This document shows, one piece after another, positions 1 through 64,000 of a stretch of DNA of 64,000 bases. The stretch lies in the NCBI GenBank assembly GCA_903864935.1, contig CAIPHT010000005.1, positions 9,867 through 73,866 of the forward strand. Direction: 5' to 3'. Numbering within the stretch: position 1 is the first letter of the stretch; each line of letters begins with the position of its first letter. Source of the stretch: Candidatus Vogelbacteria bacterium (lineage in GTDB: Bacteria; Patescibacteriota; Minisyncoccia; Phycocordibacterales; XYD1-FULL-46-19). The notes under the pieces were generated by a model. That model made no database searches, was not told where the DNA came from, and saw only the letters and a program-made list of their open reading frames with translations. A program made the position numbers and the translations under genes.

Positions 1-758
1 ACAGATGATCCTGAGATATCTATCGAGGGATAGCATCGGTGCCCTGGAGGAAAGAAATGCTCTTCTTTAGCAGGTGCCGCTAGACCAACCAGATAGCCGT
101 ATTCCTTGAGAAATCCCTTTCCTTTCCTTGCCCTGGAACATACTTCCGCATGGAAGCTGTGCAAAAGCTCGTCGGATTTCCTTATCGCCGAAGCAAAAGA
201 GAGAACGTCTTGCCGGTTGGCATGACGACTAGACTTCTCGATTACTCCTCTGTCTCTTGCTATCTCCACAAGGCTGAGCGCAGAGAGGTCGTCGATCAGG
301 CATGTTCGGAAGCGAATAATCTGGAATCTCCGCCTGGTCGGCCTCACTTTCTTCATCAGGCTCTCTCTGGCATTGTTTTTGGAGCCAATCGTGGAAAAGA
401 AAATCCACAAAGTCAGCAACCAGATGTAAGCCTTTGACCCCTTTGGCGGGCAATCGAGATCAATCACACTTGATACCGCAGCCTCGTCGGCCATTTTTTC
501 TGCCCAAGTCCGGCGGTCTTTCTTGGGCGGGGCGACAGTCTTTTCTTGGACTTTCTTCATTGTCATATTCCTTTCTTTGCTTACCCCAAGAGGGGAGCGG
601 TTTTCAATGTTTCTGGTCGAATTATGTAACGGCAAATCAAATATGTAAAGTAGCTTCGTCAGAATTGACGAAAAGATGTTAAAGGTGGTAAAATATGTGT
701 GTAAAACAAGGTTAGATTTATCAATAAATGACTAAAGTTATTTCGTCACTTTTATAAA

Positions 759-1502
759 ATGAGCTTCGATCGATTATTAAAACAACTCGGTTTCTCACAA
801 AATGAGACAAAGGTTTATCTGGCTGGCCTAGAGTGTGGGCTGAGTTCAGCTCAAAATATTGCCGAGAAGGCGGGCCTTGAACGCACCACAACCTACTCGG
901 TCCTTGGGCAATTGGTTAAGAGGGGAGTTGTGGCTAAGACTAAAGATAAGGGGAAGAGCCGTTTCTTAGCGGAATCACCCAGTAAATTGATGTCTTTACT
1001 TAATGAGCTTAAAGAGAATTTGAGTAAGACCTTGCCTGAGTTAGAGGCTATTTATAATAAGAGCCAAATTAAACCCAAAATTATTTTCTATGAAGGGGAT
1101 CGGGCGATTCAGAAAGTTTATGACGATACTTTAGCGGAGAAGCCTGAAGAGATTTTGGAATGGAACACTAATGCCTTCTTTGACAATGCTAAAGTAGATC
1201 GAGACTACATTAAGAAGCGGGTGGGCCTTGGCATCTATGCCAGGCGTCTGGCTGGTGAGGGCTCAATCTGGGCCAAGAAGAATAAACTAAAAGACGAACA
1301 GGAGCTGGCCGAGACACTAATTGTGCCTAAAAACATTTTCTGGCCGGGGATTGAAGTTAATATTTACAACAATAAAGTGGCTTTTCTTAACTATGAAGAA
1401 AATATGTCGGTAATTATTGAGAGTAAGGCAATTGCCGATGCGATGAAACAAGTTTATCGCTTGTCCTGGCTTGGGGCGCGAACCGTAGAGGCTAAAAAAT
1501 AA
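759..1502 (+). CDS. TrmB-family HTH transcriptional regulator (paralog 1 of 3)
   Basis: N-terminal wHTH resembling the TrmB family (LGFSQNETKVYLAGLE...AQNIAEKAGLERTTTYSVLGQLVKRGVV). Length ~250 aa is typical. Two paralogs with the same architecture lie at 10972 and 21461. Confidence 0.72.
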   Translation: MSFDRLLKQLGFSQNETKVYLAGLECGLSSAQNIAEKAGLERTTTYSVLGQLVKRGVVAKTKDKGKSRFLAESPSKLMSLLNELKENLSKTLPELEAIYNKSQIKPKIIFYEGDRAIQKVYDDTLAEKPEEILEWNTNAFFDNAKVDRDYIKKRVGLGIYARRLAGEGSIWAKKNKLKDEQELAETLIVPKNIFWPGIEVNIYNNKVAFLNYEENMSVIIESKAIADAMKQVYRLSWLGARTVEAKK

Positions 1503-1602
1503 GGGCCGAATTAAGTCTTGGCGAAGCAGGGGATTATGTGCTAAGATATTCTTGCTGAAACAGGTTGAAAAACGCTTTTTCAGATTCAAGTTCAATTTCT
1601 AA

Positions 1603-1674
1603 CGGGGTGTAGTGCAACGGCTAGCACGAGTCCTTTGGGAGGATTTAATCCGAGTTCGAATCTCGGCACCCCGA
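1603..1674 (+). tRNA. tRNA-Pro(TGG)
   Basis: Cloverleaf read by eye: acceptor CGGGGTG/CACCCCG, D-arm GTGC..GCAC, anticodon stem AGTCC/GGATT with loop TTTGGGA (anticodon TGG), T-arm CCGAG-TTCGAAT-CTCGG, discriminator A. Confidence 0.85.
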
Positions 1675-1683
1675 CACAAAAGA

Positions 1684-1712
1684 AAAAACAGGATTTATTT
1701 CCTGTTTTTTCT
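1684..1712 (+). terminator. Rho-independent terminator hairpin (AACAGG-atttattt-CCTGTT + T-tract) after tRNA-Pro
   Basis: Stem-loop followed by TTTTTT directly after the tRNA. It sits at the centre of a ~30-nt-arm inverted repeat formed by the tRNA 3' half and its downstream antisense copy. Confidence 0.6.
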
Positions 1713-1767
1713 TTTGTGTCGCGAGATTCGAACTGAAGAGGGGGTCGGGGAGAGGGTAGGGTTTCTC

Positions 1768-1796
1768 TTGACTTCTAAACCAATATTTGCTATAAT
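1768..1796 (+). promoter_or_regulatory. sigma70-type promoter TTGACT-N17-(tgc)TATAAT upstream of the DEAD-box helicase leader
   Basis: TTGACT at 1768-1773, 17-nt spacer ending in TGC (extended -10), TATAAT at 1791-1796. About 180 nt of leader with a stem-loop (1851-1884) precedes the ATG at 1978. Confidence 0.55.
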
Positions 1797-1977
1797 TTAA
1801 GTATCGATTAACTGTTCTAAGAAGTCTGACTTAACACTCATATATTCTCAAGGGCTGTTTCGAAAAATGCGTTACAGCCCTTTTCTGTATTCGCGAACCC
1901 TGCTAAGCCTAAAGCTAGACAGGATTGTGATTATTCGTAATGTATCCCAAAAAAACGGGGTATTTAGATAAATAATA

Positions 1978-3252
1978 ATGTATAACTTTAATAACAATAA
2001 GCGTTTTGGTGCTAAGAAACCCCTCTCAAGCAGGGGAGCTCCTTCGCGTCTCGGCTCTCGCGTGATGGGCCGTTCTTCGAGTGCCTCACGACCTTCTCGT
2101 TTCTCTAGTTCCTCGCGCCCTACTTTTAAGAAAAAGATGCGTGGTGAGTATATTGATATCGCCCGCTTCGTTAAGAAAGCGGTGGTTGGTGTTGTCTCCG
2201 AACCGGTAGTCATCGAGCACGTTTTTGCCGACTTCGGCTTCACTCCTCAATTGCAGAAGAATCTTGAAACAAGAAATTATCTTAATCCGACCCCGATTCA
2301 GGATCAGTCTATTAAGCATACTATGGCCGGCAAGGATATGATTGGTCTCGCTAATACTGGTACCGGTAAGACCGCGGCCTTTCTTCTCCCGATGATTAAC
2401 AAATGTTTCCTTGATAAGCAACAGGGTGTCTTGATTGTGGCTCCAACTCGTGAGCTCGCCATCCAGATTGACGATGAATTTAAGAAATTTACCGGTGGTT
2501 TAGGCCTCTTCTCAGCAGTATGCGTTGGTGGTGCACCTATCTATAGACAAATTGCTGACCTTCGTCGTAATCCAAACTTCGTTATTGGTACCCCAGGGCG
2601 CCTTAAGGATCTTAAGGATAGGGGAGTGATCCACTTTGCTGATTATCAAAATATCGTCTTGGATGAGATCGACCGCATGCTCGACATGGGCTTCGTGGAG
2701 GAAATTCGTCGTATCTTGGCGGAGATGCCTAAAGAGCGACAATCCCTCTTCTTCTCCGCTACCCTGCCTCCTAAGATTAGAGAATTATCCCAAGCCTTCT
2801 TGACCGACCCCGTGGTTGTCAAAGTGACAACGGGCGAGACTTCGGAGAATGTTGATCAAGATATTGTTAAGCATAATAAAGAAAATAAATTTGAGAAATT
2901 GCGTGACTTGCTCGGGACTAAGGCTCTTGGCAAAGTCCTTATCTTCTCCGAGACCAAGAGGGAGGTGGATCGCTTGGCGGTGAGCCTCTCTAAAGAAGGC
3001 TTTAAGGCTGACTCTATCCATGGTGATAAGCATCAGAGCCAGCGTGAGAAAGCTCTTCGTCGCTTCAAAGAAGATCATGTGAATATCCTTGTGGCGACTG
3101 ATGTTGCCGCTCGTGGCCTAGATATCAAGAACATCACTCACGTGATCAACTATTCCTTACCTCAAACTTATACTGATTATGTCCACCGCATTGGCCGTAC
3201 TGGTCGTGGTGACACTAAGGGCTGTGCCTTGACCTTTGTTGAGGTGAATTAA
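1978..3252 (+). CDS. DEAD-box ATP-dependent RNA helicase
   Basis: Q-motif (TPIQ), motif I AxTGTGKT, motif II DEID, SAT, and HRIGRTGR motif VI. Arg/Ser-rich N-terminal tail. Confidence 0.9.
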   Translation: MYNFNNNKRFGAKKPLSSRGAPSRLGSRVMGRSSSASRPSRFSSSSRPTFKKKMRGEYIDIARFVKKAVVGVVSEPVVIEHVFADFGFTPQLQKNLETRNYLNPTPIQDQSIKHTMAGKDMIGLANTGTGKTAAFLLPMINKCFLDKQQGVLIVAPTRELAIQIDDEFKKFTGGLGLFSAVCVGGAPIYRQIADLRRNPNFVIGTPGRLKDLKDRGVIHFADYQNIVLDEIDRMLDMGFVEEIRRILAEMPKERQSLFFSATLPPKIRELSQAFLTDPVVVKVTTGETSENVDQDIVKHNKENKFEKLRDLLGTKALGKVLIFSETKREVDRLAVSLSKEGFKADSIHGDKHQSQREKALRRFKEDHVNILVATDVAARGLDIKNITHVINYSLPQTYTDYVHRIGRTGRGDTKGCALTFVEVN

Positions 3253-3273
3253 AAAAAAGATTATACTCTTGGT

Positions 3274-3978
3274 GTGCCTCAGGAAGGTAAGCCATTTTTA
3301 AGCGATAATATTCATCTTGCTAATTTTGCCGAGGGTAAGGGCGATTTTGTTACCGTTAAGGAATTAAAGAATAAAATTGCTGATCCAAGTTTGGGTGGTG
3401 AAGGGAAGTTTGTTTTAAAAGAATATAATAAGGATCCTGTTAGCGACCTTTTTGCCCAGAAAAATCTTACGTTAGAAAAAATGGCCTCTTTATTAAAAAG
3501 ACGGCAAGAATTTACCCGGGCTTACTATAAGGAACTTCCTGAGTTGGTCGTGGAAAGCCAGTTTTTGATTGCTGAAGGAGAAAATGGTCAACCGACAATC
3601 TATGAATTTCAGGAGAAATTAAATAATTTCCACGAAACTAGTTCCGAGGGGATTGATAATATTGTAAAAAGTTTGGATCACGAGCAAAAAGAGGTTTTGA
3701 TAAAAGAGCTTAGGTATTTTGTAGAGAGGACAAACGATTTTATTGAACAAAAGAATTTGCCTGAAGGTTTTGAAGAATACGAATCTTTTTTTCCTGATCT
3801 CGGTGAACAAAATTTAGTTGTCACCGCTGATGGTCATTTAAGGGTTATTGATACTAACATGTACCATAATCTTTGGGAACAGGACGGTACTTTTGAATCA
3901 AGCGAGCAACTTCTTTTTGGTTTGCGCATGATGACAAGGGAATTGGTTTTATCTATCAAAAAATCCCAAAAAGACTAG
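3274..3978 (+). CDS. hypothetical protein (GTG start), co-directional with the helicase
   Basis: Long ORF 20 nt after the helicase stop. No motif recognised; a ...TADGHLRVIDTN... segment is vaguely kinase-like. Confidence 0.45.
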   Translation: MPQEGKPFLSDNIHLANFAEGKGDFVTVKELKNKIADPSLGGEGKFVLKEYNKDPVSDLFAQKNLTLEKMASLLKRRQEFTRAYYKELPELVVESQFLIAEGENGQPTIYEFQEKLNNFHETSSEGIDNIVKSLDHEQKEVLIKELRYFVERTNDFIEQKNLPEGFEEYESFFPDLGEQNLVVTADGHLRVIDTNMYHNLWEQDGTFESSEQLLFGLRMMTRELVLSIKKSQKD

Positions 3979-4008
3979 ACGTTTTTGTCCCCGGTCTTTT
4001 TTTATGTC

Positions 4009-4036
4009 TTGACATTGTGCGTACATTGTATATACT
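4009..4036 (+). promoter_or_regulatory. promoter TTGACA-N16-TATACT for the dinJ-yafQ module, overlapping a GTACA..TATAC palindrome (likely operator)
   Basis: Consensus -35 and -10 hexamers 10 nt upstream of the antitoxin ATG. Confidence 0.5.
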
Positions 4037-4045
4037 TAAGACATT

Positions 4046-4294
4046 ATGACGACTCTAAATATAAGGATTGAGGAGAAAGCTAAAGCTGATGCCAATAAGA
4101 CCCTGGCTCGTCTTGGCCTTGATATGTCGAGTGCCGTGAAGCTTTTTCTCTATCAAGTGGTAAAGGAGGATGGCTTACCTTTCTTGCCGACCAACAATCT
4201 CTCTACTATCAAAGCGCGTTTTGATGCCCAGGTGTCTGAGGCAAAGAAAAGCCGTGGGTTTAAAACTGCTAAACAAGCTCTTAAGGGACTATAG
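4046..4294 (+). CDS. dinJ: type II antitoxin, DinJ/RelB family
   Basis: MTTLNIRIEEKAKADANKTLARLGLDMSSAVKLFLYQVV is a ribbon-helix-helix antitoxin signature. It is immediately followed by a YafQ-like ORF. Confidence 0.75.
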   Translation: MTTLNIRIEEKAKADANKTLARLGLDMSSAVKLFLYQVVKEDGLPFLPTNNLSTIKARFDAQVSEAKKSRGFKTAKQALKGL

Positions 4295-4300
4295 TTAATT

Positions 4301-4588
4301 ATGACTTTTCTCATTAAACGAACTAAGGATTTTGAGAAGTCTTTCAAAAAAATTAGCCGTTCTGGTTTGAATTTAAAAACAAGAGAGAAATTAGAATTTA
4401 TTATTGATGCTATTGCTTGCGAGAGAAGATTAGACATAAAGTAAAAGAATCATAGATTAAAAGGGGAATTAAAAGATTACTACGAATGTCATGTTGTCCC
4501 AGATCTTTTGCTTATTTACAAAATAGAAGAGGAAGTAAATTTCTTGATTTTGGTGGATATAGGAAGCCATAATCAATTGTTTGGGTAG
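4301..4588 (+). pseudogene. yafQ: YafQ/RelE-family toxin gene interrupted by an in-frame TAA (4442-4444)
   Basis: N part MTFLIKRTKDFEKSFKKISRSGLNLKTREKLEFIIDAIACERRLDIK, then a stop, then in the same frame KNHRLKGELKDYYECHVVPDLLLIYKIEEEVNFLILVDIGSHNQLFG. Together these match the YafQ consensus (...GxxKGxRECHIxPDxLLIYK...). The catalytic C-terminal half lies after the stop. Confidence 0.65.
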
Positions 4589-4635
4589 CCTTTTGTCCCA
4601 GGTCTTTTTTTGTGTTAAGTTGTATTTGTTAATTT

Positions 4636-4825
4636 CGGAGTGTAGTGTAACGGTAACATCCACGACGCGCCCCCACACCTTTTTAACGGGGCATAGTGTA
4701 ACGGTAACATCCACGATTCGGGTTCGTGGGACTCTGGGTTCGAGTCCCAGTGCCCCGACAGGAACGTAAAAAAGGTGTGGGGGTGAAGGTTCGTGGGACT
4801 CAGGGTTCGAATCCCTGCACTCCGA
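4636..4825 (+). tRNA. tRNA-Pro-like gene whose anticodon loop holds a 125-nt insertion (4666-4790) containing a complete tRNA-Pro(CGG)
   Basis: 5' part CGGAGTG-TA-GTGTAACGGTAACATC-CCACGA (4636-4665) and 3' part TCGTGG-GACT-CAGGGTTCGAATCCCTG-CACTCCG-A (4791-4825). Acceptor is perfectly complementary and the D-arm is identical to the nested tRNA. The insert has 10-bp perfect inverted repeats CCCCCACACC (4670-4679) and GGTGTGGGGG (4774-4783). Uncertain whether functional, spliced or a pseudo-tRNA. Confidence 0.5.
4687..4758 (+). tRNA. tRNA-Pro(CGG), nested inside the outer tRNA-Pro-like gene
   Basis: Acceptor CGGGGCA/TGCCCCG, anticodon stem CCACGA/TCGTGG, loop TTCGGGT (anticodon CGG), T-arm CTGGG-TTCGAGT-CCCAG, discriminator A. 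Confidence 0.8.
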
Positions 4826-4840
4826 CAAAGCGAAGCATTT

Positions 4841-5016
4841 GGCGGAGTGAGCGAGCCAACTGCTTGGCTTGCGTCTGGGATTCGAACAGCGGAGTGATAT
4901 TTTTTCAGCAGAAAAAATTAGCGAGCTGGTGCCTAGACAAAGTTTTGCGACGGCAAAACTTTAGTCGAAGGAGAATCCCTGCACCGTAGTAGTGATATTT
5001 CCTGCACTCCGACAAA
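4841..5016 (+). repeat. tRNA-flank mimic element copy B (~175 nt), immediately 3' of the outer tRNA-Pro-like gene
   Basis: Homologous to the minus-strand segment 9201-9354. It starts with a GGCGGAGTG acceptor-like 5' end and contains three hairpins: GCGAGCCAA-ctgc-TTGGCTTGC; TTTTTTC-agca-GAAAAAA; AAAGTTTTG-cgacggc-CAAAACTTT. It ends with GAATCCCTGCAC...TCCGACAAA, a direct repeat of the tRNA 3' end plus 4 nt of flank. Confidence 0.5.
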
Positions 5017-5091
5017 TTTCTTTACTTTTTCTCTCTTGTCGTTGATAATTGGGTGGGTTTTTGGGTCTCTATCAACAACAGGAGTTTTCTT

Positions 5092-5541
5092 ATGAATAAC
5101 ACGTCCGTTGCTATTGCGAGCGTTCAGCTTCAACGCTGGGCAACCATCCGTCTCAACCATTGCCGGTTGGAGACGGAATGGAGAGCGAGGTTTCGTTTTT
5201 CTCCCACAAGGAGAAACCTCTCTGCCCTTCCTTCGCTTACCCTTGGGGAGTATGTTATCGGTCTTGATCTCGAGGGAGGGAATTTTGACATCAGTTCAAG
5301 ACTCCCTCTTGAAGATTTTTCTCACGGGGTGGCAATCTATCTCTCGTCTCCTGATTGGGGAGAGGGCGAGGTGGATTCTGGGGCTGGGGTCTCGGGACGT
5401 TTCTTCCAAAGGTTCTATTCTTCTGAGGAAGAGAACCAGGGGCTCTCGGTCGGGGTGTTCCTTGATTTTCCTTCCCGACGAATTTGCCACTTTTTCTTCC
5501 GAGGAGAAAATGGGGGGATGGTGAGAAAAACTTTCAAGTAG
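5092..5541 (+). CDS. hypothetical protein (149 aa), or alternatively part of a structured non-coding region
   Basis: ATG with AGGAG 7 nt upstream, and a terminator right after the stop. However, three overlapping ORFs of similar length occur in different frames and strands here, and the region is rich in hairpins. Confidence 0.3.
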   Translation: MNNTSVAIASVQLQRWATIRLNHCRLETEWRARFRFSPTRRNLSALPSLTLGEYVIGLDLEGGNFDISSRLPLEDFSHGVAIYLSSPDWGEGEVDSGAGVSGRFFQRFYSSEEENQGLSVGVFLDFPSRRICHFFFRGENGGMVRKTFK

Positions 5542-5555
5542 GGTTAAGCCCCGTC

Positions 5556-5595
5556 GGCACATTGCGTGCTGGCGGGGCTTTCTTTTTCTAAACTG
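5556..5595. terminator. bidirectional intrinsic terminator (AAGCCCCGTCGGCAC...GTGCTGGCGGGGCTT + T-tract)
   Basis: Long GC stem flanked by A/T tracts on both sides, lying between convergent genes. Confidence 0.6.
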
Positions 5596-5599
5596 TTTT

Positions 5600-5926
5600 T
5601 TACTCTCTTAGAACGAGAGTCTCTTGATATTCCAAGAAGTGTTTCCAACACTCCTCAGCCGATGGTTCGTATCCGAGCTTTAGTCCGGCGTAGTAGCGGT
5701 TGAGTTCCTCTTGGCCTTGTTCGTAGGCGACCCTGAACATGGCGGCGTAACCCATGCTGATGTACCAGAAGACAACTTCGTTGTTCGTCAGTTTTCTGTC
5801 TCCCATCTCTTCGGCGAGTTTGCGATAGCGCATGGCGTCAACGTATTGGGTAATGTCCCGCTCTACCCTTTTCATTCGCTCTTCTTCGGTGAGCTCAGGA
5901 ACACCTTCGACATTTGGGTCTATCAT
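5600..5926 (-). CDS. hypothetical protein (108 aa), GC-richer than its neighbours
   Basis: RBS AAGGAG 7 nt upstream of the ATG at 5926, clean ORF, terminator downstream. No recognisable domain. Confidence 0.5.
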   Translation of the reverse strand: MIDPNVEGVPELTEEERMKRVERDITQYVDAMRYRKLAEEMGDRKLTNNEVVFWYISMGYAAMFRVAYEQGQEELNRYYAGLKLGYEPSAEECWKHFLEYQETLVLRE

Positions 5927-6066
5927 TTCGGCACTCCTTTCTTGGTTATGACTGATGAGACCAAAAATCTGCCCTTAGTCTAACACCAACCTTTAATTTA
6001 ACAAGCATCAAAAAACTCACCATCAATTGGCGAGTTTTTTGATTTACGAAAATTAATATCTTCTAA

Positions 6067-6321
6067 TTATTTCTTGCCCCACTTCTTCTTGTAAGCATAG
6101 AAGTAGTAGAGGATGTCCAAGATGCCCAAGGTGTTAACCAAGAGAAGCACCACGAACCAAACCTTAGCGCCACTACGAGCAGCGCGCCACATGGCCAAAC
6201 CTTTCCAAAGAAGGTTCCAGGCAATGAGGACAATTAATAAAGTGGTTAGACCAGCGGTGCTGGCGATAACCGTACCCCATGTTGATGGAGGTAACGTACC
6301 CAATTTATAAATGCTTTCCAT
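6067..6321 (-). CDS. small membrane protein with a PLDc_N-like motif (cardiolipin synthase N-terminal-like)
   Basis: Two TM helices and the motif KVWFVVLLLVNTLGILDILYYFYAYKKK, matching the PLD-nuclease N-terminal small-protein family (W..vllL....G...Y...). Confidence 0.55.
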   Translation of the reverse strand: MESIYKLGTLPPSTWGTVIASTAGLTTLLIVLIAWNLLWKGLAMWRAARSGAKVWFVVLLLVNTLGILDILYYFYAYKKKWGKK

Positions 6322-6386
6322 GTTTTGAATTATACCATATGGTTCAGAAATTTGACGAGACTTTTATCCACATCTATCATTAACTC

Positions 6387-7259
6387 ATGTTAACGCAAAT
6401 CCAAAAAGAATTAAGAAAAGTGGCCGACAAAGACAAGGCAAAAATTTTGGCGCGGTTTTTCAAAACTGGGAAAGGCGAGTATGGTGAGGGTGATAAATTC
6501 TTAGGGGTGGTGGTGCCGGAGCAAAGACGGATTGCAAAAGAATATTTGCGAGACGAGAACGTTGTGAGAAGTCGTTTTTCAAGTGAGCCCGAAATGCGAC
6601 TTCGCACAATGTTCGCTGACCTTCAAAATCTTTTGCGAAGCGAGTATCACGAAGACAGGTTAACCGCCCTTTTGGTTTTAGTGGAGCTGTATCGACTTAC
6701 TCAAAAAAATGACCCTACTTCGCCGAGGCTTCGCAGGGTTAATTCGCGCAAGATTTTTTTGTTTTACATAAAAAATCTTGCGCGAACTTGCCCCGTGAGA
6801 GCGAAGCGATTTTACGGGGTTAACAATTGGGACTTAGTAGATTTAAGTGCCCCTAATATTGTCGGCGATTATCTGTTTACCCTGAGTGAAGTCGAAGGGT
6901 TGAATAATTTTTCTAAAATTCAAATAAAAACATTTTTGCTTAAATTAGCTAAGTCAAAAAATCTTTGGTCGCGTCGGGTGGCGGTGCTTGCCACCTTCCC
7001 CTTTATCAAAAATAAAAAGTTCGAAGAAATTTTAGAGTTGACCAAGTTCTTACTTTTCGAACAAAAAGAAAATCATGACCTAATGCACAAGGCTCTTGGT
7101 TGGGCGCTCCGCGAAGTGGGGAAGAGGGAGTTGGGAGTTTTGAGGAACTTCCTTGATCACTATGCGGGAGTCTTGCCTCGGACCACTCTTCGTTACTCAA
7201 TTGAGAGATTGCCTCAAAAGGAGAGGCTCGAGTATCTAGCTAGGCCCAAAATCGCTTGA
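6387..7259 (+). CDS. DNA alkylation repair protein (AlkD-like HEAT-repeat glycosylase family) carrying in-frame palindromic inserts
   Basis: N-terminus MLTQIQKELRKVADKDKAKILARFFKTGKGEYGEGDKFLGVVVPEQRRIAKEY and later ...NNWDLVD..., ...LWSRRVAVLA... are typical of the DNA_alkylation repair family. Extra segments VRSRFSSEPEMRLRT and DPTSPRLRRVNSRK.../...ARTCPVRAKRFYGV coincide with DNA palindromes. Confidence 0.7.
   Translation: MLTQIQKELRKVADKDKAKILARFFKTGKGEYGEGDKFLGVVVPEQRRIAKEYLRDENVVRSRFSSEPEMRLRTMFADLQNLLRSEYHEDRLTALLVLVELYRLTQKNDPTSPRLRRVNSRKIFLFYIKNLARTCPVRAKRFYGVNNWDLVDLSAPNIVGDYLFTLSEVEGLNNFSKIQIKTFLLKLAKSKNLWSRRVAVLATFPFIKNKKFEEILELTKFLLFEQKENHDLMHKALGWALREVGKRELGVLRNFLDHYAGVLPRTTLRYSIERLPQKERLEYLARPKIA
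6564..6607. repeat. 44-nt palindromic element GTGAGAAGTCGTTTTTCAAGTGAGCCCGAAATGCGACTTCGCAC inserted in-frame in the AlkD-like CDS
   Basis: Nucleotide-identical to 45454-45497 inside comEC. Imperfect hairpin (11-bp outer stem plus inner TTTC/GAAA). Encodes VRSRFSSEPEMRLRT in both hosts. Confidence 0.8.
6716..6820. repeat. composite nested palindrome inside the AlkD-like CDS (17-bp perfect stem TTCGCGCAAGATTTTTT/AAAAAATCTTGCGCGAA plus outer CTTCGC..GCGAAG arms)
   Basis: Read directly from the sequence. It stays in-frame (...NDPTSPRLRRVNSRKIFLFYIKNLARTCPVRAKRFYGV...). Confidence 0.6.
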
Positions 7260-7338
7260 GATATAAGGGTTACACGGTTATGGTCGTTCTGCGTCACAAC
7301 TTCTTGGCGAAGATTATTAAAAGAGTATAATTATCTAT

Positions 7339-8241
7339 ATGAAAAAATTAATTAATCTTAAGAAACTTCTTCGACAATCTCGAGCGGTTTATCGAGCGAA
7401 GTTTCCTGTTCTCTTTGGGCTCCTTGTTTTGCCCTTCACCCTCTTTATTATTAGTCCGCTCTTGGTTCAAAGTTTTGATTTTCTTTATCTGCCACTCTCG
7501 CTCTTGCTCACAATCCTGGGCCTCTTCTTGTTGCTCTGGGGTGGGACAGCGGCCATTATTGTTATTCGCGACCGTGATGAGAATCTCTCAATCAGAGAAG
7601 CACTTGAGCGAAGTAAGGGAAAAATTTGGCCCCTTCTCTGGGTCTCAATTATTGTTGGCTTCATTGTTGTCGGGGCTTCAATTTTATTTTTAATCCCTGG
7701 TTTAATTTTGGCCGTCTATTTTATCTTTGCCAAAATTATTGTCGTGGCTGAAGATGAGACTGGTCTCGTCGCTTTGGCCAAGAGCCGTGAATATGTTCGA
7801 GATTATTTCTGGCCAGTTCTTGGACGTTACTTGGTGATTGTTATTCTTACTACAATTGTTGTTGCTATTTTTGCTGGCATTATCTCAGCCCTCAGCCAAG
7901 CCCTTATCTCTGTCTGGGGGCGAGCGGTGAGCGAGGCATTAGTGATTATCTTGCAAGCCTTAGTAAATGCAATTATTTTTCCTTTTGTTTTGTCGGCAAC
8001 TTATTTGCTTTATGAGAATGTGAGAGAAGTTAAGGGTGAGGTGTCTGTTGAAGAAAAAAATAATCAAGCGTGGATTTATCTTGGCGTGGGTTTGGCCGGT
8101 TGGATTTTCTTAGCGGTCTTAATTGTTTTGGCGATTGTCATTCTCACGACCGCTATTGGTGGTTATGTTCTTGGTGCCTTTGCTTCGAATATTTTTAATA
8201 GCCAAGCGTTAATTAAAGCGACGAGTACTCTCGCACAATAA
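7339..8241 (+). CDS. polytopic membrane protein, hypothetical
   Basis: About 6 hydrophobic helices; no catalytic motif recognised. Confidence 0.5.
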   Translation: MKKLINLKKLLRQSRAVYRAKFPVLFGLLVLPFTLFIISPLLVQSFDFLYLPLSLLLTILGLFLLLWGGTAAIIVIRDRDENLSIREALERSKGKIWPLLWVSIIVGFIVVGASILFLIPGLILAVYFIFAKIIVVAEDETGLVALAKSREYVRDYFWPVLGRYLVIVILTTIVVAIFAGIISALSQALISVWGRAVSEALVIILQALVNAIIFPFVLSATYLLYENVREVKGEVSVEEKNNQAWIYLGVGLAGWIFLAVLIVLAIVILTTAIGGYVLGAFASNIFNSQALIKATSTLAQ

Positions 8242-8245
8242 AATT

Positions 8246-8464
8246 ATGTCTTACGGCTTCCTCATTATTTTTCTCGCCTGGCTCTGGCAATGGTATAAGT
8301 TTGGTCAAGGTCATCGCTCGATGGATCCATGGTTTCTTCGCCTCTTTGCGCTTGGGATGTTGGTCTTAGTTCTCGACACTTTCAGAATTTCTAATTGGCT
8401 CACTTGGGCCAATGTCGCCACTCTTGTCATCACTATTTTCTTCATCTGGAAATTCAGACGATAA
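8246..8464 (+). CDS. small 2-TM membrane protein, hypothetical
   Basis: 72 aa ORF 4 nt after the previous stop, with two hydrophobic segments. Confidence 0.35.
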   Translation: MSYGFLIIFLAWLWQWYKFGQGHRSMDPWFLRLFALGMLVLVLDTFRISNWLTWANVATLVITIFFIWKFRR

Positions 8465-8483
8465 AATCCTACCAATCTTTATC

Positions 8484-9104
8484 ATGAAGACTTTCGCTTT
8501 TATTGACGCTTCTAATCTTTTTTATGGTGGTGAAAAAAGTTTAGGTTGGAAGATCGATTATCAAAAATTACTCGCTTATATTAAAGAAAAATACGAAGCG
8601 GAAAAGGTCTTTTATTTTGGAGGAGTGGAAATTCACGATTTTCTCTATGACTATCAAAAAGAAGAAACCGTCAATTTATCGGAGTTAGAGAAACATTTGT
8701 TGTTGATAATCAAAAATGAAGAGAATAATTTTAACGAAGCTCGGTTAATTCTTTTTGGTCACCATCTTCAGCGTGTTCGTTTTTACAAAAAGCTAGAATC
8801 TTTTGGTTACAAAATGTTTCTCAAGCCGGTTAAACTTTTTGAGCAGGAAGATGAATCAACTAAAAGAAAAGCTGATTGCGATGTTGATATGACAGTAAAA
8901 ATTATCAGAGAAAAAGATAATTTTGACCGAGCTCTTATTTTGTCTGGTGATGGAGATTTTTTGCCTACCCTAAAATATCTGAGAGAATTAGAAAAAGAAG
9001 TTGTTATCTTGGCACGTGGGCCTAGGACAGCACGAGAAATTCGCCAATTTGCTGGCAGTAATTTTAGAGACTTCGAGTATCTTCGAGAGCTATTAAAAAG
9101 GTAA
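8484..9104 (+). CDS. NYN-domain (LabA/PIN-like) protein
   Basis: MKTFAFIDASNLFYG ... ILSGDGDFLPTLKYLRE is a NYN/LabA-like nuclease-fold signature. The ATG at 8484 is preferred over the longer upstream extension. Confidence 0.65.
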   Translation: MKTFAFIDASNLFYGGEKSLGWKIDYQKLLAYIKEKYEAEKVFYFGGVEIHDFLYDYQKEETVNLSELEKHLLLIIKNEENNFNEARLILFGHHLQRVRFYKKLESFGYKMFLKPVKLFEQEDESTKRKADCDVDMTVKIIREKDNFDRALILSGDGDFLPTLKYLRELEKEVVILARGPRTAREIRQFAGSNFRDFEYLRELLKR

Positions 9105-9200
9105 TAGAAACACAAACGGCACCCATTTAGGATGCCGTTCAAGTTTAGTACCTTAAGTTTACTTGATTGACGAAAATTGTCAATCGTTGTTTGCAATTTT

Positions 9201-9354
9201 TGCGAGGGATGGGAGAAAACCGTCGCCCGCGACTCAAGTCTCGCCGTCGCTCAACTTGGTCTGGGCACCAGCTCGCTAGTTTTTGTTGGTACAAAAACAT
9301 CGCTCCGCTGTTCGACTCTCCACGCAAGCCAAGCAGTTGGCTTGCTCATCCCGC
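9201..9354 (-). repeat. tRNA-flank mimic element copy A, immediately 3' of tRNA-Gly(TCC)
   Basis: Read on the minus strand: GCGGGAT (the tRNA-Gly acceptor 5' strand), then hairpin GCAAGCCAA-ctgc-TTGGCTTGC, then GTGGAGAGTCGAAC (antisense to the tRNA-Gly T-arm), then AGCGGAGCGAT, then hairpin GTTTTTGT-acca-ACAAAAAC, then TAGCGAGCTGGTGCCCAGAC, then a hairpin with loop CGACGGC, ending CTCCCATCCCTCGCA (a near-copy of the tRNA-Gly 3' end). Core is homologous to 4841-4975. Confidence 0.5.
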
Positions 9355-9356
9355 AA

Positions 9357-9380
9357 AAGAGCCTCCTTGTGGAGGCTCTT
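9357..9380. terminator. bidirectional terminator hairpin AGAGCCTCC-ttgt-GGAGGCTCT flanked by A/T tracts, between tRNA-Gly and element A
   Basis: Perfect 9-bp stem with T-runs on both strands. Confidence 0.55.
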
Positions 9381-9386
9381 TTTCTG

Positions 9387-9457
9387 TGCGGGATGGGAGA
9401 GTCGAACTCCCGACCTCAGTTTGGAAAACTGATATTTTACCGCTAAACTAATCCCGC
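9387..9457 (-). tRNA. tRNA-Gly(TCC)
   Basis: Minus strand: GCGGGAT-TA-GTTTAGCGGTAAAAT-A-TCAGT-TTTCCAA-ACTGA-GGTC-GGGAG-TTCGACT-CTCCC-ATCCCGC-A; anticodon TCC. Confidence 0.8.
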
Positions 9458-9544
9458 CTTCGCTGAAGCTTCGGCGGGCAGGCCCGCTCAGCTAGCTTTG
9501 ACTTCAATACTTTAGCAGGAAAATTGAGTATTTTCAATATAAAA

Positions 9545-9585
9545 AATACGCCGAGGACATTTCTGTCCTCGGCGCTTAATCGTTC
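9545..9585 (-). terminator. intrinsic terminator (GCCGAGGACA-tttct-GTCCTCGGCG + T-tract on the minus strand) after the REC gene
   Basis: Strong stem with an A-tract on plus and T-tract on minus, directly 3' of the 9597 stop. Confidence 0.6.
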
Positions 9586-9596
9586 TCGGCGTGTGG

Positions 9597-10133
9597 CTAA
9601 CGGTGACGGAAACGTTGCTCGTATTTGCTCAGGTCATGGGAGCAAGAGAAACTCTTTCCTGTGTCTGGGTCCTGCCAGAAGTCTTCTGCAAATGCAAGTC
9701 CCCAGTCCTTGCCTGGCTTAGACCCCTCTTCTCTGTTCCAGCGAGGAAGAGCTTGTTTGAAAAAGACTCTCTTCCCACCAACAAGGAATCTCCCCATGCT
9801 GACAATCATCTCGCAAATCGGGTCGGAATGTTGTGTCGAAGTGAAGAGACCCACTCCTTTAACGCAAGGCTTGCTCAGGGCCTCCAACATCACGAGCAGG
9901 CCACTGGGCACAAGCTTCGGCGGGCCGGTAGTGACAGACTTGTTGATGAAGGTTTTGTCCGGGGGCATGTAGAGGTCGGTCATCACCCAGTCGAAGTCTT
10001 GTTTGTCCAGCAGGTCCACCGCTTCTTTGTAGCCCGTCGCGGAGACAATGTCGTAGGCTTCGGGGGAGATTGTCTCCCTGGTAGACTCGATATTCTCTGG
10101 GCTGTCGTCAACAATCAGAATGCGCTCTCTCAT
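9597..10133 (-). CDS. response-regulator receiver (REC)-like domain protein with an uncharacterised C-terminal domain
   Basis: MRERILIVDDSPEN...YDIVSATGYKEAVDLL...FDWVMTDLYMP shows a CheY-like beta1-alpha1-beta2-alpha2-beta3 pattern with the DD pair and a phospho-acceptor Asp. The ATG at 10133 is chosen because it abuts the upstream gene's stop. The C-terminal ~100 aa are unknown. No histidine kinase nearby. Confidence 0.45.
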   Translation of the reverse strand: MRERILIVDDSPENIESTRETISPEAYDIVSATGYKEAVDLLDKQDFDWVMTDLYMPPDKTFINKSVTTGPPKLVPSGLLVMLEALSKPCVKGVGLFTSTQHSDPICEMIVSMGRFLVGGKRVFFKQALPRWNREEGSKPGKDWGLAFAEDFWQDPDTGKSFSCSHDLSKYEQRFRHR

Positions 10134-10134
10134 C

Positions 10135-10770
10135 TTAGGTCTCCTTTTCAAAGTTCTGGTTTTTGTTATCTTCTTCTGAGACGATGAAGGCGAATCCGTT
10201 CGCTCGACTAATCTTCCTTTTTTCGCTCTCAAAAAAGATCGTGTCTAGACTGGGCCGGATCAGGCGGCTGCCGAATCTTCCTTCAATCAGCTTGCCGGGG
10301 AAAAGGGTGAGAATATACTGACCATTTTCGCTACTGAAGTTGGGCAGAGGGTCATGCATAACGACAACGCAATTTGCCCTCATGTAAGACAAGTCTTCGT
10401 CGGAGAGACTTTTGCGGAGAAGGCAGGCAACTTCTGGTGTGGCCTCTCTCCAACCTCGCTCCTTCGCTTCTTGGCGGATATTTTCCACTGTGCACCATTC
10501 AGCCTTGTCGATGTTCCAGCCATCAAGAATGGCGATTTCGTACTTCTTTCCTCTCGTTGGTTTGAAGTCCTCTGATTCGATAATTCTCTCGGCGCAGCCC
10601 TGGATTATGGGGGACTTGTCATCTTCCGAATAAAAGTTACGGAAGGATTCTTCGCACCATTCTTTTCCGGTTTTCCCGTCAGACGTTACGGAGAGGTAGT
10701 AAACCCCATCTTTCCAGGTAAAATGTTCATGGGTCGAGGTCCTTCCTGCCCACGGCTGAGAAATAATCAT
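10135..10770 (-). CDS. hypothetical protein (211 aa), GC-richer, co-transcribed with the REC-like gene
   Basis: Clean ORF with a 1-nt gap to the downstream gene. No recognisable motif. Confidence 0.5.
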   Translation of the reverse strand: MIISQPWAGRTSTHEHFTWKDGVYYLSVTSDGKTGKEWCEESFRNFYSEDDKSPIIQGCAERIIESEDFKPTRGKKYEIAILDGWNIDKAEWCTVENIRQEAKERGWREATPEVACLLRKSLSDEDLSYMRANCVVVMHDPLPNFSSENGQYILTLFPGKLIEGRFGSRLIRPSLDTIFFESEKRKISRANGFAFIVSEEDNKNQNFEKET

Positions 10771-10971
10771 GGTTCATCTCCTTTTCAAGGTTCTTGTTTT
10801 TTGCCTAAATCAACCATTGATTCAGGTATTCACTCTTGCCAATGTTCTGATTATATTTTACAACGAAGACTACATTCTGTCATATTTGTCAACAATTCTT
10901 TATTTTTGACTTATTTTACCTTTATTTATATAATTAAAATGTTGACAATATTTTAGACAAAAACTAAAAAT

Positions 10972-11712
10972 ATGGAAAATAAACTCCTAAATACCCTTAC
11001 AAACATTGGATTATCTGATAAAGAAGCTCGGGTCTATATGGCGACAATGGCTCTAGGGCCTAGTAAAGTCCAAGCTATCGCTAAGGCTGCCGAGGTAAAA
11101 AGGACGACCGTTTATGTTATTTTGGAGGCGCTTAAGTCTAAGGGGTTAATAAGGGTGGAGCTTTCGGGTTGGAAGACTCTGTATGTGGCTGAGAGCCCAG
11201 ACAAATTGGAGTCTCTGGTAGAGCAAATGCGCCATCAGGTTAAGAAGACTCTGCCAGAATTTTCTGCCTTATATAATCTCCACTCCAGCGGCGCTTTTAT
11301 CAGTTATTACGAAGGACTTGAGGCGGTGAAGAACGTCTATGAGGGACTGCTTCGCGATATCAAGCCCCATGAGGACTATCTAGTTATTGGTGATTTGAAT
11401 CAGTGGCTAGAACAAGATAGGGACTTTTTTCTCGATTTTACCAAGCGTAGGGCTAAATTGGATATAAATATCAGAATCTTAATGCAAGAATCGCCTCTAG
11501 CTCATGAGCACAAAAGGTTGGAGAGAAATTTTAATGAAATTGTTAAGATTATGCCTCCAGAGTATAAACTGACAACTAATATGGTCATTATTCCGCATCG
11601 AGTCGTAATAAATCAGCTAACCCCACCCCTCCTTGCAATGGTCATAGAAAATGACAACATTGTCAAAATGAATAGGGAGTTATTCGAAATGATCTGGAAG
11701 TCAATTCCTTAA
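10972..11712 (+). CDS. TrmB-family HTH transcriptional regulator (paralog 2)
   Basis: LGLSDKEARVYMATMALGPSKVQAIAKAAEVKRTTVYVILEALKSKGLI, with the same architecture as 759-1502. Confidence 0.72.
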   Translation: MENKLLNTLTNIGLSDKEARVYMATMALGPSKVQAIAKAAEVKRTTVYVILEALKSKGLIRVELSGWKTLYVAESPDKLESLVEQMRHQVKKTLPEFSALYNLHSSGAFISYYEGLEAVKNVYEGLLRDIKPHEDYLVIGDLNQWLEQDRDFFLDFTKRRAKLDINIRILMQESPLAHEHKRLERNFNEIVKIMPPEYKLTTNMVIIPHRVVINQLTPPLLAMVIENDNIVKMNRELFEMIWKSIP

Positions 11713-11764
11713 ATTGATTATTTACTAAATTTGCCCTTCTCTTCATTTTTGGTATTATTCAAAA

Positions 11765-12907
11765 ATGGTAAATAAAAAAACTCTCCGAACTTGGGTTGAG
11801 ATAGACAAGAAAGCCCTCGTTCATAATTATAAAATGTGGCGGCGTTTTATCGGCCCCAAGAAAAAACTCCTCTCGGTGATTAAGTCTAATGCCTATGGCC
11901 ATGGCCTTGTTGATTGTGCTAAGATTTTTTCTAAACTCGGGGCAGACTGGTTGGGGGTGGATGCGATCGAAGAGGCACTAGTTTTGAGGCGGGCCGGTAT
12001 TAAGAAACCGATCTTGGTCTTGGGCCATACTCGTCCGGCTAACTTCAAGCTCGCTGTTGAAGACAATATTGTTATTACTATTTCTTCCCCCGAATCTCTT
12101 AAAGAGATTGTGTCACTTGATAAGAAGTTGACTGGTAGCCAAGAGCTCCGCTTCCATCTCAAAATTAATACCGGCATGAACAGACAGGGCTTTGCTGTTT
12201 CTGATTTGCCCAAAGTCCTAAAAATTGTTTCTAGTTTAAAAAAAGTTAAGTTGATAGGAGTTTATAGCCACTTGGCTAGCCCTTGTAGTAAAGAAAACGA
12301 AACGAGAACTAAGTCTCAGGTAAAACTCTTCAAACAAGCGGTGCAAATTCTCGAAGAAGCCAGTTTTAATAACTTGATTCGACATCTCTGTGCCACGGGA
12401 GCCACCACCTTCTATCTTGATGATTCCTTAGACATGGTGCGAATTGGCATTGGCTCTTATGGCCTCTGGCCTGACGAGGCGGCTAAGAAGTATCTGGCCA
12501 AGACGGCCAAATGGTTCTCACTTAAGCCAGCTCTTACTTGGAAGGCGGTGGTGAGCGAGATTCATGGAGCGAAGAAGGGCGAGGCCGTTGGTTATGATTT
12601 CACCCATGTTTTCAAAAAAGATTCTAAATTGGCTATTTGCGCCGTCGGTTATTGGCATGGCTATAATCGCATACTCTCCAATCGGGGTTACGTAATGATC
12701 AAAGGAAAGAAGGCCCCTCTCGTCGGGCGAGTCTCGATGGATATGATTATTGTTGATGTGACTAATATCCCTCAGGCCAAAGTTGGTGATGAAGTTATCA
12801 TTATGGGGCCCGGCATTAGTGCTTATGATTTTGCCAAACTCTCTGACACTTCTCCCTATGAAGTAATCACCCGTATTAATCCAGATATTCCTAGGTTATA
12901 TAAATAA
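11765..12907 (+). CDS. alr: alanine racemase
   Basis: PLP-lysine motif VIKSNAYGHG near the N-terminus, length 380 aa, C-terminal beta-domain pattern. Confidence 0.88.
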   Translation: MVNKKTLRTWVEIDKKALVHNYKMWRRFIGPKKKLLSVIKSNAYGHGLVDCAKIFSKLGADWLGVDAIEEALVLRRAGIKKPILVLGHTRPANFKLAVEDNIVITISSPESLKEIVSLDKKLTGSQELRFHLKINTGMNRQGFAVSDLPKVLKIVSSLKKVKLIGVYSHLASPCSKENETRTKSQVKLFKQAVQILEEASFNNLIRHLCATGATTFYLDDSLDMVRIGIGSYGLWPDEAAKKYLAKTAKWFSLKPALTWKAVVSEIHGAKKGEAVGYDFTHVFKKDSKLAICAVGYWHGYNRILSNRGYVMIKGKKAPLVGRVSMDMIIVDVTNIPQAKVGDEVIIMGPGISAYDFAKLSDTSPYEVITRINPDIPRLYK

Positions 12908-13297
12908 AAAATCTTTTACTTCTTTGCTCGAAGCTAGTTTTAGGATGATAAGGCCAATTATTACTCCAATGATAATGTTTTGGAGTTTTGTGTTAGATGA
13001 GGCGGAGTTAATTTGATAGAAAAATTCACCAACTGGCAAAATTATGAGAATTAATCCTTCAAAAATAGCCAGTTTTTGCCCGAGCTTCTTTTTCTTAGCT
13101 AATAAGATCCCGGCAAAGAGAGGCAACCCTATTGAAAAAATTAAGGATGATAAAAAGGTTATGATTAAAATCGAGCCATTACCACCTGTCAAAGATAAGA
13201 AGGCTGGGATTAGCAATAGGGAAAGAGCTAACCCAAATATTCCAATTGCCGTCTCTATAGAAAGTAGGATGAGTAGGACTTTTAATTTTGTCGGCAT
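12896..13297 (-). CDS. small polytopic membrane protein, hypothetical
   Basis: 4 hydrophobic helices in 133 aa, convergent with alr. Confidence 0.4.
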   Translation of the reverse strand: MPTKLKVLLILLSIETAIGIFGLALSLLLIPAFLSLTGGNGSILIITFLSSLIFSIGLPLFAGILLAKKKKLGQKLAIFEGLILIILPVGEFFYQINSASSNTKLQNIIIGVIIGLIILKLASSKEVKDFLFI

Positions 13298-13355
13298 AAT
13301 TTTATCTGTTAAGTTATTAATCTCTTTAATTATACAACCGTTAGCTTAAAATCAA

Positions 13356-13395
13356 AAAACCAGCCGGTGTAAGGGCTGGTTTTTTGATGGTTTGG
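13356..13395. terminator. bidirectional intrinsic terminator AAACCAGCCGGTGTAAGGGCTGGTTTTTT
   Basis: GC stem with an A-run upstream and a T-run downstream, between convergent genes. Confidence 0.6.
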
Positions 13396-13427
13396 CTAAA
13401 AGCTATTAGCTAAAACCTAGAAGCTTT

Positions 13428-13700
13428 CTACTTAACAGCGTCCTTCAAGGCCTTAGCAGGCTTGAACTTAGGCACGTTCATAGCAGGAACGTGGACTGCC
13501 TCGCCGGTGCGAGGATTACGAGCCTCACGAGCCTTGCGGGCCTTAACAGCGAAGATACCGAGACCGGCGATAGAGACGTCATTACCTTTCTTAAGGCTTG
13601 AGATGATCGCATCGATCATTACGTCGACGGCTTTCTCGGCGCTGGCCTTGGTTGTACCAATCGCTTCGGCGACCACTTCGACAATTGCTTGCTTATTCAT
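13428..13700 (-). CDS. hup: DNA-binding protein HU
   Basis: MNKQAIVEVVAEAIGTTKASAEKAVDVMIDAIISSLKKGNDVSIAGLGIFAVKARKAREARNPRTGEAVHVPA is a classic HU/IHF fold sequence, 90 aa. Confidence 0.9.
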   Translation of the reverse strand: MNKQAIVEVVAEAIGTTKASAEKAVDVMIDAIISSLKKGNDVSIAGLGIFAVKARKAREARNPRTGEAVHVPAMNVPKFKPAKALKDAVK

Positions 13701-13797
13701 AGTGTTGTTTTTCCCTTTTAACGGGGATATTTTTGTTAATGTGTAAACAACTTATAATGAGGCCATTGTAATACAAGGCTATTTGGGTGTAAAGGGT

Positions 13798-15792
13798 CTA
13801 GAACCAGATCTTGAGCAGGAGCGGGATGATCAAGAGGGCGACAATATTTAAGATTTTGATCATTGGGTTGATGGCGGGACCGGCGGTATCCTTGTAAGGA
13901 TCACCCACGGTGTCACCAGTAACGGCGGCTTTGTGCGCATCGCTACCTTTGCCACCAAAATTACCTAACTCGATGTACTTCTTAGCATTATCCCAAGCCC
14001 CACCACCAGAGGTCATCGAGATAGCGACGAAGAGACCCGTTACAATACTACCCACCAAGAGGCCACCCAAGGCAACTGGGCCAAGGATTAACCCAACAAG
14101 GACAGGAGCGAGAACGGGGATAAGGGCAGGGATAATCATCTGTCTGAGAGCAGCCGAGGTCACAATGTCGACAGCCTTGGCATAATCAGGCTTGGCGGTG
14201 CCAGCCATAATACCAGGAATCTCGCGGAATTGACGACGAACTTCCTCCACAACTTCGCCAGCGGCTTTGCCCACGGCCTCCATGGAGAGGGCGGCAAAAT
14301 AATAAGGGAGAAGTCCTCCAATGAAGAGGCCAACAATAACTTTAGGATCAGAGAGGGAGAAAGCAAGGTTGCCAGCTTCTTGAGTGTAAGAGGCGAAGAG
14401 GACAAGTGCCGCGAGACCAGCCGAACCAATGGCATAACCCTTGGTGACGGCCTTGGTGGTGTTGCCCACGGCATCAAGCGGGTCGGTAACATTGCGAACT
14501 TCTTCAGGCAACTCGGCCATCTCGGCAATACCACCGGCATTGTCGGTGATTGGACCATAGGCATCGATGGCAACAATAATACCAGCCATCGAGAGCATGC
14601 TCATGGCGGCAATCGCGATACCGTAGAGTCCGGCGAGATCATAGGCGGCTAAGATACCAATAACGATGGAGATAAGAGGGAGAGCGGTCGACTTCATCGA
14701 CATGGCGAGGCCTTGGATAATGTTGGTGCCGTGACCAGAGACAGAAGCCTTGGCAATGGACTGGACAGGATAATACTTGGTAGAGGTGTAGTACTCAGTA
14801 ATGATAACGAGAGCGCCAGTGACAAGGAGTCCCACAATAGCTGAACCAAAGAGGGCGGCGACTGGATAGAGACCGTTACTTCCCATCATCAGGTCGGTGA
14901 TGAAGTAGAAGGCGACAGCTGAGATGAGTCCAGAGGCGATAAGTCCCTTATAGAGAGCCCCCATAATATTCTCTGATTTGCCCATCTTTACAAACCAGGT
15001 ACCAATAATTGAGGAAATAATAGCCGCACCACCTAAGACGAGAGGGTAAGTAATGGCAATGCTCCCCGCTTTGAAGAGGGAGAGACCAATAATCATACAA
15101 GCAATAGTGGTAACAGCGTAGGTTTCGAAGAGGTCGGCAGCCATACCAGCACAGTCACCAACGTTGTCACCAACGTTGTCAGCAATAACCCCAGGGTTAC
15201 GAGGATCATCTTCGGGAATGCCAGCCTCAACTTTACCGACGAGGTCAGTACCAACATCAGCGGCTTTGGTAAAGATACCGCCACCGAGACGAGCGAAGAT
15301 AGAGATTAAAGAGGCGCCGAAGCCAAGACCAATTAAAGAGGCGACATCCTTGGTGATGGCGTAGAAGCCGGTAACACCCAAGAGAGCGAGACCAACGACA
15401 AGGAGGCCAGTAACTGACCCGCCACGGAAGGCGAGTTTGAGAGCGGCATCTAAACCATCACGGGCGGCCTCGGTGGTGCGCACGTTGGTGCGAACCGAGA
15501 CATTCATCCCGATATAGCCAGTCGCGGCGGAGAGAAGGGCCCCAACCAAGAAGCCAATGGCCAAAGTTAAGCCGAGGGCGACCCAAAGGATAACAAAAAG
15601 GATGGCCGCAATGATGGCAATCGTCTTGTATTGACGATTGAGATAGGCGCTTGCGCCTTGCTGAATAGCGAGGGCAATCTCTTGCATGCGAGCGTTGCCG
15701 GCCGGCTTCTTCATGATCAAACTGGCCAAAAAGAGACCATAAACGATGGCCAAAATGGCGGTCACGAGAGCAAAAATGATGTATGGATCCAT
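13798..15792 (-). CDS. hppA: membrane-bound proton/sodium-translocating pyrophosphatase
   Basis: 664 aa polytopic protein with signature [21 protein letters not shown] and multiple conserved acidic loops ([24 protein letters not shown]). Confidence 0.9.
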
Positions 15793-15913
15793 AAAAATTT
15801 ATAATTAATAATTGCTAAATAATGGCTATATACTAACATATTTTGGCTTTTTGGCTAGTTTATGCTAATAATTAAGTCAGGTCTGAACACTCTAGAGAGA
15901 AAGGAATAACAAG

Positions 15914-16132
15914 ATGTTTTATGTTGGTTGCGCCTCTAAAAAATGGGAGGAAATGACTTCTGCGGAGAGGCTGCAAGCTCTCCGTCGGGATAGTTACGCT
16001 GATCCGATGCCGACACCAGAAGGAGTCTGCGGAATTTGCTTTGAAACGAGTGAGGATCGTGACAAGTTTCGCTCGTCTCGTGCCCAGGAATACCAAGATA
16101 AACTTGACGACGAGGAGAGAGCCAATTTGTAG
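15914..16132 (+). CDS. small hypothetical protein (72 aa)
   Basis: RBS GAAAGGAA upstream, followed by two tandem terminators (16138-16195 and 16205-16240). No domain recognised. Confidence 0.4.
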   Translation: MFYVGCASKKWEEMTSAERLQALRRDSYADPMPTPEGVCGICFETSEDRDKFRSSRAQEYQDKLDDEERANL

Positions 16133-16261
16133 CTCTGCCCGCTTCGTGCAACAGCAAAGCCCCTCTGTCTGTACGAAGCGGGTTTTTGTTTTAGCAAGAA
16201 AGCAAAAAGCTGTCGGATCTGGCTCGACAGCTTTTTTGGGTGGACAGTTTTCCGTTTCTAA

Positions 16262-16909
16262 TTAATTAGTGGTGCGGAAGGAAGCTGGCCAAGTGACACT
16301 CACATTACCCTGTTGATCGGTGGAGTAGATCAAGTAGTAATAAGTAGTGTTGGATTGAAGACCGGAGAGGCTCACGCCTTGGAAGTTGCGATAATTAGAG
16401 TCAGTTCGCGCAATGTTACCGCTAACATCAACAGAGTTTGGATGCTCGTAGGTGGTAAGGGGGCTAGTGCTGTAGTAGACCTGGCCCTTAGCACTCTCGT
16501 TGGTCATCCAGCTAACAACAGCATTATTGCTATTGGTGCTGATGCCGACATTGCTGATAAGTGGAGCCGAACCAGTTGTCCCACTTCCACTACCATCATC
16601 ATTGGCCATCTTGTCGTTAAGAACGGGGAGGGTGGCGGGTCCAACACGACCAACTGAAGGAAGGCCATTGGCACTCTGGAAGTTGGCCACGGCCGACTTG
16701 GTCAAGAAACCGAAGTAGCTGGTAACCAAACCTTGAGGGTAGATAGTTGGATCTTCTGCAAGATAACTTTGCATAGCACCAACATCAGAGCCAGACATTC
16801 CCACTTCGAGCTGGCGATTTATTGCGGCGGCTGAAGCTGTGGCAGGGGAGCTCATTAAGAAGAGGGCCATAAGCATTAAGCCGGTTCCGAAAATTAAAGT
16901 TTTTGTCAT
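16262..16909 (-). CDS. secreted protein with a peptidoglycan-binding (PG_binding_1-like) domain and an FN3-like domain
   Basis: Signal peptide MTKTLIFGTGLMLMALFLMSSPATASA. Then LEVGMSGSDVGAMQSYLAE...GLVTSYFGFLTKSAVANFQSANGLPSVGRVGPATLPVL, which is PG-binding-like. Then a beta-rich ...YYYLIYSTDQQGN... FN3-like region. Confidence 0.6.
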   Translation of the reverse strand: MTKTLIFGTGLMLMALFLMSSPATASAAAINRQLEVGMSGSDVGAMQSYLAEDPTIYPQGLVTSYFGFLTKSAVANFQSANGLPSVGRVGPATLPVLNDKMANDDGSGSGTTGSAPLISNVGISTNSNNAVVSWMTNESAKGQVYYSTSPLTTYEHPNSVDVSGNIARTDSNYRNFQGVSLSGLQSNTTYYYLIYSTDQQGNVSVTWPASFRTTN

Positions 16910-17205
16910 AATATTTTATTTTAAGTTATTTTTTATTTACTGGTATGAATATTCGACCTTATATCTCATACCTCCATTTGCTACGTACCTGATGCCGTGG
17001 CTTGCCCGAAAAAATTACAGACCCCATTACAAATTAGGGATAAACTTTTTACTATGCTAGGCTTAATATCTCAGCAATAACTCTATTTTAGTGGTCTCTT
17101 TTGTAATTAATCTTGTCTCCCACGGCTTCATAAATAGTTAATGTCTCAGGCGTAATATTGAAGACATGACCTCAAAACAAGAAACAGAAAAAAGGCAGGG
17201 GGGTA

Positions 17206-17682
17206 ATGGCCACTGCTCACCACGACTTTGAGAAAGGTCTTAAAGCTCGGGCCTTGTTTAAGGTTCATGACAAGGTTATGAGTGATGACTTAGTCCAAGA
17301 TACTTTTATGAAAACGTGGAGCTATTTGGTAAAAGGAGGCAAAATCGATATGATGAAGGCCTTTCTCTATCATGTTCTCAATAATCTTATTATCGATGAG
17401 TATCGTCGGCACAAGACAAACTCGCTTGAGGTTTTGCTCGAAAAAGGTTTTGAGCCCGCCTCTGATCATTCGCGTATCTTTGAAATTCTTGATGGTAAAG
17501 CAACCATTCTTCTCATCCAACTTTTGCCGGATAAATATCAGAAAGTTGTCCGCATGCGTTACATCCAAGACCTCTCGCTTGATGAGATTGCTGTTCTCAC
17601 CGGAGAAACCAAGAACGCCGTTGCCGTACAATTGCATCGCGGGCTTAAGAAGTTAAGGGACCTGTACGAACACCGTTTTTAG
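17206..17682 (+). CDS. ECF-type sigma-70 family RNA polymerase sigma factor
   Basis: Region 2 (DLVQDTFMKTWSYLV...YHVLNNLIIDEYRR) and region 4 HTH (LPDKYQKVVRMRYIQDLSLDEIAVLTGETKNAVAVQLHRGLKKLR). Confidence 0.75.
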   Translation: MATAHHDFEKGLKARALFKVHDKVMSDDLVQDTFMKTWSYLVKGGKIDMMKAFLYHVLNNLIIDEYRRHKTNSLEVLLEKGFEPASDHSRIFEILDGKATILLIQLLPDKYQKVVRMRYIQDLSLDEIAVLTGETKNAVAVQLHRGLKKLRDLYEHRF

Positions 17683-17732
17683 TTTATAATATCCCAGGGT
17701 TTGTAACTTTTTCTTAAATATGGAGATCGGTC

Positions 17733-17960
17733 ATGACTACGCCCATAGCTATTCACACCAGACTAAAAGATTTGCCCGAGGGCACCCGCTTTAAGATCTC
17801 TGGCTGTCATAGTCGGGGAGTTTTTGTTCGCGTTTGCAACAAAGGAGTCCGAACAGCTTGTTCCGAAGCCTCTGGCCGGGAAGTTGTCCTCCATTTGGAG
17901 AACTTTGTCGACCCTGTCCCGACTTCGGAAGAGGCTCTTGCTCCCACTTTGGTCGAGTAG
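17733..17960 (+). CDS. small hypothetical protein (75 aa) downstream of the ECF sigma factor; possible anti-sigma or partner
   Basis: RBS GGAG 9 nt upstream; Cys/His-containing segment GCHSRGVFVRVCNKGVRTAC; terminator 17970-18015 follows. Confidence 0.4.
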   Translation: MTTPIAIHTRLKDLPEGTRFKISGCHSRGVFVRVCNKGVRTACSEASGREVVLHLENFVDPVPTSEEALAPTLVE

Positions 17961-18133
17961 CCTTCTTACAGAAAATCCCGCACGGCGCGAAGCGCCGTGC
18001 GGGATTCCTTTTTTTGTTCGTAACTATGTCATAGATTGACATAAACAATGTTATTAAGTAGGGTTGGTTTAGAAATCGGTAGGCTTAAGCTGGAATAGGC
18101 CAGCAAGGAGTAGACCGTAGAAAGGACATTGTC

Positions 18134-18874
18134 ATGTCGCTTGATTCGCATATTGCCGCAGATGCCTTCGAAATTGCGAAGGTTATCAAGGCCCTCACTG
18201 AGGGTGTCAAAGACGCTGGGGGTAATCCTGACTTGGACTTGGGATTGCTCTGTGATAAGGAGACGAAGCACGAAGTGGGGAAGTTGATTGCCCGCAAGAT
18301 GTTTCGGGTTTGCTACGAAGCGAAAGTTTCTGCTTTCGGCAAAGAGTTTGACGCAGCCTTCTCTTTTGTTGCGAATCTCCCCAACGTGAAAGGGCAAAAC
18401 TGGCCTGCTTTGACTGATTACAAGACCGAGCCAATCTTTTTGCCCGGAGATCTCCGGGATGGCCAGTTCCGCAGTCTGAAGTTCCTCAGATTTTACCGGG
18501 GGTTCGAACAGCAGCGTGAAGTGCAAAAGGTTCTTGGCTCGGCTGGGTTGAGGCTTGCCTCCTTCGAACAGCTGGCATTGTTTCTTCACGGTCTGGCTGA
18601 TGGCTCGAGTGACCTCATCCTTCCTGAAGAGTTACAACCTGGAGAGGTGAAAAACAGCTCCACTGTGTCCTTTATTTCCGCCGACCATCACTGGGAGGAG
18701 GCCGGTCACTACTGGACGCCGGTCATGTTCAAGAAGGTCTTCTACATCTCGCTCGAAAGCAATGTTAGGACGATGAAGGTTCTCTATGAGCTTCGCCCCT
18801 TTGATCACCAGCGACTCGAAGAGGACAAACCCAACAACCGGACATTCGTGGTTGCGGTCGACAAGGTCGCCTAG
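18134..18874 (+). CDS. hypothetical protein (246 aa), GC-richer
   Basis: Longest ORF in a region with overlapping antisense ORFs; RBS AAAGGA upstream; strong terminator 18878-18916 right after the stop. Confidence 0.45.
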   Translation: MSLDSHIAADAFEIAKVIKALTEGVKDAGGNPDLDLGLLCDKETKHEVGKLIARKMFRVCYEAKVSAFGKEFDAAFSFVANLPNVKGQNWPALTDYKTEPIFLPGDLRDGQFRSLKFLRFYRGFEQQREVQKVLGSAGLRLASFEQLALFLHGLADGSSDLILPEELQPGEVKNSSTVSFISADHHWEEAGHYWTPVMFKKVFYISLESNVRTMKVLYELRPFDHQRLEEDKPNNRTFVVAVDKVA

Positions 18875-18971
18875 TTTTTGTCGCCCCGAGGAGCGTCCCG
18901 CTCCTCGGGGCGTTCTTTGTTTAACGAAAAGCCCCTGGCTCGCGAAGCGAACCAGAGGCTTTATCTTGTTT

Positions 18972-20501
18972 TTATCTCGCGTAATCGATAACTCTTGTTT
19001 CTCTAATGACGGTAATTTTAATTTCGCCAGGATACTTGAGTTCTTGCTCAATTCGCAGAGCAATGTCTCGGGCAATTTTGCGAGCTTCGAGGTCATTAAC
19101 CTCTTCTGGGCGAATGAAGACGCGGATCTCACGACCGGCGGCAATAGCATAAGTTTTCTCAATACCTGAGAAAGAGTTGGCAATGTCTTCAAGGTCCTTC
19201 AAACGCTTAAGATAATTCTCTAGGCTGTCACGACGAGCGCCGGGGCGAGAACCGGAGATGGCGTCGGCCACCTTCACAATCACAGCCTCCAAGCTCTCAT
19301 AAGGATATTCTTCGTGGTGACTCTTCATAGCTGAGACAATCTTAGGGTCAGCACCAAATTTCTCTAAGATGCGCTTGCCAATCTCCACGTGAGTTCCAGG
19401 GATCTCGTGGTCGACGGCTTTGCCCAAGTCATGGAGGAGGGCTCCGGCCTTAGCGACTTGAACATCGGCTCCGAGCTCTTCAGCCAACATGCTGGCCAAG
19501 TGAGCCATCTCAATGGAGTGTTGGAGAACATTCTGACCGTAAGAGGTGCGGAAGTGGAGGCGACCTAAGATGATAAGAACACGAGGGTCAAGATTCAAGA
19601 CACCCACTTCATAAGCGGCCGACTCACCCTTCTCTTTAATAATTTTAGAAATTTCTTCGCGCGCCTTCTCAACTGTCTCTTCAATCTTGGCTGGCTGGAT
19701 ACGGCCATCGGCAATGAGGTTGGTGAGGGCAACTTTGGCAATCTGGCGACGCACTGGGTCGAAGGAGGAGAGGACAATTGAGCCTGGGGTGTCATCAATG
19801 ATAACTTCGACACCGGTTGCTTTCTCGAAGGCGCGGATATTACGTCCTTCTTTACCAATAATCTTGCCCTTTAAGTCATCGGAGGAGATATCAATGATTG
19901 TCGACATCGTCTCAGCGACCGTGGAGGTGGAGAGACGTTGGAGGACAGTGCTCATGGCCTCCTTAGCCTTCTGTTCTAGGCGTTCAGCTCCATCAATCTC
20001 AAATTTCTTAAGACGAGAGAGGATATCCTCTTCGTATTCGCGCTCAGTGACTTTAATTAATTCAGTCTTAGCCTCTTCAATAGAGAGGCGACCTACGCGC
20101 TCGAGCTCCTTCTTCTTAATTTCTTCAGCTTGAGCGAGACGCTCTTTAATCTCTTTAACCTCTTCGATTTTTTTCTTGATCTCTTCAGTTTCACGGTCAA
20201 TATCCCCCTGCCTCTTGTCGAGGAGCTCATCTTTGTTGAGGAGGCGGTCCTCCATCTTCTTGAGCTGGGTCTCTTTTTCTTCGGCCTTAAGCTTGGCTTC
20301 GTTGGTAATTTTGTTGGCTTCTTCTTCGGCCTCGGCGACAATTTTTTGAGCTTTGTCTTTGGCTTCGAGGAAGGCTTGCTTGACCTGCAACTCCATTGAC
20401 CCCTTCTGAGCGGAGAGAATAAGGTAACGCAAAAGATACCCAACGGCGATACCGAGGGCTCCAGCTGCTCCAGCGAGGAGGAATACTATTTTTAAACTCA
20501 T
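18972..20501 (-). CDS. rny: ribonuclease Y
   Basis: N-terminal TM helix, long coiled-coil (EEKETQLKKMEDRLL...), a KH domain, and an HD domain (HSIEMAHLASMLAEELGADVQVAKAGALLHDLGKA). 509 aa. Confidence 0.9.
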   Translation of the reverse strand: MSLKIVFLLAGAAGALGIAVGYLLRYLILSAQKGSMELQVKQAFLEAKDKAQKIVAEAEEEANKITNEAKLKAEEKETQLKKMEDRLLNKDELLDKRQGDIDRETEEIKKKIEEVKEIKERLAQAEEIKKKELERVGRLSIEEAKTELIKVTEREYEEDILSRLKKFEIDGAERLEQKAKEAMSTVLQRLSTSTVAETMSTIIDISSDDLKGKIIGKEGRNIRAFEKATGVEVIIDDTPGSIVLSSFDPVRRQIAKVALTNLIADGRIQPAKIEETVEKAREEISKIIKEKGESAAYEVGVLNLDPRVLIILGRLHFRTSYGQNVLQHSIEMAHLASMLAEELGADVQVAKAGALLHDLGKAVDHEIPGTHVEIGKRILEKFGADPKIVSAMKSHHEEYPYESLEAVIVKVADAISGSRPGARRDSLENYLKRLKDLEDIANSFSGIEKTYAIAAGREIRVFIRPEEVNDLEARKIARDIALRIEQELKYPGEIKITVIRETRVIDYAR

Positions 20502-20751
20502 AAGCGTGCTGCCGCTCGGTATTTTTACACGGTAATTTTAGACAACGAAAGAGAAATCAAGGTTTTTGCCTTAACTTTAAGGGGATTTGAGATGGTAATT
20601 GATTTCTGGGCCATGACCGGTTAGAGACCAAACGGACTTTAGGTTAATGTTTCTAATAAATTTACAACCAATTTGATTTAATATCGAATGACTTAATGAT
20701 ACCACACCCCTCGTCAGACCTCAAGTCCCAAACTTGCTCAGTAAAACAACA

Positions 20752-20797
20752 CAGAAAACCCCTCCAGCGAGGGGTTTTCTGTGTTGTTTAGGCTAAC
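20752..20797. terminator. intrinsic terminator AACAACACAGAAAACCCCTCCAGCGAGGGGTTTTCTGTGTTGTT (near-identical copy at 53963-54003)
   Basis: Long perfect stem GAAAACCCCTC/GAGGGGTTTTC, downstream of clpP on the minus strand. Confidence 0.65.
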
Positions 20798-20809
20798 AAG
20801 GTTGACGGC

Positions 20810-21394
20810 CTACTTTCCCTTGCTCTTAATTATCTCATCGATAATCCCGTATTTTTTGCCTTCTTCGGCCGAGAGATAGAAGTCGCGGTCGAGGTCTTTC
20901 TCGATTTGGGTCTCACTCTGTCCAGTGTTCTTTGCCATTATCTTAGTGAGGTTCTTCTTTGTCTTGATGATATGTTCCGCCGTGATTGCAATGTCGGAGG
21001 CTTGTCCCTCAGTTCCACCGAGTGGTTGGTGAATCATTATCTCGGCATTAGGGAGAGCCAAGCGCTTACCTTTAGCGCCAGAAGAGAGAACCCAAGCCCC
21101 ACCTGAGGCGGCCATGCCCACACAGACAGTGGAGACATCAGGCTTGATATAATTCATTGTATCTATAATAGCGAGGGTTGAAGTGACGGAACCTCCAGGG
21201 GAATTAACATAAAGAGTAATATCCTTAGAGCCATCTTCGGCTGCTAAGAAGAGGAGTTGAGCAATAATGATATTGGCGAGATTGTCATCAATAGCGCCAC
21301 CTAAGAAGACAATGCGGTCCTTCAAGAGGCGTGAATAGATATCGTAGGCGCGTTCGCCTTGAGGGGATTTCTCAATAACGGTTGGGATTAACAT
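20810..21394 (-). CDS. clpP: ATP-dependent Clp protease proteolytic subunit
   Basis: [19 protein letters not shown]...MIHQPLGG with the Ser-His-Asp triad context, 194 aa. Confidence 0.92.
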
Positions 21395-21460
21395 ATTGAA
21401 TAGTATTAAGTAATAAGTAGTAAATAATAAGTTAGATTAAAGCATAAAAAAGACAGATAA

Positions 21461-22216
21461 TCAATTTTGCCAATTTGAGTTCTGGTCGAGAAGTTTCCAG
21501 AGTAAATCAAATTTGTCTCGTTCATCAGAGGCAATATCATCGCTCTCTATGACTATTGTTATTAAATCCTTTTGGCTCGAGGTAATAACTACCTTATTCT
21601 CATAAATCAACATCGCCGTTTTTAACTTATAGTCCTTAGGCAAGAAACGCATTTCTCTTCGCTCCGAGTTATTCATTTTTTTGAATCCGACGCTTGTGTC
21701 GTCGGTGTAGATAGCCCTTATCGAGATATGCCTTTTGACTCTAGTCGGGATATAGTGTTCGAGATCATATTTTTCGCCAACAATGTGGTGGAGCTCTGTG
21801 AGTGATCCAATGTGCCTGAGGGTGATATGGGGCTTTTTAAGCGAATCTTCACAGGCTGTTATGTAACCCTCGCGACCTTCATAATAAGTAATCTTCGGTT
21901 TCTTGTCGGCATTGTTGGCAATTGCCCTCAATTCGGGGATTATTTTTTTTAGATCACCTAAATCTTTCTCGGTTTTAATAAGAAGGGCTTCTGGCTTGGT
22001 GGCGACGAACTTCATCCCACTTTTCATCTTGAAGCTACCCATTAAGCCCCTCTGCTCTAGAGATTTGAAGGTCATATAAGCGGTAGTCTTCTTTAGTTCA
22101 GCCTTTTTGGCCAAATCTGTGATCCCAGAGTCACCCAATTGAAGGGCGGCCATATATAGGGATATCTCTTTATCGGAGAGCCCCATTGATTTTAGAGTTT
22201 GCTGTGCTTCTCTCAT
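21461..22216 (-). CDS. TrmB-family HTH transcriptional regulator (paralog 3)
   Basis: MGLSDKEISLYMAALQLGDSGITDLAKKAELKKTTAYMTFKSLEQRGLM, with the same fold as the other two paralogs. Confidence 0.72.
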   Translation of the reverse strand: MREAQQTLKSMGLSDKEISLYMAALQLGDSGITDLAKKAELKKTTAYMTFKSLEQRGLMGSFKMKSGMKFVATKPEALLIKTEKDLGDLKKIIPELRAIANNADKKPKITYYEGREGYITACEDSLKKPHITLRHIGSLTELHHIVGEKYDLEHYIPTRVKRHISIRAIYTDDTSVGFKKMNNSERREMRFLPKDYKLKTAMLIYENKVVITSSQKDLITIVIESDDIASDERDKFDLLWKLLDQNSNWQN

Positions 22217-22437
22217 TGGGTGTTTTTATTAAAAACGTCGTCTTTTATGACGTCATCATAACACGGTACATAAAATAGTACAAATCTCTTTAATTAGCAA
22301 CATATTTAAGATATTAGAAAATGTCTACTTCCTTTAAATCTAGACATATTTTTTGACCATATCTCAATACTACGACACAATTAAGATATATTATCAAGAG
22401 TTTAATAGTCGTCAGTGCCATTAATTGCTTATAGAAT

Positions 22438-23544
22438 ATGTCTAAATTAACAAAGTGGGTGCTCGGGATCATTGTTCTGGTTTTTGTTGTAGGGGGAATC
22501 TGGTTTTCCTCAAAAGGGGCTTTAGTTTTATCTGATAACGGCCCGATTAAAATTGGTTTTATCTCGGCCTTGTCAGGGGACGGTGCTCTTTGGGGTCAGA
22601 ATGTGAGGACCGGTTTTGACTTTGCCCTAAAGGAGATTAATGATAAGGGTGGAGTAAATGGAAGAAAAATCGAAGTCTATTACGATGATGACAAATGTGA
22701 TGCCACGGCTGGTGTCACGGCCTTCAATAAGGCCGTTGATATTGATAAGTTAAAAATTATAACGGGGTCGGTCTGTTCATCGGTCGCCATGTCTGTTGCC
22801 AAGAAAACTCAAGATAATGACGTTCTTTATATCGCCTCCGGAGCTACCAATCCAGATGTTCCCAAGCAGGGAGATTTAGTCTTCCGCCTTTGGGTATCTG
22901 ACGCTTATGAAGCTAAGGCTATCGCCAACTATGCGACCAAGACATTGGGGTTGAAGAGCTTCGCTATTGCTCATATGAATGACAATCCCGCTGGTCTGGC
23001 TCTAAGAGATGAGTTTAAGACTGTGGCCGTAGCTAATGGTGGTGAAATTAAGGGAATTGAGAGTTTCTCTTCTAAGGAGAGAGATTATAAAACTTCTCTA
23101 ATTAAGTTGATGGCTAGCAAGCCAGATGCTCTCTATCTTGTTACCTTGCCAGAGTCAATGCCGATTATTATTAATCAAGCTCGGGTCCTCGGGTATAAAG
23201 GGGTTATTCTTGCTTATAGCCCGGCTATAGTGGCTGATGGTGTTATCTCTAAGATAAAGAATAAAGATAATCTCTACTACTCGACCCCGATTGAGAAAAA
23301 GGAGACAAATTTCTGGTCTGATTATCGTTCGTCAACCGGGAAAGAGGCTGACATGCTTACCGCTTTGGGCTATGACAGTATGAAGGTTATCGAAGCTGGC
23401 CTCCTAAAGTGTGGGGAAGACAATCAGTGTATAAAAAATTATCTACTTAATCTCAAGGATTACCAAAGTTCAAGAGGAAAATTAAACTTTGACCAGTATG
23501 GGGATTTAACCAACATTGAGTTCAATACGATTAAGGTTAAATAA
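22438..23544 (+). CDS. ABC-transporter periplasmic substrate-binding protein, Leu/Ile/Val-binding (LivJ-like, PBP type I); orphan
   Basis: N-terminal TM/signal, IKIGFISALSGDGALWGQNVRTGFDFALKEINDKGGVNGRKIEVYYDDDKCDA matches the Peripla_BP_6 family. No permease or ATPase genes are adjacent. Confidence 0.72.
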   Translation: MSKLTKWVLGIIVLVFVVGGIWFSSKGALVLSDNGPIKIGFISALSGDGALWGQNVRTGFDFALKEINDKGGVNGRKIEVYYDDDKCDATAGVTAFNKAVDIDKLKIITGSVCSSVAMSVAKKTQDNDVLYIASGATNPDVPKQGDLVFRLWVSDAYEAKAIANYATKTLGLKSFAIAHMNDNPAGLALRDEFKTVAVANGGEIKGIESFSSKERDYKTSLIKLMASKPDALYLVTLPESMPIIINQARVLGYKGVILAYSPAIVADGVISKIKNKDNLYYSTPIEKKETNFWSDYRSSTGKEADMLTALGYDSMKVIEAGLLKCGEDNQCIKNYLLNLKDYQSSRGKLNFDQYGDLTNIEFNTIKVK

Positions 23545-23564
23545 AAATTCTTGTGGCTTAACAA

Positions 23565-23605
23565 AGAACCCCCCCCACGCGACAATTGGTCGCGTGGGGG
23601 GGGTC
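23565..23605. terminator. bidirectional terminator AACCCCCCCCACGCGACAATTGGTCGCGTGGGGGGGGTCTTGTTT
   Basis: Very strong GC stem between convergent genes. Confidence 0.65.
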
Positions 23606-23617
23606 TTGTTTCTCCTT

Positions 23618-24718
23618 TTACTTTAATCCTTCAAGAAATTCAAAAACTTTTTCGTTTACAATTAGACCGGCGGCGTAGGAGCGAAGGCGGTCTTCGGGGA
23701 CATCTTTATATTGATTCTTGAGATAATCTACTTCGTTCTTTAATTCATCTTCAGGTGCAGTGATTCCTTCTAAGTGGGCGATCTCGTTTAAGATGAGACC
23801 GAAGGCGACACGCTCACGGGCTTGCTTCTCCCAGGAGTCGCGCAATTCCTCACGAGTTTTCTTAAGATGAGTGAGATAATCTTCGAAGTCCATACCCATA
23901 TAGCCAATTTGCCCTTCCATCTCGGCCAGCATCTTGTCTTTCTCGTTCTCGATGAAGACTTTCGCCATCTTGATCTCAGACTTGGCAATCACGCCCTCGA
24001 TAATCCCAACTCGTCTCTTGTCCTTGGCTTTATTAGCCTTCTCGAGAGCCAGATTTTCTTTAATTTTGGCTTTTAGCTCATCAAGAGTCTCAAATTGGCC
24101 GAGACTTTTGGCAAAATCATCATTAAGCTCGATTTCATGTCCCGCTTCCGCAGAATGCTCCGGCGAGGCGAGGTCACATTTCTCGCCCTCTTTGTGCTCG
24201 TGGTGGCTATGCTCGGCGCTCGAACGGCTTTTGCGTAATTCTTCGAGGACGTTGGTAATTTCTTCTTCTTTGACGGCCAAAGGCGAGTCCTCAAGTGAGC
24301 CCGAGGTCTCTCCTTGGGTCGTCACGGTGTTCTTGGCAATCGCTTTATAATCCCCAATTTTTACCTCCGGCATAATAGCGGTATTGATCTTGAAGCCGAG
24401 CGGGTTGCCGGGAGCGAGCTTGGTAATAGTAATCTCGGGGCGGCCAAGCGCCATAATTTTATTGTCGGTAATTATCTGCAAGTACATCTCGGAGATTGCC
24501 TGCTGAGCCATTTCCCAGAGAATTTTTTCTTCACCCAACTTCTCAACAAGAACGTTCTCGGGGATGTGGCCAGGGCGGAAGCCGTCTAACTTAGCATCTT
24601 GGCCCAGAGTTTTGAGGGCTTTCTCTCGATAGGGGGCAAATTCGGTGACGGCTAATTCGCCAGTGATTTCGAGTTCACCTTCTTCAGCCGGATTTATTTT
24701 AAGATCGGTAATTGTCAT
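23618..24718 (-). CDS. tig: trigger factor (short form, 366 aa)
   Basis: N-terminal ribosome-binding domain with the GFRPGHIP signature (cf. GFRKGKVP), followed by a PPIase-like and C-terminal helical region. Near clpP, as in the conserved tig-clpP neighbourhood. Confidence 0.7.
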   Translation of the reverse strand: MTITDLKINPAEEGELEITGELAVTEFAPYREKALKTLGQDAKLDGFRPGHIPENVLVEKLGEEKILWEMAQQAISEMYLQIITDNKIMALGRPEITITKLAPGNPLGFKINTAIMPEVKIGDYKAIAKNTVTTQGETSGSLEDSPLAVKEEEITNVLEELRKSRSSAEHSHHEHKEGEKCDLASPEHSAEAGHEIELNDDFAKSLGQFETLDELKAKIKENLALEKANKAKDKRRVGIIEGVIAKSEIKMAKVFIENEKDKMLAEMEGQIGYMGMDFEDYLTHLKKTREELRDSWEKQARERVAFGLILNEIAHLEGITAPEDELKNEVDYLKNQYKDVPEDRLRSYAAGLIVNEKVFEFLEGLK

Positions 24719-24726
24719 AGACTATA

Positions 24727-24879
24727 TTATTGGATTGGTAATTCCTGAGTGGTTGTGGCGGTCTGGTCAGTAGAACTTTGGTTATAGAGTTGGCCGAAGA
24801 CGAGATACCAACCACCAAAGAAGATGGCCACGACGAGGAGAGCAATAATGACGGCGATATTTGTGTGTTCTTTGTCCAT
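24727..24879 (-). CDS. small membrane protein (50 aa), possibly translationally coupled to nusA
   Basis: ATG 2 nt after the nusA stop; one TM helix (IAVIIALLVVAIFFGGWYLVF). Below the ORF-track size cutoff. Confidence 0.3.
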   Translation of the reverse strand: MDKEHTNIAVIIALLVVAIFFGGWYLVFGQLYNQSSTDQTATTTQELPIQ

Positions 24880-24881
24880 AT

Positions 24882-26009
24882 TTAATTTGGGGTTTCTTCC
24901 TCTTCTTCACTTTCTTCGACTTCAGGAGAGCTAATGTCGATCTTCCAGCCGGTTAATTTGGCCGCGAGACGAGCATTTTGCCCACCTTTACCAACCGCGA
25001 GAGAGAATTGGTCGGCATCCACTTCAATTTGGGCCTCCTTATTTTCCTCATCAAGAGAGAGGCTGTTGACCTTAGCTGGAGAAAGGGCGTTGGCGATGAA
25101 GGTCTCTGGAGCCTCGGACCATTCAATTATATCAATTTTCTCACCCCCAAGCTCGTTGATGACGGCTGTGACACGAGCACCTCGTTGACCGACACAAGAA
25201 CCCACCGGGTCAATGTTGGGAGCATTAGAAGCAACGGCGACCTTAGAACGAGAACCGGCTTCACGAGCGACGGCCTTGATTTCTACTACCCCGCTAGCAA
25301 TTTCTGGAGCTTCGGCGGAGAAGAGGAGTTCAACAAATTTAGGATGAGAACGGGATAGGCGAAGGTTGATACCACGGGGGGTCTCTTCTACTTGATAGAG
25401 ATAAGCGCGAATACGCTCACCGGGGCGATAGAATTCGCCTGGGATTTGGTCGTCACGCAAGAGGACACCAACGGCGCGACCGAGGTCGACGAAGACTGTC
25501 CCACGATCTACCTTCTGAACTGAACCGCTCAAAATAACACCAACTTGGTCTTGGTATTCGCCTAGAGTGCTTTCTTTCTCGGCTTCGCGGAGACGTTGGA
25601 TAATAACTTGTTTGGCTGTCTGAGCAGCGATACGGCCATAATCATCCTTAGTTTCTAATGGGAAGACGACTTCGTCCCCAACTTGAGAATCTTTTTTAAT
25701 TTTCTTGGCGTCTTCTAAGGTAATGTGGTGCTCAGAATTGAATTTTGGACGCTCATCATCATCGTCCTCTCTCTCTTCATCATCCATGCGAGCGGTAGTG
25801 GCGTCGGCCACAATTTTGACCTGATAGAAGCTGGTGACACCGGTCTCGAGGTCGAATTTGGCCCTAATAATCTGGCCTTTTTTGCCATAGTCCTTCTTAT
25901 AGGCAGCAACAAGAGAATCCTCAATGGCCGTGAGGATTTTCTCTTTAGGAATGTGACGCTCCTCTTCCATTTGGTCGAGGCCGGCGCGTAGAGCTTTAAG
26001 ATCAATCAT
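24882..26009 (-). CDS. nusA: transcription termination/antitermination factor NusA
   Basis: N-terminal domain, an acidic insert (DDEEREDDDDER), S1 and two KH domains (GxxG motifs), 375 aa. Confidence 0.9.
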   Translation of the reverse strand: MIDLKALRAGLDQMEEERHIPKEKILTAIEDSLVAAYKKDYGKKGQIIRAKFDLETGVTSFYQVKIVADATTARMDDEEREDDDDERPKFNSEHHITLEDAKKIKKDSQVGDEVVFPLETKDDYGRIAAQTAKQVIIQRLREAEKESTLGEYQDQVGVILSGSVQKVDRGTVFVDLGRAVGVLLRDDQIPGEFYRPGERIRAYLYQVEETPRGINLRLSRSHPKFVELLFSAEAPEIASGVVEIKAVAREAGSRSKVAVASNAPNIDPVGSCVGQRGARVTAVINELGGEKIDIIEWSEAPETFIANALSPAKVNSLSLDEENKEAQIEVDADQFSLAVGKGGQNARLAAKLTGWKIDISSPEVEESEEEEETPN

Positions 26010-26161
26010 AATTTATTTATTATCTTTTAAAAAAAATGGTCCGTTGGGACACAACAGACGACTGATATAATAATAATACTTTTAGGTAATATGTCAAACT
26101 TATCAACAGTTTCTACTCTAACTGATTGTCCTTCTCTTAATTTCTGCGATATAATTAAATT

Positions 26162-26443
26162 ATGGAATTTTCCCAACCAAATTTTCCTGTGGTCAATAAC
26201 CCAGGCAAGCGACATCTTGGTTTGATTGTGTCTATGGTTGTTGTTTTGGTTGTGGCCGTGATTCTTCTTATACTATTGAATGGTAAGGCAAGCTTACCTG
26301 AATCTTCCCCAGCAATTTCTTCTGAAACTTCTCTCACAGAAGAACAACAAACAATAATGACGCAGAATCTGAGCCAAAAAGTTGAACCTTTAACTTCCTC
26401 ACAAAAAAATAATATGGCCAAGAATTTGGGAGCTGTTCAATAA
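26162..26443 (+). CDS. small membrane-anchored hypothetical protein
   Basis: One TM helix (LGLIVSMVVVLVVAVILLILL), immediately upstream of the pilus locus. Confidence 0.35.
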   Translation: MEFSQPNFPVVNNPGKRHLGLIVSMVVVLVVAVILLILLNGKASLPESSPAISSETSLTEEQQTIMTQNLSQKVEPLTSSQKNNMAKNLGAVQ

Positions 26444-26482
26444 ATATTAAGTCAAAATTTATTATTAACTATTTTAAAAAAA

Positions 26483-27721
26483 ATGTTTACAAAAAATATT
26501 AATCTGCTCCTTTTGATCCTCATCATCGCTCTCTTCCTCATCGTCGGTCAGAATGTTTTTGCTGCCACTGTCGAGCAAAATTATCCTTGGACCGCGCCAC
26601 AGAGCACCCCTCCTGATTGTTATCCTAGTAAAGATGGCCTTGGCTGTTTCTCTCCTGTGAATGTTGGCAATGTCCTTCAAATTAAAGCTGGGAGCCTTGG
26701 TTTGGGTGGTGATTTGGGCTTGACTCCTGATAAAGCCGTTGATTTTGCTTCAACCTTAGCGATGCCGGGAGAGCGTGCTAATTATGCTGGTCGCATTGCC
26801 TATAAGAAGAGTTACGATTTGGATTGGAACGGTGTCGCTCCTTATACCGAGGTCCATACCGGAGTGCTTCGTAGTCTCCTGAACATTATTGGTGGCGGGA
26901 TGAGAGAAGGTGACCGCTTGGTGAAGATTTGGGATAATCTTGATGTGGTAGGGACAACAACGACCGGCAGTCTCTATGCTCAAAATTACTATGTTTGTAA
27001 TAGCTCGGGAGCTTGTAGTCCACTTACTACCTCTTCTGGCTCAACCAATTTTTGGACGGCTCTTGGTACAGATGCTATTACCAGCGCTCGTCGCGTTTTT
27101 GTGAATAGTAGTTCTGAAGTTTCTGGAGCTGGTGGTTCTACTTTTCAGGTTAAATTAGCAAATTCAGTTAACAATGGTTTGGCTTTTCAAACAGCTGATG
27201 GCTCTAAGACTTGGCGTTTTATCTTCGGTCGGGCTAATGTTGCTGGGGACACTAATCCTGGAGGTTTTAGTATCTACAACGGTATTTCCAATGTTTTCAA
27301 TATCAAGGACCCTAATTCTAACTCACACAATGCCAGTAACGTTGTTATAACGAGCGGTCTGGTTTTGAGTAATGGTCTGTTAAATAAGGGTGAGCCAGAA
27401 GCAGCCGCCGGAGAGTTGTGTTTAGGTGGGGTGTGTAAAAATGCTTGGCCTTCAGCCTCTGCTCCCGTGGTGAAGAGATGTGTCTATTATTTAGATGGGA
27501 GGGCAAATCAGGCCGCAGATTGTCCTGCTCCTAGCTATTCTGCTTCTTCTGACTCTGGCACGATGTATTGTCCTGCTGGTTATACTGTCATGAGTGGTGG
27601 GGTCGCTTGTTCCAAGGGCAATAGAATTGAATCGAGTGTTCTTACCTCAACAAATTCTTGGTTTGTTAATTGCCAGAATTCAATCGTGAGCGCCTCAATT
27701 TCTTGCCTCAAGACTAATTAG
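26483..27721 (+). CDS. secreted Cys-rich protein, hypothetical (possible pilus-associated adhesin)
   Basis: N-terminal signal/TM, Gly/Ser/Thr-rich beta-like body, and a Cys-rich C-terminal ~90 aa. Terminator 27740-27775 follows. Sits directly before pilB. Confidence 0.5.
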   Translation: MFTKNINLLLLILIIALFLIVGQNVFAATVEQNYPWTAPQSTPPDCYPSKDGLGCFSPVNVGNVLQIKAGSLGLGGDLGLTPDKAVDFASTLAMPGERANYAGRIAYKKSYDLDWNGVAPYTEVHTGVLRSLLNIIGGGMREGDRLVKIWDNLDVVGTTTTGSLYAQNYYVCNSSGACSPLTTSSGSTNFWTALGTDAITSARRVFVNSSSEVSGAGGSTFQVKLANSVNNGLAFQTADGSKTWRFIFGRANVAGDTNPGGFSIYNGISNVFNIKDPNSNSHNASNVVITSGLVLSNGLLNKGEPEAAAGELCLGGVCKNAWPSASAPVVKRCVYYLDGRANQAADCPAPSYSASSDSGTMYCPAGYTVMSGGVACSKGNRIESSVLTSTNSWFVNCQNSIVSASISCLKTN

Positions 27722-27815
27722 AGAGTAAAAATTTATCAAAACAAAAAAGAGCGGACTTATCCGCTCTTTTTTGTTGGGAATAAAAAATATTTGCGTTATA
27801 ATTTAGGTAAAGTTT

Positions 27816-29576
27816 ATGCTAGTTAGTTTGGAAAGTTTAAAAAATTTTTTGATCGACGCGCGTCTCATCACGTTGCGAGATTTTGATGCGGTGATGACCG
27901 AAGCGGGAGGAGATTCTCGCCGGGCGGAGGACTTACTTTTGAGCAAGGGACTCTTGACCGAGGACGATCTGCGTCGAGCCAAGTCTTATATTTTGGGCAT
28001 CCCTTTTGTGAATTTGAGCAAAGAGCGCATCCCTAAAGAAGTTCTCTTTTTAATTCCTGAGCCAATTGCTCGTAAGCACAATATTGTCGCTTACAAGAAA
28101 GGGACCGATACACTTGAGGTGGCTATGCTTGACCCGCTTGATCTGGAGTCAATTGATTTTGTGAAGAAGGGGACGGGGCTTAAGATTTTGCCTCGTTTAA
28201 CCGACAATGAGTCGATCAAGAGCATCTTGGTTCAATACCAGAAGAGTCTTAAGGCGGAGTTCGGCGATTTGATCCAGAAGGAGTCTCTTGCGATTAAGAA
28301 TCAGGCCAGCGGTGCTCCTCTTGAGGAGCCAACGGGTGATGATCTTAAGAAATTGGCCGAGGGGTTGCCGGTGGTGCGTATTGTCGATTCGCTCTTAGAG
28401 CATGCCATTATGCAGAAGGCCTCGGATATTCATATTGAACCATTCGAGAATGAATTGGTTATTCGTTATCGTATTGATGGAGTTTTGCATGATGCGATGA
28501 TTTTGCCTAAGGAGACGGCCTCGGGAATTGTCGCTCGTATTAAAGTCTTGGCCAATTTGCGCTTGGATGAGAAACGTTTGCCTCAAGATGGACGTTTCAA
28601 GACAACGAGCCATGGGGCCAACGTTTCTTATCGTGTCTCGACTTTGCCAATTCAATTTGGTGAGAAGGTGGTGATGCGTCTTCTCCCCGACTCTGTCCAT
28701 GGTCTGACTCTTGAGTCTGTCGGCTTCCATGGTGAAGGCTTAGAGAAAATTCAGAAAGCAATTCAGCGCACAACAGGTATGCTCTTAGTGACGGGGCCAA
28801 CTGGTTCGGGTAAGTCTACCACTCTTTATGCGCTCTTAGATATTCTTAATACCCCAGATGTTAATATCTCTACGGTTGAGGATCCGGTCGAGTATCAGAT
28901 CAAACGCGTTAATCAAACACAGGTTCGTCCGGATATTGGTCTGACCTTTGCCAGTGGTTTGCGTACCCTTGTTCGCCAGGACCCGGACATCATTATGGTG
29001 GGGGAAATTCGCGATCAAGAGACGGCGAGTCTTGCGATTAACGCTTCTCTTACTGGTCACTTGGTGCTCTCGACTCTCCATACCAACTCGGCGGCGGGGA
29101 CTATCCCACGCTTGCTTGATCTTGGGGCCGAGGCTTTCTTGCTTGTCTCAACGGTTGAGGTTATCGTCGCTCAGCGTTTGGTGCGTAAGCTCTGTGAACC
29201 GAAGGAGCCTTATGTTATGACCGAGGCAGAGCTCAAGTCTTTTGGTGAGAAGGCCGACCTGCCTAAGGTTCTCGCCTGTTTAAAAAAAGAAAATATTATT
29301 AAAGAGACAGATGATTGGGCTAACATTACTTTCTACCGTCCCAAAGAATTACCAGAATCGGCTCACCCCGATGGTTATGCTGGCCGCTTGGCTATTGTTG
29401 AGGTCTTGACCATGTCACGCATCTTAAGAGAGATGATTATTAAGAATGCTACCGCCGATGATCTTAATATCGAGGCTCGTAAGGAGGGGATGCTTACTAT
29501 GCTTGAGGACGGGCTCTTCAAGGCGGCGCAGGGTTTAACTTCGGTCGAAGAGATTTTGCGGGCGGTGACAGAATAA
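27816..29576 (+). CDS. pilB: type IV pilus assembly ATPase PilB (GspE family)
   Basis: N-terminal GSPII_E_N-like region, Walker A GPTGSGKSTT, Asp/His boxes, and a tetracysteine-free C-terminus; 586 aa. Confidence 0.9.
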   Translation: MLVSLESLKNFLIDARLITLRDFDAVMTEAGGDSRRAEDLLLSKGLLTEDDLRRAKSYILGIPFVNLSKERIPKEVLFLIPEPIARKHNIVAYKKGTDTLEVAMLDPLDLESIDFVKKGTGLKILPRLTDNESIKSILVQYQKSLKAEFGDLIQKESLAIKNQASGAPLEEPTGDDLKKLAEGLPVVRIVDSLLEHAIMQKASDIHIEPFENELVIRYRIDGVLHDAMILPKETASGIVARIKVLANLRLDEKRLPQDGRFKTTSHGANVSYRVSTLPIQFGEKVVMRLLPDSVHGLTLESVGFHGEGLEKIQKAIQRTTGMLLVTGPTGSGKSTTLYALLDILNTPDVNISTVEDPVEYQIKRVNQTQVRPDIGLTFASGLRTLVRQDPDIIMVGEIRDQETASLAINASLTGHLVLSTLHTNSAAGTIPRLLDLGAEAFLLVSTVEVIVAQRLVRKLCEPKEPYVMTEAELKSFGEKADLPKVLACLKKENIIKETDDWANITFYRPKELPESAHPDGYAGRLAIVEVLTMSRILREMIIKNATADDLNIEARKEGMLTMLEDGLFKAAQGLTSVEEILRAVTE

Positions 29577-29582
29577 ATTTAA

Positions 29583-30812
29583 ATGACAATGATTAACTTT
29601 TCCTATCGAGCAAAAAAAGAGGATAACGAAGAGGTTGTTGGGGAGCGACAGTCTACTGATCGCTTTGCTTTGGCTCGCGAATTGCGGAGTGAAGGCCTAA
29701 CAGTTATTTCGGTTAATGAGATAAGGGCTAATCGAGGGTTTAATCTTCTTTCCAGTTTTAATATCTTTGGGCACCGAGTTAAGTTAAAAGATAAAATTAT
29801 TTTTGCCAGTAACTTAAGTGCGATGTTATCAGCGGGCCTCTCTTTGTCGCGAGCGCTCACCGTTCTTTCTAAACAGACTAACAGCAAACATTTCAAAGAA
29901 ATTATTGATCAAGTCGGTCAGAAGATAAATAAGGGTGATAGTTTTAGTCGTGCCCTCTCATCTTATCCTAAGGTTTTTCCTGAAGTCTTTGTGGCAATGG
30001 TGGAGGCAGCCGAGGAGTCAGGTAAGCTGGCTGAGGCTCTTAAATTAATTGCTGAACAATTGGATAAGAGTTATGGTCTTAGGCGCAAGATTATGGGGGC
30101 GCTTATTTACCCGGCGGTTATTGTGGTGGCGATTGTGGTAATTGGAATTTTAATGATGGTCTTCTTAATCCCAACCTTGTCGGCCACCTTCCGTGAGCTT
30201 AATGTTCCCTTACCAATAACAACGAAGTTGGTCATTGGGCTGTCTGATTTTCTCGTTAATAACCTTTTGCTGGTTGTTGGTCTAATTTTTGCCGTGGTTG
30301 TTTCGACAGTGATTACTTTGCGCTCGACTTGGGGGCAAAGGTATGCCTCGTTGGTCTTTTTGCATGTCCCCTTTATTAATAATCTGACTCGTCAGTCTAA
30401 TTCGGCCACTGTTTTGCGAACAATTTCTTCGCTTATTGCGGCTGGTGTCAGTATGACCGAGACAATTGAGATCACAGCACGCGTTGTTCAGAATCATTAT
30501 TACCGTGAAGTTTTAATTGAGGCTTACGATAAAGTGCAGAAAGGTTTCTCTCTCTCTGCTGTTTTTGCCGCCCATCAAAATCTTTTCCCTATTTTTGCTA
30601 GCGAAATGGCCGCCGTGGGTGAAGAGACAGGGCAATTGCCCGAACTTCTGCTCAAAGGGGCCCTTTTCTTCGAAGATGAGGTTGATCAGGTAACGAAGAA
30701 CTTGTCGACAGTTATTGAACCAGTCTTGATGATTGTCATTGGTGTGGCGGTCGGCTTTTTTGCCATCTCGATGATTGGCCCAATGTATTCTCTTTCCAAT
30801 GCTATTAAATAA
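29583..30812 (+). CDS. pilC: type IV pilus platform protein PilC (GspF family)
   Basis: Two T2SSF repeats with three TM segments, 409 aa, directly after pilB. Confidence 0.9.
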   Translation: MTMINFSYRAKKEDNEEVVGERQSTDRFALARELRSEGLTVISVNEIRANRGFNLLSSFNIFGHRVKLKDKIIFASNLSAMLSAGLSLSRALTVLSKQTNSKHFKEIIDQVGQKINKGDSFSRALSSYPKVFPEVFVAMVEAAEESGKLAEALKLIAEQLDKSYGLRRKIMGALIYPAVIVVAIVVIGILMMVFLIPTLSATFRELNVPLPITTKLVIGLSDFLVNNLLLVVGLIFAVVVSTVITLRSTWGQRYASLVFLHVPFINNLTRQSNSATVLRTISSLIAAGVSMTETIEITARVVQNHYYREVLIEAYDKVQKGFSLSAVFAAHQNLFPIFASEMAAVGEETGQLPELLLKGALFFEDEVDQVTKNLSTVIEPVLMIVIGVAVGFFAISMIGPMYSLSNAIK

Positions 30813-32574
30813 TAAGAAAAAGGGTTTCACTCTTATTGAGTCGATGGTCGCGACTGTTATTTTTGCGATGTTGGCGGTGGGGGTTTATCAGGCCCTTGGG
30901 AGCCTGGCGAGCCTTGTCCAGATGTCTAAACTTAAGGCGGCGGCTATTGCTTTGGCCAACGAGCAATTAGAAGTGGCGCGTAATTTGCCATATTCGGATG
31001 TTGGTATTGCTGGTGGTTGGCCCGTGGGGAAGATCCCTTACCAGAAGACAGATGTTAGGAGTGGGGCTAATTTTATTGTGACAACTACGGTTCGCGAAAT
31101 TGACGACCCTTTTGACGGGGTAATTGGCAGTTCGACGAAGAACGATCTTAACCCGGGCGATTACAAACTTGTCGCGGTGGAGATTACTTGTCCAACTTGT
31201 CTCCACTACTCGCCCTTAACCTTGACGGCTCAGGTGGCTCCGAAGAATTTAGAGACGAGTTCGGGTAACGGCGCTCTCTTTGTTCAGGTTATTGATGCCA
31301 ATGGTCAGGCGGTAGTGGATGCTGATGTTAAGGTGACGAGGGTTGTTGGTACGACCACGATGGTTATTCGAGATTCAACCAACAATGTTGGACTTTTGCA
31401 GTTGGTGGATTTGCCAACGGGAAATCTCGCTTATCGAGTTGAGGTGAGTAAGACCGGCTACTCGTCTGATCGAACTTATGCTGCGGGCGAGAATGGTCTG
31501 ACCAAACCAGCTAAGCCTAATGCCACGGTTCTGGCTGGGCAATTAACCCGTTTGACTTTGGTGATTGATAAACTTAGCAATTTGCAGGTTAAGACCATTG
31601 ACCAGTATTGTCAGCCCGCTGGACCCTTCTCCTTCCGTTTACAGGGGAGCAAATATATGGACGCTGATAATACTATCTTGCGCTATAGCCAGAACCTAAC
31701 CGTCCCTGTTGCCGGCCTTCTCAATCTTATTAATATGGAGTGGGATACTTATAAATTTACTCCCAATGATAGTGCTTGGGCGATTGTCGGGTCTTTTCCC
31801 TTGCAATCAGTACTCTTACCTCCAGGGGTGACGAGTGAGGTTAAGTTGCTCCTGGCCCCGCCGTCTGGCCGTGGACTCTTGGTGTCGGTGAAGGATGGCT
31901 CAACTCGTCTTCCTTTGTCTGATGTTACGGTCACTCTTAGTAAGGTGGGGGAGACAAGCAAGTCGCAAGGCACAAGCCGAGGCTTCTTCAGAGATACCGA
32001 CTGGTCTCTCGGCAGTGGGACAACTGATGGCAATATCGAAATTAATAATCCGGCCGGTGATATAAAATTAAAAAATACTCTCGGTCTCTACGCCAGTAGC
32101 GGTTATTTGATTTCTCGAGTTTTTGATGCAGGGACCGCCTCGACAACTTTTTATAATTTGAATTGGCAACCGGCTGATCAAGCCTCATCAACGGGCTCGG
32201 GTAGCGTTCGCCTTCAACTGGCTTCAAGCAATGATCCGGCAACTACAACTTGGAATTTTGCTGGTCCGGATGGAACAGCAAGCACCTTCTACACTGTCTC
32301 GGGCAGCAATATAAATGTTCAACATAATAACAAGCGCTATCTGCGCTATAAAATTTTCTTAGCTACGACGAACCGTAGTTTCACCCCTAATATCTCAGAA
32401 ATTACGGTTACCTATAGTTCCGAATGTTTACCTTTTGGCCAGGTCTTCTTTTCCGATTTAAGTCTTGGGACTTATAATTTACTAACTCAAAAGACGGGCT
32501 ACCAAGCTTATAATGGTTCGGTAACAATGAGCAGCAATTGGCAGATTTTAGAGATAACTCTTAATCCGCAATAA
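30799..32574 (+). CDS. large prepilin-like protein (N-terminal KKGFTLIESMVA class III signal; ~590 aa)
   Basis: Prepilin cleavage/methylation motif G|FTLIE with a hydrophobic helix, then a long beta-rich C-terminus. The ATG at 30799 overlaps the pilC stop. Confidence 0.7.
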   Translation: MLLNNKKKGFTLIESMVATVIFAMLAVGVYQALGSLASLVQMSKLKAAAIALANEQLEVARNLPYSDVGIAGGWPVGKIPYQKTDVRSGANFIVTTTVREIDDPFDGVIGSSTKNDLNPGDYKLVAVEITCPTCLHYSPLTLTAQVAPKNLETSSGNGALFVQVIDANGQAVVDADVKVTRVVGTTTMVIRDSTNNVGLLQLVDLPTGNLAYRVEVSKTGYSSDRTYAAGENGLTKPAKPNATVLAGQLTRLTLVIDKLSNLQVKTIDQYCQPAGPFSFRLQGSKYMDADNTILRYSQNLTVPVAGLLNLINMEWDTYKFTPNDSAWAIVGSFPLQSVLLPPGVTSEVKLLLAPPSGRGLLVSVKDGSTRLPLSDVTVTLSKVGETSKSQGTSRGFFRDTDWSLGSGTTDGNIEINNPAGDIKLKNTLGLYASSGYLISRVFDAGTASTTFYNLNWQPADQASSTGSGSVRLQLASSNDPATTTWNFAGPDGTASTFYTVSGSNINVQHNNKRYLRYKIFLATTNRSFTPNISEITVTYSSECLPFGQVFFSDLSLGTYNLLTQKTGYQAYNGSVTMSSNWQILEITLNPQ

Positions 32575-32578
32575 TAAA

Positions 32579-33184
32579 ATGATTAAAAAAGGTTTTACTC
32601 TTATCGAAATATTAGTTGTTGTTGGCATTTGTGCTGTCGTGGGCTTAGCTGTCTCCAACTTTGGGCGAGATATTTTTGTGCAGAATTATGTTGTGTCCAA
32701 ATCGCTGGTGGCACAAAGTGATGCCAATATGGCGATTTCTCGCATGATGACCGAGCTTCGTCGGGCTCAGCCAGCTTCGAATGGGGCTTACCCAATAGAG
32801 GCGGCGGCTTCCTCGACCATTACATTTTATAGTGACGTTGATAATAATGGCATAAGAGACAGAATCCGTTATTGGCTTGAGGGTAAGGTTTTGAAGCGAG
32901 GGGTTATACGCCCGACAGGTCAACCCTACGTTTATCTTCAAAGTAATGAGAGCATCGGGACAGCCGCTAACGATCTTGTTAACTCAAACGGTTTAATTTT
33001 TAGTTACTATGACAAGAATTATGACGGCACCGCTTCGAGTTCGCCCCTTTCTTATCCGATTGACCTCAAGGCCGTACGTTTGATTAAAGTTGAATTATTA
33101 ATTGATGCCAACCCGACTCGTTCACCGGCTCCGCTCTACTTGAGTAGTCAAGTGATGCTTCGTAATTTGAAAGATAATTTATGA
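32579..33184 (+). CDS. type IV pilin / pseudopilin-like protein
   Basis: MIKKGFTLIEILVVVGICAVVGLAV is a class III signal peptide; 201 aa. Confidence 0.7.
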   Translation: MIKKGFTLIEILVVVGICAVVGLAVSNFGRDIFVQNYVVSKSLVAQSDANMAISRMMTELRRAQPASNGAYPIEAAASSTITFYSDVDNNGIRDRIRYWLEGKVLKRGVIRPTGQPYVYLQSNESIGTAANDLVNSNGLIFSYYDKNYDGTASSSPLSYPIDLKAVRLIKVELLIDANPTRSPAPLYLSSQVMLRNLKDNL

Positions 33185-34599
33185 GATTAAAGACTTTAAA
33201 TTCTGGCTACTTATTAATCCAAGTTCTCGTTTTTGGAGCCATTGGAGTGGTTATTATTACGGGTCTTCTTGGTTGGGCCGGGACAAGTCTGCGTTACTCC
33301 AAACTTCTTAATTCTCGAGAACAAGCCTTAGCCATTGCCGAGTCTGGCCTTGATTATTATCGTTGGCACTTGGCCCATGCTACCAAAGACTTCCAAGATG
33401 GCACGGGGCGTGTGGGTCCTTATGTCCACTCTTTTGCGGATAAGGACGGTAATGTTATTGGTCAATTCACTCTTACAATTACACCGCCAATTGTCGGCTC
33501 GACGATTGTTACAATTGTTTCTAAAGGAGAAGTTTTTGACGGGTCCAAGGCGGTACGAACCTTAGAAAGTAAATTAGCAATACCTTCTCTCGCGAAGTAT
33601 GCGATGGTGGCTAATACCGATATGCGTTTTGGTGAGGGGACCGAAGTCTTTGGCCCCGTTCATTCCAATGGTGGTATCCGTTTTGACGGCTTGGCTCATA
33701 ATTTGGTCACTAGTGCCCGAGCGACCTACTCTGACCCGGATCATGTTGGTGCCGATGAATACGCTGTTCATACTCACTTGGGAACGGTTGATCCACTCCC
33801 TAATGCTACTTTGCCAGCACGAACAGATGTCTTTATGGCGGGGAGGCAGTCTCCCGTGCCAGCGGTAGATTTCGTTGGCTTGTCGGCCGATTTGGCCACA
33901 ATTAAGGCCAGTGCCAACACCTCGAGCGGTAAGTACCTTGCCAATTCTGGGTCGCAGGGTTATCACTTAATTTTAAAAACCAACGATACCTTTGATGTTT
34001 ATAAAGTTACTTCGATCATCTCTACTCCTAGGAACTGTGATGACCCTGGTAACCAGGATGATTGGGGAACCTGGAGCATCAACAAAGAGACCTATGTGAC
34101 TAATTACCCTTTCCCATCCAATGGTTTGATTTTTGTTGAGGATAATGTCTGGGTCTCGGGACAAATCAATACGGCGCGAATTACAATTGCCTCGGCCCGT
34201 TTCCCTGAGAGTACCAACACCAACACTAGCATTACTATTAATAGTGACCTTAAATATACAAACTTCGATGGGCAAGATGTGATCTCGCTCGTGGCTCAAG
34301 ATAATATTAATGTTGGAGAATATAGTGATGATGACTTGGAGATTGACGGGGCCCTCGTGGCTAAGGGTGGGCGAGTTGGTCGTTATTACTATGAAAGTGC
34401 TTGTGATAATGCTGATCGACACAGCCTTACCCTCTTTGGTATGATTGCCACTAAAGAACGTTACGGTTTTGCTTATACTGATGGTCGTGGCTATGATATC
34501 CGCAATATCACCTATGATGGCAACCTCTTGTATGGTCCGCCGCCATCCTTCCCTCTGACTTCTGACCAGTATCAAACAATTTCTTGGCGAGAAATTTAA
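33181..34599 (+). CDS. PilX-like minor pilin / pilus-associated protein
   Basis: Hydrophobic N-terminal helix (GYLLIQVLVFGAIGVVIITGLL) like PilX-N, a large beta-rich body, ATGA overlap with the previous gene, and a terminator at 34612-34645. Confidence 0.5.
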   Translation: MRLKTLNSGYLLIQVLVFGAIGVVIITGLLGWAGTSLRYSKLLNSREQALAIAESGLDYYRWHLAHATKDFQDGTGRVGPYVHSFADKDGNVIGQFTLTITPPIVGSTIVTIVSKGEVFDGSKAVRTLESKLAIPSLAKYAMVANTDMRFGEGTEVFGPVHSNGGIRFDGLAHNLVTSARATYSDPDHVGADEYAVHTHLGTVDPLPNATLPARTDVFMAGRQSPVPAVDFVGLSADLATIKASANTSSGKYLANSGSQGYHLILKTNDTFDVYKVTSIISTPRNCDDPGNQDDWGTWSINKETYVTNYPFPSNGLIFVEDNVWVSGQINTARITIASARFPESTNTNTSITINSDLKYTNFDGQDVISLVAQDNINVGEYSDDDLEIDGALVAKGGRVGRYYYESACDNADRHSLTLFGMIATKERYGFAYTDGRGYDIRNITYDGNLLYGPPPSFPLTSDQYQTISWREI

Positions 34600-34667
34600 T
34601 TCAAAAATAGTAATGGCCCGCGCAACGGATATTGCGCGGGCCATTGTTTGACCGGGGGAGAAGGCCA

Positions 34668-34895
34668 TTATCTCAGAGTCTTCTGGGGTTCGATGAAGAG
34701 TCCTTGTTCCACGAAGGGGCAGACACCCTTGGCCTTTATTTCCGTGCAGCCACTCTGGTGAAGCTCCCCGTTTGGTTCGCCATCTGTCAACCAGGTGCAC
34801 CCTCTTAGTTTTTCGACTCCGTCCACAGTCTCAAAGTTGACCTTGTGACCAGCGTTGTGGTCACAATCTCTGCGCGTCTTCTTGTTCATGGCCAT
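34668..34895 (-). CDS. small Cys-containing hypothetical protein (75 aa), GC-richer
   Basis: RBS AAAGGAG upstream of the ATG at 34895; four Cys residues; shares the 34612-34645 terminator. Confidence 0.4.
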   Translation of the reverse strand: MAMNKKTRRDCDHNAGHKVNFETVDGVEKLRGCTWLTDGEPNGELHQSGCTEIKAKGVCPFVEQGLFIEPQKTLR

Positions 34896-35132
34896 GACTC
34901 CTTTGTTGTCTGAAAGAACAATTTTGACTTAAACGAAAACGATCCGCCTACAGGGCGGATCGTCTGATTTCGTGAAGTCTTTGATTACACGAATAAACTT
35001 TCCGCCTGAGGCAGACAGTAGCTAAACCAGAAGCTAAAGTTTATTCGATTAATCATACTATATTTAGTCTAACTTATATATGTAAAAAGGCAAGACGGAC
35101 TGTTTATGTCTATTAAAATAAAATTGCAATAT

Positions 35133-35175
35133 CATATATGGTAACATTTTTTACAATTGTAAAAAATGTTACCAA
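35133..35175. promoter_or_regulatory. 36-bp perfect palindrome TGGTAACATTTTTTACAATTGTAAAAAATGTTACCA (copy 1, downstream of the PaaX-like gene)
   Basis: Perfect dyad symmetry. A second copy at 35737-35774 differs by a single centre base. Confidence 0.6.
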
Positions 35176-35194
35176 TTTGGAAGGTTAAAGAAAA

Positions 35195-35713
35195 TTAAAC
35201 AATTTCTTTCTCTTTGACCTCAAAAAATTTGAGGTGGGGGAGAAGGTCCATTGTTTTTAGATGCTCAATAAATTCCTTGGGTAGGGGAGCGGGTCCAAGC
35301 CAAACGCTTTTTTGTAGTAGCTTAAATCCGAGCCCAACCAGTTCTACTCTTAGCCAGTAACGACTTCTTTTCTTGTCTTCTGGGATATCGAAAGCAATGA
35401 TAACTTTTTTGTCCGTTTTGTTCCCTTTAATTGGTGTAGTGTGATTTTTGTATAATTTTTGGCTCTTAAATTTTCTTAGCCCTTCAATTGTCAGACTCCA
35501 ATTTTGCCCATTTTCTTTAAGTAGCCCGTTTTCCTTGAGACGATATAGTGTTGATTTTAATACTTTTTCTTGGGCATATTTCGCTCTTCTTTGCGTTGAT
35601 ACTTTTTCCATCTCCTCTTCTATTCGAGGATCTCCCATCATGTGTAACCGCAAATTACGGTAATTACCTGGATGATTAGATAAAAAGAGAAATATTTGGT
35701 CGGTTAGTTTCAT
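35195..35713 (-). CDS. PaaX-like transcriptional regulator (wHTH + PaaX-middle-domain-like), truncated form
   Basis: N-terminal wHTH (...KVLKSTLYRLKENGLLKENGQNWSLTIEGLRKF). Then DKKVIIAFDIPEDKKRSRYWLRVELVGLGFKLLQKSVWLGP, which resembles the PaaX central domain (GKWLLLLSEGLDKS...QLIWQGFGALAPSLMASP). Confidence 0.55.
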   Translation of the reverse strand: MKLTDQIFLFLSNHPGNYRNLRLHMMGDPRIEEEMEKVSTQRRAKYAQEKVLKSTLYRLKENGLLKENGQNWSLTIEGLRKFKSQKLYKNHTTPIKGNKTDKKVIIAFDIPEDKKRSRYWLRVELVGLGFKLLQKSVWLGPAPLPKEFIEHLKTMDLLPHLKFFEVKEKEIV

Positions 35714-35736
35714 TATTATTATCTATTTTAACAAAT

Positions 35737-35774
35737 GGTAACATTTTTTACAATCGTAAAAAATGTTACCAGAA
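35737..35774. promoter_or_regulatory. 36-bp palindrome copy 2 in the divergent intergenic region between the PaaX-like gene and tpiA (putative operator)
   Basis: GGTAACATTTTTTACAATCGTAAAAAATGTTACC, 60 nt upstream of the tpiA ATG. Confidence 0.55.
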
Positions 35775-35834
35775 AAACAACTTTTTAATAACGGCTCTTT
35801 TTTGTTTATTTTTGTTTTGGTCTATAATAACCCT

Positions 35835-36602
35835 ATGTCTACAAAAATTATTGCTGGGAACTGGAAGATGAATCCGGTGACCCTTAAGGACGTTAAGTCC
35901 ACTTTTGCGGGAATTAAGCGTTCGGTGAGTAAGGTTCGTGGGGTCTCGGTGCTTATTTGCCCACCTTTTATCTATTTACCAGAACTTAAGAAAATGGCGA
36001 TGGGGGGCAAGGTTGAAGTTGGAGCTCAGGACGTGAGCGACAAGGACCAAGGCGCGCAGACGGGGAGTGTCTCGGCTTATATGGTGCGAGACCTTGGCGT
36101 TAAGAGCACAATTATCGGTCACTCCGAGCGACGAGCGGGTGGTGATACCGACGAGATTGTGAACCAGAAGGTCCTGACCGCCCTAACCGCGGGTCTTAAG
36201 GTCATACTCTGTATTGGTGAGAAGGTCCGCGATGAGAAGGGGCAATATCTTGAAGCTTTGCAGAAGCAGCTCGAGAAGGCCCTAGCTGGCTTCCCTGTAA
36301 AATTAGCTGACCGCTTGATTGTCGCCTATGAGCCGGTTTGGGCGATTGGCAAGAATGCGACAGGTGTTGAGACCCCCGACGGCTTTCTTCATAATAAAAT
36401 TTTTATCCGCAAGGTTCTCTCGGGCATACTCGGCAAGAAGAAGGCCCTCGCCGTGCCAGTTCTTTATGGCGGTTCGGCGAATGCCCAAAACGCTGGTGAT
36501 TTTCTTGGTGCCGGTCAGGCCGATGGTCTCTTGGTGGGCCGCGATTCCTTGAATCCTAAGAATTTTGCCGAGATTATTAAGATTGCCTCATTGTCTAAAT
36601 AG
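35835..36602 (+). CDS. tpiA: triosephosphate isomerase
   Basis: IIAGNWKMN, IGHSERR, AYEPVWAIG and YGGS motifs. The ATG at 35835 is preferred over the upstream in-frame extension. Confidence 0.9.
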   Translation: MSTKIIAGNWKMNPVTLKDVKSTFAGIKRSVSKVRGVSVLICPPFIYLPELKKMAMGGKVEVGAQDVSDKDQGAQTGSVSAYMVRDLGVKSTIIGHSERRAGGDTDEIVNQKVLTALTAGLKVILCIGEKVRDEKGQYLEALQKQLEKALAGFPVKLADRLIVAYEPVWAIGKNATGVETPDGFLHNKIFIRKVLSGILGKKKALAVPVLYGGSANAQNAGDFLGAGQADGLLVGRDSLNPKNFAEIIKIASLSK

Positions 36603-36605
36603 ATT

Positions 36606-37676
36606 ATGAAATTCCTTAATCAATTAAAAAAGAAAGATCTCCTAAATAAGAAAGTTCTTGTTCGTGTCGATTATAATGCTCCGATTAAGGCTGGTAAAAT
36701 CACCGAGACAACAAGAATTGATGAGAGTTTGCTGACCATTAATTATCTCTTAGAGAAGGGAGCAAGGGTAATCTTGGTTAGCCATATGGGAAACGATGGG
36801 AGCAAGAGTTTGGCTCCAGTCGCGAAGTATCTTGGAAAATTCTTTGGTGTTCAGTTGGTTAAAAAAATAAATGATCCCAAGCTTGAGAGTTATTTGTTGT
36901 CAGGCCAAATTGTTCTCTTAGAGAATATCCGTCAATATGAAGGAGAGAAAAAGAATGATCCCGCTTTTGCAAAGCAATTAGCCGGTCTTGCCGATATTTA
37001 TATTAACGATGCCTTCTCGGTTTCGCATCGGGCTCACGCCTCCGTCTCGGCCATTACTAAGTACTTGCCAAGTTATGCCGGCCTACTCTTTGCTAAAGAA
37101 TTTAAAAATTTAAGTTTGGCCCTTAAGCCTAGACAGCCTCTCACGGTAATTTTGGGCGGTATCAAATTCGAGACCAAGATTCCGCTCATTAAGAAATTTT
37201 TGAAGACGGCTGACCAAATTTTTATCGTTGGTGCTTTTGCCAATTCCTTTATGAAGGCGATGGGTTGTGATATTGGTGCTTCGATTGCCGATGATGATGT
37301 GAGTTATATTAAGCCGTTCTTGAAAAATAAAAAAATTGTAGTGCCATCAGATGTGGTGACTAATAAAAAAGACCAGATTGTTGATATTGGCAAAGATACT
37401 CTAGAGGTTATTGAAGAGGCTGTGAAGAAATCTAAGATGATAATCTGGAATGGTCCCGCGGGTTGGTTTGAGGTTGGGGCTAAGAAGGGGACACTAGAGT
37501 TGGCCAAAATAATTGCTGAAGCCAAAGGCTTCTCAATTGTTGGCGGTGGCGATACCTTGGCGGCGATTCATGAACTTAAAATTGATAAAAAATTCAACTT
37601 CGTCTCCACTGCTGGCGGGGCGATGCTCGATTTTCTCTCTTCCGGCACCTTGCCGGGGATCAAAGCATTAAAATAA
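36606..37676 (+). CDS. pgk: phosphoglycerate kinase (compact, 356 aa)
   Basis: VRVDYNAP, ILVSHMG, and a hinge plus C-terminal nucleotide-binding motif (GGGDT..A); directly after tpiA. Confidence 0.85.
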   Translation: MKFLNQLKKKDLLNKKVLVRVDYNAPIKAGKITETTRIDESLLTINYLLEKGARVILVSHMGNDGSKSLAPVAKYLGKFFGVQLVKKINDPKLESYLLSGQIVLLENIRQYEGEKKNDPAFAKQLAGLADIYINDAFSVSHRAHASVSAITKYLPSYAGLLFAKEFKNLSLALKPRQPLTVILGGIKFETKIPLIKKFLKTADQIFIVGAFANSFMKAMGCDIGASIADDDVSYIKPFLKNKKIVVPSDVVTNKKDQIVDIGKDTLEVIEEAVKKSKMIIWNGPAGWFEVGAKKGTLELAKIIAEAKGFSIVGGGDTLAAIHELKIDKKFNFVSTAGGAMLDFLSSGTLPGIKALK

Positions 37677-37682
37677 ATTATT

Positions 37683-39236
37683 ATGAAAGAAGGGCAACTA
37701 GATGATTTTAGAAATTTTCGCCAAGCTTCTAAGGAAGTTGGTTATGATGACGACGAACGAAAGCTGATTGCGGTAGAGCCATCTCTAGTCCTAGAGGAAG
37801 CCAGTGATTCTTTGAGAGAAAAAGTGACACCCGAAATAATTTCCTCTTTCTTCGAGGCAATAATGGGTAAAAAAGATATCGACGATAATAATCTTGTTGC
37901 ATTAGGTCGTTTTCTTTATAATTTTCGGCCAGATATTAAAGCGCCGAATATGTTTGAGGAAAAAGATGTTCGGTTGATTAACCTCGGTTGTGTATTACTA
38001 GAAAATTCTTTCTATTCTGGACAGATTTTTAATCTTGATAAAAAGGCTACAGCGGCAATGGCTTTTGTGGTTAATGTTTTGGCTAAAATTTTTGAAAGAG
38101 ACGATTTACCCAGTGGCCTAATCGGCTTCAAAAAGGAGAAGTTGGAGGACTTTGTTACTAGTGTTCGTCAATTTGAGGAAAAAGAACTTTTTCCCGATGG
38201 ACCGGATCCAGAGAGAAAGGCCTCTGCTCGCCGTCGAACGATAGAGGATCTCGATCGAGAAATATTAGACCTTTTGAATCAAGCCAAAGAAACTCTGGCT
38301 AATACTAATTGGGAAGATTATTTTTACTATGAGGCCTCTGACCGACTAATGAAAGATTATGACCTTTTGGCCAGTCAAGGCAAAGATTTTAGGCTTTGGC
38401 TTAATGACATAATACATTTTCGTGACTTTATTGCCCTCCCTTCCTTTCGAGAGAGGTTAATCGGCCAGATTAGAGTTGGAATCAGGGCCCTTGAAGCGGA
38501 AGAAAAAGGAGTGGTTGGTCTAAACCGCCAAATTAACACATCCGAAGACACTTTTTTGTTCCGTCGGGGCTCTATCCACCGTATTGTCCATGAAGATATC
38601 ATGACAGAAGACGAGCGCTATGAGTATGGATGTTCCCCGGATACTTTTGCTGCTCTGTTAAAAAAGATCCAGCAAAAAATAGATCAAACACAAAAAGAGG
38701 AAGGAGGAAAGAAAAAACAAATTATCTCAAGTTTTGCTGAGCTCGGGCAAAATTTGGCGCCGCAGATATTGCCCGAGATTTTAGCTGATCTCCAATCTTT
38801 TGTGGGAGAATATGGAGATGATGTGCTTGGTAGTTTGTTGAAGAAATGTCGAGAGGTGGGCCGTCTGATTGTCCAAAGGGAAAGTCTAAAGAATAAAGAC
38901 AATAATTATCAAATCGCCGAACAACGTCTGCGGCAGGGAATGGACGGCAACTTATCCTCAGCCCTTCTTTATTTGTTAAAAACGTCGCTGATTGTGAAGG
39001 ATATGATTGCCGATGAAGAAGGGAAATGGGATCCAAATAGTTTTGGAGGGAGGGATTTAGCCAGCGGAAGAAAAGGCGAAAGTCTTTATCGTTATTCTGG
39101 TGGCCAGACTCCGGTCCATGACTTTCTTCTCTCAAAGGGTGACTCTGGGCCGGCCTATGCGAGGTTACATATACTCCCAGAAGATATTCCTCTTTCCTTC
39201 TGGATCCTGAATTATTTTGACACAAGATCTAAGTAA
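37683..39236 (+). CDS. hypothetical protein (517 aa)
   Basis: Long clean ORF 6 nt after pgk; helical, acidic; no motif recognised. Confidence 0.5.
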   Translation: MKEGQLDDFRNFRQASKEVGYDDDERKLIAVEPSLVLEEASDSLREKVTPEIISSFFEAIMGKKDIDDNNLVALGRFLYNFRPDIKAPNMFEEKDVRLINLGCVLLENSFYSGQIFNLDKKATAAMAFVVNVLAKIFERDDLPSGLIGFKKEKLEDFVTSVRQFEEKELFPDGPDPERKASARRRTIEDLDREILDLLNQAKETLANTNWEDYFYYEASDRLMKDYDLLASQGKDFRLWLNDIIHFRDFIALPSFRERLIGQIRVGIRALEAEEKGVVGLNRQINTSEDTFLFRRGSIHRIVHEDIMTEDERYEYGCSPDTFAALLKKIQQKIDQTQKEEGGKKKQIISSFAELGQNLAPQILPEILADLQSFVGEYGDDVLGSLLKKCREVGRLIVQRESLKNKDNNYQIAEQRLRQGMDGNLSSALLYLLKTSLIVKDMIADEEGKWDPNSFGGRDLASGRKGESLYRYSGGQTPVHDFLLSKGDSGPAYARLHILPEDIPLSFWILNYFDTRSK

Positions 39237-39807
39237 TCTTTAAAATAATTTTTTTAGAATTACAAAGCCGCCAGAGGTCCTAAGACATGGCGGCAAACGG
39301 GGCCCCTCGAGGGGGCAAAAGCAGTGAGCAACGAAATCCAGACGCATGAACTTCGTTGCCTAATCTAAATAAAAATTGAAAGTTAGGGCACTTTCGTGGC
39401 GTCGTCCGTGGGCCTACTACTCCGAGCGATTCGGAGTGCAACTACGCGAGCTCTCGCAGTTGCTACGGCCTTTCTTTATTTATAGAACAGAGAAGATTGC
39501 TGGGGTGGTCTCATCGCTAACTCGCAATTGGGCGAGCGAGGGGTCAGCAAACTTCTTAGAGGAGCATCTAAGTTAAGTATATCATAACCACAAAATTTGT
39601 CAAGGATAAAAATAGAAACCGCCAGGTCTCGCAATGCGGTGGGACCCCAAGGGGGTGGTCGCGTTACGAAAAACTGGCGGCGGTAGCCGGTGGCATCCGG
39701 CCACGCGGGGAGCATTCAGATAGAGCTTGGGCCCCAATGCCCTTCTTTGTGGCATCCCTCTGCCCTTTAGTGTGTCATAACTTCAAAATTCGTCAAGTAT
39801 AAAAACA

Positions 39808-39843
39808 CCGCCCAGGTTTCGGACTCACTTGAGGCCTGGGCGG
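39808..39843. repeat. GC-rich hairpin of the CCGCCCAGG...CCTGGGCGG family (3' of the HIT gene)
   Basis: CCGCCCAGGTTTCGGACTCACTTGAGGCCTGGGCGG. Related copies at 48441-48476, 54947-54986 and 59543-59580. Confidence 0.6.
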
Positions 39844-39859
39844 GGAGAGGAGAAATGGC

Positions 39860-40276
39860 TTAAATTAAAGATTTTTTGATAGCTTCTTGAGTCTCGGCAA
39901 AATCTTCTTTGGTATAGCCACCTTGGCCATGCCAATGGATGAAACCGTCGCCGTCGAAGCGGGGGATGAGGTGTACATGGGAGTGGAAGACGAGTTGGCC
40001 GGCAGCCGGTTCGTTATTCCAACCAATATTTAAGCCATCGGCTTTGGTTCCGTCTTTGATTGCTCTGGCCAGTTTTTGTAAGACTGGGCCTAGTTTGATG
40101 AGAAGTTCTGCGGGTAGGTCGAAGAGGTTGCGGTGGTGTGCCTTAGGTAAGAGCAAGGTGTGGCCAAGATTAACAGGGTTGATATCGAGAACGGCCAGCC
40201 AGTCGTTATCCTCATAAACTTTGTCAGCCGGGATATCGCCGGCGATAATTTTGCAAAAAATACAGTCTGTTTCCAT
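39860..40276 (-). CDS. HIT-family (histidine triad) nucleotide hydrolase
   Basis: GHTLLLPKAHH...HSHVHLIPR: an HxHxHxx histidine triad with the N-terminal CIFCKII motif. Confidence 0.85.
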   Translation of the reverse strand: METDCIFCKIIAGDIPADKVYEDNDWLAVLDINPVNLGHTLLLPKAHHRNLFDLPAELLIKLGPVLQKLARAIKDGTKADGLNIGWNNEPAAGQLVFHSHVHLIPRFDGDGFIHWHGQGGYTKEDFAETQEAIKKSLI

Positions 40277-40326
40277 AATTTTATATATTAGCTCTTATAT
40301 AGTATATTGTATAACAATAAAGACAA

Positions 40327-42081
40327 ATGATTAAGAAAAAATGGGCCCTGAGGAAGGCTATACCGAAGAAAGTTGAGAAAGAATTAACCAATTACCCCGA
40401 ACTTGTTCGGAAACTTCTTTTTTATCGTGGTATCACTACGGCCAAGGACGCCGAGCTCTATCTTAATCCCGACTATGAACGTGACCTTCTCGACCCATTT
40501 CTTATGCAAGATATGAAAAAGGGTGTCGATCGGCTACTGTTGGCGATTGAGAAGGGCGAGCGAGTTGTTATCTTTGGTGACTATGATGCTGATGGTATCC
40601 CCGGTTCGGCTATTCTCTCCTCGTTTTTTGACGAGGTTAAATTTACTAATTATGAAGTTTATATCCCCGATCGGCACAATGAGGCCTATGGTCTGAATGA
40701 GAAGAAGATTGGCGACTTTATCAAAGAAGGGGTCAAAGTCGTCATCACCATTGATTGCGGCATTACTGACGTGAAGGAAGTGGCGATGGCTCAAGCGGAG
40801 GGGATTGATGTGATTATTACCGATCATCACCTTGTCCCACCTATTGCCCCACCCGCCTTTGCCGTGATTGATGCGAAGCGTAGTGATGATGAATATCCTT
40901 ATAAACTTTTGGCTGGCGCGGGTGTCATGTTTAAATTTGTGTGCGCGGTGCTCGCGACCAAGCGCTTCGATCTCCCCGTTGGTTGGGAGAAATGGTTGCT
41001 CGACCTTGTCGCTATCGCCACAGTCTCGGATATGGTGGCGCTCACGGGAGAGAATCGAATGCTGGTCACCTATGGACTTAAAGTTTTGCGTCAGACTCGT
41101 CGCCTTGGCCTCCAGACCCTTCTCTCTCAAATCAAACTCCGCCCGGCGAATATTGTTGAAGATGACATTAGCTTTATGATTGGGCCGCGTATCAACTCGG
41201 CTAGTCGCATGTCGCACGCTTCGCAGGCTTATTATCTCTTAACCACTAAAGATCAAGCCGAGGCCCGGACTATTGCCGATCACCTTGAGGGGAAGAATCA
41301 AGAGCGCAAAGAGGCTGTTGAGAGAATTGTTAAAGATATTGGAGAAAAGTTGGACGGCTTAGCTAGTTTGCCCGAGATTATTGTGATGGGTTCGTCGGAT
41401 TGGGGCCTTGGTGTGCTTGGTATGACCTCGTCCAAAATAACCGAGAAATATGGTCGCTCCGTTTGGCTTTGGAGTAAGAATGACGCTGGGACGATTAAGG
41501 GTTCGTGTCGTTCTGATGGCTCACTCAATGTGGTGGAGGTGATGGCTGGTGCGGGCGATAAATTCTTCAATGATTTTGGCGGACATCCAATGGCGGGTGG
41601 CTTTTCTCTCTCTGGTGACAAAGGAAAAGATTTGGAGAAGAAGCTTGTCGCCTCAGCTAAAAAAGCGAAGAAAAAAGATGTCGTCACTGAGCTCTTGGCA
41701 GACGAAGAGCTTTCTCTTGATCAATTAACTTGGGAGACCTATAAATTGATAGAACCCATGGCTCCTTTTGGGATGGAGAATCCTAAACCCATCTTTTGGT
41801 TAAGAGCGATAGAAATTGACGAGGTAAAATATTTTGGTAACGGAGGTTTGCATCTAGAATTGATGTTTAAAAAGTCTGACGGGAAGAAGATTCCGGCCAT
41901 AGGATTTTTTGTGAGTCCTACTCCCAATGACCCAACCCATATTTTTGGTGATATTAAATTAGAGAAAGGGGAGAAGATTGACCTGCTGGTAACTCTTGAG
42001 AAATCAATGTTTAAAAATTATCCTGAATTGCGTTTACGTATCATAGATCTCAAAAAACCTGAGGGAAAAGTTAAGCCTTAA
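40327..42081 (+). CDS. recJ: single-stranded-DNA-specific exonuclease RecJ
   Basis: DHH motifs (VIFGDYDADGI, TDHH) and a DHHA1 region (GGHPMAGG); 584 aa. Confidence 0.88.
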   Translation: MIKKKWALRKAIPKKVEKELTNYPELVRKLLFYRGITTAKDAELYLNPDYERDLLDPFLMQDMKKGVDRLLLAIEKGERVVIFGDYDADGIPGSAILSSFFDEVKFTNYEVYIPDRHNEAYGLNEKKIGDFIKEGVKVVITIDCGITDVKEVAMAQAEGIDVIITDHHLVPPIAPPAFAVIDAKRSDDEYPYKLLAGAGVMFKFVCAVLATKRFDLPVGWEKWLLDLVAIATVSDMVALTGENRMLVTYGLKVLRQTRRLGLQTLLSQIKLRPANIVEDDISFMIGPRINSASRMSHASQAYYLLTTKDQAEARTIADHLEGKNQERKEAVERIVKDIGEKLDGLASLPEIIVMGSSDWGLGVLGMTSSKITEKYGRSVWLWSKNDAGTIKGSCRSDGSLNVVEVMAGAGDKFFNDFGGHPMAGGFSLSGDKGKDLEKKLVASAKKAKKKDVVTELLADEELSLDQLTWETYKLIEPMAPFGMENPKPIFWLRAIEIDEVKYFGNGGLHLELMFKKSDGKKIPAIGFFVSPTPNDPTHIFGDIKLEKGEKIDLLVTLEKSMFKNYPELRLRIIDLKKPEGKVKP

Positions 42082-42247
42082 AACATCTTGCATTTTCTTA
42101 ATAATTATGTTGTAATCTCGACAGACGAGGCTTAGTAGCCTCTTTTTATCTTTGGTCTCTGACAATTGAGGATACGACGCTCACGAAGCTTGTCTGCTTC
42201 GTGAGCGAGAAAATAAATGCTGAAACATAAGGTTAAGGAGAAAAGTT

Positions 42248-43108
42248 ATGGAGTCGAATGGAGAGACATTTCAATCTCAACCCCAACACAAGCCTGTGCC
42301 GGGTGCCCCAATTGCTGAGAAGATACATCCTCCCAAGAAGGGGGGATGGAGGGCGAAGCTACTCTTTGCCTTCAGTCGCCATCAGGACGAGAATTCGATC
42401 GTGTTCCACTCATACCCGAAGTTTGTTTTCTGCTGGCCGATCCTGTTCTTGGGTTTGGTCGGCTACTTGTGGAGTCTGGTGGGGACACCTCCGTCGGCTC
42501 TTTCCTGGGTCTATGTCTTGGCCATGACGGTGGTGCTTCTGGCCATTAGTTTCGACATGGGGCGCAACTGGGTGGCCATATGGTCCCTCGTCGTAATGGT
42601 TTTTGTGTTCTGTGCCCTGTGGTTGGGGTCGGTTTATGGGGTTCCCGTTTTTCGGACTATCGGCCACTGGCTGGGAACACGAGAGATGGATTATCCCGTG
42701 GGCCTGACCTCGACGATCAGCTTGATCCTTGCCCCGATATTTCTGGGCATGGTGATCTCTGTTCGACTCAATCAGAAATGGCGGATGACGCACAATGAGA
42801 TAGAACGTTTCGTGTTTTGGTCAAGCAGCGACTCTTTCGGGCGTGGGTCCAAACAGTTCACCTTTACCTTTCCGGACGTTCTCGAGCGACTACTGCTCTT
42901 CTCTGGGACGATTACAGTGAAGACGAACAATGGGAAGTTTCTGAAGGCCATCCCTGATGTTCCAGGACTAACGCTCAAGATGAGGAAGTTTGATCGTATT
43001 TTGGCTGCAGTGGCCATGTCTCCGCACCTTGATGAAGAGGATGATGGGGATCACGGTGACGCTGATGGCCACGACTCGGAAGATGAAAACAATGACGGCC
43101 ACGATTGA
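42248..43108 (+). CDS. hypothetical membrane protein (4-5 TM) with an acidic His-rich C-terminal tail, GC-richer
   Basis: RBS AAGGAGAAAAG upstream. An 11-bp perfect hairpin (GCTCACGAAGC-ttgtct-GCTTCGTGAGC) at 42168-42195 precedes it. The tail ends ...EEDDGDHGDADGHDSEDENNDGHD. Confidence 0.5.
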   Translation: MESNGETFQSQPQHKPVPGAPIAEKIHPPKKGGWRAKLLFAFSRHQDENSIVFHSYPKFVFCWPILFLGLVGYLWSLVGTPPSALSWVYVLAMTVVLLAISFDMGRNWVAIWSLVVMVFVFCALWLGSVYGVPVFRTIGHWLGTREMDYPVGLTSTISLILAPIFLGMVISVRLNQKWRMTHNEIERFVFWSSSDSFGRGSKQFTFTFPDVLERLLLFSGTITVKTNNGKFLKAIPDVPGLTLKMRKFDRILAAVAMSPHLDEEDDGDHGDADGHDSEDENNDGHD

Positions 43109-44078
43109 GCGCCCTCGGAAGAGGTTGAAAGGACAAACGCCAAACCTCATGGCCAAGCGAGAAGTCCCTTCGGACTTGGTTGACGCTTTGATGGCGTTGA
43201 CCCCGGCGAATGTCTGCAACCTTGCCTACAGCATGTACGTGTGTACGGCTGAAGAAGAAAAGGGTAAGGTCACTTCGATTGGGCGAACCGCTCGTGAGGC
43301 CGTTAAGGTCTTCGAGGCCCTTGAGAAATGGGTTGAGCGTCGTGGCGGACCGAGGGAGAAGAAATTTCTCTTCCTCATCCGCCTCTCGGCAGTGTCTTTG
43401 TCTCGTGGGCTATTTCGGCGCAAGCAGGAACAGCACGTTCGGACCGAGGCAGCTATCGAGGAACGAGCTCGCAGTATTAAGCAGGCCCAACTTTCGACGA
43501 GTCGAGGAGTCTTCCTCACAACTGCATGGAAGGCGGCTATGACCGGAGGTGTTGGCTTTCTCTTCGCGAAGACCTTTGCGCCGGATTTCTTGAGTGAATC
43601 TGGCCATGGTCCGACGGTCTTCTCTATGGGCGTCGGCTTTGCTTCTCTCTTGGCGTACTATTACTTCCGTTCCTTTTACCTGCAGAGGGTGGACCGGCGG
43701 ATATATACGCTCTATGAGATGGCAGAACGTTTTGCCGTTGAGGAGAATGAGGTCGGTTCGCGGGGTGAGTACATTCGTGCTCGACGTGAAGTGACCGAAG
43801 CTTGGAAGGGTTACTTTGGACATGCTCCTAAGGGTAACACTTTGGACTTTGGGCATGTGCTCGAGGACAATATCGAGCGTCGCCGTGATCATGAGCGCCA
43901 AATCCAGAGGGTTCGCATGGGTGAATGGTATTATTTCGTGACCTTTGTCTCGGCGACTTATCGCGAGGCAAGGAAGTTGCGGAAGACCGCCACGAAGGCC
44001 ACCAACGGCTGGCTCCAGAAGCGGCATCGCAAGCAGGAAGCTCTTAAGGTAGCTAAGGCGAAGCGAATCGAGAAGTGA
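43083..44078 (+). CDS. hypothetical protein with a central two-TM hairpin flanked by charged helical regions; overlaps the previous gene (operon)
   Basis: ATG at 43083 overlaps the upstream stop by 26 nt. TM pair ...GGVGFLFAKTFAP... and ...VFSMGVGFASLLAYYYF.... Terminator at 44095-44135. Confidence 0.45.
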   Translation: MKTMTATIERPRKRLKGQTPNLMAKREVPSDLVDALMALTPANVCNLAYSMYVCTAEEEKGKVTSIGRTAREAVKVFEALEKWVERRGGPREKKFLFLIRLSAVSLSRGLFRRKQEQHVRTEAAIEERARSIKQAQLSTSRGVFLTTAWKAAMTGGVGFLFAKTFAPDFLSESGHGPTVFSMGVGFASLLAYYYFRSFYLQRVDRRIYTLYEMAERFAVEENEVGSRGEYIRARREVTEAWKGYFGHAPKGNTLDFGHVLEDNIERRRDHERQIQRVRMGEWYYFVTFVSATYREARKLRKTATKATNGWLQKRHRKQEALKVAKAKRIEK

Positions 44079-44160
44079 TATCCTCAATTAAGTACCGCCC
44101 CGGGCCAAATGGCACGGGGCGGTTTTCTGTTGTCTAGGAAGTTATTGAGCTGGAGAGAAA

Positions 44161-44544
44161 CTAGTGTCTGAAGTAGTAGATTGATTTGGACTTATTGCCC
44201 CCTAAGAACTCACGGCAGAATTTCTCGGCCTCCTTGTGATCGAAGAATTTGCAACTGAATATGTCGATGAAGGCACGATTGTCGTGTTGGTCGTCGAAGT
44301 GCATGGTAATACTCGAGGTCTCGATGAATTGCATGGCCGAGTGACCAGCGAGTTCCCCTTCGGCAAAGCGCTCGATCAAGGTTGGTCCGTGACGCTTCAT
44401 GTCAATATGCTTGCAGAGCTCAATGACGAACTTTTGGATTTCTTTTTTACTAGTAATCTTCTTGGGGTTGCATTTGTAGACATCGATGGAGGAAACCATG
44501 CCCCAACATTTTTTCTTATTATATTCTTGTTCGATTTTTTTCAT
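44161..44544 (-). CDS. speH: S-adenosylmethionine decarboxylase proenzyme, prokaryotic class 1B (SpeH-like)
   Basis: ~125 aa with ...FIETSSITMHFDD... resembling the self-cleavage/pyruvoyl site (..SESHLTIHTWPE..) of small AdoMetDCs. Confidence 0.65.
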   Translation of the reverse strand: MKKIEQEYNKKKCWGMVSSIDVYKCNPKKITSKKEIQKFVIELCKHIDMKRHGPTLIERFAEGELAGHSAMQFIETSSITMHFDDQHDNRAFIDIFSCKFFDHKEAEKFCREFLGGNKSKSIYYFRH

Positions 44545-44631
44545 TTTTTAGTGCGTTTTTAGTATAGTAGAAATGGCCAGAATTACAATAGAAAGTGTTG
44601 ATAACTTAGATGTCCTTGTTATAATAAAAAT

Positions 44632-45084
44632 ATGAATACAGACAAAATATTTATGTACACCGATGGCGGTTCACGTGGCAATCCGGGTCCGGCCGGTGCA
44701 GGGGTCTATATTTGCAATGAGAAGAAGGATGCGGTGCGTACGGCCAAACTTTTTTTAGGCAAGGTGACCAATAACGAAGCTGAGTATCAAGCGGTAATTT
44801 TGGGCTTAGAGACTCTTAAAAAAGTCTTTGGCAAAGATAAGATCAAAGATTTGCCGGTCGAGATTCGTATGGATAGCGAGTTGATTTGCCGGCAGTTAAA
44901 AGGGGAGTATCAGATAAAAGATGATAATCTGGCCAAACTCTTTATGAAAATTTGGAATGCCCGCGTCGCCGACTTCCATAACCTGTCCTTTGTGCATATT
45001 CCCCGCGAAGAGAATCATGAGGCCGACAAGCTGGCCAACGAAGCCATGGACGAGGGAAGTAATTCTCAGTCGGGGTTGTTTTAA
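44632..45084 (+). CDS. rnhA: ribonuclease HI
   Basis: YTDGGSRGNPGPAG, NNEAEY, MDSELI and a C-terminal HEEAD-like motif; 150 aa. Confidence 0.88.
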   Translation: MNTDKIFMYTDGGSRGNPGPAGAGVYICNEKKDAVRTAKLFLGKVTNNEAEYQAVILGLETLKKVFGKDKIKDLPVEIRMDSELICRQLKGEYQIKDDNLAKLFMKIWNARVADFHNLSFVHIPREENHEADKLANEAMDEGSNSQSGLF

Positions 45085-45093
45085 AAAAGAAAA

Positions 45094-46641
45094 ATGAGCA
45101 TGGCTAATTTGAGAAAAAATTTAGCCCTGCTCATATTTGGTTTTTTGAGCGGTGTCACCTTGGGTGGTCTTATCTCTTGGGCTTTGCCGTGGGTGGGGCT
45201 ATTTTTGGTTCTCGCTCTGGCTTTCTCGGCCCTGTTTCTCAAACTTAAGCGCCAAAAGCTTTTTTTAGCTCTCGCCATAATTTTTGTTGGAGTGATTCTC
45301 GGCCTGATTAGATTTAACTTTAGCCAAAAAACTGACCAAGCTTTGCCCGATTGCTCATCTTCGTCTAGGCCTTGCCTAGCCATGGTTGTCGCTGACCCAG
45401 ACCGGCGAGATGCTTCAACGAGGTTGGTGATTGAGCTTATGGAGTCCGAGTTTGTGAGAAGTCGTTTTTCAAGTGAGCCCGAAATGCGACTTCGCACGAA
45501 CTCGAGAGTTCTAGCTATTATTGACAACTTCACCGACTACTCTTACGGCGACAAAGTGGAGCTCGTTGGTAAAGTAGAAAAGCCTCAGAACTTTTTGACT
45601 GAACAAAACACCGTCTTCGATTATCAAAATTATTTATTAGTCCGCGGCATAGAACAAACAGTTTATCAGCCCAAACTTAAAATCATTTCTCGGGGTAACG
45701 GTTCTACTGTTAAGGCTGGTCTCTATTCTTTAAAAAATAATTTCTTAGGCAATCTTCGTCGTACTTTGCCCGAGCCGGCTGCCTCGTTAGCTGGCGGTCT
45801 CATCTTGGGGGACAAGGGCGGCTTAGGTAAGAAGACTGAAGATGAGTTTAGGCAAGCCGGGGTCTCGCACATTATTGTCCTCTCTGGCTATAACATTACG
45901 ATTGTGGCCGAGAGTGTGCTCTATTTCTTCGCTTGGCTCACACCGGCTTTCTCCTGGCTCCTTTCTATTGGTTCAATCTTTCTTTTTGTCCTGATGACCG
46001 GTGGCGAAGCTGCGGCCGTGCGCTCGGCGGTGATGGGCGCCATCGCGCTCATAGCAAGGCGTTATGGTCGCACCTATGATGCGGGAGTGGCCTTAATTGT
46101 TGCCGGCTTCTTGATGATAGTTTGGAATCCAAGGCTTCTCGCCTTCGACCTCGGCTTTCAACTCTCCTTCCTCGCCACATTGGGTTTGATATATTTGTCA
46201 CCCGTGGTGGAGAAGCTTTTGGATATCGGTTCGGGATTTCTGCGAAGTCGCATCTGGCTACGCGAGAAACGACTTCTCAAAAATCCCGAGCTTTTGAGAA
46301 GTTGGACTTCAAGAGAGCCCGAAGTCCAACTTCGCGGAAGCGGGGAGAAAAAGTTTAACAAGGATGTTTGGTCCGGTCTCAAAGAGCTCATCTGCACCAC
46401 CACCGGCGCCCAACTCGCCGTCTACCCTTGGCTCCTCTATAAAATGGGCAACGCTTCGCTCGTTGGTTTCATCTCCAACATCTTCATTCTCCCACCTATT
46501 CCCATTGCCATGTTCTTAAGTTTCTTAACGGGTATTACTGGTTTTATTTCCTCCTTCCTATCTCTTCTCATCAGTTATCCTACTTATTTCCTCCTCGCTT
46601 ATATCCTCAAAATGGCTCATATCTTTGCGAGTTTGTTATAA
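45094..46641 (+). CDS. comEC: ComEC/Rec2 competence protein, membrane channel part (DUF4131 + Competence domain), with in-frame palindromic inserts
   Basis: Multi-TM with IIVLSGYNITIVAES (competence domain signature). Contains the 44-nt palindrome at 45454-45497 and a related one at 46297-46335. Confidence 0.8.
   Translation: MSMANLRKNLALLIFGFLSGVTLGGLISWALPWVGLFLVLALAFSALFLKLKRQKLFLALAIIFVGVILGLIRFNFSQKTDQALPDCSSSSRPCLAMVVADPDRRDASTRLVIELMESEFVRSRFSSEPEMRLRTNSRVLAIIDNFTDYSYGDKVELVGKVEKPQNFLTEQNTVFDYQNYLLVRGIEQTVYQPKLKIISRGNGSTVKAGLYSLKNNFLGNLRRTLPEPAASLAGGLILGDKGGLGKKTEDEFRQAGVSHIIVLSGYNITIVAESVLYFFAWLTPAFSWLLSIGSIFLFVLMTGGEAAAVRSAVMGAIALIARRYGRTYDAGVALIVAGFLMIVWNPRLLAFDLGFQLSFLATLGLIYLSPVVEKLLDIGSGFLRSRIWLREKRLLKNPELLRSWTSREPEVQLRGSGEKKFNKDVWSGLKELICTTTGAQLAVYPWLLYKMGNASLVGFISNIFILPPIPIAMFLSFLTGITGFISSFLSLLISYPTYFLLAYILKMAHIFASLL
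45454..45497. repeat. 44-nt palindromic element, identical to 6564-6607, in-frame inside comEC
   Basis: Exact 44/44 nt identity. Encodes VRSRFSSEPEMRLRT in the same frame as in the AlkD-like gene. Flanks form extra complementary arms (CGAGTT / AACTCG). Confidence 0.8.
46297..46335. repeat. diverged member of the same palindromic element family inside comEC (GAGAAGTTGGACTTCAAGAGAGCCCGAAGTCCAACTTCGC)
   Basis: Shares the GAGAAGT...TTCAAG.GAGCCCGAA...ACTTCGC framework, with a compensatory inner stem TGGACTTC/GAAGTCCA. Confidence 0.6.
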
Positions 46642-46649
46642 TCAGAACA

Positions 46650-47504
46650 ATGAAATATCGCTGGGGCTTTATTTTTTTACTTTTAATTTTTACCGTCACT
46701 ACTTGGCTGGCGGTTTGGTATGAGACGCCGAGTAAGTATTTAACAGTAGACTTTCTTGATGTCGGCCAAGGCGATGCCATCTTAATCACGGCGCCCAACG
46801 GCAACCAAGTTTTGATTGATGGGGGTCCAGACCGGAGTGTGATACGCGCCCTTGGTCAAGCCATGCCCTTCTTTGATCACTCCATTGATCTTGTTTTAGA
46901 ATCTCATCCCGACCAAGACCATATTGGTGGTTTGCCCGAAGTCTTTGATCGTTATAATGTGGCTGGTTTTATTGAGCCACTCTTCACGGCCGAGACTTCT
47001 GTCTATAAAACTCTTGAGCAAGATGTAATAAAAGAAAAATCTTCGCACCTGATTGCAAAAAGGGGAACAAAAATTACTCTAAGCCCTGGCGTCTATCTCA
47101 GTATTATCGAAGCCCATCCTGCCACTTGGGGTCCGAGGGGAGGGAAGCCGGATTCTAATTATAGTTCGATTATTGCCAAGCTCACTTATGCCTCCACCTC
47201 CTTCCTCTTCATGGGTGATGCGTCTATTAAATTAGAGAATCAATTACTAACAGCTAAAAGCTCTGACCTAAAAGCTACGGTGCTAAAAGTTGCCCACCAT
47301 GGCGCGAAGAGCTCTAATTCCCTAGCTTTCTTCAGGGCGGTTAAACCAGAGCTGGCGATAATCTCTGTTGCGGAGAAGAACCGCTATAACCACCCAAGCC
47401 CCGAGACTATCGGTTGGCTAAAAATGGCCGGCATCCAAACTCTCCAAACCAAGGACCTCGGCACCATCAAACTAAAATCCGACGGTATTAGTGTCGGATT
47501 TTAG
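46650..47504 (+). CDS. ComEC C-terminal metallo-beta-lactamase domain encoded as a separate ORF with its own N-terminal TM helix
   Basis: HPDQDHIGG and VAHHGAKSS motifs (MBL fold); begins 9 nt after the comEC stop. Confidence 0.78.
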   Translation: MKYRWGFIFLLLIFTVTTWLAVWYETPSKYLTVDFLDVGQGDAILITAPNGNQVLIDGGPDRSVIRALGQAMPFFDHSIDLVLESHPDQDHIGGLPEVFDRYNVAGFIEPLFTAETSVYKTLEQDVIKEKSSHLIAKRGTKITLSPGVYLSIIEAHPATWGPRGGKPDSNYSSIIAKLTYASTSFLFMGDASIKLENQLLTAKSSDLKATVLKVAHHGAKSSNSLAFFRAVKPELAIISVAEKNRYNHPSPETIGWLKMAGIQTLQTKDLGTIKLKSDGISVGF

Positions 47505-47520
47505 CAATGTCTTTTTGAAT

Positions 47521-47739
47521 TTATTTTGCCTTAACTTTAGCAGAAGTAACCGTGAGATTCTTGCCAGCCTTTAAACATCGGGTGCAAAGCTTAATGCGGG
47601 AACCGTCGGCGGTTTTGCCCCATTGCAAGTTAGGCTGCTTGCGCTGCTTAGGGATGGGGTTATATTTGGTCGCGCGCACGCGGTTGGAGTAACCACCAAC
47701 CATGAGGGAACCTTTGTCGCAAATTAAACAAGTTTTCAT
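47521..47739 (-). CDS. rpmB: 50S ribosomal protein bL28
   Basis: 72 aa, basic, with ...ATKYNPIPKQRKQPNLQW... matching the L28 core (..RrwlPNLq..). Carries an N-terminal CxxC and a later CxxC pair (zinc-ribbon form). Confidence 0.7.
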   Translation of the reverse strand: MKTCLICDKGSLMVGGYSNRVRATKYNPIPKQRKQPNLQWGKTADGSRIKLCTRCLKAGKNLTVTSAKVKAK

Positions 47740-47804
47740 ATAAGTGGTTACATGCTATCATTATATAGTTAATTTGGCAACCCTTTAATCTTTATCTATA
47801 AATT

Positions 47805-48425
47805 ATGGACGTTATATCATTAAGTTTTATATTCTCCTTGGCCATTTTGGTCATTTCGGTCATTGTTCATGAGGTCTCTCATGGCTGGATGGCCTATGTT
47901 TTGGGTGACCCAACGGCCAAATTGGCGGGGCGCTTAACTCTGAACCCGATTCCTCATATTGACCCGATTGGTTCTATTCTTGTCCCTCTTGTCTTGTCTC
48001 TTATCCCTGGGGGTATCGTTTTTGGCTGGGCCAAGCCGGTGCCTTATAACCCCTACAACCTCAAGGCGGGGAAGTATGGTCCGGCTTATGTGGCGGCCGC
48101 TGGTCCCGCTTCCAACTTGCTCTTGGCTTTGATCTTTGGTCTTCTTATCCGTTCTGGTATTGCCGTCGCCTACTTGGGAGCCTCGGTAACTCCCATACTT
48201 TCGGCCATTGTAATTATTAATATAATGTTGGCCCTCTTCAACCTCATTCCGGTCCCACCCCTTGATGGCTCCACCATCCTCTTCTCGGCCTTGCCTTATC
48301 GTTCGCGGATTGCCCATTTCTTCTCCCGTTATCAAATTATTGTTATTTTGGCCGTCATCCTCGCCGCCGGCGCTATTATCGACAAGCTTGTCGGCTCTAT
48401 CTATTACCTAATCACGGGGCTATAG
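47805..48425 (+). CDS. site-2 protease (peptidase M50)-like membrane metalloprotease
   Basis: HEVSHG (HExxH) in the first TM helix, a second motif NLIPVPPLDGS (LDG), 206 aa polytopic. Confidence 0.72.
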   Translation: MDVISLSFIFSLAILVISVIVHEVSHGWMAYVLGDPTAKLAGRLTLNPIPHIDPIGSILVPLVLSLIPGGIVFGWAKPVPYNPYNLKAGKYGPAYVAAAGPASNLLLALIFGLLIRSGIAVAYLGASVTPILSAIVIINIMLALFNLIPVPPLDGSTILFSALPYRSRIAHFFSRYQIIVILAVILAAGAIIDKLVGSIYYLITGL

Positions 48426-48440
48426 AAATTCACCTAAAAA

Positions 48441-48476
48441 CCCGCCAGGCCTCGGGCTCACTTGAGGCCTGGCGGG
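48441..48476. repeat. GC-rich hairpin of the CCGCCAGG...CCTGGCGG family (terminator for the S2P gene)
   Basis: CCCGCCAGGCCTCGGGCTCACTTGAGGCCTGGCGGG. Confidence 0.6.
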
Positions 48477-48499
48477 GGAGAAAGGGGGAGTTTTTGCCC

Positions 48500-48528
48500 T
48501 TGACAGAAATAACCTGTTATGCTATACT
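48500..48528 (+). promoter_or_regulatory. extended -10 sigma70 promoter TTGACA-N17(..TGC)-TATACT
   Basis: TTGACA 48500-48505, TATACT 48523-48528 preceded by TGC. An RBS AAGGAG and the ATG at 48601 follow. Confidence 0.6.
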
Positions 48529-48600
48529 AGACGTTAGGTAAGGTAATATTTGGTGTTCTCTACAAAAGGCCTTTTGGCCAGAAAATAAGGAGATAGAGTC

Positions 48601-48888
48601 ATGAGCCGAGAGGAGCAATTTGCTCAGATTTTGGAACGTGTGTGTGGTCGCAACATCGGTTGCCTTGTCTGCTATGCGGGTAGCCACGGAAACTGGTTGG
48701 TGGAACTCCAAGACGCGCTTGAAGACATGGGCGTGTCGGTAGAGGAGTTCGCCTCGACCCGCAGCGACCAAGCAGGAATTTTGTTCACTGTCACTCGGGG
48801 CCGCCTCAGGTTGCTTCACCCCGGCCAGTGCGTCGACTCCAAGGCGATCATGAGCATTTTTCTCCGGCTCGAGAAGGCAGAGGATTAG
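48601..48888 (+). CDS. small hypothetical protein (95 aa), GC-richer, inserted just upstream of rpsL
   Basis: Own promoter, RBS and terminator (48896-48936). No domain recognised. Confidence 0.45.
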   Translation: MSREEQFAQILERVCGRNIGCLVCYAGSHGNWLVELQDALEDMGVSVEEFASTRSDQAGILFTVTRGRLRLLHPGQCVDSKAIMSIFLRLEKAED

Positions 48889-49015
48889 GCTCAAACACCG
48901 CCCACAACGGAAAACCGTTGGAGGGCGGTTTTCTTTTTGCCCAAACAGTTGCATTTTCTAAGCATTTATATTAAAGTAGTGCTTACCTGGCCGAGAGGTC
49001 ATTTTTATTGTATTT

Positions 49016-49447
49016 ATGCCAACAATCAATCAATTAATTAGGAAGCCTCGCAAAATCGTTAAGCGCAAGTCTAACACGGTGGCTTTGGAGCGTGGTTTTA
49101 ATACTATCAAGAACAAGCCTGTTTTTTACCCATCACCTTTCAAACGAGGTGTCTGTTTGCAGGTTAAGACTACTACCCCTAAGAAGCCTAACTCCGCTTT
49201 GCGTAAGATTGCCCGTGTGCGTTTGACCAACGGTATGGAAGTGACCGCCTATATCCCAGGTGAGGGCCACAATTTGCAAGAGCACTCCGTCGTCATTATC
49301 CGTGGCGGTCGTGTGAAGGACTTGCCAGGTGTTCGTTACCACATTGTTCGCGGTCTCTTGGATACCGCTGGTGTAGAGAAGCGCCGTCAGGGCCGTTCTC
49401 TATATGGTAACAAGCGTCCTAAGGCTGGTGATGCCAAGAAGAAATAG
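49016..49447 (+). CDS. rpsL: 30S ribosomal protein uS12 (with a ~12 aa insertion near the N-terminus)
   Basis: PTINQLIRK...[27 protein letters not shown] core. The extra segment [13 protein letters not shown] is not in canonical S12. Confidence 0.9.
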
Positions 49448-49462
49448 TATATTAAATAAATC

Positions 49463-49942
49463 ATGCGACGACCTACTAAAAAATTAGTTAAATTACAGCC
49501 TGACCATCAATACCAGTCTCTTAAGGTTGAGAAGCTTATCAATTATATAATGGAGCGTGGCAAGAAGAATGTCGCTCGCACCATTGTTTATAACGCCTTC
49601 GATATCATTAAGGAGAAGACTAAGGAGGAGCCAATTGAAGTCTTCGAGACCGCTATTCGTAATGTTTCCCCACAAGTTGAAGTTCGTTCCCGCCGTGTCG
49701 GTGGTGCCAACTATCAGGTTCCTCACGAGGTTCGTCCTGAGCGCAAGATTGCTTTGACCTATCGCTGGATTATTGAGGCTGCCAAGGGTAAGAAGGGTAA
49801 GCCAATGGCCGAGAAACTTGCTGATGAATTGATCGGTGCCTATAAAAATGAAGGTGAAGCAATCAAGAAACGTGAGAACGTTCATCGCATGGCCGAGGCC
49901 AACCGCGCTTTTGCTCACTTTGCCCTTGCTCGCAAGAAGTAG
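49463..49942 (+). CDS. rpsG: 30S ribosomal protein uS7
   Basis: Classic S7 sequence throughout. Confidence 0.92.
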   Translation: MRRPTKKLVKLQPDHQYQSLKVEKLINYIMERGKKNVARTIVYNAFDIIKEKTKEEPIEVFETAIRNVSPQVEVRSRRVGGANYQVPHEVRPERKIALTYRWIIEAAKGKKGKPMAEKLADELIGAYKNEGEAIKKRENVHRMAEANRAFAHFALARKK

Positions 49943-50031
49943 ATTAATAAAGTAACCTAATTTCTAATTGGTCTAATTGACCTAAATTACAAGCCTTAGA
50001 AATTAGAATAATTAGAAATTAGAATAATTTT

Positions 50032-52173
50032 ATGCGTGACTATCCGCTCGATAAAGTTCGTAACTTCGGTATTATTGCCCACATTGACGCTGGTAAGACA
50101 ACTGTCTCCGAGCGTATTCTTTATTATACTGGTGTTTCTCATAAGATTGGTGAAGTTCACGAAGGGGAGGCGACCATGGACTGGATGGATCAAGAGCGTG
50201 AGCGTGGTATCACCATTTGTTCGGCTGCGACCACCGCTTTTTGGACACCTACCTATGATCTCCTAAATCCTGAGCGCAAGCACCGCTTGAATATTATTGA
50301 TACCCCAGGGCACATCGACTTCACTGTTGAGGTTAAGCGCTCTCTCCGCGTGCTTGATGGTGCTGTCGTTATCTTCGACGGTGTCGCTGGTGTGGAGCCT
50401 CAGTCTGAGACCAACTGGCGTTATGCTGATGAGGCTAAGGTTCCTCGTATGTGCTTCATCAACAAGCTCGACCGTATGGGTGCCTCTTTTGATAAATCCT
50501 ATCAGACCATTCTTGACCGTCTCTCTAAGAAAGCGGTTCGCACTCAGATCCCGATCGGCGTTGATTCTGAACACGAAGGCGTTATTGATTTGTTGAAGAT
50601 GAAGGGTTACCTCTTCGAAGGCGATAAAGGTAAAGAAATTAAAGAAATTGAGATTCCCGAGAAATATCTTGAGGATGCCAAAACTCTTCGCGCCGAGCTC
50701 GTTGAGCGTATTGTTGAGAATGATGACGCTCTAATGACCGATTTTCTTGAGGGTAAGGAGATTGCCATCGCTGATCTTAAGCGTGTTTTGCGCAAGGCGG
50801 TTATTGCTAATGAAATTTTCCCAGTCATGTGTGGTTCAGCTCTTAAGAACAAGGGTGTTCAGCTAATGCTTGATGCCGTTGTTGATTATTTGCCAAGTCC
50901 ACTCGACATGCCCGCTATCCACGGCTTCCACCCCGTCACTGGCGAAGAGGAATTCCGCAAGACCTCTGATGATGAGCATTTCTCTGCTCTTGCTTTCAAA
51001 ATGCAGGCTGACCCCTTTGTTGGGCAGTTGACCTTCTTCCGTGTCTACTCCGGCGTTCTTAAATCCGGTTCTTATGTCTACAACTCGATCAATGATGAGA
51101 AAGAGCGTGTTGGCCGTATCGTCCGTCTCCATGCTAACCATCGTGAAGAAGTTCCCGAGGTCTATGCTGGAGAAATTGCCGCTATCGTCGGATTGAAGAA
51201 TACCAAGACTGGTCACACCCTTTGTGACGAGAATTTCCCCATCGTACTTGAAGGTATCAAGATTCCTGAGCCGGTGGTGGAGATGCGCATTGAGCCTAAG
51301 ACCAAGGTTGACCAAGAGAAGATGGGTATTGCGCTTAAGAAACTTTCTGACGAAGATCCAACCTTCCGCATCAAATCTGATCCTGAGACTATGGAGACTA
51401 TTATTGCCGGTATGGGTGAATTGCACTTAGACGTTCTCGTTGAGCGTATGAAGCGTGAGTTTGGTGTAGAGGCGAATATTGGTAAGCCACAGGTCGCTTA
51501 TAAAGAAACAATCACTGCCGAGGCTGAGGCTGAAGGCAAATATGTTAAGCAGTCTGGTGGTAAGGGTCAATACGGTCACGTTCGTTTGCGCATTAAGCCG
51601 ATGGAGAAGATTGTTGACCCCGATGCTAAGGTGGCCAAGAACATTAAGCGTGAAGCTAATTTTGAATTCATCAATAATATTAAGGGTGGCGCTATCCCTG
51701 GTGAATATATCCCAGCCGTGGAGAAGGGTGTGCGCGAGGGTCTCTCCCGTGGTATCTCAGCGGGCTTCGAAGTTGTCGATGTCTCTGTCGAGCTCTATGA
51801 TGGTTCTTATCACGAAGTGGACTCCTCCGAAATGGCCTTCAAGATGGCCGGTTCGATGGCTCTCCAAGATGCCGCTCGTCGCGCCAAGCCAGTGCTCCTT
51901 GAGCCAATTATGAAAGTTGAGGTCGTGGTGCCTGAGAAGTTCATGGGTGATATCACTGGTCACCTCTCCTCCAAGCGTGGCCAGATTGAGGCGATGGAAG
52001 AAAGAGGCGACCTCAAGGTTATCAATGCCAAGGTACCGCTCTCCGAAATGTTCGGCTATGTCACCACTCTCCGCTCGATGACCGAAGGCCGTGGTAATTA
52101 CACAATGGAATTCCTCGAGTATGCCATTATCCCTAACTCGGTGGCCCAGGCGATTATTGAGGCGAGAAAATAA
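50032..52173 (+). CDS. fusA: elongation factor G
   Basis: G-domain [22 protein letters not shown]; domains II-V; 713 aa. Confidence 0.95.
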
Positions 52174-52327
52174 GACTTAAAAATTAGCCAAAGCCCCGCT
52201 GGATATGTCCATATCCAGCGGGGCTTTGCTTTTATTGACTTATCTTTGGATTTTGCTAATATAAGTGTTGCGTTTGTGCGCAGTCTTTTAATTTGTATTT
52301 ATTATTAATCGTTAATTTTAATTAATT

Positions 52328-53533
52328 ATGGCAGCAGAAAAATTTGATCGTTCCAAGCCACACGTTAACGTCGGGACCATTGGCCACGTTGACCACGGCA
52401 AGACCACCCTCACCGCCGCTATCTTGTACACTCTAAACATGGCCGCTGGCCAGGGTTATAGTGCACGCGTAGAAGGTGTTGATGGTATTGATAATGCCCC
52501 TGAAGAAAAAGCTCGTGGGATCACGATTGCTCTTCACCACTCCGAGTACGGTACTCCTAAGCGTCACTATGCTCACATCGACGCCCCAGGTCACGCCGAC
52601 TATATTAAGAACATGATCACTGGTGCTGCCCAGATGGATGGCGCTGTTATCGTTGTTGCTGCGACTGACGGTCTTATGCCTCAGACTCGTGAGCACATTC
52701 TTTTGGCTCGTCAGGTTGGTGTACCTAAGATTATTGTCTTCATCAACAAGTGCGATATGGTTGATGATCCTGAACTTATTGACTTGGTTGAGGAAGAAGT
52801 TCGCGAACTTCTTACCAAACAAGAATTCGATGGTGCCAACTGCCCAGTTATCCGTGGCTCCGCTCTTAAGGCTCTTGCCGCCACCAGTCTTGATGACGAG
52901 TGGTCCAAGAAGATTATGGAGTTAGTCCAAGCGATGGATGACTATATTCCTGATCCTGTTCGTGAAGTTGACAAGCCTTTCTTGATGCCGATTGAAGATA
53001 TCTTCTCTATTGAAGGTCGCGGTACTGTCGTTACTGGCCGTATCGAGCGCGGTGTTGTGAAGGTTGGTGAAGATGCTGAGATTGTTGGTCTTAAGGACAC
53101 TGTCAAGACCACCATTACCGGTATCGAAATGTTCAACAAGCAACTCGATGAGGGTATGGCTGGCGACAACGCTGGTATTCTCTTGCGCGGTCTTAAGAAG
53201 GATGATGTCACTCGTGGTCAGGTTTTGGCCAAGGTTGGTTCTATCACTCCTCACACCGAATTTACTGCTGAAGTTTACATTTTGACTAAGGAAGAAGGTG
53301 GTCGTCACACCCCATTCTTCGCTGGTTACAAACCACAGTTCTACATCCGTACCACTGACGTGACTGGTGAGGTTATCCTCCCAGAGGATGTGAAGATGGT
53401 TATGCCTGGCGATACCATTAGCATTACTGTTAAGTTGATTTCTCCGGTTGCCTTGGAAGACAAGCAACGCTTTGCTATCCGCGAGGGTGGTAAGACTGTT
53501 GGAGCCGGTGCCGTTAACAAAATTATTGCTTAA
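52328..53533 (+). CDS. tuf: elongation factor Tu
   Basis: [22 protein letters not shown], and the remainder canonical; 401 aa. Confidence 0.95.
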
Positions 53534-53566
53534 GTTCGCTTAATCAATCAAGCACCTTACAAAATT

Positions 53567-53941
53567 ATGGAAAACGAAACAAAAACAACCAAAGCCAAGA
53601 AGCCGGTGAAGGCCAAGAAGGATGAGGTAAAAGAATTGGCCAAGTTGCGCATCCGTGTCTCAGCTTATGAGCACAAAGTGCTTGATGCTTCGGTGAAGCA
53701 GATTGTCGATACCGCGACTCGTTATGATGGTAAGATTGAGGGCCCTATCCCTCTTCCTACTGAGTTCAAGAAGTATACGGTTAACCGTAGCTCCTTCATC
53801 GACAAGAACTCCCGCGAGCAGTTCGAAATGCGTATCCATAAGCGCTTGATTGATATCTCTAACCCCTCTCCGAAGTTGATTGAGAGCCTCACAAATCTCA
53901 ATCTTCCATCCGGAGTTAACATTGACGTAAAGATGATGTAA
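53567..53941 (+). CDS. rpsJ: 30S ribosomal protein uS10 with a Lys-rich N-terminal extension
   Basis: [37 protein letters not shown]... with an extra ~25 aa [12 protein letters not shown] at the N-terminus. Confidence 0.9.
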
Positions 53942-53962
53942 AGTCGCTCGACTTACTTCAGT

Positions 53963-54003
53963 TAAACAACACAGAAAACCCCTCCAGCGAGGGGTTTTCT
54001 TAC
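53963..54003. terminator. intrinsic terminator, near-identical copy of 20752-20797
   Basis: AAACAACACAGAAAACCCCTCCAGCGAGGGGTTTTC. Confidence 0.6.
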
Positions 54004-54412
54004 GCTCCGCATCGGCCATTTTGCCATTGTTCTCGCTTTGCTCGAACATAAATGATGGCAAAAACCGGCTGGCCGTAGCTACGCGAGGTTGTTTAACTGA
54101 AGAAGTCTCGCTTAACTGCAAACCGCCACTGAGAGGCGAAGCCTCTCAGTGGCGGTTTGCTAGAAACTCGAAACCCTACCAATCGGTAGGGTTTCTCGGA
54201 GGCCGGAGCCACTAATACATAAATTGTAATACTGGGCATTTGAAAGTCAAATCAAAAAAAAGGCCCCCGATGCAGACGTGTCTGCATAAGGGTCCTCTCC
54301 GTAGTGATGTGTATATTATACCCCCGGGTATTAAAAAGTCAAGAAATGGAAAACCCGCCGGCGGCAAGCGGGAAATCCGTTTGCGCGCGCGGCGGGTGTG
54401 TGGGCAGTGAAC

Positions 54413-54829
54413 TTAGCTGAGGTCGACGCCAGCCTCTTTCATGGCTTTGGCGAGGGCCTTTTCGACGAGGGTGGGAAGTTTTTTCTTGAACTCTTCGACC
54501 AGGGCCAGGGCTCTTGCCGGAAGGTCTTCAAGGTGAGATCTCTTCAACTCGTCACCGTCCCTTCTGTGCTTCAGTGAAATCTTGCTCATCTCGGCGCAGA
54601 GGATTTTGACCTGCTCCAATTCCTGGAGGTCCTCTTTCGGGATGTCCTTGCTGAGAAAATGGTATTTCGAGGCCATGTCTCTGCCGGCATCTTCCACTGT
54701 GTGCACCAAACGCCAGTCGTCTTTCCCTTCCCAGTTGGTGAGTCTCTTGAGGGGGTTACCGAAGTGTTCTGTTGAGCGTGTTGGTTGGCTTCGGTATTCT
54801 TCAACTAAACGCCTGAAGTTTATCATCAA
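54413..54829 (-). CDS. hypothetical protein (138 aa), GC-richer, inserted between rpsJ and rplC on the opposite strand
   Basis: Own consensus promoter (54902-54930, minus), RBS AAGGAGAA, and several downstream terminator hairpins (54120-54400). Confidence 0.5.
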   Translation of the reverse strand: MMINFRRLVEEYRSQPTRSTEHFGNPLKRLTNWEGKDDWRLVHTVEDAGRDMASKYHFLSKDIPKEDLQELEQVKILCAEMSKISLKHRRDGDELKRSHLEDLPARALALVEEFKKKLPTLVEKALAKAMKEAGVDLS

Positions 54830-54901
54830 CTTTCTCCTTCTTCTTTCTGACCTTATCTCAAAAGCACCCTACTTGTTCGGGCACCTTACTCTCTATAATT
54901 A

Positions 54902-54930
54902 AGTATAGCACAATAGGTTCTATATGTCAA
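54902..54930 (-). promoter_or_regulatory. extended -10 sigma70 promoter TTGACA-N17(..TGC)-TATACT on the minus strand
   Basis: Reverse complement reads TTGACAtatagaacctattgtgcTATACT; drives the 54413-54829 gene. Confidence 0.6.
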
Positions 54931-54946
54931 TGGCTCTACATTCAGA

Positions 54947-54986
54947 CCCCGCCCAGGTCTCGGGCGACCTTGAGGCCTGGGCGGGG
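54947..54986. repeat. GC-rich hairpin CCCCGCCCAGGTCTCGGGCGACCTTGAGGCCTGGGCGGGG between divergent promoters
   Basis: Same family as 39808, 48441 and 59543. Confidence 0.6.
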
Positions 54987-55003
54987 GAAAGGAGGGGTAA
55001 ATA

Positions 55004-55032
55004 TTGACTTTAAATGACATTCTGGTAGTATA
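55004..55032 (+). promoter_or_regulatory. putative promoter TTGACT-N16-TAGTAT for the rplC-rplB segment
   Basis: Hexamers read by eye; weaker than the others. Confidence 0.35.
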
Positions 55033-55067
55033 AACCAGAGCTCGTAGGGGCTATTATTTTTACTTTT

Positions 55068-55721
55068 ATGAAATTCATTCTCGGCAAAAAGGAATACATG
55101 ACCCAGCTCTTCGATGAGTCTGGTAAGGTTGTCCCTGGGACGGTTGTTTCGGTTGGGCCGATGTCTGTTCTAGAGATTAAGAAAGGCAAGCCTTCTACGA
55201 CTAGATCCAAGACTGGTACTTACGATTCAATGGTTATTGGTTATGGTGAGCGCAAACTCTCTAATGTTAATAAGCCTCAGAAAGGTTTGATTAAGAAGGC
55301 CCTGGCTGATAAGGAAAAGGGTTTTGCCGTTATTCGTGAGTTCAATAATAAGAAAAGCGAGTTACCAGCTGTTGAAGTTGGCTCAACTATCGATGCCTCG
55401 GTCTTCGCTGTCGGCGATAAGGTGGTTGTGAGCTCTATTTCTAAGGGTAAGGGCTTCCAAGGTGTCGTCAAGCGTCACGGCTTCAAGGGTGGACGTCGTT
55501 CTCATGGTCAGAAGCACTCTGAGCGTGAGCCAGGTTCTATCGGTGCTGGTGGCAAACAACGTGTTCTTCCTGGTATGCGCATGGGTGGCCGTATGGGTAC
55601 TGATCGTATTACTGCTAAGAATTGCATCGTTTCCCGTGTTGATGCCGAGAAGAATTTGATTTTTATAAAGGGGGCCATTGCCGGTCGCAAGGGGACGTTG
55701 GTTGAGATAATGAGCAAGTAG
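55068..55721 (+). CDS. rplC: 50S ribosomal protein uL3
   Basis: Canonical L3 sequence (..GKGFQGVVKRHGF.GG...HG...). Confidence 0.92.
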   Translation: MKFILGKKEYMTQLFDESGKVVPGTVVSVGPMSVLEIKKGKPSTTRSKTGTYDSMVIGYGERKLSNVNKPQKGLIKKALADKEKGFAVIREFNNKKSELPAVEVGSTIDASVFAVGDKVVVSSISKGKGFQGVVKRHGFKGGRRSHGQKHSEREPGSIGAGGKQRVLPGMRMGGRMGTDRITAKNCIVSRVDAEKNLIFIKGAIAGRKGTLVEIMSK

Positions 55722-55750
55722 TAAAAGTAGTAGAGTAGTAAAGTAATATC

Positions 55751-56419
55751 ATGATTGACGCTAAAGTATACAATTTTGAAGGAGTAGAGTCAGGGAAGGC
55801 GAGTTTGCCTGAAGCAGTTTTTGGCGTTAAGTGGAACAATGATCTTGTTTATCAAGTGGCTGTTGCTATGCAGGCTAATCTTCGCCGCGTGACCGCTGAT
55901 ACTAAAGACCGCGCTGAAGTTCGTGGTGGTGGCAAGAAGCCTTATCGCCAGAAGGGTACCGGCCGCGCTCGTCACGGGTCCTCTCGTTCACCAATCTGGA
56001 TTGGTGGTGGTGTTACTCATGGACCGCTCGCCGAGAAGGATTATAGCCAGAAGATTAATAAGAAAATGAAATCCAAGGCCTTCTTCATTGTTTTGTCTAA
56101 GAAATTAGCTGATGGTGAAGTCGTTTTTGTCCAAGATTTGCCTCTAACTGTGGCTAAGACTAAGCAAGCTCAAGCTTATTTGAATAATTTTGCTAAGGCT
56201 GGCTTCGAGAAAATCAACTACAAGAAGGGCAAGCGTGCTCTTATCACTACCGCCAAGAAGGATGAGAAGACCTCTAAGAGTTTCAAGAATATTCCTAGCG
56301 CTACTGTCACTGACTTGCGCGACGTGAACATGCTTGATTTGTTGAATTACAAGTATTTGGTCATTACTAATCCGGCTGACAGTTTGGCTGTTCTTAAAAC
56401 AAGAGCTAAAGCAGAATAG
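55751..56419 (+). CDS. rplD: 50S ribosomal protein uL4
   Basis: Canonical L4 (..RGGGKKPYRQKGTGRARHGS..). Confidence 0.92.
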   Translation: MIDAKVYNFEGVESGKASLPEAVFGVKWNNDLVYQVAVAMQANLRRVTADTKDRAEVRGGGKKPYRQKGTGRARHGSSRSPIWIGGGVTHGPLAEKDYSQKINKKMKSKAFFIVLSKKLADGEVVFVQDLPLTVAKTKQAQAYLNNFAKAGFEKINYKKGKRALITTAKKDEKTSKSFKNIPSATVTDLRDVNMLDLLNYKYLVITNPADSLAVLKTRAKAE

Positions 56420-56447
56420 TTCGATAAACTCACTATAAATAATTATT

Positions 56448-56750
56448 ATGTCTAAGATTGGCAAAGAAAATAAAACCCAGATTGTCCTGAAGTCACCTCG
56501 CGTCACCGAGAAGTCGACCGATTTGTCTGTCCGGACGAACCCCGCTTATGTCTTCGAAGTTGCTCGTGAGGCCACCAAGCCGATGATTGTTGCCGCTTTT
56601 GAAGCGAAGTATAAGGTCAAGCCGGTCAAGGTCAACATTGTTAATTTGCCAGCCAAGAAGACCATGGTCCGCGGTAAGCGTGGCTCTAAGAGCGCGATCA
56701 AGAAGGCGATGGTTTTTATTAAAGCTGGTGAGAAAATAGAAATTGTCTAA
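56448..56750 (+). CDS. rplW: 50S ribosomal protein uL23
   Basis: Canonical L23. Confidence 0.9.
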   Translation: MSKIGKENKTQIVLKSPRVTEKSTDLSVRTNPAYVFEVAREATKPMIVAAFEAKYKVKPVKVNIVNLPAKKTMVRGKRGSKSAIKKAMVFIKAGEKIEIV

Positions 56751-57591
56751 TATGAAAAAATACGCCCCAACAACTCCATCCCGTCGCAACATGACCACGA
56801 TCAACTATCGTGAGTATTTGACCGTTTCTGAGCCACATAAGCCTCTCACCAAAGGGGTGAAGCGAGATGTTGGCCGTAATGGTGATGGTCGCATCACTGT
56901 CCGTCACAAGGGGGGTGGACACAAGCGCCTCTATCGCGACATTGATTTTAAATATACTAAGGTTGGTATCCCGGCCAAGATTGAGACTGTGGAGTATGAT
57001 CCTAATCGCTCTGGCTTCATTGCCCTTGTCTGTTACAAGGATGGGGCTCGTGCTTATCACTTGCTTCCTAAGGAGCTCAAGGTTGGTGATGTTATCTTGA
57101 ATGATGCTAGCGCTGATGTGAAGACCGGCAACCGTTTACCACTTTCTAAAATTCCTGTTGGTACCTTTATTTACAATATCGAGACCAAGCCGGGGAGTGG
57201 AGCTAAGTTTGTCCGTTCGGCTGGTTCTTATGCTGAGGTTGTCTCTCATGATGCTGGCTATACCGCCATCAAGATGCCTTCAACTGAAGTTCATAAATTA
57301 CTTGATACCTGTTCCGCTTCGATTGGGGCCGTTTCTAATGATGAACACAAATTAGTTAAGTATGGTAAGGCCGGCCGTTCTCGCTGGAAGGGTATTCGCC
57401 CAACTGTCCGAGGCACCGCTATGAACCCAGTAGATCATCCATACGGAGGAGGTGAAGGTGTCCAAGGCCGAGGTACTCGTCGTCCTAAGACCATGTGGGG
57501 TAAGGTTACCGGTGGTAAGAAGACTCGTCACCCTAAGAAATACTCTAACCACCTCGTTGTTTCTCGCCGTAAGGTTGGGAAAAGAAAGTAA
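56743..57591 (+). CDS. rplB: 50S ribosomal protein uL2
   Basis: Canonical L2 (..GGGHKRLYR.., ..RGTAMNPVDHPYGGGEG..). Confidence 0.93.
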   Translation: MSNMKKYAPTTPSRRNMTTINYREYLTVSEPHKPLTKGVKRDVGRNGDGRITVRHKGGGHKRLYRDIDFKYTKVGIPAKIETVEYDPNRSGFIALVCYKDGARAYHLLPKELKVGDVILNDASADVKTGNRLPLSKIPVGTFIYNIETKPGSGAKFVRSAGSYAEVVSHDAGYTAIKMPSTEVHKLLDTCSASIGAVSNDEHKLVKYGKAGRSRWKGIRPTVRGTAMNPVDHPYGGGEGVQGRGTRRPKTMWGKVTGGKKTRHPKKYSNHLVVSRRKVGKRK

Positions 57592-57602
57592 AAACTCAGA
57601 AC

Positions 57603-57645
57603 TGCCCTTGGCCTTCGGTCAAGGGCAGTTTTACTTTTCCCCCTT
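57603..57645 (+). terminator. intrinsic terminator CTGCCCTTGGCCTTCGGTCAAGGGCAG + TTTT immediately after rplB (inside the S10 operon)
   Basis: Perfect 9-bp stem plus a T-run. Confidence 0.6.
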
Positions 57646-57750
57646 TTTTTCTTTTCCCTCATGTCCCTCAATGCTATTATTAACCTAGGCCTAAAGTGCC
57701 TAACGTGTTTTTATTATAAATTTATTAGTAACCAATTTTTTATTAAACAA

Positions 57751-59511
57751 ATGAAAAAGTATCTTTTTGGAGCCCTCTTGGCCTTAGCGCTAGTTGTTGC
57801 TCCTTTTGTGTCTAGTGCGGCAACTACCCCTGTGGCAAATCAAGGCAAGCCAGTTGTTAAGTTGGCCACCGGGTCAGTATCTCTAAAAGATGGGCGGGTT
57901 GAAGCCGTTTTTAATGGTTACGTTTCCTCTTCTGGCGGGGAGGCCTACATTGATAAGAACAATCCCTTTAACGTTCGCCTGATTAATTATTCGGGAAAGG
58001 GCCTAAATAATAATAGTTGTAAAGTTGTGTCATATGATTATGATAAAAATTTGTCTAGCGTAAAGGGTAAATGGGGGCAATTAATTACAGTTTTGAAAAA
58101 TGGCACAAATGCTCGATATAGAGTTGTGGTTAGTTGCGACACTAATGGGTTATTAGCTGGAGTTTACTATGCAGAATTATCCTATTTATATTATTGGCCA
58201 ACTATCATGAGTCAATATGGGGCTCATCTAAATATCAATAATAAGTCAAATGATTATGTTTATGTGTCTGGTGATAAATCATCCCCTTGGATTTCCAATG
58301 TAAATAATCCTGTTGAGAACGGAGGCAAAGTTGCTCTAAGTGGTTTCAATTTGGGTAATATTAACGCTGTCTATGTCGATGGTCTTCCGGTTTCCACTGA
58401 ACATAACACCTCTGACCCTAACAATCTTTCGTTTAATTTGGCAGAAGACCTTACTGTTGGTCATCATGAATTTCAAGTGGCCAACGTTAATGGGCGAAGT
58501 AATTTAGGCGACTTAATTATTAAACCCCGTGTTATTATTGTAAGCCTTCTCTTTGCTCCATCGACCTTTATCCCTACCAGTCAGACCCTTAAGGGGGGAG
58601 ACTCAAAGTCGATTATTGCGATTGATCTCAGCGTCTACAGGTCAAAGCTGGCTGTTAGCCGTTTAGATGTTCATTTTACCGAGCGCCCATGGCTTAACTT
58701 CAGTGAAGTTAGCTTAAGAGATATCAATGGTACGATTATTGCTCGCAAAACCTTATCAGGACCTAATGACGCGACAGAAGTCTCGGCTGGTTCTGAGTAT
58801 TTTGTTCGTTTTGATAACATTGATTATCCCGTTATTCCTGGTAACAAGTCTACTCTCGTTGCTTGGGCCAATGTCCGCCCTATTGCTAAGTTTACGGCTG
58901 GAGAGAAGGTTGGAGTTAGTATTCCTGCTGGTTCCGTCCAGTATTTTAGTGGCCTAAGCACGACGACTGTTGGCTTGGGTTCTGCTTTTCGGATTGGCGG
59001 GGCCTATGTCAATACTTTAACCATGCTTGATACGGTCTCCTCTCCGGTTATTACTCCAACCCCTGCACCAGTCACTCCAGTTACTACCGGTTCGGTTGTT
59101 ACTCCAACCCCAGTTTCAACTCCAGCCCCTACTACCGTTACGGCTGAAGTTTCCCCTCGCGTCTCGGCTATTGCCGGTAACCTTTACCCAGGTGGGTGGG
59201 TTAAGTTGAGTGGGGCTCGCTTAACGACGGACGTCAAAATTGTAGATAATTATGACCCTAGTAAGATTGTGGTGCCACTGAGCCTCTCCGATGTTAATGG
59301 TGACGGGACACGCATTGATTTCAAGTTGCCTTCGGATATGAAGATCGGGGCCTATTACCTTAATGTTTACAGCAAGACGGGCATGAAGAGCCCAACCATG
59401 CCTTTCCCAGTCACTGCCAAACCTGTCACTTCGGCTCAAGCTAAGGTTAACCAGCTCGCGGCCACGGCCAGTGCCCTACAGGCTATTCTTGATAAAATGA
59501 TGGGGCAGTAG
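57751..59511 (+). CDS. secreted surface protein (signal peptide, Ig/IPT-like beta domains, Pro/Thr-rich linker) inserted between rplB and rpsS
   Basis: MKKYLFGALLALALVVAPFVSSAA signal, PTPAPVTPVTTGSVVTPTPVSTPAPTT linker, and 586 aa of beta-rich sequence. The ATG at 57751 is preferred over the upstream extension. Confidence 0.6.
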   Translation: MKKYLFGALLALALVVAPFVSSAATTPVANQGKPVVKLATGSVSLKDGRVEAVFNGYVSSSGGEAYIDKNNPFNVRLINYSGKGLNNNSCKVVSYDYDKNLSSVKGKWGQLITVLKNGTNARYRVVVSCDTNGLLAGVYYAELSYLYYWPTIMSQYGAHLNINNKSNDYVYVSGDKSSPWISNVNNPVENGGKVALSGFNLGNINAVYVDGLPVSTEHNTSDPNNLSFNLAEDLTVGHHEFQVANVNGRSNLGDLIIKPRVIIVSLLFAPSTFIPTSQTLKGGDSKSIIAIDLSVYRSKLAVSRLDVHFTERPWLNFSEVSLRDINGTIIARKTLSGPNDATEVSAGSEYFVRFDNIDYPVIPGNKSTLVAWANVRPIAKFTAGEKVGVSIPAGSVQYFSGLSTTTVGLGSAFRIGGAYVNTLTMLDTVSSPVITPTPAPVTPVTTGSVVTPTPVSTPAPTTVTAEVSPRVSAIAGNLYPGGWVKLSGARLTTDVKIVDNYDPSKIVVPLSLSDVNGDGTRIDFKLPSDMKIGAYYLNVYSKTGMKSPTMPFPVTAKPVTSAQAKVNQLAATASALQAILDKMMGQ

Positions 59512-59542
59512 AGTATTGAGATTGTCCTGAAATTAAGAAAAC

Positions 59543-59580
59543 CGCCCAGACCTCTAGTTTCCCGAGGTCTGGGCGGTTTT
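59543..59580 (+). terminator. intrinsic terminator of the CCGCCCAG hairpin family (CCGCCCAGACCTC...GAGGTCTGGGCGG + TTTT)
   Basis: 13-bp stem plus a T-tract after the surface-protein gene. Confidence 0.65.
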
Positions 59581-59616
59581 TGCTTGCCCCGTGGGGGTGA
59601 AGTCCCTCTACGGGGT

Positions 59617-59644
59617 TTGACATTATCCCCAATTTTGCTATGCT
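59617..59644 (+). promoter_or_regulatory. promoter TTGACA-N16(..TGC)-TATGCT re-starting transcription for rpsS...rplE, followed by a leader hairpin GTCCGCC-gact-GGCGGAC
   Basis: Hexamers at 59617-59622 and 59639-59644, with about 100 nt of structured leader before the rpsS ATG. Confidence 0.5.
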
Positions 59645-59746
59645 ATCCCTAGCTCAAATAAGGGGCGTCTGTCCGCCGACTGGCGGACTAAATTTTGCTC
59701 GTCAGGGTGTGCCGGTAGGCCACTTCAACGGGCGTTTAAAATATTT

Positions 59747-60085
59747 ATGGCACGATCATTATCTAAGGGTCCCTATGTGGACGAAAAACTTTTAAAGAAA
59801 CTTGTCGGTAAGAAGGCAAGTGAATCTGGCGTAATTAAGACTTGGGCCAGACGTAGCCAAATCTCCCCAGAGATGATCGGCTTTACTTTTGGTGTTCATA
59901 ATGGCAAGAGCCACTTGGAGGTTTTCGTGACCGAAGAAATGGTGGGCCACCGCTTAGGCGAATTTTCCCCAACTCGCAAGTTTACCAAACACGGCGGTAA
60001 GATGCAGAAGGAGATAGAGCAGAAGAAGAAGGAGGCTGAGATTAGCGCGGCTAAAGCGGCTAAGGACTCCCCAGCTAAGAAATAG
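59747..60085 (+). CDS. rpsS: 30S ribosomal protein uS19 with a Lys/Ala-rich C-terminal extension
   Basis: Canonical S19 core (..GPYVD..L...........IKTWSR.S.I.PEM.G..F.VHNG..) plus a ~25 aa extension. Confidence 0.9.
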
Positions 60086-60110
60086 TTCGACCCGCTCACT
60101 ATAAATAATC

Positions 60111-60461
60111 ATGAAAGCTTTTCTTAAAAACCATCATCAGACTCCACGCAAGACCCGTCTCATCGCGGATCTTATTCGTGGCAAGAAGGTCTCGGTCGCT
60201 TTGGCTGAGCTTGATTTGGTAATTAAGAAGTCAGCGGCTCCAATCAAGAAGCTTATTGAGTCCGCCGTAGCGAATGCTAAATCTAATTTTAAGGCTAACG
60301 AGGAGGATCTCTATGTTAAGAATTTGACCGTCGATAAGGGTAATGTTATCAAGCGTTCTCAGCCGATGTCCCGTGGTCGCGCTTTCCCTATTCGTCACCG
60401 CTTGAGCCACATTCAAGTTGAATTAGAAGCTAAAAGCTCAAACCTTAACCCTAAAAGCTAA
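60111..60461 (+). CDS. rplV: 50S ribosomal protein uL22
   Basis: Canonical L22. Confidence 0.9.
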   Translation: MKAFLKNHHQTPRKTRLIADLIRGKKVSVALAELDLVIKKSAAPIKKLIESAVANAKSNFKANEEDLYVKNLTVDKGNVIKRSQPMSRGRAFPIRHRLSHIQVELEAKSSNLNPKS

Positions 60462-60465
60462 TATT

Positions 60466-61131
60466 ATGACACACCGCGTCCATCCATATGCACATAGACT
60501 CACTATCATTCGCGACTGGCAGTCACGTTGGTTTGGTAAGGGTCCTAAGTATGTTGAGTTCCTAAAGGCTGACGTTCTCCTTCGTGAGTATCTCACCAAG
60601 CGTTTGCGCGGTTTTTATGTTGATCGTGTTGATATTGAGCGCGGTGAGAATTTCTATAAAATAATTATCCGTACTTCTCGCCCTGGTATGATCATTGGCC
60701 GTGGGGGAGATGGTATTACTAAACTTAAGACTGAGATTATCTCCCAATTGTTAAAGACGGGGACCACTTTGCCTAAGGATGTTCAGGTTGATATCCAGGA
60801 GGTTAAAGAACCGGAGGCCAGCGCCGCTATTGTTGCTTATATGATTGCTGAGGGCTTAGAGAAGCGTTTGCCTTTCCGTCGTGTTTTGAAGCAGACGGTT
60901 GAGAAGGTTTTGAATAGCAAATCCGTGAAGGGAGTTAAGGTTACCTTGTCTGGCCGCCTTGGTGGTGCTGATATGGGTCGTACTGAGACCTTGCGCAAGG
61001 GTCAAGTACCGCTTCAGACTTTGCGCGCTGATATCGATTTTGCTCGTGAGAAGGCCTATATGTATTACGGCGTGACCGGTATTAAGGTCTGGATTTATCG
61101 AGGCGAGATTTTTAATACTGAGAATAAATAA
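60466..61131 (+). CDS. rpsC: 30S ribosomal protein uS3
   Basis: KH domain and C-terminal domain (..GIKVWIY.GE..). Confidence 0.92.
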   Translation: MTHRVHPYAHRLTIIRDWQSRWFGKGPKYVEFLKADVLLREYLTKRLRGFYVDRVDIERGENFYKIIIRTSRPGMIIGRGGDGITKLKTEIISQLLKTGTTLPKDVQVDIQEVKEPEASAAIVAYMIAEGLEKRLPFRRVLKQTVEKVLNSKSVKGVKVTLSGRLGGADMGRTETLRKGQVPLQTLRADIDFAREKAYMYYGVTGIKVWIYRGEIFNTENK

Positions 61132-61137
61132 ACTACC

Positions 61138-61554
61138 ATGTTATTACCAAAAAAAGTAAAATTCAGAAAGTGGCAGACGATGCGGACTAATCCTAATAAG
61201 ATTAAGACGGAGACTCGCGGGACTAAATTATCTTTTGGTAATTTTGGTTTGAAGGCTGAGACCCCCGGCCGTATTCGTTCTAACCAAATTGAGGCTGCCC
61301 GTAAGACGATTGCTCGCCAAATGCATAAGACCGGCAAACTCTGGATTCGTATTTTCCCCGATATGCCTTTTACTGCTAAAGCGGCTGAGGTGGGTATGGG
61401 TAAAGGTAAGGGAGATCCACAGGGTTACCAGATTCAAGTTTGGCCTGGCCGTTTGATCTTCGAAGTTGATGGTTTGACCGATGAGATTGCCAAGGAGGCT
61501 CTTCGCAAGGCCGGTGCTAAATTGCCTATTAAAACCAAAATAGTCAGTCGATAG
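61138..61554 (+). CDS. rplP: 50S ribosomal protein uL16
   Basis: Canonical L16 (..MLLPKKVKFRK.Q.MR..). Confidence 0.92.
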   Translation: MLLPKKVKFRKWQTMRTNPNKIKTETRGTKLSFGNFGLKAETPGRIRSNQIEAARKTIARQMHKTGKLWIRIFPDMPFTAKAAEVGMGKGKGDPQGYQIQVWPGRLIFEVDGLTDEIAKEALRKAGAKLPIKTKIVSR

Positions 61555-61570
61555 GGGAATAAATAAAAAC

Positions 61571-61750
61571 ATGAAGAAAACAGATTTTAAAAAAGAGACA
61601 GAGGCCGCGTTGAAGAAAACCCTTATTGAGAAGCGTGATTCTTTGGCTAAATTCAAGTTCGGCATGACTGGATCCCGCACCAAGAATGTCAAAGAAGGGC
61701 GCAATACTCGTCGAGATATTGCCAGAATCTTAACCGCCCTAAAAAAATAA
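61571..61750 (+). CDS. rpmC: 50S ribosomal protein uL29
   Basis: 59 aa (MKKTDFKKETEAALKKTLIEKRDSLAKFKFGMTGSRTKNVKEGRNTRRDIARILTALKK); below the ORF-track size cutoff but in the canonical position. Confidence 0.85.
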   Translation: MKKTDFKKETEAALKKTLIEKRDSLAKFKFGMTGSRTKNVKEGRNTRRDIARILTALKK

Positions 61751-61751
61751 T

Positions 61752-61997
61752 ATGAAAACAGAAATAGCAAACAAAAAAATATTAAAGGGAAAGGTTGTCT
61801 CGGACAAGATGGACAAGACTGTTGTTGTTGAGATTAAGCGCTTCGTTAAGCATCCTAAGTACGGCAAGTTCTTCAACCTCTCTAAGCGTCACAAGGCTCA
61901 TGATCCAGAGAATAAGGCCAAGATTGGAGATGAGGTTGAGATCCGTGAGTGTCGCCCAATGTCTAAAGACAAGCATTTCGAAGTAATTTATAAATAA
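61752..61997 (+). CDS. rpsQ: 30S ribosomal protein uS17
   Basis: Canonical S17 (..GKVVSDKMDKTVVV.., ..HDPENKAKIGDEVEIRECRP.SK.K.F.V). Confidence 0.92.
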   Translation: MKTEIANKKILKGKVVSDKMDKTVVVEIKRFVKHPKYGKFFNLSKRHKAHDPENKAKIGDEVEIRECRPMSKDKHFEVIYK

Positions 61998-62003
61998 ACT
62001 ACC

Positions 62004-62375
62004 ATGATTCAGCCACAATCCATTGTAAAAATTGCCGATAACACGGGCGCCAAGATTGGACGCGTCTTCAAGGTGCTTGGCAGTTCGAAGAAGCGCTATG
62101 CTCGGATTGGTGAGCTGGTTATTCTTTCCGTGCAATCTGCTGAACCTCGTAAGGCGGTTAAGAAAAAGGAAGTTCTTCGTGCTCTTGTTGTTCGTCAGAA
62201 GTCTCCCTTCCGTCGTGCCGATGGTACCTATCTCCGTTTTGACGAGAATGCCGTTGTGATTTTAGACAAGACCAAGCCTGAGCCACGTGGTGGCCGTATA
62301 TTTGGACCTATTCCTCGCGAGATTGGCGAATTGGGTTATCAGAAAATTGTGTCATTAGCGCCAGAAGTGGTATAA
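62004..62375 (+). CDS. rplN: 50S ribosomal protein uL14
   Basis: MIQPQSIVKIADNTGAK...; canonical. Confidence 0.93.
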   Translation: MIQPQSIVKIADNTGAKIGRVFKVLGSSKKRYARIGELVILSVQSAEPRKAVKKKEVLRALVVRQKSPFRRADGTYLRFDENAVVILDKTKPEPRGGRIFGPIPREIGELGYQKIVSLAPEVV

Positions 62376-62387
62376 AAAAATACGAGT

Positions 62388-62693
62388 ATGAAAATCAAAA
62401 AGAATGACAATGTAATAATCATCACCGGTAAGGACCGCGGTAAGCAGGGCAAAGTTTTGCGCGTGTTGGCGGAGGATGAGAAGGTCTTAGTGGAGGGGAT
62501 GAATCTTCGCAAGAAGCACCAGAAGCCTCGCAAAGAAGGGGAGAAGGGTCAGATGATTGATATGCCACATCCTGTTCATATATCTAATGTTGCCCTTTAT
62601 TGCTCAAGTTGTGGCAAGGGTGTTCGTATGGGCGCTAAGGTTAACGGCAAGAAGAAGATTCGCGTTTGTAAGAAATGCGGTAAAGAAATTTAA
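62388..62693 (+). CDS. rplX: 50S ribosomal protein uL24 with a C-terminal C4 zinc-ribbon variant
   Basis: KOW domain (IKKNDNVIIITGKDRGKQGKV) then ...YCSSCGKGVRMGAKVNGKKKIRVCKKCGKEI (CxxC-x17-CxxC) in place of the usual Cys-free C-terminus. Confidence 0.88.
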   Translation: MKIKKNDNVIIITGKDRGKQGKVLRVLAEDEKVLVEGMNLRKKHQKPRKEGEKGQMIDMPHPVHISNVALYCSSCGKGVRMGAKVNGKKKIRVCKKCGKEI

Positions 62694-62695
62694 AT

Positions 62696-63244
62696 ATGAA
62701 AAAATTAAAGGAAAAAATTGAATCAATTACACCTGAGCTTAAAAAAGAGCTTGGTGTTAAGAATAAAATGGCTACCCCTCACTTGGTGAAGGTGGTTGTT
62801 AACTCTGGCACCGGTAAGGCTAAGGACAAGAAGCGCAATGAACTCGTCGAGAATCGTCTCGCCAAGATCACTGGTCAGAAGGCTTCACCTCGTGGTGCCA
62901 AGCAATCTGTGGCCTCCTTCAAAGTTCGTCAGGGTGATATCATTGGTTTTGCGACCACTCTCCGTGGTCAGCGCATGTATGACTTCCTTGATCTCCTCTT
63001 CAATGTCACTATCCCTCGTATCCGTGACTTCAAGGGTTATGATGAGAAAATTGTTGATGAAGTTGGGAACTTAACCTTGGGGGTCAAAGAGCACACCGTC
63101 TTCCCTCAGACCGCTGATGAAGAACTTAAGGATGTCTTCGGTCTCGCTATCACTATTGTTACTTCTGCCAAGGATAAGGAATCGGCTCTCGCTTTCTTTA
63201 AAGCTATCGGCTTTCCTTTTAAGAAAAAAGTGGCTGCTAAATAA
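62696..63244 (+). CDS. rplE: 50S ribosomal protein uL5
   Basis: Canonical L5. Confidence 0.92.
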   Translation: MKKLKEKIESITPELKKELGVKNKMATPHLVKVVVNSGTGKAKDKKRNELVENRLAKITGQKASPRGAKQSVASFKVRQGDIIGFATTLRGQRMYDFLDLLFNVTIPRIRDFKGYDEKIVDEVGNLTLGVKEHTVFPQTADEELKDVFGLAITIVTSAKDKESALAFFKAIGFPFKKKVAAK

Positions 63245-63347
63245 ATATCGCTCAGGTTGTTGTTTATAAAACCTCGAAAAATCCCCCTAGCCGGGGCTTT
63301 TTTGTGCTATAGTAAATTAAGCAAATTAATAGTCTAATTATAAAATA

Positions 63348-64000
63348 ATGAAAAAATATTATGTTCTCGTTGCGATAATTATTGTTCTAGTCATTGCTGT
63401 TGTTTATTTCGCTTTTTTTAAAAAGGTGGGGCCTATTGAGCAGCCTGTGGTGACCTCGACTCCGGCACCTGTTCAAGAAAACCCAATTGTTAACGCTCCA
63501 ATTAAAACAACATTGCAAAAAGAAGGGTGGAGGACTTATGAAAATTCAAAATATGGTTTTTCTATTCAATATCCTTGCGATGAGAAGTGTCAGGCTGATT
63601 TACCAGTCCCATCTAAAAGTGATTATTTCTGGGAGACAAATTGGTTACCTACGGGAACAAGAGCTAGTGTTATTGTGAGCTCTTTTACTGATGAAAGCGT
63701 TAAAGCTTGGAATGACTCACTTAAAAACTCTGGCGAAGAAGCAGCTATCCCTTTTCAGTTTAGTTTGTCTTCTTTTAGAGAAGCTTTAAATTTACCTTTA
63801 AATTCGAAGTGTAAAATAGCCAGTTATTTTGGGGGTGATGTTTCCTTTGGCTGTAGCATTGTTTCGTTGGGAGGGAAGAAGGCTGTCAAATTCGATAACG
63901 GGGTCATTCATTCTTTTGATGGGGATCCTCATCAATACTATTATGTTAATCTTGGGGGAAATAATTGGCTAACTATTAATGAAGCTTACAATCTGATAGA
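63348..64000 (+). CDS. membrane-anchored hypothetical protein, 3'-truncated by the window end
   Basis: ATG at 63348; N-terminal TM (YYVLVAIIIVLVIAVVYFAFF); open to 64000 with no stop. Follows a weak terminator after rplE. Confidence 0.5.
   Translation, partial: MKKYYVLVAIIIVLVIAVVYFAFFKKVGPIEQPVVTSTPAPVQENPIVNAPIKTTLQKEGWRTYENSKYGFSIQYPCDEKCQADLPVPSKSDYFWETNWLPTGTRASVIVSSFTDESVKAWNDSLKNSGEEAAIPFQFSLSSFREALNLPLNSKCKIASYFGGDVSFGCSIVSLGGKKAVKFDNGVIHSFDGDPHQYYYVNLGGNNWLTINEAYNLI

Follow-up and report, generated by a model that had tools for sequence, protein, structure and literature searches.

A palindrome behind tRNA-Pro(TGG) of a Candidatus Vogelbacteria bacterium, probably the truncated end of a small ORF-less insertion element homing to tRNA 3' ends

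We analyzed a 64,000-nucleotide stretch of DNA (the window) from a Candidatus Vogelbacteria bacterium (contig CAIPHT010000005.1), in which the 3' half of tRNA-Pro(TGG) forms a long palindrome with the DNA that follows it. This palindrome is probably the tRNA-proximal end of a 3'-truncated insertion element that belongs to a family of small, ORF-less elements homing to tRNA 3' ends in CPR bacteria (Patescibacteria), for which we coined the name tRNA-tail elements in this analysis. The palindrome lies largely in strain-specific DNA, its architecture recurs behind other tRNA genes, its antisense arm is specific to its own tRNA, and the full copies of the family are insertions.

RESULTS

The tRNA-Pro(TGG) palindrome

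The tRNA-Pro(TGG) gene does not encode CCA; its discriminator is A1674, followed by CA at positions 1675-1676, and the tRNA of the relative L064 (3689-3761) is identical. A sequence-only reading had noted an antisense copy of the tRNA 3' half just downstream, apart from a 6-nt deletion. The copy is real: positions 1653-1693 form 35 pairs with 1700-1734, interrupted only by a 6-nt bulge, GCACCC, on the tRNA side. The 35-nt right arm is the exact reverse complement of 1653-1693 minus these six nucleotides (1666-1671). A repeat search resolved the pairing into two inverted repeats that are both 100% complementary, namely, I1 (22 nt, with a 6-nt loop) and I2 (13 nt) (Table 1). The left arm runs from A52/G53 through the T loop and four bases of the T stem to the final two acceptor bases and the discriminator, and it continues 19 nt into the trailer. 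One half of a terminator-like hairpin lies in the proximal part of the right arm, which also complements the trailer together with the discriminator and positions 71-72.

Folded as RNA, the palindrome reached -55.3 kcal/mol (z = -9.6), a value that none of 200 shuffled sequences matched; as DNA, it reached -38.7 kcal/mol (z = -10.9). Given these scores, the 35 paired bases, and the recurrence of the pattern at other loci, a chance inverted repeat is refuted, with a probability that we consider negligible. An independent assembly (L033, an ENA scaffold) is 99.98% identical across positions 1-4101 of the window, making an assembly artefact unlikely.

Table 1. Features at the tRNA-Pro(TGG) locus and in elements A and B (positions in the window)
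Feature	Position	Strand	Evidence or remark
tRNA-Pro(TGG)	1603..1674 (end 1674/5)	+	ARAGORN; Rfam tRNA 61.5 bits
Left arm, distal: A52, G53, T loop TTCGAAT, T-stem 3' bases CTCG	1653..1665	+	Inverted repeat I2
Unpaired bulge GCACCC, tRNA positions 65-70; complement missing from right arm	1666..1671	+	
Left arm, proximal: CG (positions 71-72), discriminator A, CA, A-rich stretch, ACAGGA	1672..1693	+	Inverted repeat I1
Hairpin loop TTTATT, palindrome center	1694..1699	+	Repeat search, folding
Right arm, proximal: TCCTGT, T6CT4, GTGTCG	1700..1721	+	Inverted repeat I1
Right arm, distal: CGAGATTCGAACT, complements tRNA positions 52-64 (antisense T arm)	1722..1734	+	Inverted repeat I2
Strain-specific segment, 89 nt, between tRNA plus CA and helicase promoter	1677..1765	+	blastn against L064
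G-rich remnant GAAGAGGGGGTCGGGGAGAGGGTAGGGTTTCTC, probable short-form body start	1735..1767	+	Aligns with L066 GAGTGGGGTCGGGAGAACACCTGTTCTC
Promoter-like site TTGACT-17-TATAAT (with TG) of DEAD-box helicase gene	1768..1796	+	11/12 matches
DEAD-box helicase gene	1978-3252		
Element A, full type-1 copy behind resident tRNA-Pro(CGG)	4830..5000	+	R1 120 bits
Element A spacer	4830-4842	+	
Element A anti-acceptor, CGGAGTG	4843-4849	+	
Element A cassette hairpin	4850-4874	+	
Element A anti-T arm CTGGGATTCGAAC	4875-4887	+	Complementary to own tRNA at 12/13
Element A body	from 4888	+	
Element A 16-nt flanking direct repeat CCTGCACTCCGACAAA	4814-4829 and 5001-5016		
Element B, full type-1 copy behind tRNA-Gly(TCC) (9457->9387)	9201..9386	-	R1 113.5 bits
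Element B terminator-like spacer	9386->9355	-	
Element B anti-acceptor GCGGGATG	9354->9347	-	Complement of acceptor 3' strand
Element B cassette	9346->9322	-	
Element B anti-T arm GGAGAGTCGAAC	9321->9310	-	Complementary at 12/12
Element B body	9309->9217	-	
Element B direct copy TCTCCCATCCCTCGCA	9216->9201	-	

The proposal that the palindrome is centered on a terminator calls for a qualification. By eye, the inner stem ACAGGA/TCCTGT (3 G-C pairs) and the T6CT4 tract look like an intrinsic terminator, but the site was not listed by a consensus scan, probably because the maximal stem extends through the T tract. Whether the precursor would pair with its tRNA 3' half, as suggested, depends on transcript length. 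In folding predictions, a transcript that ends at or before 1716 keeps an intact cloverleaf; only read-through to 1760 sequesters the T arm, the long hairpin then being preferred over the cloverleaf. In its present state, the truncated copy probably terminates or insulates tRNA transcription before the helicase promoter and does nothing more.

The palindrome lies largely in strain-specific DNA

Orthologs of the locus were retrieved by searches via the helicase, whereas searches via the upstream TrmB-like gene were not successful. The TrmB-like protein is widespread in CPR, where synteny is not kept and RuvA or other genes come next.

The relative L064 encodes a 96% identical helicase and has the same tRNA-Pro(TGG) and the same promoter. 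According to blastn, its homology with the window is restricted to 1557-1676 and 1766-3254; it ends at ...CCCCGACA (GACA, window position 1676) and restarts at the helicase promoter. Window positions 1677-1765 are thus strain-specific DNA, and the part of the left arm at 1677-1693 is inserted DNA. A 622-aa ORF occupies the corresponding position in L064, and in another relative, L035, homology with the window begins at 1767. The promoter-like site of the helicase gene is conserved in both relatives and forms the right boundary of the inserted segment. Judged from these alignments, the palindrome is not a conserved feature of tRNA-Pro(TGG).

The 89-nt segment is best read as a 3'-truncated short-form ("type S") tRNA-tail element. 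The short form is represented by the copies at tRNA-Gly(TCC) in L066 and L064, which consist of a palindromic spacer, the sequence TGCGG-AGAGAGTCGAAC with a gap of ~4 nt at the acceptor/T-stem junction, and then AGGAGTGGGGTCGGGAGAAC..., a body of ~90 nt, and the repeat CTCTCCCATCCCGCACA. The same body blocks are found at the end of contig L053, where they terminate in a tRNA-Pro-like repeat, TTCTCGGCATCCCGACA. The tRNA-Pro(TGG) copy resembles this form, lacking most of the body and the terminal repeat. Its G-rich remnant aligns with the sequence located in L066 immediately after the GAAC of the element, and the pattern at the start of the short-form body is GAG-GGGG-TCGGG-AGA...TTCTC; the similarity is weak (shuffle p ~0.03-0.05), and the match is therefore suggestive only. 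The later short-form blocks, CTCCCGTGGAGGAA and AAAACCGTGGGTTT, are absent at tRNA-Pro(TGG), which is consistent with truncation at 1767. There is likewise no terminal direct repeat downstream of this tRNA (the best direct copy scores 5.0, which is background), and the type-1 covariance model R1 gave no significant match in window positions 1550-1900 (best 2.6 bits, E = 0.4). Among the relatives searched, none was recovered with a complete element at tRNA-Pro(TGG); a complete short form at this site would carry CTCCCGTGGAGGAA ... AAAACCGTGGGTTT, followed by the repeat CTCGGCACCCCGACA.

The perfect arms (22 and 13 nt) continue through an arbitrary trailer, as would result from templated copying, and trailer palindromes similar to that of tRNA-Pro(TGG) also occur in L039, L050, L053, and L066. 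These features agree with a local replication error, in which a template switch at a pre-existing terminator hairpin (quasipalindrome or fold-back synthesis) extended the arms into the tRNA without any mobile element. We consider this rather improbable, since the left arm past CA is missing from L064, leaving no pre-existing terminator to extend. Furthermore, other tRNAs in other genomes show the same end point (52/53, ...GAAC), the same break at the junction, and the same G-rich continuation, whereas 11 of the 27 tRNAs surveyed have nothing comparable downstream.

A family of tRNA-tail elements with a recurrent architecture

The sequence-only reading held that the pattern would be a coincidence if it were absent from other tRNA loci and from relatives. 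Beyond the window, ~15 other loci with the same layout were found, all in CPR metagenome-assembled genomes or metagenome contigs and all in the orientation of the tRNA. They involve nine kinds of tRNA, namely, Gly-TCC, Pro-CGG, Ser-GGA, Lys-TTT, Lys-CTT, Gln-TTG, Glu-CTC, Phe-GAA, and Tyr-GTA. The layout starts with the tRNA and CA (or CCA), followed by a spacer composed of an A-tract, a GC hairpin, and a T-tract. Next comes a strand complementary to positions 53-73 of the neighboring tRNA, and often to its trailer as well, which always ends in ...GAAC and is always broken at the junction between acceptor and T stem, either by a hairpin cassette (in full-length copies, including A and B) or by a gap of 4-6 nt. 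A conserved structured body follows, and the unit closes with a direct repeat that reproduces the tRNA from position 61 through its 3' end. These terminal repeats, of 13-25 nt, flank the full copies A and B as well as the elements of L040, L042, L044, and L066. The units measure ~110-190 nt and are devoid of ORFs, and the type-1 copies share a contiguous core of ~92 nt.

The tRNA-Pro(TGG) copy lies 3' of the tRNA in the same orientation and starts after CA; it contains a spacer (1677-1716) that is absent from L064 and an arm to its own tRNA that ends in GAAC, with the 6-nt gap opposite 1666-1671. The antisense T-arm theme that it had been said to share with elements A and B is common to all three (Table 1). 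In comparison with the core of A and B, the shared architecture is borne out, but there is no match to the type-1 body.

The arms are specific to the tRNA that they adjoin. In 13 of 13 copies, 6-7 of the 7 variable positions (59-65) match the own tRNA, as opposed to means of 3.2-4.4 of 7 for other tRNAs. For tRNA-Pro(TGG), 12 of 13 arm positions match the own tRNA, including 6 of 7 variable ones, and other tRNAs average 4.2 of 7. Each of the T-loop variants (AT, CT, TT, and GT) has its counterpart in the arms. In the survey of 27 tRNAs, downstream antisense copies with a score of at least 9.5 were found only at element-bearing tRNAs. Identical cores with different arms are present inside one genome (L036 and L039), an arm retargeting that the element view leaves unexplained, which counts against it.

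Database searches returned no known family. In Rfam 15, the element family matches no model, only tRNA reaching the threshold, and permissive scans produced only generic hairpin matches of at most 25 bits. A specific two-block pattern found nothing in IMG/VR, and short exact-pattern matches there, inspected by eye and with model R1, were dismissed as chance occurrences in coding DNA of high-GC phages. Phage and plasmid collections contained nothing similar to the elements, and a limited literature search retrieved no description of such elements.

Full copies are insertions

Empty orthologous sites, tandem arrays, and tRNA-specific matching identify the full copies as insertions. The site of element A is empty in L064 (7190-7275) and in L035. 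Element B has a 97.5% identical ortholog in L035, and the corresponding tRNA-Gly site is empty in L070. Tandem arrays were observed in L040, L038, L044, and L066, the unit adjoining the tRNA being the best matched. Spacers at the same tRNA differ (element B versus L066) and are missing from empty sites, indicating that the spacer arrives with the element. Each of the three tRNA loci in the window is affected and differs between close relatives.

Of the two origins proposed initially, pairing in the precursor or a recombination footprint, the latter comes closer in view of the 89-nt strain-specific segment, the empty sites, and the direct repeats. A passive footprint nonetheless fits poorly, as the antisense arm is a constant part of a family with a conserved, covarying body. 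A more specific proposal is that the copies are deletion scars of an integrase-bearing prophage or island in the tRNA 3' end, the conserved sequences being remains of attP arms. Direct repeats from the T arm to the 3' end of the tRNA are the classical sign of integration into tRNA genes, and L048 harbors an 8-kb island, equipped with a large serine recombinase, exactly at the 3' end of tRNA-Glu, beside such elements. Even so, we regard deletion scars as very unlikely: independent deletions would differ in their junctions, whereas all type-1 copies share the contiguous core; covarying hairpin stems are unexpected for duplex attP arms; no copy was found in IMG/VR or in the phage and plasmid collections; and an integrase adjoins none of the copies.

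The search for an enzyme gave negative results. No transposase, recombinase, or reverse transcriptase was found in or near any copy, and clustering of the ORFs of 14 element-bearing loci revealed no protein that recurs across independent loci. Pfam analysis of ten ORFs in window positions 1-10 kb, twenty further ORFs of the window, the 622-aa ORF of L064, and others detected housekeeping genes and syntenic orthologs only. Mobility is therefore deduced only from presence/absence patterns.

Structure of the body and a possible role as RNA

The consensus structure of the type-1 body has 12 covarying pairs and invariant unpaired blocks, and for all 15 bodies examined, the predicted fold of the sense strand is 6 kcal/mol more favorable than that of the antisense strand. 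In the folds of elements A and B, the terminal repeat is the partner of both the anti-acceptor and the anti-T-stem segment, and the cassette emerges where positions 8-48 leave a tRNA. These data, together with the long hairpin favored in the tRNA-Pro(TGG) read-through transcript and a weak permuted-tmRNA resemblance at the junction of element A, speak for a function at the RNA level. The elements would be transcribed, by tRNA read-through or on their own, and the antisense segments would either pair with the T loop, T stem, and acceptor 3' strand, thereby controlling or exploiting precursor processing, or pair with the terminal repeat, forming a tRNA-like acceptor/T minihelix for RNase P, RNase Z, and the CCA-adding enzyme. 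We judge this unlikely for several reasons. In most copies, a hairpin and a T tract separate the tRNA from the antisense arm, and a transcript ending there leaves the tRNA intact. The minihelix is not conserved: L035, L039, and L049 have a decayed or shortened terminal repeat, although their arms continue to match the live tRNA. Moreover, two mismatches are present in the arm of the L035 ortholog, G.U pairs are no more frequent than A.C pairs (3 each), no downstream gene is consistently present, and the tRNA-Pro(TGG) copy lacks a body.

A number of more specific identities were rejected. For a permuted tmRNA, the beta-tmRNA model gave a partial match of 17 bits against a gathering score of 84 bits; the tRNAs Pro and Gly are not Ala-like, and there is no tag reading frame. 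The primer-binding site of a tRNA-primed retroelement was discarded because the complement runs into the genomic trailer (CA...) rather than CCA and there is no reverse transcriptase. Group I intron P1/internal guide sequences, group II introns, and retron msr/msd were set aside on account of the wrong size and the lack of a conserved catalytic core and of a reverse-transcriptase ORF; the motif UAGCGAG presumably resembles the msr/msd of retron Ec86. An H/ACA-like guide pocket has a similar geometry, but a lower stem and a consistently unpaired target nucleotide are missing, and it was kept only within the RNA-level alternative; H/ACA-type ribonucleoproteins are not known from bacteria.

Among DNA-based identities, restriction-site breakage at the palindromic T loop TTCGAA is inconsistent with copies in which the loop is not palindromic (TTCGACT, TTCGGTT). 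The elements are not MITEs, as their ends (the spacer versus ...GGGAGA-ATT) are not inverted repeats, the sole inverted pair is tRNA derived and differs among copies, and the repeat length varies from 13 to 25 nt. With respect to integron attC sites, the hairpin feet GTTCGAAT ... ATTCGAAC have the opposite polarity and violate the RRR/YYY pattern. An IS110-type bridge RNA does not fit, since there is no ORF and both segments complement the same strand. A classical integrase-mediated element is supported by the flanking direct repeats of the full copies but disfavored by the absence of an own integrase and of any recombinase among the neighboring genes. The comparison with PATEs gave a mixed picture: hairpins are present, but so are direct repeats, and no TnpA was found in the window.

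DISCUSSION

Considering the data as a whole, we favor a truncated tRNA-tail element as the source of the tRNA-Pro(TGG) palindrome. A complete insertion would begin right after the ...CA/CCA of the tRNA and bring the spacer, the complementary strand, the body, and the direct repeat. Together with the spacer and the complementary strand, the end of the live tRNA makes up a single long, imperfect hairpin. What would have survived at tRNA-Pro(TGG) is the spacer with the complementary strand and ~33 nt of short-form body, the remainder having been lost at the helicase promoter. The folded hairpin, as single-stranded DNA, cruciform, or RNA, may imitate or read the duplex end of the tRNA gene and could serve as attachment site or guide for a putative trans-acting enzyme, and intrastrand templated repair may keep young arms perfect.

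A further possibility is that these are ORF-less mobile elements with a programmable guide. Two target-complementary stretches within a constant scaffold (spacer hairpin, cassette hairpin, and two-domain core), as RNA or folded single-stranded DNA, would direct a putative trans-acting enzyme behind the matching tRNA gene, and the guide would be rewritten from each new target. We put this forward as a speculative proposal of low probability. If true, it would amount to nucleic-acid-guided, tRNA-homing insertion, distinct from IS110 bridge RNAs, IS605 guides, and CRISPR-associated transposons.

The consequence at the tRNA-Pro(TGG) locus itself is modest, since the copy is truncated. Should this reading of the family be correct, CPR bacteria harbor apparently undescribed, tiny, non-coding elements that home to tRNA ends, each matched to its tRNA, and a large share of the differences between strains around tRNA genes would, in these reduced genomes, be traced to them. 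The elements deliver ready-made terminator-like hairpins behind tRNA genes, and their look-alikes of tRNA halves and long palindromes are potential sources of error in the annotation of tRNAs and in assembly. Combining a constant scaffold with a variable segment matched to the target follows the logic of guide-directed systems, and a partner enzyme could reveal a new targeting mechanism.

The tRNA-tail elements share individual traits with several known systems. Quasipalindrome correction by intrastrand template switching explains perfect young arms that run through an arbitrary trailer, but it does not account for the foreign spacer, the conserved body, or the direct repeats. The closeness to tRNA-gene integrative elements (tyrosine-integrase prophages, islands, and integrase-less cis-mobilizable derivatives) lies in the insertion at the tRNA 3' end that leaves the tRNA intact, in a direct repeat of 13-25 nt that begins in the T arm (position 61) and extends as far as the 3' end or beyond it, and in repeated insertion at one tRNA, which leads to tandem arrays. 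In contrast to those elements, they measure only ~110-190 nt, have no ORF, and possess a conserved core with covarying hairpins; unlike classical att sites, they carry an inverted copy of the target beside attL that reaches the T loop, beyond the direct repeat.

In integron attC sites and the CTX-phi attP(+) site (XerCD), an imperfect hairpin with a fixed extrahelical bulge or branch rebuilds a duplex recombination site, and integration leaves an inverted site copy at one end of the element. The similarity is confined to structure: the tRNA-tail elements show neither the R''/R' consensus (RYYYAAC/GTTRRRY) nor a dif-like sequence, their target is a tRNA gene, and no recombinase was found. IS200/IS605 elements and PATEs are likewise small, non-coding, and hairpin rich and insert in a fixed orientation directly 3' of the target. 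In IS200/IS605, the flanking target is recognized through base pairing with an internal guide by the left-end hairpin; that guide has 4 nt, compared with 13-21 nt in the tRNA-tail arm. IS200/IS605 insertion causes no target duplication, whereas tRNA-tail elements end in a direct repeat, and no TnpA or TnpB was found. Finally, the matching stretches of tRNA-tail elements are collinear complements of the same strand, with no adjacent recombinase gene and no recognized donor-binding loop, which sets them apart from IS110/IS1111 bridge (seek) RNAs; with these they nevertheless have in common a module of ~170 nt in which variable, target-matching stretches flank a hairpin within a constant scaffold.

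A palindrome copies the end of tRNA-Pro(TGG) in antisense

The sequence-only reading had described an antisense copy of the tRNA-Pro(TGG) 3' half, with a 6-nt deletion, downstream of that tRNA, and inverted repeats, folding, and another assembly of this strain (L033) showed the description to be correct. Two perfect inverted repeats make the right arm, 1700-1734, the exact reverse complement of the tRNA end and its trailer. The span copied comprises A52, the T loop, the T stem, the discriminator, and 19 nt of trailer, and the sole unpartnered stretch in the tRNA arm is GCACCC (1666-1671, tRNA positions 65-70). The hairpin folded at -55.3 kcal/mol as RNA (z = -9.6) and at -38.7 kcal/mol as DNA (z = -10.9), each matched by no shuffle, and L033 was 99.98% identical across this region. 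The palindrome is real and not a coincidence.

Coordinates of features in the window and, where named, in other loci
Feature	Position (strand)	Details	Source
tRNA-Pro(TGG)	1603-1674
Perfect inverted repeat	1672-1693 with 1700-1721	22 nt, 6-nt loop	Repeat search
Perfect inverted repeat	1653-1665 with 1722-1734	13 nt	Repeat search
Extra 1.3 kb relative to L064	3255-4590	Between helicase and tRNA-Pro(CGG); 234-aa ORF and RelB antitoxin
Split resident tRNA-Pro(CGG)	4636-4826	Acceptor CGGAGTG/CACTCCG
Replacement of its loop bases TTCGGG	4666-4787	~122 nt
Inverted repeat in the ~122 nt	4670-4684 with 4769-4783	15 bp, CCCCCACACCTTTTT / AAAAAGGTGTGGGGG
Nested complete tRNA-Pro(CGG)	4687-4758	Different, compensated acceptor stem
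Element A	4830-5000 (+)	Type-1, behind tRNA-Pro(CGG)
Extra NYN-domain gene relative to L064	8412-9104
Element B	9201-9386 (-)	Type-1, behind tRNA-Gly(TCC)
tRNA-Gly(TCC) plus element, inverted relative to L064	9201-9489
Exact repeat	6562-6607 = 45452-45497	46 nt; unrelated to tRNA elements
Repeat, 98%	20738-20780 ~ 53958-54000	43 nt, including terminator-like hairpin; unrelated to tRNA elements
Palindromic pair	35139-35177 / 35733-35771	39 nt, 555 nt apart; unrelated to tRNA elements
Insert behind tRNA-Leu(TAA)	L043 2945-3130 (-)	~175 nt; 18-nt repeat of tRNA 3' end
Type 2 units behind tRNA	L040 2414-2866	Terminal direct repeat of tRNA 3' end on each
Type 4 units	L044 1973-2230	R1 score 41 bits; terminal direct repeats of tRNA 3' end

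The palindrome is specific to the window strain

The relative L064 (202-kb contig) carries an ortholog of the downstream helicase (96% identical) and has the tRNA cluster (Arg, Leu, Gly-GCC, Pro-TGG, Pro-CGG, and Gly-TCC) seen in the window plus L033, which extends it upstream. The tRNA-Pro(TGG) genes of L064 and the window match exactly; past ...CACCCCGACA in L064, an ATG starts a 622-aa ORF, which had no Pfam match and stops shortly upstream of a shared TTGACT...TATAAT promoter. Homology between L064 and the window was limited to 1557-1676 and 1766-3254 (blastn), and the alignment of a second relative, L035, likewise begins at 1767. The 89 nt at 1677-1765 are thus specific to the window strain and include most of the left arm past CA, the loop, the entire right arm, and a G-rich tail. 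The palindrome is not a conserved (regulatory) feature of the tRNA-Pro(TGG) gene. Upstream, L064 has a 90-aa GIY-YIG ORF (3426-3698) with a 10-nt overlap with the tRNA start, where the window has a TrmB-like gene instead.

A family of elements with arms matched to their own tRNA

Elements A and B (80-89% identity, one tRNA upstream of each) belong to the tRNA-tail elements, small insertions without ORFs found 3' of tRNA genes. Each starts with the complement of its own tRNA's acceptor 3' strand (CGGAGTG in A, GCGGGATG in B), followed by a conserved 25-nt hairpin "cassette" and the complement of the T-stem 3' strand, T loop, and G53 (CTGGGATTCGAAC in A, GGAGAGTCGAAC in B); downstream stand a conserved body and a direct copy of the tRNA 3' end. 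The proposal that both share an antisense T-arm theme was borne out, the arm of each being complementary to its own tRNA.

Body-motif scans of GTDB genomes and of JGI metagenomes yielded ~15 further distinct copies, from Patescibacteria metagenome-assembled genomes (Paceibacterota, Saccharibacteria) or metagenome contigs of the same type. Their host tRNAs are Gly-TCC, Pro-CGG, Ser-GGA, Lys-TTT, Lys-CTT, Gln-TTG, Glu-CTC, Phe-GAA, and Tyr-GTA, and their orientation is always that of the tRNA. The type-1 body alignment (107 columns) gave a two-domain consensus structure with 26 pairs, 12 of which show compensatory changes, and with invariant unpaired blocks GAACAGCGGAG, UAGCGAGCUGG, AGUCG, and GG.GA; the covarying core, as present in A and B, spans ~92 nt. 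The covariance model of this body, R1, found only A and B in the window and, elsewhere, weaker relatives at three loci (41 bits). No Rfam 15 model matched the family, no copies were found in IMG/VR or in phage and plasmid collections, and a limited literature search found no description of it. The family is diverse in body types and merits follow-up more than the tRNA-Pro(TGG) locus alone.

Domain 2 of the type-1 body (window 4888-4975), GCUGG UGCCCAG A CA - hairpin - A GU CGnGGGA, resembles a tRNA 3' end, hairpin, and antisense acceptor, and R1 aligned the tRNA-Pro(TGG) palindrome onto it; the element architecture may be self-similar or iteratively built.

In 13 of 13 copies compared, the arm matched the adjacent tRNA at 6-7 of the 7 variable positions (59-65), versus a mean of 3.2-4.4 and a maximum of 6 for the remaining tRNAs in the comparison. 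The T-loop variants AT, CT, TT, and GT (positions 59-60) appear as AT, AG, AA, and AC in the arms, which are therefore truly antisense and not sense copies of the T-stem 5' strand. Where the L050 acceptor stem has an apparent T4.G69 wobble (by manual reading of the sequence), the arm is the complement of G69 and not the tRNA's own 5' base. When the 27 tRNAs in all DNA compared were checked for downstream antisense copies, scores of at least 9.5 occurred only at element-followed tRNAs, and 11 of the 27 had nothing. The arm tracks the live tRNA rather than the displaced direct repeat, which has a generic ...ATT ahead of position 61 and is truncated in L035, L039, and L049.

Full copies are insertions at tRNA ends

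L064, L035, and L053 each have an intact resident tRNA-Pro(CGG). Its trailer (CAAATTTCT... or CAAACAAAA...) follows it directly in L064 and L035; in the window the same trailer stands after a second CCTGCACTCCGACAAA copy, 171 nt on (4814-4829, 5001-5016). The two copies form a 16-nt direct repeat around element A, whose site is empty in close relatives. L053 has another type-1 copy here, whose different spacer and missing cassette indicate an independent insertion. The tRNA-Gly(TCC) site is empty in L070, holds a type-1 copy in the window and L035, and in L066/L064 holds a different, shorter element followed by a 3' fragment of the old type-1 copy. Since the spacer varies among elements at one tRNA and is absent from empty sites, it belongs to the insert. 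L040, L038, and L044 contain arrays of 2-3 units, with a terminal repeat on each; the best-matched arm lies in the tRNA-adjoining unit and distal units are decayed, as expected if new insertions land at the live tRNA end. Judged by sequence comparison, the full copies are insertions.

Set against L064, the window differs by the two extra segments and the inversion tabulated above, and every tRNA flank is a hot spot of rearrangement. In the window, the ~122 nt interrupt the resident tRNA-Pro(CGG) at its anticodon loop; within them, the inverted repeat flanks the nested tRNA, indicating that a tRNA-carrying mini-insert disrupted and replaced a tRNA of the same anticodon; no further copy of this repeat occurred in the window or the 86 loci compared. 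In L048, an 8-kb island (2150-10130) with a large serine recombinase, two N6/N4 DNA methylases, and a LexA/S24 fusion begins exactly after tRNA-Glu(CTC) ...TAGGGTCAC and is followed by one type-1 and one type-4 element; larger integrative elements thus exploit these tRNA ends too. In L033, a short way upstream of the window (1816-1903), the convergent tRNA-Leu(CAG) and tRNA-Gly(GCC) have a common palindrome with 19-bp arms, CCCACACCAATATTTTCAT...ATGAAAATATTGGTGTGGG, that begins directly after the Gly discriminator. The CCCACAC motif, also present behind a second tRNA-Gly(TCC) of L066 (8022, -), is similar to the inverted repeat around the nested tRNA.

The tRNA-Pro(TGG) copy as a probable truncated short-form element

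The short (type S) element of L066 has a palindromic spacer with 20-bp arms, beginning after CA. Its antisense arm reads TGCGG-AGAGAGTCGAAC, with ~4 nt absent at the acceptor/T-stem junction, and its body, AGGAGTGGGGTCGGGAGAACACCTGTTCTCCCGTGGAGGAA...AAAACCGTGGGTTT..., is followed by the repeat CTCTCCCATCCCGCACA. The L053 contig end has the same body blocks and, after them, TTCTCGGCATCCCGACA, from the 3' end of a tRNA-Pro-like gene. The window copy has four traits in common with the L066 form, namely, the start after CA, a palindromic A/T-tract spacer, an arm ending in GAAC, and a gap (here 6 nt) at the same junction. Its continuation, GAAGAGGGGGTCGGGGAGAG...TTTCTC, aligns with the L066 body start at a suggestive level (shuffle p ~0.03-0.05). 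The copy ends at 1767, abutting the helicase promoter, and no terminal repeat was found downstream. Given the common traits and the stop at 1767, we read it as a 3'-truncated short-form element. The segment is probably element-derived insert DNA, and the palindrome, on this reading, is a broken member of a tRNA-homing non-coding element family.

A role of the antisense arm or element at the RNA level is unlikely. The suggested pairing within the precursor is kept as a rival reading: on read-through to 1760, the T arm and acceptor strand are predicted to be sequestered, whereas a transcript ending in the T tract (<=1716) keeps the cloverleaf beside a separate hairpin. In each of 15 bodies the sense strand gave the better fold, but G.U pairs are no more frequent than A.C pairs (3 each) and an arm-to-repeat "minihelix" shows no conservation.

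Possible mechanism

We are far less confident of any particular mechanism than of the insert origin. No recombinase, transposase, or reverse transcriptase was found near element copies, no protein recurred across independent element loci, and the window is ordinary CPR chromosomal DNA (H+-PPase, RNase Y, NusA, trigger factor, pilus genes, TIM, PGK, RecJ, ComEC, EF-G). Three copies, L036 and L039 (one metagenome-assembled genome) and L053 (same sample), share an identical core and differ in arms and spacers, and a homologous cassette lies between their two arm segments despite the differing arms. This could reflect modular recombination with concerted core evolution, post-insertion arm correction, or templated arm acquisition. 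Intrastrand templated repair could keep young arms free of mismatches even across arbitrary trailer sequence.

Together, the tRNA end, spacer, and arm make up a single long, imperfect hairpin whose discontinuity always lies at the acceptor/T-stem junction. This hairpin might serve a trans-acting enzyme as a folded attachment site or guide, in which it would be comparable to the attC and CTX-phi hairpins and, as a guide, to the left-end guide of IS200/IS605.

What the first reader, a model, noticed from the sequence alone, without database searches (positions are those of the whole stretch)
4636..4825. A complete tRNA-Pro(CGG) sits inside the anticodon loop of a second tRNA-Pro-like gene, bounded by 10-bp inverted repeats
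The outer gene has a perfect acceptor stem (CGGAGTG/CACTCCG) and D-arm, anticodon-stem and T-arm sequences that are paralogous to the inner tRNA. Its anticodon stem halves (CCACGA at 4660-4665 and TCGTGG at 4791-4796) are separated by 125 nt. That insert consists of CGCG, then CCCCCACACC, then TTTTTAA, then the full 72-nt tRNA-Pro(CGG) at 4687-4758, then CAGGAACGTAAAAAA, then GGTGTGGGGG, then TGAAGGT. The two decamers are perfect reverse complements. They could be terminal inverted repeats of a tiny tRNA-carrying insertion, or the base helix of an intron-like structure. Removing exactly the segment between the stems leaves no anticodon loop. Nothing here resembles the catalytic core of a typical bacterial group I tRNA intron. 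The internal-loop geometry (4 nt against 7 nt) also does not match an archaeal bulge-helix-bulge motif. Three readings remain: (a) a tRNA-Pro(GGG)-type gene disabled by a tRNA-carrying micro-insertion; (b) a novel intron-like or permuted arrangement processed by RNase P and RNase Z, which would release the inner tRNA and two half-molecules; (c) an assembly or recombination artefact. Any of these is unusual for a bacterium.
Basis: seen in the sequence. Interest (0 to 1): 0.82.

Follow-up and report, generated by a model that had tools for sequence, protein, structure and literature searches.

The report
tRNA gene split by tRNA-carrying cassette
A normal proline tRNA gene of an uncultivated Patescibacteria (CPR) bacterium has been cut in its anticodon loop by a 114-bp inverted-repeat cassette that carries its own complete, foreign copy of the same tRNA, so the outer gene is dead and the inner one most likely does the work.

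Summary
A complete tRNA-Pro(CGG) (4687-4758) lies between the two halves of a second tRNA-Pro gene (4636-4665 and 4791-4825) and is flanked by a 10-bp perfect inverted repeat, which extends to 19 nt with one mismatch.

It is not an intron and not an assembly artefact. Close relatives (helicase 96-97% identical) carry the outer gene intact at the same locus, with loop TTCGGGT. It is therefore a CGG gene, not a GGG gene. In the window, TTCG is replaced by CGCG + cassette + TGAA.

The decamers CCCCCACACC/GGTGTGGGGG are the termini of a family of small cassettes found in metagenomes. These usually have 3-4-nt direct repeats on both flanks and often sit in tandem. Their roughly 300-bp members encode an 85-aa GIY-YIG nuclease. 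The window cassette carries a tRNA instead.

The inner tRNA differs from the outer by four compensated base pairs plus one T-loop base, so it is a diverged, probably foreign, functional copy. Two independent assemblies reproduce the arrangement exactly.

Unexplained: the unequal flanks (CGCG/TGAA), and why the cargo matches the gene it interrupts.

Separately, a roughly 190-nt structured non-coding element with no match in Rfam or the papers searched is inserted at the 3' end of the same tRNA gene. It recurs behind many tRNA genes in Patescibacteria.

The parts
4636..4665 (+). Outer (resident) tRNA-Pro(CGG) 5' part, tRNA positions 1-31: acceptor 5' strand, D arm and 5' strand of the anticodon stem.
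   Evidence: Identical to the intact tRNA-Pro(CGG) of L033 at 11190-11219. The upstream flank 4591-4635 is also orthologous, 94.7% identical over 4591-4665.
4666..4669 (+). Left junction CGCG. It occupies the place of loop positions 32-35, which read TTCG in the orthologues.
   Evidence: Comparison with L033 and L031. The origin of the TT-to-CG difference is unexplained.
4670..4688 (+). Left terminal inverted repeat of the cassette: conserved decamer CCCCCACACC at 4670-4679, plus a family-variable extension TTTTTAACG. The last 2 nt of the extension are the first 2 nt of the inner tRNA.
   Evidence: repeat I12. The same decamer ends units in L053, L056, L063, L064, L081, L087, L113, L114, L118, L122, L125, L131, L161 and others.
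4687..4758 (+). Inner tRNA-Pro(CGG), complete (72 nt including discriminator A). It is the cassette's cargo and the presumed working gene.
   Evidence: ARAGORN and Rfam at 57.9 bits. Read against the outer sequence, it differs at 9 nt: four compensated pairs (4:69, 6:67, 7:66, 50:64) plus T-loop position 59. Positions 8-48 are identical.
4759..4773 (+). 3' trailer of the inner tRNA, CAGGAACGTAAAAAA. Its last 9 nt belong to the extended inverted repeat.
4774..4783 (+). Right terminal decamer GGTGTGGGGG.
4784..4787 (+). TGAA, the right flank tetranucleotide. It is absent from the intact tRNA, and it is the same 4-mer that flanks family members in L087, L114 and L081.
4788..4825 (+). Outer tRNA-Pro(CGG) 3' part, positions 36-73: GGT of the loop, 3' strand of the anticodon stem, variable loop, T arm, acceptor 3' strand and discriminator A.
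   Evidence: 100% identical to L033 11224-11265 over 4788-4829.
4826..5012 (+). A second, independent insertion at the same tRNA gene: a non-coding 'type 1' tRNA-3'-end element.
- 4826-4842: short spacer containing GCGAAGC.
- 4843-4849: copy of the acceptor 5' strand.
- 4851-4872: hairpin.
- 4875-4887: reverse complement of the T arm.
- 4888-4974: conserved structured core.
- 4973-5012: repeat of the tRNA 3' end, itself interrupted by 16 nt (4985-5000) flanked by a CCTGCAC duplication.
   Evidence: The element is absent from L033, whose tRNA trailer CAAATTTCT is found in the window at 5013-5021, after the element's right repeat.
9201..9354 (-). Paralogous type 1 tRNA-3'-end element behind tRNA-Gly(TCC) (9386-9457, minus strand). 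Its acceptor and T-stem segments match tRNA-Gly.
   Evidence: (repeats I1, I2)

Best explanation
The outer gene is the resident, single-copy tRNA-Pro(CGG) of this Patescibacteria (Paceibacterota-like) genome. A 114-bp cassette bounded by inverted repeats, followed by TGAA, has been inserted into its anticodon loop between positions 35 and 36. The four loop bases to its left now read CGCG instead of TTCG.

The cassette belongs to a family of small units with termini CCCCCACACC ... GGTGTGGGGG and a further 5-9 bp of unit-specific inverted repeat. Elsewhere these units carry either an 85-aa GIY-YIG nuclease gene or a short non-coding cargo. They are usually flanked by identical 3-4-nt repeats. 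They occur at unrelated genomic sites, can replace one another at a fixed site, and pile up in tandem. In the window the cargo is a complete tRNA-Pro(CGG) from a different lineage.

Consequences (inferred):
- The outer gene is a pseudogene, because no anticodon loop can be formed.
- The cassette leaves only 21 nt between the outer 5' half and the inner gene, which is too little for a promoter of its own. The inner tRNA is therefore probably transcribed through the outer 5' half.
- It is then released by RNase P at its 5' end and by a 3' nuclease plus CCA addition at its 3' end. The 15-17-bp leader-trailer helix may first be opened or cut.
- The two outer halves are by-products.

Shown: the insertion relative to intact orthologues; membership of the termini in the cassette family; mobility of that family; structure-preserving divergence of the inner tRNA.

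Inferred: the enzyme that moves the cassette (a GIY-YIG nuclease acting in trans), the processing pathway, and the reason the cargo matches the target.
For: 1. Intact orthologues. L033, L034 and L035 (helicase 96% identical) and L031 (97%) have a plain tRNA-Pro(CGG) next to the helicase gene. It is identical to the window's two outer halves, apart from one T-loop base in L031, and has loop TTCGGGT.

2. Orthologous flanks. Window 4591-4665 and 4788-4829 align to L033 at 94.7% and 100%.

3. Cassette family. From the metagenome scan, about 32 low-to-mid-GC units have the same decamer termini. About 22 of them have identical 4-nt flanks and several more share 3 nt. Eight encode an approximately 85-aa protein. 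Two of these proteins were scanned against Pfam and match GIY-YIG at E = 7e-18. The closest solved structures are UPF0213 proteins.

4. Mobility of the family.
- The same two-unit composite sits in non-homologous flanks in L087 and L114.
- The same site holds a 308-bp GIY-YIG unit in L056 but a 65-bp unit in L054 and L089.
- The order of units in the array differs between L064 and L161.

5. The window unit looks like a true member. Its subterminal inverted repeat matches 7 of 8, and its right flank TGAA is the flank seen in L087, L114 and L081.

6. The inner tRNA is well formed. All its stem differences from the outer gene are compensated.

7. The outer gene is not recognised as a tRNA, with or without intron search.

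8. Reproducibility. L037 (ERZ18660404) and L038 (ERZ27313544, contig name k141_...) are 100% identical to the window over 4093-8000.
Against: - The flanks CGCG and TGAA are not a direct repeat, and neither equals the target TTCG. The event therefore does not look like the family's typical insertion. Family units L081 and L131 also have unequal flanks.
- Only one tRNA-carrying unit was found. No other unit among 29 arrays sits in a tRNA gene, and no other of 85 tRNAs has such flanks.
- No GIY-YIG gene lies in the 64-kb window.
- That the cargo is the same isoacceptor as the interrupted gene is far too unlikely for random insertion and is not explained.
- The outer halves carry no substitutions, although neighbouring non-coding DNA is 5-14% diverged. 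This fits a recent event but would also fit selective constraint.
- No expression data are available.
Confidence: 0.72

Rival explanations
1. Local rearrangement without a mobile cassette. The two decamers with their T and A runs would be the halves of one ordinary bidirectional terminator, AAAAAAGGTGTGGGGG-TGAA-CCCCCACACCTTTTT. Illegitimate recombination or template switching between two hairpin loops (terminator loop and anticodon loop) in a tandem or merodiploid tRNA-Pro arrangement would have produced the reciprocal junctions.
For: - The flanks are not a target-site duplication.
- Rejoining the decamers through TGAA gives a textbook terminator.
- Both partners are stem-loops.
- The locus is rearrangement-prone. 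The tRNA is inverted in L031. ORF234, a RelB/YafQ module flanked by 25-nt repeats, and the 3'-end element are all inserted here.
Against: - Relatives have a single tRNA-Pro(CGG) here and no such terminator.
- The inner tRNA differs by four compensated base pairs, so it is not a recent local duplicate.
- The same decamers bound mobile units, with the same TGAA flank, in unrelated metagenomes.
Confidence: 0.13
2. Functional intron-like or split tRNA. After RNase P and RNase Z release the inner tRNA, the outer halves would stay paired through the 15-17-bp helix. They would then be ligated or act as a two-piece tRNA-like RNA.
For: - The whole region folds as predicted (z = -5.1).
- The outer halves have zero substitutions relative to the orthologues.
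Against: - There is no anticodon loop after any simple splice. The best case is CGCGGGT with G33.
- There is no bulge-helix-bulge motif, no group I or II core and no Rfam match.
- Orthologues are uninterrupted.
- The arrangement is confined to one population.
- The inner gene already supplies the same anticodon.
Confidence: 0.04
3. Assembly or strain-mixing artefact that joins two tRNA-Pro alleles.
For: - The sequence is metagenome-derived.
- The two tRNAs share an identical 41-nt core.
- Some assemblies break at 4826 (L039) or at 4093-4101 (L036-L038).
Against: - Two assemblies from different submissions are identical through both junctions.
- The junctions lie inside the shared 41-nt core, not at its edges, and involve sequence (the decamers) absent from either allele.
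- By my own knowledge of MEGAHIT naming, a k141_ contig implies 141-mers. A 141-mer spans both junctions, which lie 122-125 nt apart. This is an inference.
Confidence: 0.03

Closest known systems
Non-autonomous inverted-repeat elements (MITEs) and their autonomous insertion-sequence partners
   Same: - Short terminal inverted repeats and short flanking direct repeats in most copies.
- Size classes with and without a protein gene.
- Presence/absence and tandem polymorphism.
   Different: - The protein in the long members is only an 85-aa GIY-YIG (UPF0213-type) nuclease domain. As far as I know this is not a recognised bacterial transposase class.
- The cargo between the conserved decamers is unrelated from unit to unit.
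- The window copy lacks a target-site duplication and carries a tRNA.
Integrative elements that target tRNA genes and carry a replacement 3' segment (tyrosine-integrase islands and phages; anticodon-loop, T-loop and 3'-end sublocations, Williams 2002, from my own knowledge)
   Same: The element interrupts a tRNA gene yet keeps the cell supplied with that tRNA by bringing replacement sequence. The anticodon loop is a known target sublocation.
   Different: - There is no integrase and no att-type direct repeat of tRNA sequence.
- A whole second tRNA gene is supplied, rather than a matching 3' part.
- The resident gene is not reconstituted.
Free-standing GIY-YIG homing endonucleases near tRNA genes (phage T4 SegB, from my own knowledge)
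   Same: A GIY-YIG nuclease family is linked to tRNA gene regions. In L033 and L021, homologues of the cassette nuclease sit directly upstream of tRNA genes.
   Different: - The window unit has no nuclease gene.
- Homing endonuclease genes have no terminal inverted repeats or flanking 4-nt repeats.
- No cleavage specificity is known for this family.
Archaeal and algal disrupted tRNA genes (BHB introns, split tRNAs of Nanoarchaeum, permuted tRNAs of Cyanidioschyzon)
   Same: The halves of a tRNA are separated in the DNA and brought together by a long helix formed by the intervening sequence.
   Different: - There is no BHB motif and no restored anticodon loop.
- The host is bacterial and the orthologues are uninterrupted.
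- The intervening sequence is itself a complete tRNA.
REP/REPIN-RAYT and IS200/IS605-derived palindromic elements
   Same: Hairpin-forming repeats in intergenic DNA, tandem mosaics, and a short specific flanking tetranucleotide.
   Different: - The associated protein is GIY-YIG, not a Y1 HUH transposase.
- The conserved decamers face inward around variable cargo.

Membership tests
Bacterial group I intron in a tRNA anticodon loop | Conserved P3-P9 catalytic core and G-binding site, usually more than 200 nt; matches Rfam Intron_gpI. | tested here: not met
   A permissive Rfam scan (E up to 10) of 4500-5150 found only tRNA plus weak chance hits. The insert is 125 nt, of which 72 nt are a tRNA.
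Archaeal-type BHB intron, split or permuted tRNA | Bulge-helix-bulge motif (3-nt bulges separated by 4 bp) at the exon-intron junctions; splicing restores a 7-nt loop. | tested here: not met
   The internal loop is 4 against 7 nt by sequence (2 against 5 in the MFE fold). ARAGORN with intron search finds none. The best splice gives CGCGGGT with G33. Orthologues are intact.
CCCCCACACC/GGTGTGGGGG cassette family (GIY-YIG-associated inverted-repeat units) | Exact terminal decamers in inverted orientation. | tested here: met
   4670-4679 and 4774-4783.
CCCCCACACC/GGTGTGGGGG cassette family (GIY-YIG-associated inverted-repeat units) | Unit-specific extension of the inverted repeat just inside the decamers. 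| tested here: met
   7 of 8 positions are complementary, the same as in the GIY-YIG-carrying members.
CCCCCACACC/GGTGTGGGGG cassette family (GIY-YIG-associated inverted-repeat units) | Identical 3-4-nt flanks on both sides. | tested here: not met
   The window has CGCG against TGAA. About 22 of about 32 family units have identical 4-nt flanks. L081 and L131 are also unequal.
CCCCCACACC/GGTGTGGGGG cassette family (GIY-YIG-associated inverted-repeat units) | Filled site versus empty site in related genomes. | tested here: met
   The empty site is the intact tRNA-Pro(CGG) of L031 and L033-L035. For the family as a whole: L056 against L054, and L087 against L114.
CCCCCACACC/GGTGTGGGGG cassette family (GIY-YIG-associated inverted-repeat units) | A GIY-YIG nuclease gene in the same genome to act in trans. 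| tested here: inconclusive
   There is none in the 64-kb window (tblastn). Homologues exist in Patescibacteria loci L021 and L033. Only a 3' remnant lies upstream of the window's tRNA-Pro(TGG). The rest of the genome was not available.
tRNA-targeting integrative element (tyrosine integrase type) | Integrase gene, plus direct repeats made of the tRNA 3' segment at both ends. | tested here: not met
   The cassette has no ORF (114 bp). No tRNA-derived direct repeat bounds it.
Functional bacterial tRNA-Pro (inner gene) | Cloverleaf above the Rfam threshold; G35, G36, A73 and C1:G72, the ProRS identity set as I know it. | tested here: met
   57.9 bits against a threshold of 29. Anticodon CGG, discriminator A4758 and C4687:G4757 are read directly. 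Expression and charging are not testable here.
tmRNA or permuted tmRNA | tRNA-Ala-like acceptor with G3:U70, a tag reading frame and pseudoknots. | tested here: not met
   Only sub-threshold Rfam hits: 17.2 bits against 84, and 13.5 against 47. They are caused by the layout T arm - acceptor 3' strand - loop - acceptor 5' strand at 4801-4852. ARAGORN finds no tmRNA. Acceptor pair 3:70 is G:C.

The most novel reading that the evidence does not exclude
The cassette would be a selfish 'gene-replacement' element. Guided by its own cargo or by a nuclease specific for the tRNA-Pro anticodon stem-loop, it would insert into the cognate tRNA gene, destroy the host copy and supply its own. The host then could not lose it. 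This would be a third solution, beside self-splicing introns/inteins and att-site reconstitution, to the problem of living inside an essential gene. The GIY-YIG inverted-repeat units would then be a previously unrecognised class of minimal mobile element built around a bare GIY-YIG domain.
Probability: 0.18. Interest if true: 0.8.

Novelty: new variant of a known kind. Interest (0 to 1): 0.62.

Why it matters
If the reading is right, this is a clean natural example of a mobile cassette interrupting a tRNA gene and compensating by carrying a whole replacement gene. That explains how an apparently impossible 'tRNA within a tRNA' can persist.

It also shows that tRNA genes in Patescibacteria are targets for at least three kinds of tiny non-coding or near-minimal elements:
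- the GIY-YIG-associated inverted-repeat cassettes;
- two types of structured elements at the tRNA 3' end.

None of these is in Rfam or in the literature I could search.

There is a practical lesson too. tRNA annotation and tRNA-gene counts in such genomes can miss disrupted resident genes and count foreign replacements.

Tried and rejected
- Intron readings. Group I, BHB, and ARAGORN with intron search were all negative.
- tmRNA or permuted tmRNA. Only sub-threshold hits, explained by the layout of tRNA pieces.
- Search for the donor of the inner tRNA. Its specific 3' end has no match in viral contigs. Among the metagenome loci fetched by the hairpin scan (GGTGTGGGGG-loop-CCCCCACACC), none holds a related tRNA.
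- Viral-contig scan for R...L pairs 60-90 nt apart. It returned G-rich repeats of another kind and no tRNA cargo.
- Test of whether other family units sit in tRNA genes, by joining flanks and running ARAGORN. None does.
- Search for a conserved protein next to the tRNA-3'-end elements. None found.
- Literature searches on the decamer, on GIY-YIG with inverted repeats or MITEs, on UPF0213/YhbQ, on tRNA-like elements in CPR, and on the core sequence of the 3'-end element. Nothing relevant.
- Exact-protein look-up of the antitoxin found nothing.
- Models considered to explain CGCG/TGAA: a 4-bp target duplication, conservative site-specific recombination with a shared overlap, and carry-over of old flanking overhangs (piggyBac-like). 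None reproduces the left CGCG. Only the geometry fits: 4 nt to the left of the cassette and 4 nt to its right, in place of the 4 loop bases 32-35.
Full report
**1. Observation**

- The outer acceptor strands are CGGAGTG (4636-4642) and CACTCCG (4818-4824), followed by discriminator A at 4825.
- The anticodon-stem halves CCACGA (4660-4665) and TCGTGG (4791-4796) are 125 nt apart.
- Between them lie, in order: CGCG, CCCCCACACC, TTTTTAA, a 72-nt tRNA-Pro(CGG) at 4687-4758, CAGGAACGTAAAAAA, GGTGTGGGGG and TGAAGGT.

ARAGORN and Rfam call only the inner gene, at 57.9 bits against a threshold of 29.

It is 19 nt at 95% complementarity, 4670-4688 against 4765-4783, with 15 nt perfect. Among 85 tRNA genes in about 0.95 Mb of fetched DNA, no other has a flanking inverted repeat above 9 nt. 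The region folds into the nested structure with z = -5.1.

**2. The organism and the orthologous locus**

The neighbouring genes are a TrmB-type regulator, a DEAD-box helicase, an alanine racemase and others. The best protein hits place the window in Patescibacteria/Paceibacterota.

The helicase gene (1978-3252) has relatives at 97% (P0001) and 96% (P0002) identity, and I fetched their contigs.
- In L033, L034 and L035 an ordinary tRNA-Pro(CGG) follows the helicase terminator.
- In L031 the same gene is present but inverted.
- This tRNA is identical to the window's two outer halves, apart from one T-loop base in L031. Its anticodon loop is TTCGGGT.
- Window 4591-4665 (upstream flank plus 5' half) aligns to L033 at 94.7%. 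Window 4788-4829 aligns at 100%.

The outer gene is therefore the resident tRNA-Pro(CGG), not a GGG type. Relative to the intact gene, the window has TTCG (positions 32-35) replaced by CGCG, followed by the 114-bp inverted-repeat-bounded unit and TGAA. The gene then resumes at G36.

**3. Not an artefact**

Contigs L037 (ENA ERZ18660404) and L038 (ERZ27313544, MEGAHIT-style name k141_) were found through the exact product of the 108-aa gene at 5600-5926. Both are 100% identical to the window over 4093-8000 and include both junctions.

The junctions lie inside the 41-nt stretch shared by the two tRNAs, and they involve sequence absent from either tRNA. That is not what a repeat-collapse chimera would produce.

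**4. What the inverted repeat is**

I scanned the metagenome collection for the two decamers arranged as an ordinary hairpin. Besides many unrelated high-GC hairpins, this returned a set of low-to-mid-GC contigs in which the decamers occur 'inside-out'. That is, CCCCCACACC ... GGTGTGGGGG bound units of 27-320 bp, often in tandem, in the form x-R...L-x-R...L-x.
- About 22 of about 32 such units have identical 4-nt flanks: TGAA, ATAA, TAAA, TTTA, CAAG, TCAA, TACA or TAGA. Several more share 3 nt (TTA or TAA).
- Each unit continues the inverted repeat for 5-9 bp with its own sequence.
- All eight units of about 300 bp encode an approximately 85-aa protein. Two of them were scanned against Pfam and match GIY-YIG at E = 7e-18. 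The nearest solved structures are uncharacterised UPF0213 proteins.

The units behave as mobile cassettes:
- The same two-unit composite lies in non-homologous flanks in L087 and L114.
- One chromosomal site holds a 308-bp GIY-YIG unit in L056 but a 65-bp unit in L054 and L089.
- The syntenic arrays in L064 and L161 differ in composition.

The window unit has the exact decamers, a 7-of-8 subterminal repeat, and the right flank TGAA seen in L087, L114 and L081. Its cargo is a tRNA instead of the nuclease gene. Homologues of the nuclease occur in Patescibacteria loci L021 and L033, in both cases immediately upstream of a tRNA gene. None is present in the 64-kb window.

**5. The inner tRNA**

Read against the outer sequence, the inner gene differs at nine positions:
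- pairs 4:69, 6:67, 7:66 and 50:64, each changed on both sides so that pairing is kept;
- T-loop position 59.

Positions 8-48 are identical. The inner gene keeps C1:G72, A73, G35 and G36. It is therefore a functional-looking, diverged homologue, most simply of foreign origin, and not a recent local duplicate.

**6. How it most likely works**

Shown: the resident gene is interrupted and cannot form an anticodon loop. No tool calls it. The best artificial splice, CGCG + GGT, gives a loop with G33.

Inferred:
- Only 21 nt (4666-4686), ten of them the GC-rich decamer, separate the outer 5' half from the inner gene. The inner tRNA is therefore probably transcribed from upstream, through the outer 5' half.
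- It is then released by RNase P and a 3' nuclease, followed by CCA addition. A CCA-adding enzyme gene is present in the relatives.
- The 15-17-bp helix formed by the cassette ends would hold the leftover halves together. I see no evidence that they are used.

**7. What remains unexplained**

(i) The flanks CGCG and TGAA are neither a duplication nor the target sequence. TGAA looks like a flank or junction tetranucleotide carried over from a previous location. The change TT to CG at positions 32-33 has no explanation, although the geometry is exact: 4 nt to the left of the cassette and 4 nt to its right, in place of the 4 loop bases 32-35.

(ii) The cargo is the same isoacceptor as the interrupted gene. 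Random insertion into the 7-nt loop of the cognate gene is of the order of 1 in 100,000 for a 1-Mb genome. Compensation alone does not favour that site over the roughly 10% of the genome that is intergenic. Some form of targeting, or spread of an already nested allele by homologous recombination among relatives, is likely. I could not test this. No other family unit sits in a tRNA gene.

(iii) The outer halves have no substitutions. I read this as a recent event.

**8. A second insertion at the same gene**

Directly after the outer tRNA lies a roughly 190-nt non-coding element (4826-5012). L033 lacks it. L033's native tRNA trailer, CAAATTTCT, reappears in the window at 5013-5021, after a second copy of the tRNA 3' end.

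The element's layout is:
- a copy of the acceptor 5' strand;
- a hairpin;
- the reverse complement of the T arm ending in TCGAAC;
- a conserved core, CAGCGGAGC - hairpin - AGCGAGCUGGUGCCYAG - hairpin - AGUCGMRGGAGA;
- a repeat of the tRNA 3' end.

A paralogue follows tRNA-Gly(TCC) at 9201-9354 on the minus strand, with its tRNA-specific segments switched to Gly.

A scan of one genome per species found 28 further loci, all in Patescibacteria (Paceibacterota, Saccharibacteria, Nomurabacteria, Taylorbacteria). Where the upstream sequence was available, nearly all lie directly 3' of a tRNA gene, and many different isotypes are represented.

The core is a well-supported structure:
- 25 predicted pairs, 17 with compensatory double changes;
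- 95.2% of cells paired, against 35-43% when the partners are slid;
- covariation score 0.52, against 0.07-0.17 for slid partners.

The element has no Rfam match, no conserved neighbouring protein and no literature hit.

A second type, with core TCGAAC-AGGAGTGGGGTCGGGAGA..., occupies the tRNA-Gly site in L033, in front of a remnant of type 1. A related stretch follows the window's tRNA-Pro(TGG).

These elements look like miniature site-specific insertions at the T-loop/3' end of tRNA genes. Their mechanism is unknown.

**9. Comparison with known systems**

Functionally, the nested arrangement is closest to integrative elements that interrupt a tRNA gene while supplying replacement sequence. 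Structurally, it is closest to MITE-like non-autonomous elements.

It fails the tests for group I introns, BHB introns or split tRNAs, tmRNA, and integrase-type islands (see the membership table).

It meets four of the six features I could define for the GIY-YIG-associated cassette family. It fails the flanking-repeat feature, and the test for a nuclease gene in the same genome was inconclusive.

**10. Verdict**

Readings (b) and (c) are not.

The arrangement is a rare but explicable product of mobile DNA, so it is less exotic than a new kind of tRNA intron. It remains unusual because the cargo replaces the very gene it destroys. It also exposes two kinds of small element, the GIY-YIG cassettes and the tRNA 3'-end elements, that I found described nowhere in Rfam or the papers searched. 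Interest 0.62.

Noticed in passing
window 4826-5012 (+) and 9201-9354 (-); loci L001-L030 except L005 and L010: A roughly 150-190-nt non-coding element lies directly 3' of tRNA genes of many isotypes in Patescibacteria. Layout: copy of the acceptor 5' strand; hairpin; reverse complement of the T arm; conserved core with strong covariation (17 of 25 pairs compensatory; 95% paired against about 40% for slid controls); repeat of the tRNA 3' end. It is absent from the orthologous tRNA-Pro(CGG) of L033, so it is an insertion. No Rfam family, no neighbouring conserved protein and no literature hit.
   Followed up: partly
L033 17040-17175; window 1722-1790; also L018 and L030: A second type of tRNA-3'-end element, with T-arm complement + TCGAAC followed by AGGAGTGGGGTCGGGAGA.... 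In L033 it sits behind tRNA-Gly(TCC), in front of a truncated type 1 element. This suggests serial insertions at the same tRNA 3' end. A related, degenerate stretch follows tRNA-Pro(TGG) in the window, after a perfect 22-bp hairpin (1672-1721).
   Followed up: partly
metagenome loci L053, L056, L081, L113, L118, L122, L125, L161 (about 300-bp units); L054, L063, L064, L087, L089, L103, L114, L131, L132, L135, L147 (short units): Units bounded by CCCCCACACC...GGTGTGGGGG that encode only an approximately 85-aa GIY-YIG (UPF0213-like) protein, together with protein-less derivatives. They occur in tandem arrays, mostly with identical 3-4-nt flanks. This may be a minimal mobile element built on a bare GIY-YIG domain. 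I found no description of it.
   Followed up: partly
window 1557-1602 compared with L033 7426-7698: L033 has a 90-aa GIY-YIG gene whose stop codon abuts the 5' end of tRNA-Pro(TGG). It is flanked by the direct repeat GGGGTGTA. The window keeps only the last roughly 45 nt of that ORF. L021 likewise has a GIY-YIG gene just upstream of a tRNA gene that also carries a type 1 3'-end element.
   Followed up: partly
window 4046-4590: A RelB-antitoxin/YafQ-toxin module (Pfam). The toxin frame has an in-frame TAA at about 4442-4444 where homologues have Tyr, so it is probably a pseudogene. The module is bracketed by 25-nt direct repeats (3983-4007 and 4591-4615) that are the right half of the helicase-operon terminator. 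It is absent from L031 and L033.
   Followed up: partly
window 3274-3978 and 5017-5590: ORF234 (no Pfam hit) and about 570 bp of unassigned sequence are also absent from the orthologous interval of L031 (155 bp there). L033 has a different 469-aa gene at that position. The helicase-to-tRNA-Pro(CGG) interval is therefore an insertion hot spot. In L031 the tRNA itself is inverted.
   Followed up: partly
window 4985-5000: The right-hand copy of the tRNA 3' end is itself interrupted by 16 nt (CGTAGTAGTGATATTT), flanked by a 7-nt duplication CCTGCAC (4978-4984 and 5001-5007). Other copies of the element carry a different optional module (TAAGYGTAMTCRCGRT) at this position (L007, L013, L017, L029).
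   Followed up: no
L014, L027, L013 (next to or inside type 1 elements): Another small hairpin repeat (GGTCGGGATAGGGACCYGAC...) is inserted in or beside the tRNA-3'-end elements. In L027 it sits inside the first hairpin.
   Followed up: no
window 4826-4842 and loci L003, L018, L029: Copies that lack a terminator-like hairpin between the tRNA and the 3'-end element have instead a spacer containing GCGAAGC. From my own knowledge, this is the sequence of an unusually stable DNA mini-hairpin, and it may hint at a single-stranded DNA stage.
   Followed up: no
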